A stretch of 62,582 nt of DNA, counting the filler, from Asterionella formosa (lineage: Eukaryota), in the NCBI GenBank assembly GCA_002256025.1. It is 23 parts of 23 records of this genome, joined end to end, with 100 filler letters (N's around TTAATTAATTAA, not from the genome) between each part and the next. Parts side by side here need not be neighbours in the genome. Positions count along the whole stretch, not along the records: positions 11,729 to 37,525 come from NKIB01001882.1; 22 more parts are not named here. One strand, 5' to 3'. The translations under genes and the position numbers were made by a program. Position 1 is the first letter of the stretch, and the number at the start of each line of letters is the position of its first letter. The notes beneath the pieces were generated by a model. The model made no database searches, was not told the origin of the DNA, and was given only the letters and a program-made list of their open reading frames with translations. Shown here piece after piece: positions 1 to 62,582 of the stretch.

Positions 1-1
1 A

Positions 2-972
2 GGGCCGTTCTTATCATTTTTTTTCGTGTATCACGGAATTTGAATTTTTTTGAAAATGTATCAGCAACGGTAACTCGATTTGAACTGAATTTCATTCATT
101 CCAAAAGTGTCACTGTATCACTAATTTGTGATCACAGTGTATCATGGAGTAACAAGGATTGTCAACGGTGACAGGCCAGCTACGAGCATCTAGATATATA
201 TGAGCAGTAATATGCATATGCGTAGCTTAAATAAAAATAACAACCGGAATAAAAAACAAATATCATATCATCTTACGGAGCCTGTGCGGTACATGCTACT
301 AGCCCCTGGTACCAGGTATTGAGAGACTCGTCAACACATTGACCATGTCGATAATCAGCTATTTCTCCATCAAAATGGCAAAGGAGTCGCTGCGCTTTTG
401 CGGTCTAAGATATCATTGTACGAACGATGCAATAGAAAAGGAAATATAGATATATCTTTAAAATTGCATAAGAAATTGCGAATCAACAATGTAGAAGAGG
501 AACATTCGTCATTTTATATGATTGCAAACAGAACTATTGATTTGTTACGGCTAATACGACTACAATAATACTATTATATGACAAAAGTGCTTGCAAAAAG
601 TGGTGTTAGGTTAGTCTTTGTGTTATAGACGCCATTAGATCAATCGATTGCACCAGTGGCGTTTTCAAGTTGCGCTGTGTTGCTGATGTTGATTTTCCCA
701 TCCACAAAATAGATTATATAGTTGGCGCTGGCATGTCTACAGTTATTTTATCAGTGGCAACGGACGTGATACACAGTGATCAACGGCTTGATCAGTGATA
801 CAGCATTGGTCAGGGGTCCAAAAACTGTATCAGTGATACACCCATGATACACCGGTGATCAGACCAAAAAAACCGTTGGTGATACACAAAAAAAACCAAA
901 CCGCCATTTTTGTATCATATTTCGGCGATGATACACCAATGACAACAAATAACAGAATGATAAGAACGGCCC
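2..972. mobile_element. Non-autonomous PIF/Harbinger-type (Tourist-like) MITE
   Basis: 17-bp perfect TIR GGGCCGTTCTTATCATT (2-18) / AATGATAAGAACGGCCC (956-972). TTA follows at 973-975 and base 1 is A, consistent with a TWA target duplication. Subterminal TGTATCA repeats predominate on the left and TGATACA on the right. No credible coding. Confidence 0.85.
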
Positions 973-1067
973 TTAGGAACCAGCGTCACCAAGCAAAAAG
1001 GCAAGGACTTGACTGTGGTACATACGTGGTCTCTCACGATAAGACCCCTGTTGTACCTGGTACCTTG

Positions 1068-1108
1068 TACCATACCATACCATACCATACCATACCATAC
1101 CATACCAT
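1068..1108 (+). repeat. (TACCA)n pentanucleotide microsatellite
   Basis: About 8 tandem TACCA units, flanked by TACCTGGTA (1054) and TACCGGTA (1114). Confidence 0.9.
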
Positions 1109-1577
1109 GTACCTACCGGTACTAGGATACAGAACTTCGATCCAAATTATGGCTTGGTGCCCCCCCCAAAGTACATCAGGTACACACCGGCCCATTGTAC
1201 CAGTAGCTGGTTCTACATTTGTAAAATTTAGCACAACCCAATATTTGTTTTGAATACATAAAAGTAGAGTCATCCTAGTTGATGTCATTCATTTCCTCTT
1301 CATTAAATATATGAATGAACATACCACTTGTAAATAATAAACCATCATGAATCTCTTGACAAATACATGCCACATGCACTGAGGAGCCACAGCCTCACAC
1401 TTGATTGCTACACTCACCATGATGATACCTCTGTTTGTCATTGTTTGATCTTCACCATCAACTCCTTGCTATAACTATGATCGACCAGCAATGCCATCCT
1501 CATTGAGTCTCAGATGTTCTTGGTGACATGTAGTACCATTCGTTCCATGTTCCATGAGCTTGTTGGAAACTTGCAAT

Positions 1578-1677
1578 NNNNNNNNNNNNNNNNNNNNNNN
1601 NNNNNNNNNNNNNNNNNNNNNTTAATTAATTAANNNNNNNNNNNNNNNNNNNNNNNNNNNNNNNNNNNNNNNNNNNN
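1578..1677. other. Artificial contig linker (N44-TTAATTAATTAA-N44), first of 22
   Basis: Identical 100-bp spacers with stops in all six frames start at 1578, 3255, 4932, 6607, 8281, 9955, 11629, 37526, 39200, 40873, 42546, 44214, 45886, 47557, 49225, 50896, 52567, 54238, 55908, 57577, 59246 and 60915. Adjacency across them is not biological. Confidence 0.98.
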
Positions 1678-3254
1678 CTCTCCAGTGATGGTGATATCAA
1701 TGGAATCAATGCCCTGGAGAGATGTGGGTTTAGCCATTGTTTGAAGAAAAAGGCTAACCTCCTCAATCGGGTCAATGTTGGGAGTGACGAAAGTGCCTGC
1801 CAATATTTCATCTGTGTACTTATTCTGGGAGAATGGGGGAATGAAAGTGCTCAGGCGGCCACTAGCTCCAGGGGAAGAGGTGGCCTGGCTGAATTGTTCT
1901 TTGTTTTGATTGATAATCGCTGTGAACAGTTGTGCAGGATCGGAAATAGAGGTGGTTGCCCCAGTGGGAGATCCATCTGGGTGTAGAAGTGGCATTTCCA
2001 CTCGTTGGAGGGTAGAGTGGTGTTGCCCTTTTGCATGTTTTCTAAGTTTTTGAAAGGTATGGCGAACCTCTTCAGCCTTGAGGATGTTGTTCAGAGCAAT
2101 TTCTGCGTTACAATCTGATGTTTGAGCTGCATATAATGCCCGTTCTTCAAGATGTGCGGTGCGTAGTGATTTCGAGTGGGCCTGACACTCATTAAGCTTT
2201 AGACGGGAAGCTTGAAGACAATTTGTCAGGTAATCTAGATCCTGTCTATGGTCAAGGAGGGTGGGTAGGTCTGGAATTTTAAGAGTAGAGAGATTTGATA
2301 GGCTTGCCAGAAAATCACCAAAGCGGATAAGATCGGAGCGTCGCTTTTTCCAAAAAAGGTAGTCCTGTCCACAGCGCATCAGTTTGGGAGACCAGGGATA
2401 GCCATATGAAGCTCGGGCCGATCGTCGTTCAGCATTCAGAAGAGCTGCTGTGATATCTCTGTCAAGTGATTCATAAGCTGCTTGAATTTCCTGTAAGGAG
2501 TTGTTTGAAAGATTAAGATGGACAAGAAGGTTGAGTCGATCAAACACTTTGTGCGAGGTAAGGTATTCGTTGACTGCCCCTAGATATTTGGCACACTGGC
2601 CTGGGTTGCTAAGACGGAGCAGGCGGTGGCTGGGAGCAGTGGGGTCTGTCGAGCTATCCTGGAAGAGTAGTTTTTCGTCGAGATCTACATAGAGTGCTTG
2701 ATGATCGCTATGGGGGCTTTGGTGAAAACTCAGAATACCACCCCTTCGGACTGCTGAAAGGAGAAGTGGAGTGCCATGGATAAAGTCAATGTGGCGTCCT
2801 CTGGAAGAGGTTGATGCATGGGATGGAATGCCGCGGGAAGATAGAAGATCAGTGAGAGAGCATGTACGCAGGAAGAGGGCGATATCAGAATCTGACGCAA
2901 GAGAGTTTGCATCCCACATCAAGAGAACCTCATGATTTTTGGCTGTAAGGGAAATAATGAATGTTTGGAGAGATTGAAGCATTGAGAGCCGTGGATTGGG
3001 GTTATTGTCTTTGTAATGTTCAATTAAGTGGGAACGCTGATGCTCATATGCTGTTTGTGGGCCTGTTCTTTGATTCTGACAGACTCGGTAAGCTGTTATA
3101 ATTGTCAGGCGGTTATGAGAGTGTGAGCGGAGTGTCTGGTAGCTCCATCTGCCTAGAGGATCACTACCTGTGGCTAGAACTCTTCCGCTGCATCTGCCTG
3201 TGACGAATTGTAATGTGCCTCCAGCCTGGGATATAGTGGTCAAGGGAACAGCAT
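1678..3254 (-). mobile_element. Non-LTR retrotransposon (LINE) polyprotein fragment: APE-like endonuclease and linker
   Basis: Open frame of more than 520 aa running off both contig ends, with DPLGRWS, IITAYRVC, LMWDAN, IDFIHG and SDHQALYVD motifs of the AP-endonuclease fold of LINE ORF2. Confidence 0.85.
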
Positions 3255-3354
3255 NNNNNNNNNNNNNNNNNNNNNNNNNNNNNNNNNNNNNNNNNNNNTT
3301 AATTAATTAANNNNNNNNNNNNNNNNNNNNNNNNNNNNNNNNNNNNNNNNNNNN

Positions 3355-3622
3355 ATGCATGTGAAGTACCACATAATTAACACTCGTACGTAAACGAAAT
3401 TTCGAAAAGTCAAATGAATTATTTGAAACATCAACTAATTCAGTCTCGCGTTCAAAATTCATTGTGAAAACTTCACATGAAACAGTTAAAACTTCACATA
3501 AAACAGTTAAAAGTAATCTTTTTTACGTGAAGAGTGGCATTAGTGCATGTGAAGTACCACATAATTAACACTCATACGTAGACGAAATTTCGAAAAGTGG
3601 CGTATTTCGCGTCTTAGATGTG
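3355..3622 (-). mobile_element. Terminus of a repeated element (5'-CACATCTAAGACGCG...) with ~190-bp subterminal tandem repeats
   Basis: Reverse complement of 44001-44213, with homology ending sharply at the same CAC terminus and different flanks. Internal direct repeat GCATGTGAAGTACCACATAATTAACACTC at ~3357 and ~3545. Confidence 0.65.
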
Positions 3623-5031
3623 ACATCACCTTTTAAAAATATTCAGGCGGTATGAGAAAATATTTCCTTTCAAAGATTAATTTAAGATCCGTATTGACGA
3701 TTTTGTCAGCACAAAATATGGAATGACGTCATTTTGCATGCTCCTTTCTTACCAAAATGGAGAACATCGACTGGAACTCCTTGCGTGTCGACCTGAGACA
3801 GTACATTTGAGATTTTTTCATGAAATCACCACCACAATCACAAGCCACGAAATGAGTTGAAAAAACAAGAGGAGGACCAACGGACAGATGATAACTTTAA
3901 GTGATTGATATGCAAGGTCAGAATGATTTCTTGAAGAATATACTGGCGCTATGACAGACACTTGCTTACAACCCGGGTACCTGGTAAGACTTCTACTAGG
4001 CACCAGTAATAATAAATTGAAACTCAGCACTTGCTAACGCGCCTCCTAGGAGTTACACGTGGAATTTCATAGCATAGCCTGCCTGCCGACAAGACCTTGT
4101 GCTTCCCTAGTTTAGTTAGCGTAGTAGATGATTCCCAAGCATCTTTCGCGAAAGCTGATCCTATTACATAGCCGCAGAGTTGGGGGAAACTCCGACAGCC
4201 TAGTATGTAGGAAGGCGGCACACTGCAACCCACTTTTCCTTGCACACCAGGCAAGACCGTGTGGGACGGTGAAGAGTCGTGTGGGTGGCGAACCCAACAA
4301 TTGCTTCTCAAAACGAATTCGGGAATATAACCACACAAATTCAAATCAAAGGCAATGTGCAGCATGCCCTTAGGAGCCATAGCCAACGAAAGATGTGGAG
4401 CGATGTTCTTAAGCCATAATCACCCAGTAACACTAACATGTGTCAAAGAGAAGTGCGATTTTATGTTTAGATTTAACGTGCTATACAATTTTCTTGAACT
4501 ACAAAATCAGCCAGTAACGGCAGAAATCAACCTGAGACGCGCACTTGACCTTATGTTGGATTGGGGAGCAATACAAGAAATCTGCGTTAAAATCAAGATG
4601 CTATGAAACCAGATTTGTGTCTAGCATATTTAGAACTACAAGGCGCCTTTCTCGCATGAAATACATTTCAATCCTGTTTACTTCCCCTATCATGAAAGTA
4701 TGAAGCAAAAAATACCGGACTATACTATCTTAGGAGCAAACTTCCAACAAGACAGTTCCAGAAATGAAATAGAGACGAACCTACCAAGAGGAGACCTCGA
4801 AGTTAGCAAACAGCTCTCCCGTAGGAGGATTCTCCATTGTCGCTGGCAAAACAGCATTCCTAGCCCCATCTGAAGGGTTCCGCGCACCATTCTGAGATGT
4901 CATGTCAGTCTTACAGTACCCAGGACAGCAGNNNNNNNNNNNNNNNNNNNNNNNNNNNNNNNNNNNNNNNNNNNNTTAATTAATTAANNNNNNNNNNNNN
5001 NNNNNNNNNNNNNNNNNNNNNNNNNNNNNNN

Positions 5032-6302
5032 AAACTTACCGGTACATTTTTGTCATCTTAACTTTGAGAGAAGGTAAACGTTTTGTCAGCTTTGTTCCAA
5101 CAGAAGTGAATAGGTCCAACGAGCGACAAGAGCACTTACGCAATTTGGTTTTGTTTTACATTGGTGCTCCCTAACAAGCGAAACGAGCTGTTTGATCAAC
5201 TGAGAAAAAAGGAAATGTGGCTGCGTTTAGTTAACAATTTGTTGTTGTCCTGCCTCCCAACGATTGTCATCCAAGTAGCTACCACATTGATGGCTTCATT
5301 ACCTTAAACATTCTCCATCCTTCTATTGCGCAATGTGTCGAAGTCACAATGTTTTTCGTTATGTATTGTGAAAATTTTCTTTTCTTTTAATGTGCTTTAC
5401 TACGACGTATCTTTTCATGAAGCAGCAGGCATTGTTTGTTAACATGACAGAAAGATTTCAAAAATATATATATGCCATGAATATAGAAATAAAATTTGTA
5501 AATATATATATATATTCAGTGTTGTACATTTATAAAATTCAAACGCGCTCTCGACATGGAACATCTGATATGGTTGAGATGATCATACTCACATATACAT
5601 AATTCGAAAATACTCAATGCACTATATGTCCATTGTTTTCCACGACTACGTGTACCGGAACTGTTTCTGAAATTTGTTTGCATCGATATTTTCTACGTCC
5701 GTTGAAACTAATTATTTAGACCGTTAAATAGCCGCCAGGGTTTTGGTAGCAAATTGTTTAAGCCCCTATTTTGGTTGGGAGCTCTTCATGTGTACCGGTA
5801 CATCATATGACAATAACAATATATCATATATATATACAGAGTACCAGTAGCAGGTAGTAAGTGATATACTGGGGGTAGTCGGAGTAGTACCGGTAAACTA
5901 GCAACAGAACACCATATGTTCAGGACTGTTGCTACTGCAGTGGGACAGTAAATCATCATATTTTTAGGATCGTATGATCATAAAACTAAAAACCAAAAGA
6001 ACACCATATGTTTATGACTCTTGTAATTACATTGGGACAGTAAATCATCATAGTTTTAGGATCGTATGATCGTAAAACTAAAAACAATTAGAACACCATA
6101 TGTTCATGACTGTTGCAATTACAGTGGGACAGTAAATCATCATAGTTTTAGGATTGTATGATCGTGAAACTGAAAAGCGGTACCAGTAGTCGGAGTAATA
6201 AGCAAGCAATAGAACACCATAGTAAATCATCATGGTTTTAGGATTGTATAAATAGAACACCATATACATATGTCTATGACTGCTGCTACTACAGCGGGAC
6301 AG
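5032..6302 (-). repeat. Interspersed repeat family A, copy 1, with ~85-115-bp tandem subrepeats
   Basis: Reverse-complement homologous to 30146-31462 and 41070-42025. Repeated unit GAACACCATATGTT...GGGACAGTAAATCATCAT at ~5907, 6000 and 6091. Confidence 0.85.
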
Positions 6303-6321
6303 TACCGGTAAATGAATTTAA

Positions 6322-6606
6322 GATCATCGAACTTTAAGGAAGACAACGACAACAGCTGGTCGTGTGGCCGTTGCTGGTCCACTTTTAATGGCGGAAGAAG
6401 GAAGCGACAAAAAGATCACCATTACGAGCGGAAAGAAAGAAATCGCTTACGACGCCAAGTCTGGACGATTCTTTGAGAATAACTTGCAGGAAGAAGAATG
6501 CATTCCTGACGAGGAATACTGTGTCGTCGATCCGGAAAGTGGGGAACTCATTCGTCTCACAGTAGCCGAAAAGGAGCGTATCTTTCTGGACGAGCTTCAG
6601 TCCTAC
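6322..6606 (+). pseudogene. PGRL1: PGRL1-like (PGR5-like 1) N-terminal fragment; 5' end disrupted, 3' end cut by contig end
   Basis: ECIPDEEYCVVDPESGELIRLTVAEKERIFLDELQSY resembles the PGRL1 YC...T..E.E..FL.ALQS.Y block. An upstream T/R/A-rich transit-peptide-like stretch is present, but there is an in-frame stop at 6319 and no signal peptide before repeat family A. Confidence 0.6.
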
Positions 6607-6706
6607 NNNNNNNNNNNNNNNNNNNNNNNNNNNNNNNNNNNNNNNNNNNNTTAATTAATTAANNNNNNNNNNNNNNNNNNNNNNNNNNNNNNNNNNNNNN
6701 NNNNNN

Positions 6707-8050
6707 TCTGTACTGAATATGGTGCAACTCACCGTTTGTTATGATAACTGCTGGCAGCAGTGGTCCAGCAGGAATAAGTACAACTCCGTAAGTGGACATG
6801 CTTTTTGTATTGGTGGCTACATGAAAAGATACTCGACTAGACAGTGAATTCTAATGTCTGTAATGTGTGCGAGAGGGCTAGTATACGTTACAAGAAACAA
6901 ATTAAGGAACATATTTGCCCCAAGAATCAGATAACAGGTACTAGTGTGAAGGCAATGGAACCAGAAACCGGTGGGGAAATGATGATTGATGCAGTTATGA
7001 AAAACAATGTTATCTACTATACAATCATCTGTGACGATGATTCTACTATTATAGCTGTTTCTAAGTGGTCCTATAAGGAGTTACTAAAACTGCAGCCATC
7101 CTTCCAAAGGCCAAGAACATTGAAAGCATTAAAAAATCGGATAAAGGATGCCTTCCACTGACTGTACCCAAACATAAATCTCTTTCTGACCCATCCCACA
7201 GAGTAGTATCATGGGTCCTTGTTCGCCGCCCTGCTTTTCTGAAATCCAATGGCCCGGTCTCCCTCAAGTGTCCTTCAACAACAGATTATTTTCGGTTAAA
7301 AGTTTGTTACTATGGGGGCAGTTGGATATAAAAATCGAAACATTTTTCTGACCGATTTTTGTAGTTCCTCCAAGGCACCAATCAACCATTTATTGGGCTG
7401 TCATGATTACTGCTCGGAGACATGGTGGTGCCCTGTAAAAACAGATGCATGGTTAGTAACAGAAAATATCATTACAAGGAAAAGGAAAAAATTTACGAAT
7501 GGTTAATGTTGAATGTTGCAACGAAAGTCGAAGGCGAAAGGCTTATATCATTGCATCATCCCTTTGACGCACAGAACAATGAGGCAATGAACAATGCAGC
7601 AGTGGTCGTGGTGTCGCAACGATGTCTGAAAAACAAGGTGCTTTCGGGATCCAGAGGCTTTCAATATCGAGTGGCTTTGGTTGCTGGGCAACCCAACACA
7701 ATACAGATGGGACTTATATGAGTAATGTCGAATGCAGATGCCAGCATTGCAAGAATCCTTTGGGAGACTAAAGGAAAAGAGACATAGTGACAATGGAGCC
7801 TATAAAGTGCAATTCAAATGAAAGAGGAAATGAATCAAAAAAATATATGCACCATGATTTGAAACAATCAAACAAGAAAGGCAAGAAAACAAATCAGGTT
7901 AGACCTACAGTGCTCGTGTTGCTCTTAGAAGGGAAAATCAGGAAACAAGAAGAAAAGGAATGAATGTCTACAATCATTGTGGCCACAATGATCATCAAAG
8001 AAAAGGCGGCACACTCTGTCCATTCAATGCAGGCAAAGTACCTTCTAGTA
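6707..8050 (+). mobile_element. Decayed Kolobok-type DDE transposase
   Basis: Across broken frames: YNSVSGHAFCIG, C..C...HICPKN..G.S.KAME, IICDDDST, HLLGCHDYC...WCP, H.FDAQNNEAMN, and a C-terminal CGHNDH...CPFN knuckle. Several stops and frameshifts. Downstream DNA (8150-8280) is homologous to 45185-45325 in a TTAA-flanked TIR element. Confidence 0.7.
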
Positions 8051-8380
8051 AAGGTATGCAGACAATCACTGATGATCAGCTACCTAGTACTGGGGATATT
8101 ATACTGGTCAACACCCAAGGAAATGTTAAACCATGTATCCAATGTGCCCAGCATCGGGTTGCAAGACCATGCAAAACAAGCCAATAAAATGTCAGTAAGT
8201 AATTGAACTTTACCAATCATAATATTTATAGTGAAGCGGGCACTTACAATGGAATTTTTTGTACAGGCGATTCTAGGACGNNNNNNNNNNNNNNNNNNNN
8301 NNNNNNNNNNNNNNNNNNNNNNNNTTAATTAATTAANNNNNNNNNNNNNNNNNNNNNNNNNNNNNNNNNNNNNNNNNNNN

Positions 8381-9540
8381 GCTCGTTGTGTTTGTACTTG
8401 ACTTGGCAGCTGTCAGCCAAGAGCAGCCATGGCATGTCACCATTTATTGTCTATACAAGTTTCGAATGCGTTCAGCTATGATATCTTTTGCTCCCCCCTC
8501 CTAAACACTATCTCACCACCCTTGTCGTAGATTTTTCTTTATCCTTCGGCTTCACAGGCCCAGGTTACTCAATGCCTTCATCTGCAAGGAGTTCAGCCAA
8601 GCAGGTCCACGTTGGCGTCAAGAAAACCTCAACCCCGATTTTCCTCACATGCTCCACCCATTGACTTCTTCATTGATGAAGTCGAGGTAGCTATACTGAC
8701 GACATCAGGTGGCGCAGGCTTGTGTATAGATTGATGATGCTGAAAGCATTGCTTCCTTTTCCGGTAGGTATCTATTTGTCAACATTGTTTGGTTCAATCC
8801 ATTCTTGTTCCCGCAAGGAGACCAGAAGCAATTATCCCTTTACTTCTCCTCCCAAGAACCTTCATTTCTCTTTCACAATTGTCCTGATGATGTTTGCAGA
8901 GCACCATTTTTAGTTCCCTTGTTTTGATTTTTCCACTGGTTTCGATCCCTTTTGCATTCAAGTCAAGAAACAAGCAACTCATTGAGATTTCTGGAGGTCT
9001 CGGTCAGTGGCACCATAAAACAACAATCAACAGATCATGGCGGCTGTTCTACATTTTCTGTAGCAAGTGACATTCAAAAAGGGACTGGGATCATTGGGAA
9101 GAAAAATTAGTAGGATTCTCTGTGTTTGCCCCCGCCCGTTTGGCAGCCATTCTACCATTGCTTCCTCTGAATCAATACTAGCTAGTAGTATAGCTAATGA
9201 AAACCGTAATTAGATGAAATGTGACTTCCGGTTTCCAATATTTTACATTGTTGCACTACTGAAACTTGAATCCATAAATGGGCATTCAACTTGTGCTTGC
9301 TTCTTGCATTTTTGCAGTATAGACTGGCTGGTGGGCGATAGGCCAAGCAAAGTGTCTCGCTTTTCATGAACATCGACAAGGTACTAGTGCTTTTGTCGAG
9401 GTTTGTGTCTAAATCCAACTGCTGCCATCCATTAAAATATTCCAGATACATCAAAGAATAGCTACGCTCCTGTCTTCAAAGGTAAGGAACTAGTACGATG
9501 ACAAAGAAAATCTAATGAGACATAAAAATTACGAAACCAG
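8381..9540 (-). mobile_element. Decayed IS630/Tc1-like transposase remnant, copy 1
   Basis: Near-duplicate of 42868-44000. The minus strand keeps LADEGIE* (cf. ELAGEGIEYSWG) and DFINEE blocks recalled from diatom IS630/Tc1-like transposases. Many stops. Confidence 0.55.
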
Positions 9541-10169
9541 AATCACTCTATTACTATAAATAGACGGCACAGTCTAATGCTTCTTTGTGCATATCGCCTG
9601 CTATGCTGCGTTTCAATTCTAGATGTATTACGTTCTTCTTGTTAGAGAGACGATGTTACGGAGAAGTAGATTGTGCTGTTCTATAATGGATGTTGTTTAG
9701 CTATGATTGATTTTGTAACACTGATTGATGCTCTGGTGACAGACCGGCTGGACATTTTCGTCTTGTGTGATGAGCCATTTCGTTTTCATTGGATTTCTTT
9801 TCAAGCTCTTAACGGATTGCATAGTACGAACATACTGTGCAATGTAGATGATGATTCATCGAAGACATATGATGACTTGAACGACAAATGAAGATTTTAT
9901 CACAAAATCTCGTTCCTCTCGACATGGCTGCTTTGTCGTTGTTGCAAGAATCAGNNNNNNNNNNNNNNNNNNNNNNNNNNNNNNNNNNNNNNNNNNNNTT
10001 AATTAATTAANNNNNNNNNNNNNNNNNNNNNNNNNNNNNNNNNNNNNNNNNNNNTAATGGAAGTAGTTACCAGCAATTATACAGTACTACCGGTAGGCCA
10101 TATGAATTTTGGTCGATATGTCTATATAAATAAATGTATGATTTCGACCATTTGAAAAATTGGTGATGA

Positions 10170-11250
10170 CTCCCGTTTATTAAGGGGCTTAATTAAATCA
10201 GCCACTGACTTGTAGGTACAGTACAAGAATTGACACAAAACAAATTGAAATAACTCAACAGGTTGTGGAAAACTATGAACTCATCATGCATTGTATTATA
10301 TATTTGAATTATGTATAATCAAAATTGATATTAGTATACACATGATGTGCCATATAGTGAGCGTGTTTAAAACTATGCAAATGTTCAACTATGTATACAT
10401 TTAAACTTCTTACAAATCTTTATATATATATATATAGTATTCATGGCTGAAACATTTGAAATCATGTTTTCATGTTCCTTGTCATGCATACACTTAGCTC
10501 CTGAAATGAAAAATCATTACACATGATGATGCGGAAAACGAAAGTGATAATACAGCACAATGATACTTGCGGCTTAGAAGAGAAGGGCGGAATCAATTGA
10601 TGGTAAGTCAAGAGCAAATGCCTTTCATGTTCCTTGTCATGCTGCATCCACTTCCTCAAATGAAGGATCTCAAGCAACACATGATGCGAAAAACTGAAGT
10701 GACAATACAGCACGATGATACACCATGCGGCTAAGAAGGAGTGAATATGATGGAGAAGGGCGGAATCAACAAGCTCTGCATACTAGCATCACGGTTTGTC
10801 AAGAGCAAATGCCAGGATGATCCATTGCTGGGATTACAAATACGGAATGACTTGTCCCCTTTCAGTGATTCAATAGCTCCTTTTCGATTTGGTGGCTGGC
10901 CAACCATCAATGTGGACAAAAGAAATCGGTAAGCTCTATCAGCTATCTTTGGATCAATCCACAACTGTTAGAAAAACTGACACATGTGTGTTGCTTTTTT
11001 CAGGATAATGGTAGACAAACAGTATTTGTAAGTTACAAACAGCAGTGTTGGAGCCCATTTATTGATCGATACTTTGCTTCTCATTCAATCTTCAACTGAC
11101 ACATTCTTTTACAGAAATATGCATCAGTTACTTCCTCAATTTGTGGTAAGTGAAGCAAGATAGAAGCGAAATGCATGTTGTTGTGTAAGCAAAACATGAA
11201 CAGCTAACAATGAATTGCTTCTCTTGTTAGTATGGCTGATTGGAACAACG
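10170..11250 (+). repeat. Diverged copy of repeat family A
   Basis: Blocks such as AAGGGGCTTAA, GTGGAAAAC...CATGCATTG and ATATGCATCAGTT...TGTGGTAAGTGAAGCA...AGCTAACAA match 30476-31410 in the same order. Confidence 0.6.
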
Positions 11251-11728
11251 AAACAGATTCAATAGTAATAGGAAAATGCGTGAATGCAAACTCAGATCCA
11301 TCAGGAGTAAGAAATGGAACAAAGCAGGGGAACAACGGCAAGGCAACCAGTACAACAACCTTCAGAATTGGATTGGGGGGAATGTGGAAGTGAAAGTGAA
11401 AGCTGAAGCACCAATCATTGCAATGAGAGAATTGTAGAACATTCTGTAGTCACTCAAGATATAGAATCATAAAACCATTCTTAAATACAGTTCTAAATTT
11501 CGATCAATTTCATCCTATTTTAGACAGTGATATCGATGAGAATTACAATCATGCTAAGATAGATGTATGACAAAAGTATACACATTATATGCCCATGTTT
11601 AACTAATTATATGATGCAATGGTATTATNNNNNNNNNNNNNNNNNNNNNNNNNNNNNNNNNNNNNNNNNNNNTTAATTAATTAANNNNNNNNNNNNNNNN
11701 NNNNNNNNNNNNNNNNNNNNNNNNNNNN

Positions 11729-12500
11729 GATAGCCGTCCACTGCCCCAGGATTAGTGGGCTTGAACTTGACCACGAAGTCAATTCCTTCCTTGCTGCTCA
11801 ATGATCCTTCCGAAGGAACAACAGTGAAATCACCTGGAGTTTCCGAAGTAAGGCCGCCCGAAAATCAGCGTATCCCATGAACTCATTCTTTAGATTGAAT
11901 TCGTGAATTCGGATCTGACCAATGCGGGAGACGAGCTCAATAGTTTGCTATCCGGGACAACAGCACCAAATGCTTTCTCAAAATCGAAATCCTGTAGTTT
12001 TGCGAGAGACCTCGAGTTAGATATTGCATAACAACTGATCAAAAATTAAATAATTCTAAGTCAATCTTTAATGACCATACCTGATTCCTCTGAACTCCAA
12101 ACTTGGCAAGAGCCCGCCAGTCTTCTTCGGTGGACACGGAGTCAAAACTTTCAGTCAGTTCCCTGTGCGCATTCTTCTTTCGGCGGAGTTCCTGCTGGTT
12201 CATCCAGTTCTACATTTGCTGCGCCCGAACTACTTCTACTCCTTTTTCAATCAAGTTAGAAGCGTATCCCGTCGAGGTACCCCATGCGTTCTTGGCACTC
12301 ATCGTCTTGGACTTCGCGAAGGAAGGGGACACGTCACTTCCAAACTTCTCGAGACCTTTCTTACCATCTCCAGCCACACCCATTTGGCCATCACCTCCAT
12401 CGAATTCATCTCCAAAGTCAGCATATTTGTCCCACTTTGCAGGTCCGAAACGATCAATATCTTCCTTCCTTTGATTGGTAACTTCTTTCTTGGTTCCTTC
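11729..12500 (-). pseudogene. Disrupted copy of a conserved algal hypothetical protein gene with one intron (11992-12080)
   Basis: Protein-like reading DEFDGGDGQMGVAGDG...KNAWGTSTGYA...RAQQM*NWMNQQE...EEDWRALAKFGVQRNQ, an 89-bp GT..AG intron, then DFDFEKAFG.../KNEFMGYADFRAA/...PSEGSLS...FVVKFKP. Premature TAG at 12210 and two frameshifts. Confidence 0.7.
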
Positions 12501-12779
12501 AATGTGAAGGCAGACACAGTAGTGATTCTCATGATGCCATACATGTATATTTCGTGTCAAGGAAAAGATTTTTTGTGGATCGCACCACAGGATGAGGCCA
12601 GCAAAGGATTGTTGGTACATTTACCGGTGTGTACTACCATTGTACCGGTACCAGGTACCAGGTCGTTCAATGACAAGACAGCAACATCGCTCAAATTGCG
12701 GGAAAAACTAACTAATTCCCAAATGGGAATCATAATATTTCATTTATATAACTAGTCTAATAGAAATATTTTACTTTTT

Positions 12780-12942
12780 TTATAATGGTTTTGTCATCCT
12801 ACGTCACAGTAGATGGGTGGTTGACAGCATTTAGGATTTCCCAAAAACCGATAGCATCGTTTTTTCGTCAGTTGACCAAAACCAAAACCAATCCAAAAAA
12901 AAGTTTTTGGGTTTTGGTTTGGGTCAACGGTTAGCAACGGCC
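12780..12942. mobile_element. Isolated right end of a Harbinger-like element
   Basis: Ends ...GGTCAACGGTTAGCAACGGCC|TAA. The GGCCGTT terminus resembles the MITE at 2-972, and GTTGAC/GTCAAC subterminal repeats are present. No matching left end found. Confidence 0.45.
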
Positions 12943-13381
12943 TAAATAACGTGATGGGTTATCAGGAGTACGGAAACAACAACATTGGCCAAGGTACCAG
13001 GTACCATGTACCAGGTGGTAGAATTTATGGACGCTCTAAAAATTATCAAAAGAAATTGCAACATGCATTTCCTGTATCTAGGCAACATAGCTAAGGAGCA
13101 CAAATGCATCCAATAGGAAAATAATAAGTACTCCTTGTGAAAATCAATTTCATGTGAAGCAAATGAGGAATGAAGCTGTGATGGAATTAGAGACATCTGA
13201 CTTGGATAGAATGCAACGAGTGTCCATGAAATGAAATGGTACATAATGTCATGTATTCTTCCTAGCATGAGGATTTTTCAAAAGTTAAGGTTGTCTGCAA
13301 TTTCATAGACAAAAGTAGACTAGTCTAGCTAAATAGTTGCAAACATCAAGCAGGGTAACAAAATGATTTTAATTCAAGAGT

Positions 13382-15313
13382 TTACAAAAAATTTCTCTCG
13401 TCTAATGTTTCTCCAAAGTACGCGAACATTTTACGGATACTTTCTCTTGATGTCTTGGGATCCTTTTGAAAAATTTCCATGGCCTTGCAAAATTCAGGCT
13501 CATCCAATGCAAAGTTCACTTCATGCGATCTCATTTGTTCCAAGATTGTGACGTATCGTTCAGCTTCCCATAAAAGATCTGAGGCTAGCGCCACTTCCAA
13601 CACCTTGAGGTGACAGTAGTGATTAACAATAACTTGATATTGATTGTACATGTCTTGTAAAAACGTAATAGCACCAGCCACATCTCCAGCATTGATCATC
13701 CCATCTACCATGGCACGGACATTTGATCGTGTCACCAAACCTTTATTCTCCACCTGACGAAAGTACTCTTTCATAGTAACCACATCTCCCACCTTGGCAA
13801 GTCCATCCAATAGGAGCGTATATGAGTACGCATTCGGCTCAATGCCCTTGGAGGGCATGGTATCATCCACAATTTGTATCGCTCTCCACAGGGCACCTCG
13901 GTAGCAGCATGCTTTAATCAATAGATTCCAACTCGTCACATCCAATTCGATGGGATCATGTCCACATGCTCCATGAGTCAAGGAATCAGCAAACGCAAAG
14001 GCTGCTGTTAGGGGAAGTGACCAATCTTGTTTTTGTTCCCATTCCATTTTGGTCATTCGCGATTCACCAAATTTAACCCCTGCTGCTTCTGATGGGATTT
14101 TTTCCAATGGAGCTGGTGGTCTCCATATTAATTTCGCCCGATGTTTGCGATTTTGAAAGACAATGGCATCTTGTGTTGTCAACAGCTCATCAGGAGACAA
14201 TTTCAATGGATCAATCAATCCACGGACAGTAGTACCGGTAGTACTGCTGACGTTGTCATGTTCATCGTTCTGTAAGTCCATGGGCAACAGGTACATTTTC
14301 CAAAAATGATGTACCGCTTTGCCAGTCCTACCAGTACTGGCATAGGTTTCCAGCATTCGATTGGCAATTTGTAATGTTACTTTGACACCACGATCATGCA
14401 TATTAAGTAAAATGGCATCTAGCCATCGTGTTGGGTTATCAATAGCTGGTTGGAATGCATCACCCGCATAAATATTTCGTGATTGTATTAGTTCCGTCCC
14501 CGCTGATTTGATGGCCATGACAGCGTATAGGAATTCATTAGGAACATGAGGTTCGTACCCCCGATTCCTCCGTAGTGTTAATAAGGCTTGGGTCCTTCCA
14601 ACATTCCCCGCCTTTCCATTGGCTTCCAACAATCGGTAACTAAGTAATTCTGTGAGGGGTGTTTTGGCAATACTACCAATGAGTCGTTCCAATTGTCGTA
14701 CGTAATTGGACAACACCATGGGTGTGACATGTTGTCGAAGGATCCCCTTGATGGCACGTTCAGCAATTTCCGGTGATACCAAATGAATGGCGTCTGTTGT
14801 TGTTGTTGTTGTTGTTGTTTGATTATGGACCTCACCATCATCATCTTGTTGAGTATGAGTATGAGTGTGCATATACTGCAAGTGTTGCAAGTATAACAGA
14901 GAAACAGAACGACAAAAGTCCACTTGCCACCGATCTGTCCCTTGATTGTATTCAGCAGCGGTCCGAATGTCTTGTGCTAATTGCTTGGGCCTAAAGTCTG
15001 ATTCTTGTAATGGTGGGGGTGTTTCATAAAGGATCCTGTTGTTGTTGCTGTTGTTGCTGCTGCTGTTTGTCGTGGACAGACCCCGAATGCTTCTGCTGCA
15101 GCGTGACGAAACGAGGACTGAAACTGATCTCTGACGCTGAAATGTCAGATTCTCCAACAGCATCCTTCTTGATGAGACCAAGACACGATACATCGAGAAT
15201 CGTGATGCGATGCTAGGAAAGGACCTCTTGAAGGTAGATATGGTGGTGCTGTTCATGATTGTTGGATGATGTCTATAGTAGTCGGTACAGTGAAGTCGTC
15301 GTATTGTCGTCAT
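13382..15313 (-). CDS. Pentatricopeptide repeat (PPR) protein, probably organelle (mitochondrion) targeted
   Basis: Intact 643-aa ORF with PPR motifs (DVTSWNLLIKACCYRG...MPSKGIEP, NAYSYTLLLDGLAKVGD...) and an R/S-rich, acid-poor N-terminus. Confidence 0.85.
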   Translation of the reverse strand: MTTIRRLHCTDYYRHHPTIMNSTTISTFKRSFPSIASRFSMYRVLVSSRRMLLENLTFQRQRSVSVLVSSRCSRSIRGLSTTNSSSNNSNNNRILYETPPPLQESDFRPKQLAQDIRTAAEYNQGTDRWQVDFCRSVSLLYLQHLQYMHTHTHTQQDDDGEVHNQTTTTTTTTDAIHLVSPEIAERAIKGILRQHVTPMVLSNYVRQLERLIGSIAKTPLTELLSYRLLEANGKAGNVGRTQALLTLRRNRGYEPHVPNEFLYAVMAIKSAGTELIQSRNIYAGDAFQPAIDNPTRWLDAILLNMHDRGVKVTLQIANRMLETYASTGRTGKAVHHFWKMYLLPMDLQNDEHDNVSSTTGTTVRGLIDPLKLSPDELLTTQDAIVFQNRKHRAKLIWRPPAPLEKIPSEAAGVKFGESRMTKMEWEQKQDWSLPLTAAFAFADSLTHGACGHDPIELDVTSWNLLIKACCYRGALWRAIQIVDDTMPSKGIEPNAYSYTLLLDGLAKVGDVVTMKEYFRQVENKGLVTRSNVRAMVDGMINAGDVAGAITFLQDMYNQYQVIVNHYCHLKVLEVALASDLLWEAERYVTILEQMRSHEVNFALDEPEFCKAMEIFQKDPKTSRESIRKMFAYFGETLDERNFL

Positions 15314-15685
15314 TTATCATCAGCATCATGGTACCAGGTACCAGATACACCATCCATCGAAATGGTACCTACCAGTAGACTAGTCTACCATACCAGTATC
15401 ATCATACATAGATACATGGGAGCGACGGTCATCATGCATATATAGAAGTGAGTTCATTCAGGCTGGCACCTGTGTACCAGGTACTTGGTATCGTTGACTA
15501 ATGCCGGTAGGGACAAGCACCATATATGTGTTGACATAAATATATATATACATCCATACAAATGCACAGCTACCTGTAGTGCGTATCTATAATGATACTA
15601 ATTAAATATCTTGCCATACGCACCGTGCAACGCACTCCGTATTACCTGGTCCTAGTATACAAGGTACCTGGTACCAGGTACCAGG

Positions 15686-15881
15686 TGAGCGATCTTGCGC
15701 ATCAATACAGATGTATATAGGGTTAGTGTTATACCATATATATATCAGAACTCTATAATGAGAGAACTCAACTAACCCTCATTGTATACTTTGGTGTCAA
15801 ATTAGAGAACAAGTTACACACAAGGATTACCTAATAAGCTCATATATTCAACAATACTACTACTTCTAGTTAGATACTTCA
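15686..15881 (+). repeat. Gypsy 5' LTR
   Basis: Direct repeat of 19965-20161, about 7 substitutions and 1 indel by eye. Confidence 0.93.
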
Positions 15882-18800
15882 CTTTGAATTCAAAAAGAGT
15901 CCAATTACTAGAATTAATAATGTTGATGTCCTCTCAAGTTCCAGTGGTCCCATGGATGATGGATAACAACATATTAAACATCAAGATTCAAACCTCTTTG
16001 TGTATCCTTACAAGTCAGGTCGACGTTTGGAGTCTTACAGCAAAGATATGATCAATTGACACTCAGGGGAAGCTTGTTGATTGATTTCAGTAAATTATGT
16101 GACATGGCTGACACATATATCTTCAGTCCAGCAGATTGCTTGCTTGTTTTTCTATTGCTACAGAATACGCCTTATCGATATCGCCTTGTCTGACTGGATG
16201 AGCGTGGGTTGCAATGCATTCAGATGCTTAGTCCTAGTATGACAGTCTATACAAAATCATGGTGAGGTGGCTGAAGCATTCTTGTACTCATGACATGCAT
16301 GTTCCTTTGAAAGTCAGCATCACTGGCAGTGGATTTTCTGATAAAACTCGATAAAACCGTTCAACGTGCTATTGATGAATGTCTCTGCCTGTCTCAAGAC
16401 CTTAAAGAAGTTCCTAAAACTCATGGGAACTCATCCAGAAGATCAAGAGGTTTCCGCCAAGGAAGATTTGAGGTTGATTGTCATTTTGCTTGATTGACAA
16501 TGCGTGGCAATAATTGTTTGAATGGAACAATGAAAAGAACACAAAAAAATTGATTCGCTTGGTTTTGACTTACTTCGAGAGTCAACAATCATTCAAAGAT
16601 CAACTCAAGCACATCCTCAAGCATGAGTTCTACCAGAACCCGAAATCGACTTCGCATCGCTGAAGGCAATAATGTTATGTCAAGAGAACGCGCGTGCCTG
16701 GTGTCAATTTTCTAAAATCGTCTATAAATAGTTGAAGTTGAAGACAATCCCGTGATGAATAAAGAAAACAAGCGTGACTAGTGTCAATTTTAACAAAAGA
16801 TCGTCTTTGCATCGCTAAATGCAGTCCTGTAATGCATCAAGAATACAACAATTTCAAGCTTCAATTTGTACATGATAATTTTATACTCAGTGGCAATGGC
16901 AGGGCGCATTCATTTTAATGCAGCCGGCCACGCATGGAATGTGAAACAACAGTCAAACATAAGGCCCATCGAGTTAACATTACTAACACTACTAACCTTG
17001 TTCCTGTTTGGACTCCTGTTTCTGTTCCTCTGGCGTAGAAATTCTACGAGGAGCAAATTATCATACTAACACAGCTAACCCTATTCATGTTTTTCTTCCG
17101 TGCATGTTTTATACAAGTAAATCCATGGGTAAACCCTGCCTATGATGATGTCTGATTAAGGTACTGTGCCGAGGGCCATAACTGCCGGCTTTTATGAATC
17201 TGCCCAGGAAATTTTAGTGGTCATGAACCCTCCTGTTGGTCAGCTAGTGGCCGATGTGCCTAATAAAAACCAGCAGAATGCTGAACAGATCGCCTTAACA
17301 GAAGTATGTGTGACAATAGCAACAATGGTATGATTATAATAATATACATATATATATATATATGTTTATGAGCGAAAGCACATTGAATATGTCTTACGTC
17401 AATCATTACCTGAACAACTTTTGTTATTTACAGGATAATTACAGGTTGGATATCACCACTGAAAAAGGTAGATTCAATATATCATTCCATATGCACATCT
17501 CAAGGCCTGATTCCGGTCTTATTCTTTCTTTGCCTAAGAATGCATAAGCCTAATTGCATTTTATTCTCATGTCATTAGCAACCCAAGGATTGGTGGCTGC
17601 GTTGTATATACATGACATAAGATGAATGTTATTTGATCGCGGTGGGTCCTGATCTTTAACTTATGAATGGATTGTACTTCAGGACATTTCGTTGTAAAAT
17701 CGAACATTTATAATTAATATATACCATGCATAGCAGGTATGATCCCATCTTTTCTTCCTTTGCCAGTTCTCTTTCATAAAACATGCATGATGCTCCCAAA
17801 ATTTAATCTGTCAGCTTGTATCCTGAAACAGAAGTACCTGGTCTTAGTAAATTCTGCGAGTTTGCTCATTTGTCCAGGATTTTGTACAAAATACTATGTC
17901 CTCTGTGGTAGATATAGTAGTATTTTTTACTGCATGTCATTGATTTTTATAATGATACAGAACATTTACATAATGAATTGTTCTATTTTGATACATCTAT
18001 CAAGGATTATGTTTACACATGGAGTATTAAAGCTGCTAACTATACAGATACGGAAAGCTGCTGTTATGGCTGAAATAAATTTATTTAACCACAAGTCATC
18101 CAGTGCAATTCCGAACGAAATGGTCCAATGAAAAAACTGACGTATTGGGATATCGATAAGCTCCAACCGACTTCAAAATTTGGTATTCAAAATTAAAAAA
18201 TGATATAAATGGAACTGGTCCATTTTTATGGTTACCTATGCATACATCAACAAGCTTTTGAATCAATGAAAGCATTATTAGTTGCAGATACACTCATGAG
18301 TTGTTATCCTGATCGTAATTTTCCTTTCCATATTTTTTACTAATGTTTCTGATTTTCATTGAAGAAACTTTCAAAGAATTTCTCTCTTTGTCATTAAATG
18401 CGGTTCTACATGTTCACACTGATCATCGTATTTTTATCTATATTATCCTGCACAAAAACTCAACGTGTTCTCCGGTGGAGTCTTTATATTGAAGAATATC
18501 TTCTTACTTTTCACTATATGAAGGGTACTGATAATGTCAAATATTACAGATTCTATCTTTCGCCTCCCGAGGCTTGAGGCTTTGGTGTGGGATGATATTG
18601 GGCCGAAATATTCAGCATCAACATCCACTTCTACTTTCTCAATTAAATCAGTTGGGCCGAACCTTCAGCATCAACATCCACTTCTATTTTCTCATTTGAA
18701 TTAGATGATGAACCTCTGTTTACCTGTTTCCTCAATCATCCAATCTTGGCAGAAAATATTCAATATCCTCTGGATTAGACAATTGCTATATACACAATTG

Positions 18801-19964
18801 ATTCTCAATCAAACAACACATCTCATTCTCAATCAACAAACACATCCGCTAAAATTTCCCTCTATCAATTTTTATGATATACATTTAATATGTTTTGTGA
18901 AGAATCCAGGAGATACTTGGCGTATTGTTATTCCTACATCACTATTGGATCATATTATTAATTGGTATCATCAGATGTTAGCTCATGTGGTTATGACAAG
19001 ATGAAATGCTACAGTTTCTTCACATTTTTATTACCCTCCATTAAAAGCAGGAGTGAAACATATTGCAAGCATATATGAAACATCTCAAAACGTACAAAAT
19101 TACCTGGTGCTGGTTTTTGGTGAACTTCCATCAAGGAATGCATAATTTTACAATGCTCAGAAGTCACAGTGGATTTAATAATTGGTCCATGGAAGATAAC
19201 AGTGGCTGCACAAGCGATTGAATTTCGTGCTCCAACTTGAGTTAACACAGTCACCAATTTACCAGAAATTTCACATATCAATAATAAGACATCAGAATAT
19301 ATTGCGATGAAAATTGAAAATGATTGGTTAGAAAGATATCTCCATGCATCCAGAAGGTTGTATACATGACAATAGAGGTGAATTTACTGGTATTTCTTTC
19401 ATATACATGTTAGTGTTGAATGGAATTAAAATCGGGACTAGTATTACAGTCAAGAATCCATAAACAAATGCTATCCGTGAACGTTTACATCAATCTATCA
19501 GTAACAGTCTACGAGTTATGTCAATCAAAGAATTTCAAGCTCAGAATATCGTGGATACCAGTTTGCTGCATCATATGCAGCTTGAGCTACTATTTATAGT
19601 ACATTGCGCATTTCACCAGGAACATGGGTTTTCCAGCAACATGATATGATATTAAAAATTCCTTTAATTACAGATATGCAATTGATATTGGGATATCAAT
19701 GTCGATAAGTGATAATTGACAAATGTCTTCGTCGTGATAATTTCCGTCTTCGTTCTTGTGTTTACAAAGTTGGTGATGACATTTTAATCCTATTGGATAA
19801 TCTTACTACCTTGGATGACCGTGAACGAGGTCCTTATTCTATTATTCAAGTATATACCAATGGTACGGTTACTTTTCAACGAACCATGCATACTACAGAA
19901 CAAATTAATATTCATTACATCAAAAAATTTCAAAGGTAAAAGGTTTCCCCTTGGTGTGGGAGAG

Positions 19965-20161
19965 TGAGCGATCTTGCGCATCAATACAGATGTATGTAGG
20001 GTTAGTTTTATATCATATATATATCAGAACTCTATAATGAGAGAACTCAACTAACCCTCATTATATACTTTGGTGTCGACTTAGAGAACAAGTTACACAC
20101 AAGGATTAACTAATAAGCTCATATATTCAACAAATACTACTACTTCTAGTTAGATACTTCA
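19965..20161 (+). repeat. Gypsy 3' LTR
   Basis: Direct repeat of 15686-15881. Confidence 0.93.
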
Positions 20162-20432
20162 CCAGGTACCCCTGGTACCAATGGTACTCCCTCTGGGCGA
20201 AAATAATTACTGTTATGTCAAATCGATGGCACCACTAGTGTTTTTGCTGTTCACATATGAAAGATTACGTAACCAACATACCAAAACTGCGTTTGTTACT
20301 TTTTGTACCCTGGTAGTTAAAATAATCACTTGGTGAGTAGTATGAGTACAGAGTACAATTTACGATATAATATTCTGTTGACAAAATTATTACAGTTTCA
20401 CTATTGTGTTTTCTAAAAAGATGAGCTTAAAC

Positions 20433-23400
20433 TGAACAATTAAGGTTGGCGCAAAGTACATAGCGATACGTAGCAGTACGGTACAGCAGTGACTAGTCGT
20501 TATATCATGCAGACATTGGCGATAGAGTGGAAGTGTCTGTTAGTTAGCGATAGCAAAAGCAAGAAGTGAGTGCTCGATCTTGCTCACTCTTTTTAAAATT
20601 AATCCTTTTAATACATCTTTACCCTTATGCTCTTTACCTAAGTAAGGCACTATGTCGGACTTCACACAGCGATTATGATTTAGTTTATAAGACCCATCGT
20701 AAAAAGCGAGAGCGATGCTAGCAGAAAGAGGATAAAGCAAGCGAAAAAAAAGGAATCGAATAGTGAATGCGATGTTGTCGAAGTGTCGATATTTCCAGAT
20801 ACACCAGAGACAGCTGGATGCAGGCTCTGGTAGCACAGCATGATGACAACAGGATAGAGGAAGGGAATCCTTCTCAATCCCTAGCGCAGCAAGCAGGCAA
20901 AGGGAGACTGATCATCTCATCAGGCATTAGCGAAACGTGAAGCCCCTCATGTACTATCATTTTATTCATTTACAGAACAGAACAACAAGATGGCCGAAGT
21001 GGCAGTTGCTCCGATTGTGAATGAAGGTTCACCAATGATGTTGATAGGCATTGATAAAGTACTCCAGGTGATTGAATTTTAATCAGAAGCCGAAAGGGCC
21101 AGCATCATGCAGGCAGGGTTGGGCCGATTCGAAGATTTCCGTTACCTTGTGGAGAAGGATGTCTGTGATATGGCGGATGAGTTTGGCAAGCGTACCCAGG
21201 CAAATGGAAGGATTGTCATTGGACTAGGATGCACTAAGAAGCTGACTGGTGTTATGCATTGGGTACAGGACTGTCATAGAGCAAGCAATATTCCAAACCA
21301 TGAAAATTTTGATGAAGAAACGATGTATGCAGCCCTCAGTTTGGCTCAAATTCGTAAATCCGATATTGAATTGGTTACCACCAACTCAAAGGCAGCTGAT
21401 CCAGGAAAATTCAAGGATGAACGTAAATGGTCTGAATGGGAGAAGGCGTTCATTAACTACCTATCGGTCATCCCTGGGGTAAATGGCATTCCATTGTCAT
21501 ATGTTGTGTGAGAGCTAGAGAACCCCACCCGAAAGGATGATTAATCAAGCATTGCTTAATGGAGTCCTAGTTGCAGAGTACGCAATTGCCAACCAAATAG
21601 ATGAGGAACCAGCTTTTGCTTGGTGGGTTGGAAATTTAATAAGGAAGCGCAACAGGATCCTATCCAAAATTAAATCTAAGTACTGGCAGCAAACGCATAA
21701 GTTTGGAATTCGTATTCCAAAATCAGTGGAACAAGCGATTGTAATTGACAAACAGAATGGCAATAGTCTCTAGTGGGATGCAATTTGCACAGAGATGAAA
21801 AACGCGAGGCCAGCATTTGAGATGTGGGAACAGGATAAAAAGAAACTGCCTCCAGGGTACCAGAGAATCAAATGTCATTTTATATTTGACATTAAGATGG
21901 GCGAGACCTTCAGACGAAAGGCAAGATTAGTTGCCAATGGGAATGAAACAGAGGCCCCAGCAGCACTGACATACTCCTCGGTGGTTTCGAGGGATTCAGT
22001 GACGATTGCCCTCTTAATTGCATCTCTCAATTACCTTGAATTACTGGCATTTTACATCCAAAATGCATACTTGACTGCTGACTGCCGTGAGAGAATATAT
22101 ACTATTGCAGGACCAGAATTCGGATCAGAAGCTGGAGGTGTCGAAAAGCATTGTATGGATTTAAGTCTAGTGGTGCGGCCTTCCGAGCACATTGGGCTGA
22201 GGCCCTGTATAATTCGAGCTATATGCCAACAAAAGCGGATCCAGATGTATGGATTTGACCAGATACCAAACCCAATGGGTTTGAGTACTATGAAATGATG
22301 CTTATTTATGTTGAGGATATCTTATGTATATCCCATGATCCACATGCAACTATGAAGGGTATCCAAGCAGCATTTAAATTGAAAGACGACAAGATTGAAA
22401 AATCAGAAAATTATCTTGGGGCACAGCTCACACAAAAGATCATTAATGGAATGGAATGCTGGACAATGTCATCGGAGCAATACGTTACAGCATCCATAGC
22501 AAATGTCGAAGCAGCATTGAAGTCAAGCGGTCAGAGAATACCATCCAGATGCACCACACCAATTCAAGCCAATTATCGACCGGAGCTGGACACAACAGCG
22601 GAGCTAAAATTAGAAGGCATCCGCTATGAACAAGAGATGATTGAAGTCTTGCTGTGGGCGATAGAACTCGGTAGGATTGATATTGCAATGGAAGTGTCAA
22701 TGCTGTCTTCTCACCTTGCGTTACCTCGAGAAGGACATCTTCAACAGGTTTATCATATCTTCGGATACTTGAAAGCAAGACCTAAGCGAACGCTGGCATT
22801 TGATCCCCAGCACCCTGATATTGATGAATCGAGATTTGTGAGGTGTGATTGCATGATTTTTATCGAGGGGCAAAAGAGCCAATTCCAGGGGACATGCCAG
22901 AAGCCCGTGGAAATGTGGTGTCAACACATTGTTTTGTTGACGCTGATCATGCAGGTAATTGTATAACAAGACGCTCACAAACCGCAATCCTACTCTTTGT
23001 TAACAGGGACCAGTAGTGTGGTACAGCAAACGCCAAAATACGGTCGAGACATCGACATTTGGAAGCAAGTTTGTTGCCATGAGGATCGCTGTGGAGTTAG
23101 TGGAGGCTCTGCGCTACAAACTGAGAATGTTTGGAATACCAATAGAAGGGCCAACCAACGTCTTTTGTGACAACGAGGCAGTTACCAAGAATACTATTTT
23201 CTCGGAATCTACGCTTAAGAAGAAACAAAATTCAATTGCTTATCATCGTTCAAGAGAGGCAGTAGCAGCAGGCACAATCAGAGTGACAAAAGAGGATGGA
23301 CAGACAAACTTGGCTGATGTGCTGACTAAACCACTGGCACAAGCAACCAAAGATTTTTTATGTGACCGATTCATGCATTGACATTGAACACAGCCTAGGT

Positions 23401-23774
23401 TCATCAAGTATCATAAGATGCTTGGTTACCTCCTGGACATGCAAGACATGCTGTGGCTTTGAAAAACAGGTCATAGATTTGTGGCAAGCAACATCTCAAT
23501 CACCTCCATATTGCTCAAGGGGACTGAACAATTAAGGTTGGCGCAAAGTAAGTAGCGATACATATCAGTAAGGTACAGCAGTGACTAGTCGTTATATCAA
23601 GCAGACATTGGTGATAGAGTGGAAGTGTCTGTTAGTTAGCGATAGCGAAAGCAAGAAGTGAGTGCTCGATCTTGCTCACTCTTTTTACAATTAATCCTTT
23701 TAATACATCTTTACCCTTATGCTCTTTACCTAAGTAAGGCACTATGTCGGACTTCACACAGCGATTATGATTTA
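20433..23774 (+). mobile_element. Ty1/Copia (CoDi-type) LTR retrotransposon, internally deleted
   Basis: 250-bp LTRs at 20433-20682 and 23525-23774. A gag fragment (21107-21511) is joined directly to the AEYA.AN.I.EEPAFAWWV region. RT (KARLVANG, YSSVVSRDSV, YVEDIL) is frameshifted and RNase H (WYSKRQNTVETSTFGS, FCDNEAV, NLADVLTKPL) is at 23016-23381. PPT CAAGGGGAC. Protease and integrase are missing. Confidence 0.92.
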
Positions 23775-24155
23775 AAACTACCGTAAAACCTGGTGCCTTG
23801 TATCCCTCAATGTACACACCCACGTAGAGGGGATTACAAGACATCGGAACTTTTTTGATTGTCAGACACTTTATGAAAAAACCAACTTCACCACCATTTT
23901 ATCCATAGTCTATAACAAAAATAGTAATATTAAAAGATATATTGTTTTAGGTTCAATCGGCTTCTAGGATCAATTGAATTTCTATTTTTGGAGCACTGCC
24001 ATGCCCGAATTTCGTCATGACCTTAACAGAAATTTCTAGAGTGTATACAACTTGTACCTGATTCTACGATGTAATAAATTGTGTAGGTTCCACAAATCTG
24101 ATTGTGATAGAAATTGAGGTTAGCCAACCAAATCATTTTCTACGGAATCATCAGC

Positions 24156-25382
24156 ATGACAACGAAAAAATATCTCTGCATCAGGCAAAAGAAAAATAGT
24201 GTTGCGGAAGCATACAGCAAGCCCAACAATATCAAGGCAACCGCCAGAGCATATTTGGTTCAGCCAAAGCAGATCCGGAGCTGGAAGTCCATCCTGGATG
24301 GTATAATGGTTGTGGTTCCAGCGGAGGTGGCGGAGATTCCTCTGCGGGAAGAAGGTTTGATTCAGAGGCAGGTGTTGATGAAAAAAAAATCGCTCACCCA
24401 GGCCACTCTCCAAAAAGTGCTGCTGAGTTTAAAGGATTGAAGACTCTTTTCGACCAGTTGCGGCTTCAAGATAGGGCCTGCACCACCAGGATGCTCAGTG
24501 TTGAGCTGAAAAGGCAATCTGGGAACGAAAATGTGTCGCTGGAGGCACTTGAAAAACGAATCAAGCGCTGGCTTGCCTGTAAGGACATTGTCATTAGGCG
24601 TGTGACTCATGTCGCCCAAAATACAAGGCTGGACCAGGAGACAATTCAATATTTTGTTCCCTACATCAACCATCAAATTGCTGCGTTCGAATTTCATTGC
24701 TGGAAACATTGTCGATATTGATGAGACAAACATCAATTTTGACATGTCTGGATCAAGAACTTTGGCAACCCGAGGCGAAAGGACCATTGGGCTTCGAACA
24801 ACAGGAAATTCGAACCGTTCCACTGTGTTGTTAGGGGTGACAATGAGTGGTGAGAAGTTGCTACCATTCGTTGTATTTACAGGAACAAGGAATGGACGTA
24901 TTGCCAGGCAATTGGGATTACTAGACAACAATCAACAACTTTTTCCGGTCGGTATTAATTACGCTTGTCAACTCAAAGCTTGGGTTGATACAGACATATT
25001 TTTACAATGGATCGAAAAAGTTTGGCAACCATTTGCGTTGGGAAAAGGCGGTGAGCCTACTCACCTTCTTATGGATGATTTTACAGTCCACAAGGTAGGA
25101 CGTTGTGTTGATGCATTTAAAAATTGAGGCACTGAGGTTGATTTCGTCCTCCCAGGCTACTCATCTAGACTTCAAGTGTTGGATATAGGAGTTAATAAGC
25201 CCTTCAAGGACTACATGAGAGGATCTTGGGAAGACTACATGGTTGCCAATGTGGATAATACCAAGGTGCAAAGGCACCAGATTGCACAATGGGTAGAAAA
25301 GGCATGGGTTAGAGTCTCAATTGAAACAATCACCAATACCTGGAAGAGCATTGGATTTGAGGGCTTTGCTGCTGTTAACTAG
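24156..25382 (+). pseudogene. pogo/Tigger-type transposase (HTH + CENP-B-type HTH + DDE_1), frameshifted
   Basis: NIKATAR...VQPKQIRSWK helix-turn-helix, then IDET, TVLLGVTMSGEKL.PFVVF, KAWVD, LLMDDF.VH and LQVLDIGVNKPFK. 35 residues separate the second and third Asp. Two frameshifts plus a TGA at 25125. Confidence 0.9.
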
Positions 25383-25621
25383 TGACTTAGGATTGGATTA
25401 TTTGATAATCTATTTTAACATTTAATTTTAGTGAAACAATCATTATCGTCAATTAGATTCAGGATGGCAAACCCTAATAGGCAAATAAATTAAGCTGATG
25501 ACTACAAAAAACCCAAATCGAAGTGATTCTAATGTTGAAAATGCTAATTTCTAATACAATTATTAATATTCTAGTGTAGATTGGTTGAAGGATTTGAAGG
25601 CTTGTCCAGTTTTTGTAACAT

Positions 25622-26014
25622 CTATTCCTGAATCTGGATGTCCTCAAGAAGCCGGAATGAACAAACTCCAAGGTTATTGTGGCTTTTTGCCCTTTTGGCA
25701 GCATTTTCACTAGAGTCATAGATTTCAATAACTTGAGCAAACTTGTTGACAAACTTGTCACTTGTTTTCTTCAAAGCTGCAATATTCTTGCCAAGGAAAC
25801 CAACCGTGCACAGTTCCGTCCCATCAAGGATCAGAACAGCCTTGATACCTGCCTGATCAACTCCATCAATCAGGACCACTGCTGCCTTGAACCGAACACA
25901 ATCATTCGGCCTCACAATTGCCCCACAGCAGGCATGCTGCTCACAGCTTCGTCCATTGGTGGTACCTCTGAGGCCAAGGATTTCGCCATCACGAATGTCA
26001 TCCACAATTATCAT
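25622..26014 (-). CDS. Intact 130-aa transposon passenger protein, HIRAN-like with a CxxHxxC motif
   Basis: Clean ATG-to-stop ORF inside the pogo TIRs. Pattern EILGL...NGRSCEQHACCG...VRF...IKAV...DG...CTVGFLG resembles the HIRAN beta-barrel (V.G.....AI.V....VG[YF]LP). Confidence 0.65.
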   Translation of the reverse strand: MIIVDDIRDGEILGLRGTTNGRSCEQHACCGAIVRPNDCVRFKAAVVLIDGVDQAGIKAVLILDGTELCTVGFLGKNIAALKKTSDKFVNKFAQVIEIYDSSENAAKRAKSHNNLGVCSFRLLEDIQIQE

Positions 26015-27299
26015 GTTGCCTATATGTGACGATATTTTACACGTGATGATACTTTACAGGGAACAGTAGGGTACCGGTAAAATACAAAAATACGTACCAA
26101 TAAATAGAACACGTTTATTTGGTGTTTTATTTTCTGTACACAGGAAACATTTGGTAGTGTTGCGCCAGATGTACAAAGGGGATTACAGGTATCTGGGGGG
26201 ATACGAGACACCAGGTTTGAGGTAAATGTATTTTGAAATGTAATTTCGATTGAATGATGGCAACTCCTACATGTTTCAGAAATGAATTGTTCTTTGCTCC
26301 TTGGAGGCGAGGTTCTTCATAGTTCTTCCTACAGCTGTAGCGAAGTAGATTACATCATCTTCCTTGTAACATATATATATACATCTAGCCTAGACAGATT
26401 ATAGGACATAGATGTTCTTTTCCACAATGATGATTGGATTGTTCCTCAATCCTTTGGACAGAACTGATTTGTCTCTCCAATCATTTGTAGTTCAAGTTTT
26501 ACCAAACTTGTTTGGCAAACATAGGGAAAACTTAATATAATTCGCCCTTCAAACATTGTTTGTCTGCAGGTTATCAATTGTGGTACATAATTGTGCATTG
26601 TTCCTGTCTGCAAATAAAAACAATCATATTCCTTTGATGCATAATAGGATTGTTATCATCCGATAATAACTTTTTCGGTATTTCATCTAATGATTTTGAT
26701 AAATGCCCTTGTAATTTAAAAAGTAAGCCTTTTGACTATGTATAGTATTTAATTAGTATATGTATTGTTCCTATTAGATTCCTGTATTTGAATTTCTTGG
26801 TAGGATAATGTACCAGCGAAAGTCATGTAATTTGGCTCGTCATTTCCATCCGTCATCACTCCGATTTTTGCAACAACAACGAAATACTAGCGATGACAAG
26901 TGGAATGATTGTTTGCGATAACAACGTCTTCAATTGTTGGTCAAGTGATCAATATCTCTTTGAGTAATCGTCATATGCAGTGAACCTATGTTCATAATCA
27001 TTCAATGAAGAGTTTACAGAGAAGAAATCATTTGAACTCGGAATGGTTTGTCCGCACACAGCGCACATAGTAAATCCGTTTCGTCGACCACCAGCATGGC
27101 ATGACAATCTCGCCAATCAACTCGTTAACAAACACATTATACTTGTTCTTATTGACATTTTCAATTCTTACATGATACTACATCTACAATTGAGATTCAG
27201 CATAGAAGTAGGAGATACGAAAATGTAACAGACTGCTATCCACATAGTTATAGTTATAGAATGATTCTGATGACAATTTATTTTTCATATTACTCGTTT

Positions 27300-27815
27300 G
27301 GGATGCTGTACTTGTATTCACTGTTGAACTTGTCCGCATCTTTGTTACCTTCAATAGAGCAACAAGTGGCTCTCCTCATTGTTGTTTGCTCCTAGAAAAG
27401 ACGCCTGGTATCCGTATCATCAACAATAGAGGGACGAATGTCCTTCATCATTATCATTGCGGATTGCTGCAGGAAAAATTTGATATCTGTATCGTCATTT
27501 GCTTGTTAGAACTGTCCATTGCCTTAGACCTGCTTAGCGTTTGCGTATACACACTGTTGACTTGTTTTCATTGGTATGTTGTTCTTGTATTTACTGTTGA
27601 ACTTGTCCGCATCTTTGTTACCATCAATAGAGCGACAAGGGGCTCTCTTCATTGTTGTTTGCTCCTGGAAAAGTCAGTGTCCGTGTCATCATCAATAGAG
27701 CAGAGACAAGTGTCCTTCATCATTGTGGTTTGCCGCTGGAAAATGGGTACCCATATTGTCATTCGCTCGTTGGAGCTGTCCATTGCCTCAAACCTGCTTA
27801 GCATGTGTGTAGTAC
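27300..27815. repeat. Tandem duplication, ~270-bp unit
   Basis: CTGTTGAACTTGTCCGCATCTTTGTTACC...AATAGAGC at ~27322 and ~27594. Confidence 0.85.
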
Positions 27816-28726
27816 ATTACAGCAGTGACTTAGCTACTAAAGTGCATGTTATAATATCATACTCCGTAGTACGATGCAGAATATAGTTCCCAATTAACAT
27901 GGAATGATTGATAAGATGATAATGTGTTATTACAAAAGGGTTATTTCAATACTCACATCACCAATATATGATACGTAATATTGAATGATGTTTATCACAT
28001 AACTATGATACATTGATCGTAGAACTATGATGATTTCTTAAAATGTTTATGATATATTTTTAATCAAAACGTGCTTATGTTAAAATAATACAATGATAAA
28101 AAATACGATAAAATATGTACACAAGTGATATCAATACATCATAGAATAAAGATCAATCAATCATAAAATATATTAGTGAATATATATAATATTCGAGTTT
28201 AAATGTATACAGTAGAAGCAAATAGTTAATATGATAGTATTATATTGTGAATAGGATCTAAATATACATCACCATAATATGATTTGTGGTATAGATTGAT
28301 GCATATCACATACCGGTATCCTCCACAACCAGCCATCACATTCATCGTTGTGTCGTTTTTCCTTGTTATATATATATGTATTATGTAAACACACTCTCTC
28401 TATATATATATAACCGCTGTGCTCTGTTCAACAATTACTACCGGTACACTCGGTTACCATCACACCAGTTGCGCCACCACAAGCCCCGCAAAAAGCTCCG
28501 CATTTCCCTTCCGCTGTTTTACATCATAATCTTCTGGCCGTTTCACAACTTTCCAAATGGCATTTCATGGATTTTATGGAAAGGATCAGTCAAACCAGAA
28601 ACGTAACTTACTCCCGTCATTTAAACTACACGAATTTATGTTTTCGGAAGAGAAGATTAAGAAACTTATGAAATCAATCGAAGATTCCTTTGACCTTTAA
28701 ATTGATTATTCAATCATCCATTGTCA

Positions 28727-29990
28727 TCATTTGTTAGGACATTGTAGTTTGTGAATACCTTGATTTTTCAATACATTCTGACATTCTCTCAACTTTTTAA
28801 TGCACATGCCACCAAATGTTGATTTGATGTAATCTAAATGTGCCTTGTTGGTACGTTCAATGGTCTGATTCATTGGAAGTAGTGCATCAGAACCATTCCA
28901 TATGAAATCGGCAAGCTCTGGGTCACTCTCTACTTCTTTGCCTAACTCCGGTTTCACTGTGTATAGCCGAGTTAGGTAATATTCGGCAAACCAATCCTGT
29001 TTGTGATTGGAAATGCCTTTCATACTACTTGGACCAGATAGGGCGGGATGTTTGATTCTCTTTTGGGACCAGAAAAAAGCACATTTGATTGATATTCTGT
29101 TTTACAGTACCTGCAATTCACGATCTATAACATCCAACTTACATGTTCACAGCAAAACTTCTTGGTTTTGAAAATAAAACTCACAACCTTTGTGACAATT
29201 GATGGTTCAATTTTAGCTAAGTGGGAACGACGTTCTGATAAGGCTGCTAAAATAGAAATTTCTTGATAACCTCGTATGGAAGAGTCTTGAACGGAATTAC
29301 AACCTTTGTAGTGATTAAATTCATTGACCAATTGATAATTTCTTTTGGCAAGTTTTGGGACCAGAGAAAAGCACATTTGATTGATATTCTGTTCTACAGT
29401 ACCTGCAATTCATGAACTATAACATCTATAACATCAAACTGACATGTTCACAGCAAAAATTCTTGGTTTAGAAAATAAAACTCACAACCTTTGTGACAAT
29501 TGATGGTTCAATTTTAGCTAAGCGGGAACGACGTTCTGATCAGGCTGCTAATTCCTTTGGCACGTGCAAAGTTTTATTTCCTTAGTTTGTCATGTACTTG
29601 CTTGTTGGTCCATATGATTAGAAAATTTATGATATGGAGGAACCATGTCGTCCATCTGCATCCGGGAGTTGTTATTAATGGTTTTATCGACAGGAGCCAT
29701 TTTTGTAGCAGCAACTGAAGAAGAAACGTCATCATCGCTTTCAGTATCAATTAGGGGATCCTGTGTAGCTGATGGTGTCCCCATCGATGATGGGGTAGTA
29801 CCCCCACTAACTCCCTGTCACCGATTGGGTTCCTTTGATTAATCGCCGATTCGCTTTTTCTTTGCAAAGCAATTTTGGCACTTGCTTCTTTGTTCCATAC
29901 AGGAAATATTTTTCGCATGTCGCTTGTTTCCATGATCCTTGTTATGGTTTTTTGAAGACATTGTACTACTAGGTGACTGTTGCCGTTTCA
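28727..29990 (-). pseudogene. Decayed ORF of unknown function with an internal ~290-bp tandem duplication (29060-29550)
   Basis: Protein-like fragments at 29590-29990 and 28727-29023. TTTTGGGACCAGA.AAAAGCACATTTGATTG is repeated at ~29061 and ~29354. Possibly an accessory gene of the nearby CACTA/Plavaka-like element (inference). Confidence 0.35.
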
Positions 29991-30145
29991 AAAGTTCGAT
30001 GATCTTGAAATCAGGTATTGCTACAATGAAATGAATCATCAGCCACTACATATAATATTTTACACTGTCTAGATATGATACCATAAGACCGACAGTGCTA
30101 TTTACATTATCATATACAAAATCAGAACCAAGTTTGAGTAATAGC

Positions 30146-31462
30146 ATATCTTCCTTTCAATTTTACGATCATACGATCATGAAACTATGATTTACTGTCC
30201 CGCTGCAGTAGCAACAGTCCTGAACATATGGTGTTCTGTTGCTCGCTTACTGCTCCGACTATTCCCTTTCAATTTTATGATCATATGATCCTGAAACTAT
30301 GATAATTTACTGTTCCACTGTAGTAGAAACAGTCCTGAACATATGTCATTCTGTTGCTCGCTTACTAGTACGACTACCCCCAGTATATCACTTCCTACCT
30401 TCTACTGGTACTCTGTATATTTATAATAAAATGTTATGATCTTATGATGTACACATGAAGAAATCCCGCCAAATAAAGGGGCTTAAATAATTTGCTACCA
30501 AAATTCTTGTCTATAAATACTGATACAAATGGGTTGTGACTTCCACCAATTGAATGATCTAAATAATTAGTTCCAAGGGATGTAGAAAATATTGATGCAA
30601 ACAAATGTCAGAAACAGTACCAGTACACGTAGTCGTGGAAAACAATGGACATATCATGCATTGTTGAATATTTTCGAATTATGTATATGCAAATATGATC
30701 ATCTTGACAATACCAGACGTGCCATATTGAGAGTGCCCTTGAATTTTATAAATGTACGACACTTAATATATTTATATATTTACAAATTTTATAACTATAT
30801 ATATGGCAAATATATTTGAAATCATTCTGACATGTTAACAAACAATGCCTGCTTCGTGAAAAGAAATATCGTAGTAAAGCATATGACAAGCAAGGAAGTT
30901 TACGCAATAACGAAAAACATTGTGGCTTCGACACATTGCGCGTTCGACAGATGGAGTATGTTTAAGGTAATGAAGCCATTAATGAGGTACATGGATGAAA
31001 ATCGTTGGGAGGCAGGACAACAACAAATTGTAAACTAAACACACATTTCCTTTTTTCTCAGTTGATGCAATAGCTCATTTCGCTTGTTGGGGAGCACCAA
31101 TGTAAAACAAAACAAAATTGGTAAGTGCTCTTGTCGTTGGACCTATTCAATACGGTTGGAACATAACTGATGCACACGGTTTCTTTTGCTTCAAAGTTAA
31201 GCTAAAGAAAACGAATCAGTAAGTTTTATTCGACAACATTGGCTGGATACCTGAAACTTAATCATGCAAGAATTGACTGACAATTTACTGTTACAGACAT
31301 ATGCATCAGTTGCTTTGATTTGTGGTAAGTGAAGCATGAGGATATGATGGAATTGCGTGTGTTGTGTCAGTGTAACATGAAGAGCTAACAAGTTATTCCT
31401 TCTCATTGTTACTGTAACTGCATAGGACAATAAAACCAATCAAACAACGGAATAGTCGGCGA
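30146..31462 (+). repeat. Interspersed repeat family A, copy 3 (longest)
   Basis: Homologous to 5032-6302 (reverse) and 41070-42025. Two ~115-bp tandem units at its left end. Confidence 0.85.
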
Positions 31463-33019
31463 GTTCAGAGAGTAACTAACAGCAGGGAGAGAGACGCAAC
31501 ATTAGTAGGCACTGCTGCCTGACAAATGTCAAAATTTATCCGTGGCCATTTTGACTCCTACAGACGGTTTTCCTTGGCTCAATTGCCCTACCGGTACTAC
31601 CTAAAAACGGAGAGTCATCGTAAGTTTCATCTTTTTACCTTTAGTCATCCTTAATTTCCTCTTTTTACTGAGAGTCATTCTGAAACAGGGTAATCACACG
31701 TTTTGGGAAGAATATGTGATATATGTTTATTTTTTTCTTTGGCATGTATGTAGGAGCAATGTTCATGTTGAACTTTTGTTGCCATTTTTGAGATAAAAAG
31801 GTTGAAAGGTAGCTGTCGCAAAAATTTGGGTGAAATCAGATTATCTCTTAGATCATATTTCAGCTATTTTGATTATTTAGTGAATGTTTGTTAATTATAT
31901 AGTATCTTTTGTTTCTATATTTATTGACTTTGATTGATCATCAATGTCACATGGAGTGCTGTTTCTCCGTCCTGTTCACCATGCATTGATATGTGGCAGC
32001 AATCAGTTTACTAGTAGTTTACAATCCAACGTCTGTGAATAAAATTTATGATGAAAAAGTTTTAGATAAAGCTAAATTTTTATACAAAATAATTTTGATA
32101 CATCAATAATTGATTCTGTTTGATCAATCAAATTTTTATCTCAGGTTAAGGTTTCACACAATTAAGGTTTTGCATACTATGTAAAACCTAATCGAACGTA
32201 TGTACCAAAAGTTATTGATTTAGCAAATTTGCTGTTAATCGTAAGTTATTTTGATATATCAAAATCAATTACTGTTCGATCTGGTTATAACAACATTACA
32301 CGGACCAGCTCACACGTATGTAAAAACTTATACTTCGTAGAGTAGTGCTACCAGATGACTACATACTGATTTTTGTGCATCGGATCCTTTTTGCCATTCC
32401 GACTTGATCACTTGTGTTGATGCACTTAAGAGGCGTGGATCAGAGTGAAGTTGGACCAGATGGTGGCACAGTTTGTTGCTCGTGGTCTTAATCAGCCATG
32501 AGTCGTCAATTCTCATTGACTATTGGAGAGAAAGTTTATATGCTGCCTACTTGGAGCGCACAGACATCACGAATCAAGAAACAGCTGCATCTATTCTACA
32601 GAATCAATCAAGAAACAGCAACTTCACGTGAGTCATGAATAGAAGTGGGTTCAAAATGACAATCACACCTTTATTAGTTATGTACTATCCCATTGTTTTA
32701 AGAATTCTCGTTACTGGCAAGATTTGCAATAGGACCTAAAGTTTATGTCATGACTTCATTGCCATACAAGTATGCATATATGCTAAATATATACAAGTGT
32801 ATAATGTCCCACACATATTTACCGGTATGTAGATCTTGTTTCTATCTCCACAGAGTCTATTGATTCCGGTTTGCTTGATGTTAAGTAGTCATCCCATTCC
32901 AAAGCAAAGCGAAAGGTACACTAAAGTAAATTCCAGACGTCATTGTTACAAATCTGGAGATAATTCACGATGGCTTTCCAAAAATTCCAAAATTGTTGGG
33001 GTGACTGATAGGGAAGTAA

Positions 33020-34085
33020 TTGAACAGGTCCAGGCGTCAAGAACCTTTTTCTAGTAAGGATGTGGATCTATTGAAAGGTTTCGACGAAGGAATTCATAAA
33101 TATTTACATGAAAGAGCGACAAGAAACAAAGAAACACATCAGCTAATTTTAGCGGAAAAGTCTGTGCAGGGAAAGGTTACTAATGCTGCTGTTTCCGCAT
33201 ATGTTGTGGAATTGGAACAGTTCAATAATCACCTTAATGCGCTTTCACCATCTTTTTGTTGGGTGGAATCCATGTCCTGTCCATTCTGCGTGAATTGCCA
33301 GGTACTTGATTCAGCCTTCCATTTCCCTCCATCAGAAGTACGTCAGTTTTGCAAGATTGAATATTTCCTGAAATTGACAGAAAAACGGTATAGGGAACAT
33401 CCTGAAGAACTGGACATTGTGTTTATTGGGATATTGAAATTGTGACCGCAATAGTGAATTACAATGTTCATGAACTGCAACCCTCATATATTCATGTCAT
33501 TGTTGAATCTCAAGACTTAAAGGATTGGAATACTGAACATCTTTATCCATCTGACTGTTACTACTACCTCCGACCCTCCCTTGAACTCCTCATTGTGGTT
33601 TATTTACAAACACATCATCATCAACATTATGTTCTGTATTGTTTTGATTTAAATGAAGGCATTGTTGAAGTGCGTGATCCTGATCATGGAGTGTCTTTGG
33701 AAAGTCATTTGAAATGCATTCACGAGATTGCACATAAACACCTAATTTGCCCAGGGCTTGATATCGATGAAGAACTTATATCTTAAAAAATGTGGTCAAG
33801 ATGAAAATGGAGTTCTACAAATGAAAATCAGGCAGGAAGAAGGCTAAATCACTCTGTCGCGAAAGATTTTTGAAATCATTGGGTGAGAAACCGAGGATCA
33901 GAGGTTTTCCTGATGGAGAAACTCAGTTTAAGATTGCCGGTGGATGTTGAGATAAAGCTCCCTGGAAATTTTTTATGGCCAAGAAAGATACTGATTCCAT
34001 GATTTACCAACCAACCGAGGATGGTAAATGGTCATGTGGTCCCTTTACGATTGTGAAGTTTGTTGAATTATTAAGATATCTTCGA
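33020..34085 (+). pseudogene. Decayed Ulp1/SENP-like (C48) cysteine protease
   Basis: HYVLYCFDL....VEVRD (His/Asp) and downstream YQPTEDGKWSCGPFTI (Gln/Cys) follow the C48 H-D-Q-C order. Broken by stops and frameshifts. Paralogue at 58035-58496. Confidence 0.55.
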
Positions 34086-34139
34086 ATTCGTTTGTCTAGG
34101 ATTTCTATTGCCCCATATTGAGATTGTCATTCAATAAAA

Positions 34140-36100
34140 TACTAAGCCATAATAATATTGTAAAGTCTGACTCAACTTTTTGAAATTTGGGACCCATCAT
34201 GCAACCCATGGCGAAGATTTTTAATAGACATAAGCCGGAATTTCCTGCCCGCACATTTTTGTTAATGCTGTTAGTCAAGACCTGTAAGATGCCTTAGGAA
34301 TGTTACGATCACTTTGTCTTTCTAGATGTCCATTGATCAATCTTGCTATCATTTCAAAGTTAATGTTGGAAAAAATATTACGATAGGTCTTGTCTGGTGT
34401 TGCCAATGTAGGTACCTTTTTGTTCTGAACGACTATCACCCTCACCAATTCTGGTGACAATTCTTTTCTTGGACGTTCTGTTTGTCCATTGGTCTCTTGT
34501 TGAGGTTTATCTGGACATGCTCATTTGTTGAAGAATTGTATCCAAACTTCAGCATCAGATCTGTAATTGTACAGTGACTCTAGAATGTATGGCATCATTC
34601 CAATTAGAAATTGGTGTAAAGTTTCGAAAGGTGTAGCACCATGGACACCCTGTACATCACGGAAATTGTGATACATAATGCCGGAATAATGGTGTTTTGT
34701 GATATTTGTCGAACCATTCATTCATCTTTCGTTGCGTATTTTTGGCGATTTTGCTTGATGTCAAAGGATGAAGGTAAATTTGTTTACTTCCCATCAGAAT
34801 GATTACTGTGATTTAGCACCCAGTCCAAATATGGTTGAATGTATGTCACAAGCCGTGGTTCGCATTTAGCTTCTGCCTGGATTCTTATCCGAGTTAGGAG
34901 TATTAACTGGACAATCTCTACAGGAATGACGTCGCTCTGTATTTTCCATTCCCTCCTCTAAAACCACATATTTTGTTGTGATCGTCTGTATCACCCATTA
35001 TCATATAATGTTGAAAGTAAACCATCTTTCTACATTATCCATGAACAAACAATTCATAACACTTGTTGGGTTCGCGAAATGGTTCCAATAAAAAGCCTGT
35101 GGATCGGTCATATTGGTCTAAACGTTCTTTGTTTAAATCTGATCGATTTGAAGTTTTTTCCAAGTCCCTAACTTCTACGTCAGGTAACAACGACACCAAC
35201 TGCCATGCTTCCACCTTCTTCCTGCATTCAATACTAGACAAATTGAGCATTGCTATTAGCAATGGATGTTCAGAATGTTTTTGCATTTTGTCAATCGCGG
35301 ATCCATCACAAAAAAGTATGATGCCCACAAATAGGTGGCCGTTTTTGAGTTTCCCGTTTTCTGAAGCTGGAGAATCATCAAAAGCAGAATGAAACCATTC
35401 TGCATAAGTTGCTTCATCGTACATGCGTTTCCCACAAGTTGTGAGTTTTTCTTATGCGTAGTAGAAAAAATGTTGCATGATGTCAGGATCTCATAACATG
35501 GAACCCAGTAAACCAACAGGATCAAAATAATGTAGAGTGCATGGCAGTTGAAATCCTGAGCTAGGTTCACTCTGCCATTGTTTTACCAACAACTTTCCAC
35601 CACTAAGCGACGGAGGAAACGATGAGTTCATATGTTTTTAAAATTCTGGTGTGATGGTACACGATCCCATTTTCTGTAAATAACCAATGTCACAGGCCTT
35701 GAAAGCATAATTCATTATATCATCAAAGAATAAAGGTGGCAAGAATTTCTCGTTGAGAAATAACATAAGTTCCAACTCCATGGGATCCATTGCTAATGTT
35801 TCCCTTCTGGGAATACCAAAATGTTTTGGGAAAAGAATATGTTTTGCTTGATCCAACAAAAATCCTTCATCATTCATAGTTTCCAACCTACTGTATCTTT
35901 TTCCTAAAATCGAATCAATGTGTATAGTCTCTTCTTGTTCCTCTATAGCGGCAATATCCCACCACCCATCTGGGAAATTATCCTTTTCTTTTGGGAATGA
36001 CACATAAACAGATGATTGTGGAATGTAATCAGATCCAGTTCTGCCGTTGATATCCTGATTAGAAAATGTTACAGAACAAAATCGCGACGAGGTCACGATT
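34140..36100 (-). mobile_element. Decayed Plavaka/CACTA-like transposase
   Basis: YDEATYAEWF, GIILFCDGS..D....HSEHP....LNL....R....AW..VSLLP, IMGDTD, GVHGATPFETLHQFLIG and RQSDRNIPK motifs across broken frames. Confidence 0.7.
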
Positions 36101-36449
36101 GTTGGATCTATCTGGTGTTCCTGAGAACAAATCCGACAGCAACCAAATGGTAGAAAAGAACTATTCGAACAAATTTTGTGATGTAGTTTGGGTGGAGTCC
36201 GATTTTTCCTAACCTTGTACCCGCATACTGGACACCAGTTTTAGATCCGTCATGTAACATCTGATAATATTTTCTATCTAGCAAGACATCAAGAACGTTA
36301 TCCTTCTTTGAGAGTGAAGTTATTACTTATTAGCAACTGGTATATGACAATATAATTACCAAAGGTGCATTGTTGTTTGTGCACCATTCGTCATCCGGAG
36401 AAAAAATTCTTGTCCAATGTATGTCTACCGATAGTTTCGAATCAATCTA

Positions 36450-36790
36450 TAACCTACCAGCATTCCTGTTTTCCCCTTGTTTCAATTGGAACACTTTAAT
36501 TTGTACTGTGAAACTGTACCTAGTATAACTACAGTGGTACCATGAAACTGGAGGTTTGCCCTACCAGCATTCCCTTCTTCTCCTTGTTTCAATACCCGGT
36601 AGGAACATGAACGTGGCTATTGTGAGACTGTACCTATTACTACTCTAGTACTGTGAAACTGTAGCTTTGCCCTACCAGCATTCTCGTCTTCCCCTTGTTT
36701 CAATACCCAGTAGGAACATAACGGAGCTACTGTGAAACTGTACCTATTACTACGATGGTCCTATGAAACTGTAGCTTTGCGCCACCAATC
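36450..36790. repeat. Tandem repeat, about 3 units of ~110 bp
   Basis: CCTACCAGCATTC...CCTTGTTTCAAT...GTGA.ACTGTACCTA at ~36453, 36559 and 36671. Confidence 0.85.
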
Positions 36791-37625
36791 TAATGTCTAT
36801 TACTGAGTATGTCGGTATGACATCGCTTACCGATCCAGCACTGTCTATTCCTATAGTTGACAGACCAATATCCCTTTCTGCTTCCTTCTGTCACAGTCAC
36901 GTTTCTCTTGACATTCGCATGCAATCGATAATGCAATATATCACTTGTTATCTGGAATGGCAAAAATCCGAGTGCTACAAGGAACGGAACGACCTTGGCT
37001 GGTTATGAAGGGGATACCGATTGCAGATTGTTCAATCAGGAAAAACGTGTTTCGCTGGCGTATTTCATGTCTGTTCAATAGACAACGGAATAGTAAGGAA
37101 TGACTCTTACTGGTTAGATACTTTGATCATGATGACAAAGGCAAGGAGAGACTATATGACAGTGTCCTGGATCTTCTTCTCCAACAAATTCTATGTGGTG
37201 CGACCTAGAGTCTGGCTTATTTAACAAAACATCATTTTGACACCTATGCCTTGAGGACTGATAATGTCGTTGGCTTTAGGAGAGAACTGTTTAAATGTAT
37301 GGGATAATTGTGCGGATGAGAAACATGCAATACATTTGTCCATGCCATTCAAATTCAAGTTCCTCATGCATGGAGATATATACCATGGAGGAGCTTTTGA
37401 TAATAGTAAAAAATGGTGCTCTATGGATTCATTTCTATTTGTCGCCAGCTATGAAGCAAAGAAATGGACACACTGTCGCCAAACTGAAACGGCAAGATAA
37501 CAACGTACACACTGATGGATCAATANNNNNNNNNNNNNNNNNNNNNNNNNNNNNNNNNNNNNNNNNNNNTTAATTAATTAANNNNNNNNNNNNNNNNNNN
37601 NNNNNNNNNNNNNNNNNNNNNNNNN

Positions 37626-39199
37626 CGGGTCTGCAGACGATAATCGCTGCCGCTCTGTCTTCGATTTTCCGAACAACGACAGGAAACCTTGGAAGGCACC
37701 AGGACCGGTTTGGACTGCGGCAGATTTGTCCACAAACTCTTGAGGAAAACCCGGGTGTACCATAACACTGTAGATCAATTCAGGATCTTCTTTTTCCTTC
37801 CTCTTGACGTCCCATCGAAGAATAGCAGCGGAAGGGAACCAGACTTGTGGCTTGTTGTCTTTCGGTTCAGCAGCCTGTGACTTGCCTGACATAGTACTAG
37901 AGTGCTTGAAATGGAAAATGATATCACGGAAGTACTCAAAGTCAGGAAGAACTTCAACAATCGCTCCATTCCTCCCTGAGATCAGGGTAGCATCATGATT
38001 TTCCCTCGCCTCGTCAGTTGCAGGATACGGCTTAGGCAAGAAGGCTAATTGGATCGCAAGCTGTATGATCAATTCTACATAACCTGCAGTCGAAGTGTCG
38101 CTTACATCGAAATTAAATATTGTGAGGTTGATTGTATCATTACATCTCAGAGTTGATCCCCTCAAATAATCAAGACACTGGAAGTGTAGAGAACATATAT
38201 TTGGGTCGTAAATTGGGAGATTTGAAGCTAGAGACTCAGACGATCTGGCTTCGATACCGAATGGCTGAGTTGGACCCTTGCAAAGACCCGAGTAATGCAA
38301 AGCAAACGCACTAGGATCATCTACTGCCTTCAGGCGACAAATAGCATCTGCAACACAAGCTGCATAAGCAAAGACAGTGGACCTAATAGCAATGAGTCCG
38401 CGCGACTGTTGAACACAAATGGTTGCTGCTGAGTAGATACGACAGATACGACGAATAAGGAACAGCAAATTGACTTGCGTTTCTCTTCGCATATCGTTCT
38501 TCCTCCAGAAACAATACGCAGAGTCTAAATGCGGCATCGGAAGGATATTGGTGAGAGCATATTGTGCAGCTGAAGCAGCAAATGCAGGAGCGTTCTTGAA
38601 TAGGCGGCGCTGTTGGAGTAGCAAACTGCAGGCATCTGCAATTCCTTGCAAAGAAGATGTTGCTGTTACTTAATCAGTAGCAATGGGTGGCATGTTTCGT
38701 GAGTAAGGACTACAGCAATCAAAATTTGATCTGGGCAAGGAACTCCCATTTACGCTTTCACGACGTTGTTGTAGTTGTCTTGACAAAGCCTTCCAAACAA
38801 AGGGTGAGCAACTGATCCCGTCTCTGTGCATAACGATGGGATAGTACTACCTTTCGAAAACCAGTCATTCATGGCAGTCACCGACAGGCCGTGATTGTGC
38901 TAATCCGTTACCTTTGATGAGGAATATGACAGTTTCTTGAGAAGCTTATCAAGTAAATCCCACGTACTGGATAGTGAAGTACCTAAAGAACCATTGCCGA
39001 CCAACAAGGGGTCTACAGTCAACGCGTAGTTTGCAAGATTACGACCAGTCAATTTCAAAATACGACTATCTTATCCATAGAATATGGTGGGGCGTTCTCT
39101 ATCTCCGCATAGGTCAAGTCCAGTAAGGCCGAATACTTTGCCGGACTAGCTCCTATTGATGGAGTGGTAGTTAATACCAAACGAGCAAGAGGATGAAAG
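37626..39199 (-). pseudogene. Internal fragment of a large protist protein (tentatively the DUF3638/DUF3645-type giant family), partly disrupted
   Basis: 340-aa open frame 37626-38651 (LPMP...CFW...MRRETQ...ADAICRLKAVDDPSAFALHYSG...EVLPDFEYFRDIIF). The upstream continuation has stops and frameshifts. Family name is from recollection only. Confidence 0.45.
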
Positions 39200-41069
39200 N
39201 NNNNNNNNNNNNNNNNNNNNNNNNNNNNNNNNNNNNNNNNNNNTTAATTAATTAANNNNNNNNNNNNNNNNNNNNNNNNNNNNNNNNNNNNNNNNNNNNT
39301 CGAGCAGTTCCCGTGTCCAGAGACGTGGGATATGCGAGATCATATAGATAAGTCACCTCGACTAGATTGACATAGTTCTGCTTCTCCAGCAGATCCTGAC
39401 AAGCATAAGAAAGCGGATTGCTCATACTATTGAGCTCAACAACTACTGCTTGGTTGCTCATGGTTAATGCCGATGGCGTTGGATCGCAATGCCAACAAGC
39501 GTCCGCTAAATGGTTTGTTGGTTGCTGTTTTGCTGCTGTTTGGGCGGTGTGTTGTGGTGGCGTGCTGGCCGGTTATTTCTTTGCCTTGTGGGGCTGTTAA
39601 GTTTCGTCACATGCTGTACGTCTACAAACCGGTAGATTGGACTAGTACAACTGTTTCTTTCGCTACATAGCCGGCCATTCCGGCGCGGCGCTTTCCGCGG
39701 CAAGTGGAAAGTTCGCCCTTCAGATTATTCACTTCCAAGCGATACTCTCATACCAATCAAGCGTGGATCGACCATGCTAAGGGGTGATTCAGAATGATTA
39801 ATTGTTTTTCGACGAAAACGTTTCTGTTGTGTTATGTATTCAACTGACAGTCATGAAGACAAAGAATGAATCAATTTTTTTGCGGCGAACGAGCACATAC
39901 CGGTATTACTATCTTACTTTCTTTCCAAATCTCTACATGCAATTAAACAAGAATACATAAACTAATTATTTGAATTGGACCGCCGAGCGTGCAGGGATGG
40001 CTTGCACATACCGAATCTCTCAGGAGAACCTGGTACCTGGTACTCCCTACGTATGTAGTGCGTTATGTTGTTTACGCTATGTATGCCCTGTAAGTGCATA
40101 ATGAATGGAACATTCGACATCCTTGCACAGTGCACGTTGTTTAGCATTACATCACACAAGTTATCCTCTGGTATTTGTCTTATCAGTGCTCTTGATGACA
40201 ATCCGTCATCAGAAATTCTTTTCCTTTTAACTGCCCTCCTACGTAATCGCTGATACATGGGAAGTGGCACCTGGTTAACTGGGTACATAGCAAAGCACGT
40301 TTTAGCTTTGATAACAAACCCGGAAAACTGGAAAAATTTGACTACGGGCGTTGTTGCATGTGAATGCACTGGTACCATAGTACCTGGTACTCCTCCCTGG
40401 TAGTAACTGCTGTACCTGGTACCAGCAAGTTGCGGTAAAATTGCCGAAATGACGATTTGGAAATTTCGGATATGCACGCCTGTAGATCCAATACTGAAGA
40501 ATATAATCTGGCTAGCTCAGAAAACGGTTATCTTTCATTCGTGGCATGATCGTTTTGAATACTATTATGCTAGAATTTGATTCGGCAGGAACTTTTTTAG
40601 GGTCAAACTCATTCCCCCAATCCAAAACCAGCCAATCGAAAAAAACCCAATCCAAAAAAAATTGGGGAGTTTTACCGGAGAGCTAGATTCCGTCGGGGTC
40701 AGATGCGGGCACAAGAGAGGGATCAAAGAACATGATAGTCGACCCACGTACTCATATCATATTACCGGTACCCTAAGAGGTACTGTCCTGCGTTTCGTAC
40801 GTAGCATTGCTTTTATGTGCTTGTTGTTCGTTGTTATCATCGGCAGAACGAAAACGGTCGGCCGACGGGGTTNNNNNNNNNNNNNNNNNNNNNNNNNNNN
40901 NNNNNNNNNNNNNNNNTTAATTAATTAANNNNNNNNNNNNNNNNNNNNNNNNNNNNNNNNNNNNNNNNNNNNTACTACCTGGTACCGGTAGTAACTCGTC
41001 AGCCTGGCTAATTATCGCGCCAGTTAAATTCATAAAAGCAATATCATGATAACTACCGGGTAGGTATGC

Positions 41070-42025
41070 CAGAACATATGGTGTTCTGTTGCTCGCTTAT
41101 TACTCCGACTATTGGTTTTAGTTTTACGATCATACAATCCTAGAACTATGATGATTTATTGTCCCACTGCAGTAGCAACAGTCCTGAACATATGGTGTTC
41201 TGTTGCTAGTTTACTACTCCGACTACCCCCACCAGCATATCACTTACTACCTGCTACTGGTACTCTGTATATATATATGATATATTGTTATTGTCATATG
41301 ATGTACCGGTACACATGAAGAGCTCCCGCCCAAAAAGGGGGCTTAAACAATTTGCCACCATAACCCTGGCGGTTATGACTTACACGGTTCACGTAGTCGT
41401 GGAAAACAATGGACATATAGTGCATTGAGTATTTTCGAATTATGTATATGCGAGTATGATCATCTCAACCATATCAGATGTTCCATATCGAGAGCGCCTT
41501 TGAATTTTATAAAATGTATTACGCTATATATATATATATATTTACAAATTTTATTACTATATTCATGGCCAATATATTTTTCAAATCGTTCTGTCACGTT
41601 AACAATCAATGCCTGCTGCTTCATGAAAAGATACGTCGTAGTAAAGCACATGACAGCAAAGAAAGTTTACGCAATACATAACGAAAAACATTGTGACTTC
41701 GACACATTGCGCATTCGAAGGATGGAGAATGTTTAAGGTAATGAAGCCATCAATGTGCGTGGTACTTGGATGACAATCGTTGGGAGGCAGGCAGGCAGCA
41801 CAACAACAAATTGTTAACTAAACGCACATTTCCTTTTTTCTCAGTTGATTCAACAGCTCAAACAAAACCAAACCAAATTGCGTAAGTGCTCTTGTCGCTC
41901 GTTGGACCTATTCACTTCTGTTGGAACAAAGCTATCATGACTACTAGCTAACAAATCATTCCTTCTCATTGTTTCTGTAACTGCATAGGACCATAAAACC
42001 AATCAAACAACGGAATAGTCGGCGA
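41070..42025 (+). repeat. Interspersed repeat family A, copy 4
   Basis: Homologous to 30146-31462 with internal deletions. Confidence 0.85.
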
Positions 42026-42027
42026 AA

Positions 42028-42485
42028 AATGCTAGTATGGCTTGTCAGCTCACGCATTGTTGTTGACAACAGGCAGGGACAATGAGGTCCGGAATGGAAG
42101 TTTTTCTGGTAAGATTACTGCGCTATTTTGACGGCTATATGAGCAACGCTACTGATAACTCACACTGATCTTCCTCTACATTCAATTGACATTGCAGCAA
42201 ACCCTTTCAATTCAGGAGCATTCGGATGAAATCCAAAAGAACTCTGCAATACAGTTGAATGGTGAGTGTGTTCTTGTTGTGTACCTAAATGCTAGTATGG
42301 CTTGTCAGCTCACGCATTGTTGTTGACAACAGGCAGGGACAATGAGGTCCGGAATGGAAGTTGTTCTGGTAAGATTGCTGCGCTATTTTGACGGCTATAT
42401 GAGCAACGCTACTGATATCTCACACTGATCTTCCTCTACATTCAATTGACATTGCAGCAAACCCTTTCAGTGCAGGAGCATTCGC
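42028..42485. repeat. Tandem duplication, 260-bp period
   Basis: AATGCTAGTATGGCTTGTCAGCTCACGC...CAGGAGCATTCG at 42028 and 42288, nearly identical. Confidence 0.9.
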
Positions 42486-42779
42486 ATGCCGTTCCGAATG
42501 AGCAGGCTTTATTTCATTAATGAAACTCTTAAATTTAGTTGAATGNNNNNNNNNNNNNNNNNNNNNNNNNNNNNNNNNNNNNNNNNNNNTTAATTAATTA
42601 ANNNNNNNNNNNNNNNNNNNNNNNNNNNNNNNNNNNNNNNNNNNNTATGCCCTGTTTGTTTAATTCCTATGAAATCTCGCTCTTGATCTGTTCTGCGCTT
42701 TTTCGCCACAATTGTTTTCATTGACTGTTTCACTGGACAGCATTCGAATTGATTGTGCTTTGAACGAAGCAATGATCAA

Positions 42780-44000
42780 AGTCCACCCCATTGCAGAATG
42801 GTGAGTCTCACAACTAGTAAGTATCAGCCAGTCGATTAAAATTGTACTGTCTTTTGTGCACCCTCTCTCATTGTGTTTGTACTGGACTTGGCAGCTATCA
42901 GCCAAGCAAGAGCAGCCATGGTATTCCACCATTTATTGTCTATACAAGTTTCGAATGCGTTCAGCTATGATATCTTTTGCTCCCCCCTCCTCCTAAACAC
43001 TATCTCACCACCCTTGTCGTAGATTTTTCTTCATCCTTTGGCTTCACAGGCCCAGGTTACTCAATGCCTTCATCTGCAAGGAGTTAAGTCAGGCAGGCCC
43101 ACGTTAGCGTCAAGAAAACCTCAACCCCGATTTTCCTTACATGCTCCACCTATTGACTTCTTCATTGATGAAGTCGAGGTAGCTATATTGACGACATCAG
43201 GTGGCGCAGGCTTGTGTATAGCTAGATTGATGATGCTGAAAGCATTGCTTCCTTTTCCCGTAGGTACCTATTTGTCAACATTGTTTGGGTCAATCCATTC
43301 TTGTTCCCGCAAGGAGACCAGAAGCAATAATCCCTTTACTTCTCCTCCCAAGAACCTTAATTTCTCTTTCACAATTGTCCTGATGTTTGCAGAGCATTTT
43401 TAGTTGTTCCTTTTTGATTTTTCCACTGGTTTCGATCCCTTTTGCATTCAAATCAAGAAAAAAGCAACATATTGAGATTTCTGGAGGTTTTGGTCAGTGG
43501 CACCATAAAGCAACAATCAACAGATCATGGCGGCTGTTATCCATTTTCTGTAGCAAGTGACATTCAAGAAGGGACTGGTAGGATTCTCTGTGTTTGCCCC
43601 CACCCGTTTGGAAGCCATTCTACCATTGCTTCCTCTCAATCAATACTAGCTAGTATAGCTAATGAAAACCGTAATTAGATGAAATGTGACTTCCGGTTTC
43701 TAATATTTTACATTGTTGCACTAATGAAACTTGAATCCATAAATGGGCATTCAACTTGTGCTTGCTTCTTGCATTTTTGCAGTATAGACTGGCTGGTGGG
43801 CGATAGAAAGGAAAGTGTCTCGCTTTTCATGAACATCGACAAGGTACTAGTGCTTTTGTTGAGGTTTGTGTCTAAATCCAACTGCTGCCATCCATTGAAA
43901 TATTCCAGATACATCAAAGAATAGCTACGCTCCTGTCTTCAAAGGTAAGGAACTAGTACGATGACAAAGAAAATCTAATGAGACATGAAAATTTCGAAAC
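42780..44000 (-). mobile_element. Decayed IS630/Tc1-like transposase remnant, copy 2
   Basis: Near-duplicate of 8381-9540. LADEGIE* at ~43055-43080, a KGLL...REQEWID block (cf. KGLLQVLWERGWID) and a C-terminal ETHHSAM (cf. KTHR.A.D). Confidence 0.55.
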
Positions 44001-44213
44001 CACATCTAAGACGCGAAATACGCCACTTTTCGAAATTTCGTCTACGTATGAGTGTTAATTATGTGGTACTTCACATGCATTAATGCCACTCTTCACGTAA
44101 AAAAGATTACTTTTAACTGTTTTATGTGAAGTTTTAACTGTTTCATGTGAAGTTTTCACAATGAATTTTGAACGCGAGACTGAATTAGTTGATGTTTCAA
44201 ATAATTCATTTGA
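44001..44213 (+). mobile_element. CAC-terminated element end adjoining the Tc1-like remnant
   Basis: Reverse complement of part of 3355-3622. The paralogue at ~9535 lacks it. Confidence 0.65.
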
Positions 44214-44449
44214 NNNNNNNNNNNNNNNNNNNNNNNNNNNNNNNNNNNNNNNNNNNNTTAATTAATTAANNNNNNNNNNNNNNNNNNNNNNNNNNNNNNN
44301 NNNNNNNNNNNNNCTATAGAGTTCTACATGAAGAGACAATAGTGAATGTACTGTAATTATGTATGCACTCATTGAACTATAAACGTTAGCTTGCCGGCGC
44401 GAGCCACAATCTAAACCAATAGAAATGCTCCTTTTATTTGGCTACGGTC

Positions 44450-44643
44450 GGAGTCTAATCGACCAACTACCTGATATTTGGTCGATAAGGGGGTCATCCT
44501 CGATCAAGACCAAAGCATATTTGGTCTTGGTCGATGCGGTGGCTAAAATTTTTTTGCTTTTTCGACCAACACAACGCATCATGACGTGTAATGACCCGCA
44601 ACTTCAATTGGATTGGTATTTGGTCGATGTGGTGGCGATGCTC
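44450..44643. mobile_element. Right end of a Harbinger-like element (TIR 5'-GAGCATCGCCAC)
   Basis: ...TTGGTATTTGGTCGATGTGGTGGCGATGCTC|TCA. The same terminus occurs at 57223 followed by TAA. Repeated TTGGTCGAT subterminal motif. Confidence 0.6.
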
Positions 44644-44650
44644 TCATTAA

Positions 44651-45885
44651 GGTTGCTGCATTTGAACCCCTAGCTCGAGGTAGGGTTAAGAAAATAATAT
44701 TCAGTCAGACTAATCAAACACGTACTTTACACATATAAATTAAAAATGTATAACGCTCATCGGAGCTTTCACCAATAGACACCCTTTCCATATGCTTAAA
44801 TACCAGGTACAGTCTTCGGACAAAGTAGGGGTGTAGGCTCACTCAATATATCGTCAGTATATAGGATCTGGTCAGAAACTGCAGAAAGGAACTTCGGTTT
44901 TTTAGCTATGCTAAAAAGACTCGAAATTTCGGGGGAAATCTGTTTATTTGGCATAGTAAAAAAGCCGAAGTTCCTTTCTGCAGTTTCTCGCCAGAAGTTA
45001 TAAACTGGAGCTATTTAAAAGTTACCTATGTATCTAAATCGCCGTCAGACCCAGCAAACGTTTAGCTATCGTCGTCCAAAAACTCGACAAAATCGGCCTT
45101 TTCTACGGTCGCCAAAATATCGGAATCAGAATTATTAAGTGCCGAAACGTCATCATTGGAAAGGCAGTCGTGTGCCGGAATTTTTAGTCCTAAAATCTCC
45201 TGTCCGAAAAATTCCATTGTAAGTACCCGCTTCCACATACATAATATGATTGGTGAGCATGAAGTACATTCCTCTGTTTGATTGGCCTGGTTTGCGAGGT
45301 CGTGCAAACCCACGCTGGCCACATTGGATTAACATGTAACATTTTCTTGGGTGTACTGACAGTCCGGTTCTATATTCACGACGGGTACCAGTAGATGATC
45401 ATCATTGGACATACCGGTACGCGTACCGCTCCTTGGGTGCACTTTCAAATATTTGCCGAGCCGCCGGGTCGTATACATGACCCATATTCGTCGATAGGAG
45501 TATACATTGTAGTACTGGTGTATGCACATGAAGCGATGTAGAACCTAAATATATATATATATATATGTGTGTATTAAACGATTTGAATATGTCGAACGGA
45601 TTCAATGCATAGCATATAAAATCGTTAATCGGAGTATAGAGTGTCCATGCATACATGTTGATCGTATTTTAGCATATATATACATTCAGCGACTTAGAGT
45701 GTCAATATATATATTTAGCGATTTTGACAAGGAATCTATGTACGTATTCGCAAATTTCCACTGATTCAAATATTTCAAATGGAATCACGTCATTCAAAAA
45801 TAGCTAATTAAATTCTTAATTCCAGGGATTTTTCGCAACCCTAAGCAATATTTTAATTTTTGCCTAGGGGTTCAAATGCAGCAAC
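44651..45885. mobile_element. Non-autonomous Kolobok-type element
   Basis: TTAA|GGTTGCTGCATTTGAACCCCTAG ... CTAGGGGTTCAAATGCAGCAAC (22-bp perfect match, last base lost at contig end). TTAA plus RR termini fit Kolobok. Internal sequence is homologous to 8150-8280, downstream of the Kolobok-type transposase. Confidence 0.8.
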
Positions 45886-47814
45886 NNNNNNNNNNNNNNN
45901 NNNNNNNNNNNNNNNNNNNNNNNNNNNNNTTAATTAATTAANNNNNNNNNNNNNNNNNNNNNNNNNNNNNNNNNNNNNNNNNNNNGGATGAACCAGGAAT
46001 AATTGGTAGAATACAACATAATAACAGCTGTTGCAAAACTGATAGTAACAATTTACTACAATGTCTGTTTTGAAAAATCTGCAATCACAATCCAGCAGCA
46101 CGCCAAATAAAACAGCATCTCAACACAAGCAATAACAGGAGGGGAAATGGTACAGCTGGTTCAGTCAAAGCTTGGTATTCCTTTGACTCTATACAGTGCT
46201 GGTATGGTCCAGAAAAATGTCGAGATACCCAAATAATTATGCGTACATAATTGATACAACTAGATATATGAATAGACCTAAACCACGTCCAAACAGCAAT
46301 GAAATCATCAATTTCTCACCATTGGATAAATGTATGCAGACCGGGCCATGATTGCCTTGACGTTAATGCACTTGCCAGACCTTAGTCGCATGCTGGGCTG
46401 TAAGAAATGAGCTAGAAAGGTTGTAAAAAGACTCAATTCACAGTTACTCCAATGAGAGTGATTGTTATTTTCGATACGCACACCATAACTATTGAGCGAA
46501 GGTTCATGGCCTCTCTTGGCAATGCAGCCAGTCAGGGTTTAAAGAACTCCACAAAGAAGTTGAGCCAAGATTTGTATACTTGATTCACAACAAAAACTTG
46601 AAAGCAAAGAAATGTGGCAGGATTGTCTAAGTGCTCGAAAAAAAATGAGGCTGTGGCAACTCTTATTTTTGTGGAGCAAGATATTTATATCCTTGCTTAT
46701 TAAAACTGTGAGTATGTACTTTATCAAAGGAAAAAAATTACAGAATTCCCGGGTCAGTAAGATGCTTTTATATTGAAATTCTATTCGAATGCTCGGAAAA
46801 AATTCTGTAGAACGCTTGTAATTACCTGAGATAAAATATTTTGATAAAAAATCGCTTTTTCACAAGAATCGTTTAGGAACGTATATTGACTTACCCCAAA
46901 CAAGAATCTGTGTTAATATTTTCAATCTTTATTATTAGTTTTTTTGCCATCAACTTTGCGTTGGATAAATTGTTAAAGAATTTTGGATTGGATAAATTTG
47001 AAAGAATTTTGAATTGTTATCTTTTTTCAAGCCCGGCTTCTGATATGGCTTTCAATCTCCTTATATTATGGTATTCATTCCTCTTCTTTCTTGTGGAAGC
47101 AGCGAAAACGATGATATTGAATGATATGTTGCGCAATGGAAATCGTTATATTCTTCAAGTCGGACATGGCAAACCACACAAAGAACAGATTGGCAAAAGT
47201 TTCAAGCAACACAACAATCACCAGATCAGCGGGGACAATGGAAGCTGTAGCGATGGAGTAGTGGTGGAAAATGCGATTCTCAGATGCATTGTTCGGAGAC
47301 TTTCTATTCGTCAATTACATGCAAATTATCTAGCAAAAGACCTACTGATCCATGAGATCGTCAAGATAATTATTATTTCCTATAGTTTGCTATCATTTAC
47401 CCTGTCTATGAAGTCACTGGTTCTATGTATCCACTTAAATTTCGGTGAAACTCGAAAAAAGTTTGACACTGAAGTTTGTGGTATACCTAACCAATTTATA
47501 AGCTCGGAATTTGTTGTGATGCAGTGATACTATTTTGGTGAAGAAAGGGAGTGGCTNNNNNNNNNNNNNNNNNNNNNNNNNNNNNNNNNNNNNNNNNNNN
47601 TTAATTAATTAANNNNNNNNNNNNNNNNNNNNNNNNNNNNNNNNNNNNNNNNNNNNTTGTGAAATGAGAATGATGGACGCATGGTGGTGACGAGATATTA
47701 AAATTGTTTGCTACTACCAGTATTGACCTCATTATACTATGTATGTAGTCGAGAGTCAATGTAGTACACATAATACAATTACCGGTTTACTATTATCTTC
47801 ATTAGTTTGCAGAC

Positions 47815-47860
47815 AGTTGACAGTCGACAGTCGACAGTCGACAGTTGACAGTTGACAGTC
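47815..47860. repeat. 7-bp tandem repeat (GACAGTY)n
   Basis: About 6 units of GACAGTC/GACAGTT. Confidence 0.9.
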
Positions 47861-49494
47861 CTCGATATAGTGTATAGTATACATGCATACCTGCCATGTG
47901 TACATAATGTAAATATAAACCGGTTTTCAAAAACAGTTATAAACTATCCATACCTTGCATTGAAGGTCATTTTTGAAATTACCTGACATAGGAGAAAAAA
48001 GGCCAATTTTCTTGTTCTATTGGCAAGAGCACAGATTCGCAACCCTAACAATAAAGCTAGCTTACATGAGGTCAAGCATTGTCTGATAAATTAATTTTTC
48101 ACCTTGCATTGGATTCCAATAACCGGTACTAGGTATTTTCGTTTTCTTTGCGGCCTTCCAAATTTTTTTGATTGCCCAGCAGTTTCGCCAATCCCCCATT
48201 GTTGCTACATCTGTTCGTGGAATTTCTTGTGTATTCGTTTTCCTTGTCCCTTCTGATCTGTTGATTGTTGCTTGTGTTGCTTGAACCTTCGCCAATCGAT
48301 TTCCTCTCTGGTTGACAGTGTCCAACTTGAAGGATATTTCGACTTCCATTCTTGTTGTGAAAGTTCTCTTTCAAATCAACTCATTCTCAGAGCCATATTC
48401 TTGTCGTTATCGCTGCTTCCACAAGAAAAGGGAAGAATGAAAATGGGCAAATGGTTGAGTGAGATTCTGGTGGACAAAGTTTCAATGGAGACGTATGCAT
48501 TGTGAATCATTGTAGTACTTACACACCAGGCAACATTCACTTTCCATCACCACACAACAATCAACAACCGAAAGAAGAAGAAAAAAAGCTGAATCCAATG
48601 TAGACCTGCATCGTTATGTAGCGTAAATGGTCTGGTTTCCGCAACCATGCGCATCGCTGTAGTAGCCTGACACCAGTAGCAGTATTTCCGCCACAGTCAT
48701 TCCTCTCCGCTGCCCACCAAACAAGCAACCCTGATCATTCCATTCTGAGCAAGCGTGATCGCCACGCTGCTCCAGAACTATTGACTCTCTCTAGCTGAGT
48801 AATCATGTAGCTTCTGATACGAACTCGTAGTAGAAATGTAGCAAAGCGCGTTAGTACAAGAAAAGCATTGCTTGGCGGCAATATTGACATCATTGTCAAC
48901 GACTATACAAATCAACAAATACGATCAACCACGGCACAATACCACATCTCAATGAGTAGTCATTGATGAATGCATTGGTTCTTATGTAGATATGTACAAT
49001 CGAAAGAAAACAACAGTGCGTAACGACAAACAACGATGGAAGCGATCAAAACAAACCACGGAAGCAATCAAATCGGAAAGTCGGCCCGATAAATAAAATC
49101 TACAATCCACATTCAGTGTTTCACTGTTGTACTCACCGATCCGCTTCAACTAGCATAACAAGCAGCAGACGATGGGATAAAAGAAAGACGAACGTTGCCT
49201 ATTGCAAGCCCGAATAGAGCAAAGNNNNNNNNNNNNNNNNNNNNNNNNNNNNNNNNNNNNNNNNNNNNTTAATTAATTAANNNNNNNNNNNNNNNNNNNN
49301 NNNNNNNNNNNNNNNNNNNNNNNNGATCAGCAAAGGCGAAGAATTCCAAAGACAATGCATATCTACATGATTGATCCAAAAAAATTCCTTCTATTCCTAC
49401 TTTACCTCCTTCTGACCCTACCTTACCTCCTTTTGATCCTACTTTACCCGCCTTTTCCCCAACTGATAGTTACTGGATTGAAAATGTCCAACAG

Positions 49495-50895
49495 GTGCGG
49501 TTCGACGACTGTGTTAGTAGGGGAATCTTATATCGCCCTAAAATTGTGAAGGAAATGATGAAAGTGGTTGAAGATGCCTTCAAGAAAGAGCGTCGGACTG
49601 GAATCATGATCAAAGGACCGCATGGAATTGGTAGGTCGCACTCACTTGTCAACTTGGTTCGTAACCTGAAATATAACAGCAGCTGCAAGTACCTCGTAAC
49701 TTTCATTCCAGACTGTCAAGAATGGAATGATGTTAACGAGTTGTACACTGCAATCTGTAGATCATTTGGTACTTCCTTACCGGCTCTCTCATGGAAGGTA
49801 GGCTCAGACAAGGACGAAAAAATGAGAGATCTCAATACTTTTGTCAATGCCATTGACTTGATTCTTCAACATATGAAGAAGAAATGGGTCCTAGTTTCCG
49901 ATCAGATTAACAGATTGTTTGCTCGACCAGAGCTAAACAAATCTGTTGATCTGGGTACGCTTCCCTTTCCTTTTCGTGTCATCAACAGCATAATGAAGGG
50001 CGACCGCATTGTCTCCATCATTTCGGCTTCCGCAAACAACGAGATTGCCTAGAGGGAAAGTCATCGCGGGTTTGAGGAATACAATCACCCTTGCAAAATG
50101 AATTTAGCAGAAATAGAGCTTGCCTTTAAAGTGGCTATACGGAATGACGGCAAAGAAATATTAAAGGTGACTGGTGGGGTGCCCTTACAAGTGAGGAATC
50201 TGATTTCCTTCAACTTTTCAATTGCCAATTATGAAAAGGGTGAATTGTGCTCAATTCTATTTTCTCTTGGAAAATTGCATGACACGAAAACGGAATTAGA
50301 GTATGAGGGTATCACAATATCAGCAGTTGGTTGCATTTTGTCAAATACAGGCAATGCCATGTATTATGACAGAAAGTATTGGAGGGTCTCACTCATCACT
50401 ACGAGCCATTGTATCCTTTGGTGTTGGTAGCATATCAAACCTTCTTTTGGGAGGACATACTGGCATATGTCGAAACACACGAGGAATTACTTTTGTTAGT
50501 CTGTGCCAACCTTAGTACAACAAATGGCACTCGTGGTCGGATTTTTGAATTTCTTGGTGATCAAGCACTGTTCAATCAATGCAAATGTTACTTTTTTGAA
50601 AGGATTTTCGGCATTGAAGAAATGCAATCTCATTGAAACTTTTCCCCCAAAGAGTAACTTTCCCTTAATAGATCCCCTTCCCTCCAATGTGTTGCCAAAA
50701 ATCATGAACAAAAATGGAATGTATGTTCCCCGAAACTCTGATCTCATCTGGAAGTGTGGCGATAGTGTGTGTGGTGTCCAGGTACATGTTTCCAAACATC
50801 ACAATGTACTGAAAAAGTTTACAGAAATGTGTAAAAAGGCGGGATGGCTTACAAAGTTTAAGAAGATTTATTTGCTTTGTTTAAGTCCTGAACAA
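49495..50895 (+). pseudogene. Crinkler (CR)-like P-loop NTPase + restriction-endonuclease-fold protein, disrupted
   Basis: Walker A-like GPHGIGRSHSL, Walker B-like WVLVSDQIN, SASANNE, TGGVPL, then GRIFE...YVP...D.IW....GVQVHV. TAG at 50050 and frameshifts near 50380 and 50550. Confidence 0.6.
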
Positions 50896-51331
50896 NNNNN
50901 NNNNNNNNNNNNNNNNNNNNNNNNNNNNNNNNNNNNNNNTTAATTAATTAANNNNNNNNNNNNNNNNNNNNNNNNNNNNNNNNNNNNNNNNNNNNGGTAC
51001 AAGGTACCGTTATACTACCGGTAAGCGTGTGGGCGAACCTGCTGGCTGCCTATCATACGAATATCGGAGGCCAACCGGTCGGCGTGGTATGTATTACGGG
51101 CTAGGTGCGGGAATTGCAAACAATACGGACACTGCCTGGTAATAAATATACTTGCTTCGCGTTTTCCAGTCCTTGTTTGCTGATAGTTTGTACCAGACAG
51201 AAGCTAATAATATTATTAGTTATGACAGTTCGTCTTCGCCTTCCGTCAGGTTTGCTTCAATAATTGATTAGAGATAGACAATTGTAATCAATGCCAGGGT
51301 ACGCACTCTGATCTACTATTATACAAACACC

Positions 51332-52453
51332 ATGATGTCTAGTTGTAGTCGACATGCTTTCCTCCAGCGAGTTCCACGAATGATTCGTACATCGTCACTA
51401 CCCCAGGCAATTTCAAAGAACATCAGTTCTCCCCCCTCTTGGATGCTCGCCCTACCTATGATGGCCGCTGTCTTATTTTCCATTACCATACCACCGTCGA
51501 CAACCTCGATGGACTCACAAAAACAAGCAAACAACAATGTTCAGAACCAACTTCGTACAAAATCATTTCCATTAGTGCAACACAATCATGGTAAGGAAAA
51601 AGTTCGCGTCCTCAAAGTTAATCGATCCGACAACAAGCATATCATTTATGAGTACACTGTTTCAACCAAGATTTTCTTTGATGGCTATTCCAAAGTCTTT
51701 ACTGAACATGACAATTCCGATTTGGTTGCCACTGATACACAACGTAATATTGTCTATGTGGTTGCCAAGCGTACCAAGGCCAACTCTCCAGAACAATTCG
51801 CCATGGACATTTGTTCCCACATACTACAGCACTATCCCATGCTCCAAGCTGTTGAAGTACATGCCGATCAAGTATTGTGGGACCGTGCCATGGAAGGTGA
51901 ACACCCACATGCCTTTCTCAAGAATTCTCCTGAAAAAGCATCTGCCAAGGTTCGATTGGAAAGAGGAGGACAGAAGCCACAAGTAACATCATCGATCAAA
52001 AAAATGACAGTCTTGAAAACCACCATGAGTGGCTTTGAAGACTACCTTATGGATGAATACACCTTATTGCCACCCACGCAAGAGCGATGCCTTGCAACGG
52101 AATTGGAGGCCACTTGGAGTTATACCTATGATACTCGTGATTTCAATGTCATACGGAACAAGATTCGGAATCTATTGATTCTGGGATTGTTTGGACCTCC
52201 AGACCAAGGTGTCTACTCTGTAAGTCTCCAAGCAACCGTCTATGATGCAGCTTGTCTGGTGTTGAAAAAATGTTCCCAAGTGGAGTCCATTGCCATTTCG
52301 ACACCAAACAAGCACTACATCCCATTTCATCAATTGAGTCGTTTGGGTGAGGTCTTTGAGGATGATGTATTTGTACCAACTGATGAGCCAAGTGGAACTA
52401 TTTACTGCAAAGTCGCAAGGAATGTGGAGGAAGCAAAGAAAGACACAGTGTGA
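51332..52453 (+). CDS. uox: Urate oxidase (uricase) with N-terminal extension
   Basis: Intact 373-aa ORF with HGKEKVRVLKV, LVATDTQRN, VLKTTMSGFEDYLMDEYTLLP, YSVSLQAT, PNKHY and VFVPTDEPSGTI uricase motifs. Confidence 0.95.
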   Translation: MMSSCSRHAFLQRVPRMIRTSSLPQAISKNISSPPSWMLALPMMAAVLFSITIPPSTTSMDSQKQANNNVQNQLRTKSFPLVQHNHGKEKVRVLKVNRSDNKHIIYEYTVSTKIFFDGYSKVFTEHDNSDLVATDTQRNIVYVVAKRTKANSPEQFAMDICSHILQHYPMLQAVEVHADQVLWDRAMEGEHPHAFLKNSPEKASAKVRLERGGQKPQVTSSIKKMTVLKTTMSGFEDYLMDEYTLLPPTQERCLATELEATWSYTYDTRDFNVIRNKIRNLLILGLFGPPDQGVYSVSLQATVYDAACLVLKKCSQVESIAISTPNKHYIPFHQLSRLGEVFEDDVFVPTDEPSGTIYCKVARNVEEAKKDTV

Positions 52454-52666
52454 TAGATTTGTTTCAGGGTAGTCTACTGCAGTCTACTACTTTTCTCGAG
52501 GCAGATGCTGGTTGTGATGTACTCTTGAATAATAGAATTATGTAAGGAGCACAGAACGGATAAGTTNNNNNNNNNNNNNNNNNNNNNNNNNNNNNNNNNN
52601 NNNNNNNNNNTTAATTAATTAANNNNNNNNNNNNNNNNNNNNNNNNNNNNNNNNNNNNNNNNNNNN

Positions 52667-53449
52667 TACCTTGGATGGCACTTTGCCGGTCGAGTCGAAG
52701 GGTTTGGAATGGATGTGACAGATTTAGCAGTGGGGGTGAATGTGTTTGGTCACCTTCAGTACTCGCCCTCGCAACGACAAGGCGCGTTTGCGGAATACAT
52801 TGTCGTTCCTCGACAAGATTTGGCAGTCAAACCAAACACTGTACCAATGGATGTGGCAGCTGCTGCATCTACTGAAAGTATGACAGCATTGCAAGCCATG
52901 CGTGACCTTGGGGGATTGGCCGCAGACAAATCTGTCCTTATCATTGGATCGGGAGGTGTGGGGTCCATGGCAGTGAGTATTGCAAAGAAACTTGCTGCTC
53001 ATGTCACTGTTGTTTGTAGTCCTGCCGACTTGGATCGGATGAAGGGATTAGGTGCCGACATTTGTTTGGATCGCAGCCTTGTGAACTTCCTCACCATGGA
53101 GGGGATTTCGTTTGATGTCATTTTTGATACTCCGAGCAAGTACAGTGCTCATCAGTGCATCAAGAAATTGCACAAGAATGGAGTCTATGTGGCGACGGTT
53201 CCCAACATTGGGCTCGTTGTTGGCGTGTTGATGACATGTTTTTGGTACACAACAAACAAGGTTCGCTGGGTGGAGTGCCACAGCAGCAACAATGATCTTC
53301 AGCTGATTGGAAAGTGGTTGGAAGAAGGCATGCCGGCAGGCATTGACTCTACTTATGCAATCAAGGACATGGTTGATGCCATGAAGCGACACAAGGAAAA
53401 GAAGGGAGGTGGACGAGTTGTCGTATCAGTTGAAAATGGATGGGAGTGA
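52667..53449 (+). CDS. MDR-family NAD(P)-dependent oxidoreductase (quinone reductase / ADH-like), 5' end truncated by contig
   Basis: DGHFAGRVEG.G.DV....VG..VFG, GAFAEY, GSGGVGS nucleotide-binding motif, GLGAD, FDVIFD and GRVVV. Confidence 0.88.
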   Translation, partial: YLGWHFAGRVEGFGMDVTDLAVGVNVFGHLQYSPSQRQGAFAEYIVVPRQDLAVKPNTVPMDVAAAASTESMTALQAMRDLGGLAADKSVLIIGSGGVGSMAVSIAKKLAAHVTVVCSPADLDRMKGLGADICLDRSLVNFLTMEGISFDVIFDTPSKYSAHQCIKKLHKNGVYVATVPNIGLVVGVLMTCFWYTTNKVRWVECHSSNNDLQLIGKWLEEGMPAGIDSTYAIKDMVDAMKRHKEKKGGGRVVVSVENGWE

Positions 53450-55779
53450 ACAAGGCTTGTGCTTGCAATCTATGCAACCAGTTAGTGAATTAATAGTTAT
53501 TGAGAGCAGTACATGTATTTGAGACTATATTAAACCCTTTCTACTTGACAATATGTAACATGTAGAAAGAGCTGTGCGCAGGATCATCAGGGCTGTAGTC
53601 TCCTTCGGGGGCATCAGTATACTTCTTCAAGATCTTCCTATGTTTATCACCTACTAATCCAATTGTCCACTTGAATGGAAACAACAATTCTGGTTTTATT
53701 TGTCCATATGGTGCAACAGGACCTGTCTCTTTGTCAGCCTCACCCCACGGAACCCTAGGGACTACAAAAAAGACAGGTTGAGAATGCAATCGAACCAGCC
53801 ACCTTATGAGGTGTGCTAGCCAATTAAGCCATTCCCCCTTCTACCCTCTAACTCAGTTCAACAAGGAGATTCAGTAGAGTCCCTCCTATAATGGATGTTG
53901 AAGATCTAAATGCAGTGCCAAATCAATTGCTTACTATATTGGGCACCCCAATTGGGTTGGTCACTCTGGCTGGTAAAAAGCTTTTACTACTCCCAGGTAT
54001 GATTATAAGAACTGTTGACAGAAATCGGCAGACAGGACCCAAACGTACTCCATTCAGTATGCATCTATTCTTATGCTGGGATCATATGTGGTAGGACACA
54101 TTTTCGTGGGTCAGAGTACCGATTTTTTCTTCTTCTTTTGGTTGAAAGAAACTACCAGTATGCAGAAAAGTCCAATTGTAATTTCTCTATTTTCATGCAT
54201 GTGCCATGAATTTACAGAATAACCAACTATATAGTATNNNNNNNNNNNNNNNNNNNNNNNNNNNNNNNNNNNNNNNNNNNNTTAATTAATTAANNNNNNN
54301 NNNNNNNNNNNNNNNNNNNNNNNNNNNNNNNNNNNNNTCTTGACTATGGTATATCGCTTTATCCACTCGAAATGGGAGGTAACAGTTGACGCATGAGCCC
54401 TCCACTTGATCTGCTAGGTTGTTGATTGAATAAATTCCTTTGAAAAACTTCAAGATATGACTGAGTTCACATGCTGCTACTTGGTACATTCCCAAGATGC
54501 CAAAACGTGACGTTAGTCGCCATTTCAATTTGGAGAAGTGTCATGTGTGGATGCGTCTATATTTTTGGGAGTTGCGGAGTTGCGAGAGTCTGGTTTGGTG
54601 GAATCGAATCATTCTTTTGTTGAAGGGATTGCGCCAATGTTTGCTAAAGATAGCTTCTACTGGTCCGCAGAACCATCCAGCAACACCAAGCTGTACTGGA
54701 ATAATGATCGGAGATAAAAGATGTACTCGGTCTTTCGCTTTGGTGAGTTCATGCTCAACTTTGTGAGAAGGAAGCAAATGATTTTTAATGGTCATACAAT
54801 CAATCTCGCTCCTGAACATTCTGATCAAGAATGGTGACACTTGCGATTAGTAATTTTTGGAGTGTTATGTCGCTTGAAGTAAAATAAAGAAAAATAATTG
54901 AGCGAAAACTCTAAAATATTCTTTTCAGCACAAAGTAGTAGGTTTCGCTCTGTTAAATGGATAAGTTCGCTCTGTTAAATGGATAAGTGGACATCTCTCG
55001 CTCAACAAAAGTTCGACCCAATTGGAATGAGTTCTTCTGGACGAGGAAAGCCCACGTCCTCACGATCTAGCTCAATTAGATTAGAGCATCCTCTCCTTGG
55101 ATAGCACCGAAGAATAATATGCTTTGGCAGTTTCTCTAGCTGGCAAAATTGAAAGTCACTTTGGTCACCTGACTTGACCATCAATGTTGCGCTCTCATAT
55201 GGTATGATTTCTTGCAGGCGGTAAATAATTTGAATATTATCACGAAAAGCATGCATCAAATCTCGTTTTGGTTTTTCTGCTGGAGGCTCTTGACACAGGT
55301 CATCCTTTCCTCTCTTCGGGCTTCGCTCCAGCTTTCTTTAGTACTCCAGATTCTCCAGCTTCAATTGTGTGAGATTGTTTTGGCCATTGCTTCGCACGAT
55401 ACGAAATGATCTCTTACTCAAACTGTTTTGGAAGGATGAGGATATTGCCAAGTAAGACATTGAGCTCCTGCTTGTGTTCTGTCACTGAGTGCAACCAAAC
55501 TGTTTTATGTCAGCATAGGGGAATCAATACCTTGGCTGTGTGTTCATCAGCAATCTTGCACAAGTCTGGAGATTCAGACATTCACGCATTGTACCTTGAG
55601 GTCCATGCACCACCTATAATTTGACATCAAGTCAATATTTTCCAGACCTTCTTTGGTGAGAGCAAGCCATTTTGGCTGGGTAGTATGAGCAAACAAGTCT
55701 TGAAATATTTCGGGAAATTCTATATTGTCATTCATGCCTATACATCTTATTATATAATGCACTGTTATTTATAACTGTA

Positions 55780-55855
55780 CAAAATTTGTGTTTGTGTTGA
55801 CCAAATTTGGTAAACCTGGTAAAACCAAATTTGGTCAACACAAAAACAAATTTTG
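55780..55855. repeat. Inverted repeat / hairpin with 32-bp arms
   Basis: CAAAATTTGTGTTTGTGTTGACCAAATTTGGT-12 nt-ACCAAATTTGGTCAACACAAAAACAAATTTTG, one mismatch. Confidence 0.9.
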
Positions 55856-57089
55856 GGGTTATGGGTACAACGATGTGTGTTATAATGCACATGATATAAT
55901 AATTTTTNNNNNNNNNNNNNNNNNNNNNNNNNNNNNNNNNNNNNNNNNNNNTTAATTAATTAANNNNNNNNNNNNNNNNNNNNNNNNNNNNNNNNNNNNN
56001 NNNNNNNTTTTTACTGTTGGCGTAGATTGTTTTCGAATTCTCTGGTACCATATTCTTTCTTGATTCATTCGATTCAATATGTAGTAGGTAATTTATACCG
56101 GGATTTTCTTTCCTAAAATATTTTCTCCAACAGCAGCCAACAAGGATGATTCATTGTCGGTTTCAGACAGAACCAAAGTTGGATTATTTTGGCACTGTCA
56201 AGAGCAACAATCGATAGCGATATGCGAGTTTCGTCAAGGCAGCATTGTTCCTCATGTACCGTAATGTGTCATTGTTGGCAGACTGCTGCATGTCCCAGGC
56301 TTACTGTGTCGATGGTTGATTAATCAGCCGAAGAATTTCAAAAATGTATCCAAGAGAGTTGTGCCATTTAACAAAGGTTTCACGCCAATAAAGGCAATGT
56401 CGTTTAATGGAAAAAATGAAGGAGTGATTAGGTGTGATCCAATTGCATCTCAAAAATTCCAGTGCTTCCAGTACTCCACTGTCCCACCTGTCATTCACCA
56501 CTGATGATTTTGATGTAGCAGATGATTCCAAATGAAGGAAAAATAATATAGATTACATGTCAACGCTAGTATGATTGATTAGAAAGCTAGGCTATCACTC
56601 TAGCTAATTGGAAAAACGGAAGGTTTTTCTATTCTAGAATACCAATATACAAATGCATAGTCATATTAGTTTTTGATGGGCAGTTTAGATAGGCGTAGTA
56701 CTAGCTGCGTAAGAATAAGGAATTTGCAGGAAACGTGGTGCTACAATTATTCAAAAAACTACAGGTACAGACTACCGGTAGCTAAGCGACTTCCTTTGAT
56801 CCTCCGCCTCCTCCTTCGGTTGCCTTTCTCGTTTTATTCCTGTATATGTTTAACTGGTATGTACGGAAGTGTAGGAGCGGTCGTCATCTGATGAGTCGCT
56901 ATCGTTGCTCATTTCATCAGGCAGATACATATGGATGAGTACCCTGGTGTGCTACCACAAACCACGCAGTGCGTCCCATCATTTTCTTATTGGTAGTAAT
57001 CGGGTTTGTTAAAATAACGATACACATGTAATAAAATTCTAGTGCTATTTCTATTCGCTAAAAGTTTCGGCGCGAGATTTGACTATTCT

Positions 57090-57223
57090 AGGATTTGGTC
57101 GATGCGGTGGGAAAAAATATGAAAAATTCGACTATTGATAAAAAAATTCTCAACCAAGTGACGTGTATTGATATTTTCAACTGCAATTGGCTTTGGTATT
57201 TGGTCGATGCGGTGGCGATGCTC
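57090..57223. mobile_element. Right end of a Harbinger-like element
   Basis: ...TTTGGTCGATGCGGTGGCGATGCTC|TAA, homologous to 44520-44643. Confidence 0.6.
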
Positions 57224-58034
57224 TAAGAACTATAACAGCATATACATTAGTTGACTCAAAAATTAAATCCTTTCTCCTTTTTCCTTCATTGTACAAAGTC
57301 TATTCAACTGAATATTTTGTGATGTATTGCCAGCAATCCCATCCCTCTTTCAATCATGGTTCTGCAGAATCTTAAACTCAACTTTTGATCGTTTCACCCT
57401 TCTCTGCAAAATACAATAAGAAGTAGTCTATGACAACAAAGATGTCATTCTACATTTGGTAGTAGTGATGGACATGACATATTGTTGAGACAAGTGTCAG
57501 AGCGAACTAAAAGGATGCTACTGGAACTACAAAAGGCTGTCGAACTCTTATCATTCGTCTCGTTGCTGATTCAAGANNNNNNNNNNNNNNNNNNNNNNNN
57601 NNNNNNNNNNNNNNNNNNNNTTAATTAATTAANNNNNNNNNNNNNNNNNNNNNNNNNNNNNNNNNNNNNNNNNNNNCTGATAGACTTGATATAAAATCTC
57701 CCCCTTCCAAAGCAAAAGCAAAATGTAAATTAAAGGCAAATCCAGACATGGTTGCCAATCCGGAAGAAACAGTCCATGACTTGTCACCAAAGAGATCCGA
57801 AATCGTAGGAGTGATTGGGAAAGTAAATACAAAAACAGGTCAAGGAGGAAAGTGATTTGTCCCATTTATCTAGTAAGGAGTTGGAAATATTGAAACAGGA
57901 CATGGTTGCCAGTCTGGATGTTAATCATGACTACTTACCGAAGATTTCCGAAACGCTTGCAGATATACTGGATATTGAATAGGTCAAGGAGACTTGTCAT
58001 TTATCCTTACAGGATAAATCATTATTGAAATTAT

Positions 58035-58496
58035 TTGATGAAGGAATTCATAAATATTGGAGCTAGTTTGAAAAGTCATTTGAAATGCATTCACAAGATT
58101 GCACGCAAATATCGTATTTGCCCTGCTGTAGATATTAACAAAGAAATTATTCCCTCCAAAGCTATGGTCAAATTCAAAACCGAGTTCGAAAAATGGAAAT
58201 CCGGCATGAAGAAGGCTCGATCAGAATGTCGAGAGCGTTTTCTGAAAACATTCAGTGAGATACCAAAACTCCGAGGTTACACCAATGGGGAACCTCAATT
58301 TAAGGTGGGCGGTGGTTTCCGTGGGAAAGGCCATCTGAAATGTTTTATAGCAAAACATTCAGTTTCAAAGATTTTCCAACCAACCAAGGATGGTGGATGG
58401 TCATGTGGTCCCTTTACAATTGTGAAGTTTATGGAATTACTACTACAACTGCGATACAGTGGAGAAACTAATATTATGGGGAAACGAAGTGAGTGA
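58035..58496 (+). pseudogene. Ulp1/C48-like protease fragment, paralogue of 33020-34085
   Basis: SLKSHLKCIHKIA.K..ICP and FQPTKDGGWSCGPFTIVKF are shared with the 33-34 kb copy. The His/Asp segment is deleted here. Confidence 0.55.
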
Positions 58497-58759
58497 GTCA
58501 CGTTTAACAAAAGATGGTTGGGATACATTTATGAAAATGAAATTTGAGGGTGAAAATCAAAAGGGATGGCCATTTCCTGGTAATCCAGAAAATGATGTTG
58601 AAGATGCAGTGATGGTATATGTTCTCAACACCATTGTGGGTTCATGTTTTGACAAAGTTGCAGAAATGGAGATCAATCCTGCATTCGAGTTATCTCCGAT
58701 GTTAACTACAACCGAACTGACGTTAGAAGGGAGGAAAAAAGTTGGCTGATGGATGGATG

Positions 58760-59010
58760 GATGGATGGCAATTGGTATCTCTTTTGCCAGACATTGAAGT
58801 CAGTGATCTGGAGAAACAAATGAATAATAAAATATCTGGTGACAACTTGTCCTCCTTATGTAGACTCAAATTATACCATTCTGTTACAGGATTTCTATTG
58901 ACGCCTCTTGAAGATCCAAACAAGTCATACGATATTTGGGTTCATGGTCTTGGCCTTGGTATGACAAAAGTTTATTTCCAGATTGGAATAATCATTGGTG
59001 ATACATAAGT
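58760..59010 (+). mobile_element. Plavaka/CACTA-like transposase fragment, paralogue of 35035-35210
   Basis: WQLVSLLPDIEVSDLEK...TGFLL.P..DPNK.Y...VHG...IIGDT. Confidence 0.65.
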
Positions 59011-59879
59011 GCAAAACGAAATTATTAGATGATCTAACGAAAAATACTTGAGTGAACCCTATTTGATAACCTTGATAAGGAATGCTTTCCGGGAGTTAAG
59101 GAGTTCACAGCAGCTATGGCAATACCCTCGTCTGCAAATAAAATTATCATATTTCCATGATGCATCATATGATTGTGATCATCTGATCATAATTTTTCGT
59201 TATATCGTCTAATAATTTTGATTAATGTCCTTGCAATTTAAATAGNNNNNNNNNNNNNNNNNNNNNNNNNNNNNNNNNNNNNNNNNNNNTTAATTAATTA
59301 ANNNNNNNNNNNNNNNNNNNNNNNNNNNNNNNNNNNNNNNNNNNNACATCACCACTTGTATTTGAAGCCATTCTTTTTCTAAAGATGAACCGTCATTTTT
59401 GGAATGATGTTATTGTAGGAAAAGCGATGGGAAGGACACTTGCTCCTGCAGATGAATTCTAGAAAATAATCCATTAAAATTTACCTATGTTATTCTTTGC
59501 TTAATATAAAAATATATGGACCACTTCATTTGCAAACTATTCACATCACGATAGCAAGATTTGATAAATTATCATCTATTCATTGATCTCCGTCTACTTT
59601 TTCTCTGGTAGAAAAATAATGTGAAATAATGTTTAATTGCAAGTGCAACATTTCCAAATAACTTTTAAAAACAATCTACCTACAATATACTAATTAAAGC
59701 AGGATTTAACAATATGAAATCAGGCAAATAATGACAATGATGAAGTTTCTTTCCAGCTACTGATTCTTTAATAACGGTATGATGATTAAGTCTTTTCGTT
59801 ACAATGGACAGTACCATCCATTTGGAAAAGAATAGAATAAGATAGTATCCCAACGCCATGGAAAGGGCCAGTTCATCAT

Positions 59880-60914
59880 TCATGTTGTAAAATCTACTCA
59901 CAAAATTGAAATGATATGTTTCTACTAGGCTACTACTGGCTGCTGGATATACCATTTCTTTACAACCATAAGACCGTTCCGTTATGTTGAACATTTCAAT
60001 TGACTGGGGACTAGAATAGTTTGGAAGTGTATCCATATCTCTTTCTTGGAACAATGACAAACGACATAAAATGGTCATCATGTATTGTTGTCGCATAAAT
60101 ACACAAAATTGAAATGATAGGTTCCTACTACTGGATATTCCATAAGAACTTTACAACCATGAAACCTTTCCATGATGTTGAACATCTCATTTGATGGGGC
60201 AATAATATAGAATGAGATTATACACTTACCTCATTCTTGGAACAATGACAACCCACATAAATACACAAAATTTAAATGATTGGTTCCTAGTACTGGATAT
60301 TCCATAACTTTACAACTATGCGACCTCTCCATGATGTTGGACGTCTCAATTGACTGGGTAGTTGTATAGAATGAGATTGTATCCAAATCACAAAATGGGA
60401 ACAATGACAAATGCCATAGAATGGTCATCATGTCATGTTGCAGCAATAACACAAAAAATTCAAATGATAGGTTTCTACTACTGGATATTCCATAACTTTA
60501 CAACTAAGAGAACTATCCATGATGTTGGACATCTCAATTGACTGGGTAGTTGTATAGAATGAGATTGTATCCAAATCACAAAATGGGAACAATGACAAAC
60601 GCCATAGAATGGTCATCATGTCATGTTGCAGCAATAACACAAAAAATTCAAATGATAGGTTTCTACTACTGGATATTCCATAACTTTACAACTATGCGAC
60701 CACTCCATGATGTTGGACATCTCAATTGACTGGGTAGTTGTATAGAATGAGATTGTATCCAAATCACAAAATGGGAACAATGACAAATGCCATAGAATGG
60801 TCATCATGTCATGTTGCAGCAATAACACACAAAATTCAAATGATAGGTTTCTACTACTGGATATTCCATAACTTTACAACTACGAGATCTTTCCATGATG
60901 TTGGACATCTCAAT
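59880..60914. repeat. Tandem satellite-like array, 188-bp unit
   Basis: About 3.5 near-identical units from ~60258 to the contig end, with more diverged units to the left. The spurious ORFs at 60428 and 60616 show the 188-bp period. Confidence 0.92.
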
Positions 60915-61014
60915 NNNNNNNNNNNNNNNNNNNNNNNNNNNNNNNNNNNNNNNNNNNNTTAATTAATTAANNNNNNNNNNNNNNNNNNNNNNNNNNNNNN
61001 NNNNNNNNNNNNNN

Positions 61015-62582
61015 AAAGCAGGTAAGGGGGCAAGAGGAGTTGTGTTGGCTACCGCAGGATTGTTCATGGGATTAAACTGTATGCGGTGATTGGGGTGGGC
61101 CGGGTCACATGGTCGGACAACACTGCGGTGTAGCACTTGTTGTGTATGGTCAGTGAGGATTTTGTAGGTCAGGATGTCCCCCACATTGTCTGTAATTCCA
61201 ACCCAGTACCCAGGCTTTTCTTTAGTATCTGGATATACCTCTTGGTAGTCTAGGTAATACACTTTCTCATAAAACTGGAAGTGTAAGAATTTTGAGATAT
61301 CAGGGGTGTCTCCATGACGTAGTGTGAGGGGAATCGCCCAATTGAGGGTCTCATCAGCACTATGGTTGTGTAAAGCAGCAAGGTACTGTGATGCTAGCAA
61401 CCAAAGCATAGGAGGTGCTCCTGTTCGATCAAGTAGCAATTGGGTGTGTTGCTTCAACCATTTAACTGCCCGTAACTCAGCCATGTTCTGCTGTGGATGG
61501 TATGGCTCCGTATATTCATCCCCAATCAGATACAAACGGTTGAGTTGTTGGAACCGTAAGCCAGATTGGACACGTGAATTATCTCGACGTAAGATGGTGG
61601 GGCAACCTTCATGCCGCAGGAAATCGTTGTACGCATCGGGGGCACCGTTTTCGGAAGGCATACCATATACATTGATAACGTGGGAAGTGATTCCATAAAA
61701 AACCTGTGCACAAGTAGCACCAGTAATGTCGCGGCAGTTGGCAAAGAATGTATCAGTTGCTACCTTCTCTTTGAGGCGTGGCCGATTAGCTTGAGGAAAG
61801 CGGGATTTAATGTGGCGTCGAAGGGGATACCGGTATATAGCTTTAGCCAATTGTGTTGTGTTGGCCAAGGTATGGGAAATGACCTCAGTTGATTGGAATC
61901 CTAGGTATGGTCTGAGGGCATCAATGTTTGGATTGACTATGCGAGTAGTAAGGAGAGCATGGCACATTTTGTTAGGTTTCTCAGCTGCAAGATTTGGGTT
62001 TAATACCAAGCCCAAAGGGTTCTTGTATGTATCGAGGGTAGAGTCCAAGAGTACATATGGTGAGGTGCAGAGTTTATCGTCTTCCATGTGTACAATGTTA
62101 TGTACCTGGACTGATATATCTTGCTGTAATGGCAGCAATGATAAGCATTGGTCACTGTAGTGTGAGTTAGGATCCCAAGGGAAGTCTGCTGTGATATCGA
62201 TAGGTGGCAATGATGTTAATTCTTGTTCCGTTGGTAACCGGTGTCTGAATGTCATAAGACCTCCATTAATGATAAAAGGGATGTAGACATGAGGACGGGG
62301 AAGAAAACACTGTCCTCCTTTCCTGCCTGGTATGCTTGTTGGGTGCTTAGTGGAAATAGAATCAACAATGCAGTCATGTTCTCGTAACTGAAACTCTGAG
62401 AGGAGGGTGGTAGGACTGCCTTGATTATACACAGCTTCATGTACACGGAGAAGGTATTTATTCCCTTGTGTCTCCACTACTGTTACCGCACTGACAATGG
62501 GCATTCCAGTTTTACGGGAAGATTTTGCATCAAACCCGACAAGGTTGGCTTTTCGTGAAGTGTATGACTCAATATGCCATCC
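61015..62582 (-). mobile_element. Copia (CoDi-type) pol fragment: protease C-terminus and integrase, uninterrupted
   Basis: ATDTFFA, CAQVFYG, LRRDNS, TEPYHPQQNMAE (D,D,E core), GDTPDISKFLHFQFYEKVYY, VGDILTYKILT and HRSVVR. Open across the whole contig. Confidence 0.9.

What the first reader, a model, noticed from the sequence alone, without database searches (positions are those of the whole stretch)
23781..26222. Two-gene pogo transposon carrying an intact HIRAN-like, putatively metal-binding passenger gene
Seen: TA-flanked TIRs enclose a pogo transposase (+) and a convergent 130-aa ORF (-, 25622-26014). The transposase has two frameshifts and a stop, while the second ORF is intact. Known: pogo/Tc1-mariner elements normally encode only a transposase, and HIRAN domains (HLTF/Rad5) bind free 3'-OH ends of ssDNA. 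Inference: ORF2 (EILGL..NGRSCEQHACCG..IKAV..CTVGFLG) is a HIRAN-like fold with an added CxxHxxC(+C) site. It may be a dedicated accessory factor that binds 3' ends at excision breaks or stalled forks, which would define a little-described two-component transposon. This is the best candidate for a new system in the window.
Basis: partly seen in the sequence, partly recalled or inferred. Interest (0 to 1): 0.8.

Follow-up and report, generated by a model that had tools for sequence, protein, structure and literature searches.

The report
Two-gene pogo transposon with HIRAN-like partner
This is a decayed copy of a cut-and-paste pogo transposon from a protist-type genome whose lineage always carries a second, strongly conserved small gene for a HIRAN-like, probably zinc-binding protein, which is unusual because such transposons normally encode only their transposase.

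Summary
Window 23781-26222 is a TA-flanked element with terminal inverted repeats. It carries a pogo (Pfam DDE_1) transposase broken by two private frameshifts and one TGA, and a convergent intact 130-aa ORF2.

ORF2 is a real gene of a large unnamed family: 1189 clusters at E<=0.001, with no Pfam, NCBIfam or PHROG match. In 33 metagenome loci that encode relatives (98-33% identity), 24 have a pogo transposase tail-to-tail downstream. That is 23 of the 25 loci with at least 500 bp of room, and none has it in another arrangement. Both genes lie inside TA-flanked repeats in three divergent lineages.

The two proteins co-diverge (r=0.96, 55 non-independent pairs). ORF2 is under purifying selection (dN/dS 0.08-0.19), stronger than the transposase in the one pair compared.

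A confident model (pLDDT 92) has HIRAN domains as its three nearest solved folds (Z 6.9, 6.1, 5.1). A profile-profile test against bacterial HIRAN gives P=5e-5, against at least 0.08 in controls. C24, H27, C30 and C69 are each kept in 109-112 of 113 members.

The function (DNA-end-binding accessory factor) is inferred, not shown. I found no description of this in the papers I searched. Verdict: new variant of a known kind.

The parts
23779..23780 (.). TA target-site duplication, left copy
   Evidence: Read. The same TA|CC(G/A)TAAA junction is seen in L001, L002, L008 and L021.
23781..23815 (+). Left terminal inverted repeat (starts CCGTAAAACCTGGTG)
   Evidence: the repeat finder I1 arms 23786-23815 / 26189-26218, 30 nt, 80%. 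Similarity to L002 starts at 23781.
24156..25382 (+). pogo-type (DDE_1) transposase pseudogene, ATG at 24156, TAG at 25380-25382
   Evidence: Pfam DDE_1 on two pieces. 89-94% identical by tblastn to the intact 423-codon frame of L002. The DDD motifs DIDETN, LLMDDF and LQVLDIGVN are visible in the translations.
24381..24382 (+). Frameshift 1: two extra A in an A-run
   Evidence: Alignment with L002. Contigs of 4 of 4 RNA-library runs lack these 2 bases (table 4).
24696..24696 (+). Frameshift 2: one extra A
   Evidence: Alignment with L002. One base is missing at 24696/24697 in contigs of 4 of 4 runs.
25125..25127 (+). In-frame TGA (TGC Cys in the intact relative)
   Evidence: window codon TGA, L002 codon TGC.
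25383..25621 (.). 239-bp spacer between the two convergent stop codons
   Evidence: Coordinates.
25622..26014 (-). ORF2, 130 aa plus TAG: HIRAN-like protein with C24-x2-H27-x2-C30 and C69
   Evidence: Open frame. 47 homologues and 1189 clusters. AF2 pLDDT 92.3. HIRAN is the nearest fold. hhalign P=5e-5. dN/dS 0.08-0.19.
26189..26222 (-). Right terminal inverted repeat, slightly degraded at its tip
   Evidence: The tip reads CCTCAAACC where the left end has CCGTAAAACC.
26223..26224 (.). TA target-site duplication, right copy
   Evidence: Read.

Best explanation
The stretch is a dead copy of an autonomous two-gene DNA transposon of the pogo superfamily. Intact relatives carry, between TA-flanked TIRs that start CC(G/A)TAAA, a DD35D DDE_1 transposase. 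They also carry, convergent to it and about 150-220 bp inside the other end, a gene for a protein of about 130 aa.

Shown here: the second gene is a long-standing, co-diverging, purifying-selected part of the element. Its protein is a single compact domain whose nearest known fold and only detectable remote sequence relative is the HIRAN domain. The loop between the first two strands carries a nearly invariant Cys-His-Cys cluster that, with Cys69, looks like a structural zinc site.

Inferred: ORF2 is made from its own promoter next to the TIR and acts in trans on DNA during transposition. Like HIRAN domains, it would bind single-stranded DNA or a short 3' overhang. Such overhangs are produced by Tc1/mariner-type staggered cleavage, both on the excised element and at the donor gap (this chemistry is recalled, not checked here). 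ORF2 would protect or hand over these ends, or steer donor-gap repair.

My odds: real two-gene element family 0.9. HIRAN-related fold 0.7. Zinc site 0.6. DNA-end or ssDNA binding that helps transposition 0.35.
For: Element anatomy and defects.

Family size: 47 homologues at 97-39% identity. 1189 clusters at E<=1e-3 and 514 at E<=1e-10.

Linkage: 24 of 33 loci have the transposase downstream on the opposite strand, 23 of the 25 with at least 500 bp of room, and 0 of 33 in any other arrangement. TIRs enclose both genes in L002 (93%), L021 (97%) and L008 (94%), with TA flanks. The end motif TACC[GA]TAAA lies 36-217 nt upstream of the ORF2 match in 19 of 33 loci. All 5 loci with an intact transposase frame of 395-438 codons also have an intact ORF2.

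Co-divergence: Pearson 0.96 and Spearman 0.88 over 55 pairs, with ORF2 at least as conserved as the transposase in most pairs.

Selection: L019 vs L020 ORF2 dN/dS 0.084 (41.5 synonymous and 19.5 non-synonymous changes, Fisher 2e-18), against 0.172 for their transposases. L013 vs L014 gives 0.19 and L013 vs L019 gives 0.09.

[quoted passage not shown] VIA-align against 48161 chains puts 3k2y_A first (Z 6.9, 92 aligned, 3.4 A), then HLTF HIRAN 4xzg_A (Z 6.1, 88, 4.1 A) and the Rad5 HIRAN region 6l8o_A (Z 5.1, 87, 3.9 A). Foldseek gives HLTF HIRAN chains probability 0.90-0.98.

Profile-profile: hhalign of the family against 30 bacterial HIRAN stretches gives P=5e-5, score 32.8, ORF2 32-80. Controls: reversed 0.14 and 0.19, an unrelated profile 0.29, best of 60 column shuffles 0.081.

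Conserved residues: C24 in 109, H27 in 110, C30 in 112 and C69 in 112 of 113 members.
Against: No sequence-level membership in HIRAN. 0 of 113 members hit Pfam PF08797 at E<=0.1. Nothing was found in the PDB by HMM.

Structural scores are middling. No Foldseek E<=1e-3, TM 0.40-0.50. Z is below 8, a range the tool warns can reflect only a common arrangement. hhalign probability is only 68%, and the global mode gives P=0.006.

The HLTF pocket loop is replaced by the Cys/His insertion in the hhalign alignment, so the 3'-end pocket may not be kept. Rad5 HIRAN domains bind ssDNA with no preference for a free 3'-OH (passages of PMC7804152), so the fold does not predict 3'-OH specificity.

I could not read model coordinates, so the zinc-site geometry is unchecked.

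Linkage was tested only on 33 loci found with two peptide patterns from the closer relatives. Many of these are near-identical copies. The context of the other ~1100 clusters is unknown. Two loci with room (L013, L030) lack a transposase match.

13 of 33 ORF2 copies are interrupted.

Transcription is not shown. RNA-library contigs cover both genes, but the tool notes DNA can be present in such libraries.
Confidence: 0.7

Rival explanations
1. ORF2 is the element's sequence-specific end-recognition or recruitment factor. It would work like the Myb-like second protein of PIF/Harbinger elements (role recalled), binding the TIR or subterminal DNA or the transposase rather than free DNA ends.
For: The two-gene layout is conserved and the genes co-diverge, as expected if the partner must match the ends or the transposase. 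ORF2 always sits next to one TIR. There is a conserved basic helix, K107/R108/K110 in 75-76 of 113 members.
Against: There is no Myb/SANT or other known dsDNA-binding domain. The nearest fold binds single-stranded DNA. The transposase already carries its own N-terminal HTH-like region, though the hits are weak.
Confidence: 0.15
2. ORF2 is a regulator that limits transposition or host damage, such as an inhibitor that caps ends or titrates the transposase, and is kept because it lowers the element's cost.
For: Internally deleted copies that have lost the transposase core still keep an open ORF2. L001 is one, and the same 579-bp deletion (24807-25387) appears in contigs of two RNA-library runs. 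ORF2 is more constrained than the transposase in the pair compared.
Against: Nothing direct. Self-inhibitors are usually truncated transposases, not separate folds (recalled). The same data fit a helper supplied in trans.
Confidence: 0.1
3. ORF2 is captured host cargo with no role in transposition: a one-off passenger, or a gene useful to the host.
For: The wider family (1189 clusters) has not been examined for context, so free-standing host copies may exist. Two loci, L013 and L030, show no transposase.
Against: Linkage holds from 98% down to about 33% ORF2 identity, with the same orientation and spacing. The two genes co-diverge. All 5 intact-transposase elements keep an intact ORF2. L013 still has the terminal motif 184 nt upstream of its ORF2, so it is probably a deletion derivative.
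Confidence: 0.04
4. ORF2 is not a gene at all but a chance open frame, or the antisense frame is the real one.
For: The antisense frame inside ORF2 is also largely open: 118 of 130 codons in the window and 63-131 in seven relatives.
Against: dN/dS is 0.08-0.19 in the ORF2 frame. There is a large family with invariant Cys/His/Gly positions. The fold prediction has pLDDT 92.
Confidence: 0.01

Closest known systems
pogo superfamily of IS630-Tc1-mariner DNA transposons (Pfam DDE_1; families Passer, Tigger, pogoR, Lemi, Mover, Fot)
   Same: DDE_1 catalytic domain with an invariant D...D...D triad, 35 residues between the last two. Short TIRs and TA target duplication. 2.2-2.7 kb length. pogo elements are reported from Stramenopiles and Rhizaria (passages of PMC7386202).
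   Different: A second, unrelated, conserved gene sits on the opposite strand inside the TIRs. In the passages I read, PMC7386202 describes 'one or two ORFs encoding transposases', not a separate protein. I did not determine which named pogo family this transposase falls in.
HIRAN domain (Pfam PF08797; HLTF, Rad5, bacterial and phage proteins)
   Same: The same count of secondary-structure elements: six strands plus capping helices. HIRAN domains are the nearest solved structures. There is a significant profile-profile match over the core strands, including the ...A-I-x-V... and G-[FY]-L-x-R stretches.
   Different: No Pfam hit. The loop after strand 1 holds a CxxHxxC insertion and, with C69, a putative metal site. 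The protein is free-standing and transposon-encoded, not fused to an SNF2 ATPase. The DNA-binding mode is untested.
Two-protein DNA transposons such as PIF/Harbinger (transposase plus Myb-like protein); comparison recalled, not tested
   Same: An autonomous element needs, or at least always carries, a second small DNA-related protein gene between its TIRs.
   Different: A different transposase superfamily and a different accessory fold. No Myb/SANT domain was found.
TBE and Tec elements of ciliates (Tc1/mariner relatives with three ORFs)
   Same: They show that IS630-Tc1-mariner elements can carry extra genes (passages of PMC7325037).
   Different: Those have DD34E transposases and long TIRs, with a zinc-finger protein or a recombinase as extra genes. 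Here there is a DD35D pogo transposase and one HIRAN-like gene. I did not compare ORF2 with the small TBE ORF.

Membership tests
pogo superfamily (DDE_1 transposons) | DDE_1 (PF03184) catalytic domain above the curated cut-off | tested here: met
   Window pieces score 41.3 and 32.2 bits against a cut-off of 22. Intact relatives L002, L004, L019 and L020 score 79-82 bits over profile positions 2-177.
pogo superfamily (DDE_1 transposons) | Catalytic D, D, D triad with about 30-36 residues between the second and third | tested here: met
   D188, D307 and D343 (L002 numbering) are invariant in 29 aligned transposases. The corresponding motifs are present in the window translation.
pogo superfamily (DDE_1 transposons) | TIRs and a TA target-site duplication | tested here: met
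   L002's 3' flank reads CA instead of TA.
pogo superfamily (DDE_1 transposons) | N-terminal CENP-B/psq-type helix-turn-helix DNA-binding region | tested here: inconclusive
   Most hits are below cut-off: HTH_Tnp_1, CENP-B_N, BrkDBD and HTH_Tnp_Tc5 at E 1.9e-5 to 8.5e-3. Only HTH_Tnp_1 in L019 and L020 just passes, at 25.2 and 25.0 bits against a cut-off of 24.1.
HIRAN domain (PF08797) | Match to the Pfam HIRAN model | tested here: not met
   0 families for the window protein at E<=1. 0 of 113 family members hit PF08797 at E<=0.1.
HIRAN domain (PF08797) | Remote homology by profile-profile comparison | tested here: inconclusive
   hhalign against 30 bacterial HIRAN stretches gives P=5e-5, probability 67.6%, 43 columns. 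Controls give 0.081-0.29. The HIRAN profile held bacterial sequences of one phylum only.
HIRAN domain (PF08797) | Six-stranded beta-barrel capped by two helices | tested here: met
   The model has strands 10-13, 39-49, 52-63, 66-74, 92-98 and 117-123, and helices 76-88 and 105-113. The definition comes from passages of PMC4666394. This rests on a predicted structure, not a solved one.
HIRAN domain (PF08797) | HIRAN structures as nearest structural neighbours | tested here: inconclusive
   The top three of 48161 chains are 3k2y_A (Z 6.9), HLTF 4xzg_A (Z 6.1) and Rad5 6l8o_A 181-290 (Z 5.1), with the next at 4.5. Z below 8 is in the tool's caution range. That 3k2y is a HIRAN protein is recalled, not checked.
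HIRAN domain (PF08797) | Pocket that holds a 3' dinucleotide (Tyr pair in HLTF) and binding of a free 3'-OH | not testable with these tools
   No residue-level structural alignment or coordinates were available. In the hhalign alignment the loop is replaced by the Cys/His insertion. Rad5 HIRAN domains lack 3'-OH preference.
Two-component transposons with an accessory DNA-binding protein (PIF/Harbinger type) | A second conserved gene inside the TIRs that co-evolves with the transposase | tested here: met
Two-component transposons with an accessory DNA-binding protein (PIF/Harbinger type) | Accessory protein is Myb/SANT-like and the transposase is of the PIF/Harbinger type | tested here: not met
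   No Myb/SANT hit. The transposase is DDE_1.

The most novel reading that the evidence does not exclude
A widespread, undescribed class of two-component pogo transposons in aquatic protists encodes its own HIRAN-derived, zinc-stabilised DNA-end reader. This protein would capture the short 3' overhangs made by the transposase, on the excised element or at the donor gap, and so control end protection, integration or the choice of repair. It would be the first cut-and-paste eukaryotic transposon known to bring its own DNA-end recognition module, and a new branch of the HIRAN fold with more than a thousand sequence clusters.
Probability: 0.3. Interest if true: 0.8.

Novelty: new variant of a known kind. 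Interest (0 to 1): 0.62.

Why it matters
Tc1/mariner/pogo elements are the textbook case of a transposon that needs only its transposase. A lineage that has kept a second gene under stronger constraint than the transposase implies a step in the transposition cycle that the transposase alone does not cover in these hosts.

If the protein reads DNA ends as HIRAN domains do, it gives a simple, separable system of two small proteins and short TIRs. That system could be used to study how excised ends and donor gaps are handled. It also gives a name and a testable function to a family of over a thousand unannotated protein clusters seen in freshwater and marine metagenomes, and extends the known reach of the HIRAN fold beyond SNF2 remodellers and phage or bacterial proteins.

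Tried and rejected
- No whole genome is held for the window, so copy number and empty sites could not be examined.
- ESM Atlas gave no usable hit.
- NCBIfam and PHROGs scans of 29 members gave only sub-threshold noise.
- PDB sequence searches with the single protein, A1 and A2 gave nothing relevant.
- A search for longer, fused forms (553-2000 aa) found none. The tool itself calls this weak evidence.
- No relatives were found in viral contigs or prokaryote genome contigs with the patterns used. A2 was too diverse for that tool.
- Cluster look-ups of 20 representatives gave only 'hypothetical protein' or no name.
- Complex prediction of ORF2 with the L002 transposase and a zinc ion returned no verdict (score 0.01, mark 0.34). 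This says nothing either way, and the alignments I supplied were not used.
- BFVD fold search found no match at E<=1e-3. Two proteins named HIRAN appear among the weak rows.
- I tested whether the two shared in-frame stops of the L006-L012 subfamily reflect a ciliate code. Under table 6 the transposase stays fragmented, so these are decayed copies.
- The regularly spaced N runs are not borders of a tandem repeat. The 1577-bp stretch between two of them matches nothing else in the window.
- RNA-library contigs cover both genes, but they cannot show strand, level or true transcription.
- Earlier findings of this scan held nothing similar.
- Literature searches that found no description of a pogo element with a HIRAN-like or other second gene: HIRAN+transposase (whole word, 12 papers), HIRAN+'transposable element' (2 papers), pogo+diatom+mariner+transposase (2 papers), pogo/second ORF/TIR, pogo/ORF2/DDE_1/accessory, and pogo/'two open reading frames'/protist. 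Subscription journals and Repbase reports are not in that library, and supplements were not opened.
Full report
**What is in the window.**
Bases 23781-26222 are bounded by TA dinucleotides (23779-23780 and 26223-26224). They carry inverted repeats at both ends: arms 23786-23815 and 26189-26218, 30 nt at 80%, which by eye run to the very ends.

On the + strand three overlapping frames together spell a transposase. Pfam assigns 24606-25127 and 25128-25382 to DDE_1 (E=1.6e-10 and 1e-7). The N-terminal piece gets weak helix-turn-helix hits.

On the - strand, 25622-26014 is an open 130-codon frame ending in TAG. The window holds only this one copy, and no whole genome is held for it.

Neighbouring frames encode a PPR-repeat protein, a uricase, a copia-type reverse-transcriptase fragment and a Plavaka transposase fragment. 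This is a eukaryotic nuclear region with several mobile-element remains.

**The copy is dead, but intact relatives exist.**
A 2730-bp metagenome contig (L002) holds a 94.6% identical element with a single 423-codon transposase frame. Relative to it, the window copy has two extra A at 24381, one extra A at 24696 and TGC>TGA at 25125-25127.

Contigs from all four RNA-library runs that I laid also lack those extra bases, so the lesions are private to this copy.

Similarity between the window and L002 starts exactly at 23781 and stops at 26218, with unrelated flanks. These are therefore independent insertions of one mobile unit.

Three lesions in about 1230 bp predict roughly one in the 393-bp ORF2. 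Its intactness in this copy alone is therefore not significant (my arithmetic).

**ORF2 is a real, widespread, unnamed gene family.**
- A word-indexed search found 47 proteins at 97-39% identity, most about 130 aa, with no name and no Pfam domain.
- A profile search of 1.84 billion representatives found 1189 clusters at E<=0.001, 514 at E<=1e-10 and 32 at E<=1e-30.
- Twenty representatives looked up carry 'hypothetical protein' or nothing.
- Pfam finds nothing for the window protein at E<=1, and no HIRAN hit in any of 113 members at E<=0.1.
- NCBIfam, PHROGs, PDB sequence searches and the ESM Atlas add nothing.

**The two genes travel together.**
A scan of metagenome contigs with two conserved ORF2 peptides returned 33 loci encoding relatives at 98-33% identity. 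I searched them with five intact transposases from those same loci.

- 24 of 33 have a transposase match downstream of ORF2 on the opposite strand.
- None has one upstream or on the same strand.
- Of the 25 loci with at least 500 bp downstream, 23 have the match. The misses are L013 and L030, and the L028 match is short.
- Of the 8 loci with less room, 1 has it.

These loci are not independent. Several are near-identical copies, and I count roughly eight to ten lineages.

Inverted repeats enclose both genes in three divergent lineages: L002 (29 nt, 93%), L021 (33 nt, 97%) and L008 (18 nt, 94%). Their junctions read TA|CC(G/A)TAAA. That terminal motif lies 36-217 nt upstream of the ORF2 match in 19 of 33 loci. 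My rough estimate from motif length and total locus length is that fewer than one such motif would be expected by chance.

Five loci have an intact transposase frame of 395-438 codons, and all five also have an intact ORF2. Overall ORF2 is open through its matched part in 20 of 33 loci and interrupted in 13.

The intact transposases give full-length DDE_1 hits (E about 1e-22). An alignment of 29 relatives has an invariant D188, D307, D343 triad, that is DD35D. One named relative at 36% identity comes from Plasmodiophora brassicae.

**Co-divergence and selection.**
Across 55 pairs among 11 loci, ORF2 identity and transposase identity track each other (Pearson 0.96, Spearman 0.88). The pairs are not independent. 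ORF2 is the more conserved of the two in most pairs.

Nei-Gojobori estimates on strict coding sequences:

| Pair | Gene | dS | dN | dN/dS |
|---|---|---|---|---|
| L019 vs L020 | ORF2 | 0.73 | 0.061 | 0.084 |
| L019 vs L020 | transposase | 0.55 | 0.095 | 0.172 |
| L013 vs L014 | ORF2 | 1.52 | 0.286 | 0.19 |
| L013 vs L019 | ORF2 | 1.86 | 0.174 | 0.09 |
| window vs L002 | ORF2 | 0.047 | 0.017 | 0.36 |

The L019/L020 ORF2 figure rests on 41.5 synonymous and 19.5 non-synonymous differences (Fisher 2e-18). The window/L002 comparison has only 4 synonymous and 5 non-synonymous differences (p=0.12) and is uninformative. More distant pairs are saturated at synonymous sites.

The antisense frame within ORF2 is often open as well. 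However, the selection signal, the invariant residues and the fold all belong to the ORF2 frame.

**What the protein looks like.**
With the 113-sequence alignment, AlphaFold2 gives pLDDT 92.3 and pTM 0.85. The 29-sequence model gave 78.3. The model has six strands and two helical segments. [quoted passage not shown]

An exhaustive structural comparison with 48161 representative chains gives these top hits:

| Chain | Protein | Z | Aligned | rmsd |
|---|---|---|---|---|
| 3k2y_A | Lactobacillus protein (I recall it is a HIRAN member; not checked) | 6.9 | 92 | 3.4 A |
| 4xzg_A | human HLTF HIRAN | 6.1 | 88 | 4.1 A |
| 6l8o_A (181-290) | HIRAN region of K. lactis Rad5 | 5.1 | 87 | 3.9 A |

The next hit, an OB-type domain of a capping enzyme, scores 4.5 and rank 50 scores 2.6. 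Foldseek finds nothing at E<=1e-3 but gives HLTF HIRAN chains probability 0.90-0.98 with TM 0.40-0.50. These scores are middling, and the tool warns that Z below 8 can reflect a common arrangement.

**A sequence-level test.**
I collected 30 bacterial HIRAN stretches. Pfam PF08797 matched in 66 of 301 genomes of one phylum. I then compared their profile with the ORF2 family profile using hhalign. The results were:

- P=5e-5, score 32.8, probability 67.6%.
- 43 columns aligned, joining ORF2 32-80 to the HIRAN core.
- Controls: reversed target 0.14, reversed query 0.19, the unrelated transposase profile 0.29, and a best P of 0.081 among 60 column shuffles.
- The smaller A1 profile gave P=0.0075 and the global mode gave 0.006.

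A permissive alignment extends over ORF2 3-120. It places the first strand (EIVGL) on the HIRAN first strand, puts conserved E54 opposite the conserved Asp of the HIRAN D-x-N-A-I stretch, and shows the CxxHxxC segment as an insertion of about five residues.

I read this as remote homology to HIRAN being more likely than not. It is not membership of the Pfam family.

**The Cys/His cluster.**
In 113 members, C24 is kept in 109, H27 in 110, C30 in 112 and C69 in 112. G14, G21, R22, G31, F73, Y99 and G116 are kept in 102-111, and E54 in 87. A C-x2-H-x2-C loop plus a Cys on the fourth strand is a plausible structural zinc site. I could not read coordinates to check the geometry, so this is inference.

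**How it most likely works.**
Shown: a pogo lineage in which a HIRAN-like gene is an old, selected, co-diverging component placed next to one TIR.

Inferred: the protein acts in trans on DNA during transposition.

HLTF's HIRAN domain holds a single-stranded dinucleotide and needs a free 3'-OH. Rad5's HIRAN domain binds ssDNA and overhangs without that preference (passages of PMC4666394 and PMC7804152). Tc1/mariner-type cleavage leaves short 3' overhangs on the excised element and at the donor gap (recalled). An element-encoded reader of such ends could protect them, hand them to the transposase, or bias repair of the gap.

Rivals:
- A TIR- or transposase-recruiting partner.
- A self-limiting regulator. 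Deletion derivatives that lost the transposase core keep ORF2: L001 is one, and the same 579-bp deletion appears in contigs of two RNA-library runs.
- Mere cargo.

A complex prediction of ORF2 with the transposase gave no verdict.

**Novelty.**
In the passages I read, a survey of pogo describes 'one or two ORFs encoding transposases' (PMC7386202). A survey of Tc1/mariner mentions extra ORFs only for the ciliate TBE and Tec elements (PMC7325037). Six literature searches found no pogo element with a HIRAN-like or other separate second gene. Repbase reports, subscription journals and supplements were not seen.

I rate it a new variant of a known kind. The main open points are the context of the other ~1100 clusters, zinc and DNA binding, and any effect on transposition.

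Noticed in passing
window 1578-11728 and 37526-61014: Pairs of 44-base N runs recur about every 1673 bases: 7 pairs, then 15 pairs. The 1577-bp stretch between two pairs matches nothing else in the window, so this is regular masking or gapping, not a tandem repeat.
   Followed up: partly
window 21083-22963 (+) and 35038-35451 (-): There are other mobile-element remains near the finding. One is a copia-type reverse-transcriptase fragment (RVT_2, E=1.3e-5, below cut-off). The other is a Plavaka (KDZ-type) transposase fragment (E=4.3e-7).
   Followed up: partly
L006-L012 (ORF2 at e.g. L008:2363-2683): A subfamily of seven loci shares the same two in-frame stops in ORF2, after CVQH and before DKFAQ. 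One of these positions is Q in a related protein. Their transposases are broken or truncated. L009-L011 are elements of about 1.17 kb between end motifs. Reading with the ciliate code does not restore the transposase, so these look like amplified dead or non-autonomous copies.
   Followed up: partly
window 24807-25387; L001:943-945: The same 579-bp internal deletion of the transposase core is present in metagenome contig L001 and in contigs of two RNA-library runs (X19, X22). ORF2 stays open in L001. This is a spreading deletion derivative that keeps the second gene.
   Followed up: partly
window 25661-26029 (+): A 122-codon open frame runs antisense to ORF2. Similar long antisense open stretches occur in relatives (63-131 codons). 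This is probably a by-product of codon usage, since selection acts on the ORF2 frame.
   Followed up: partly
window 13385-15313 (-) and 51278-52450 (+): Long intron-free frames encode a PPR-repeat protein and a uricase. Both are ordinary host genes and are consistent with a eukaryotic nuclear origin.
   Followed up: no
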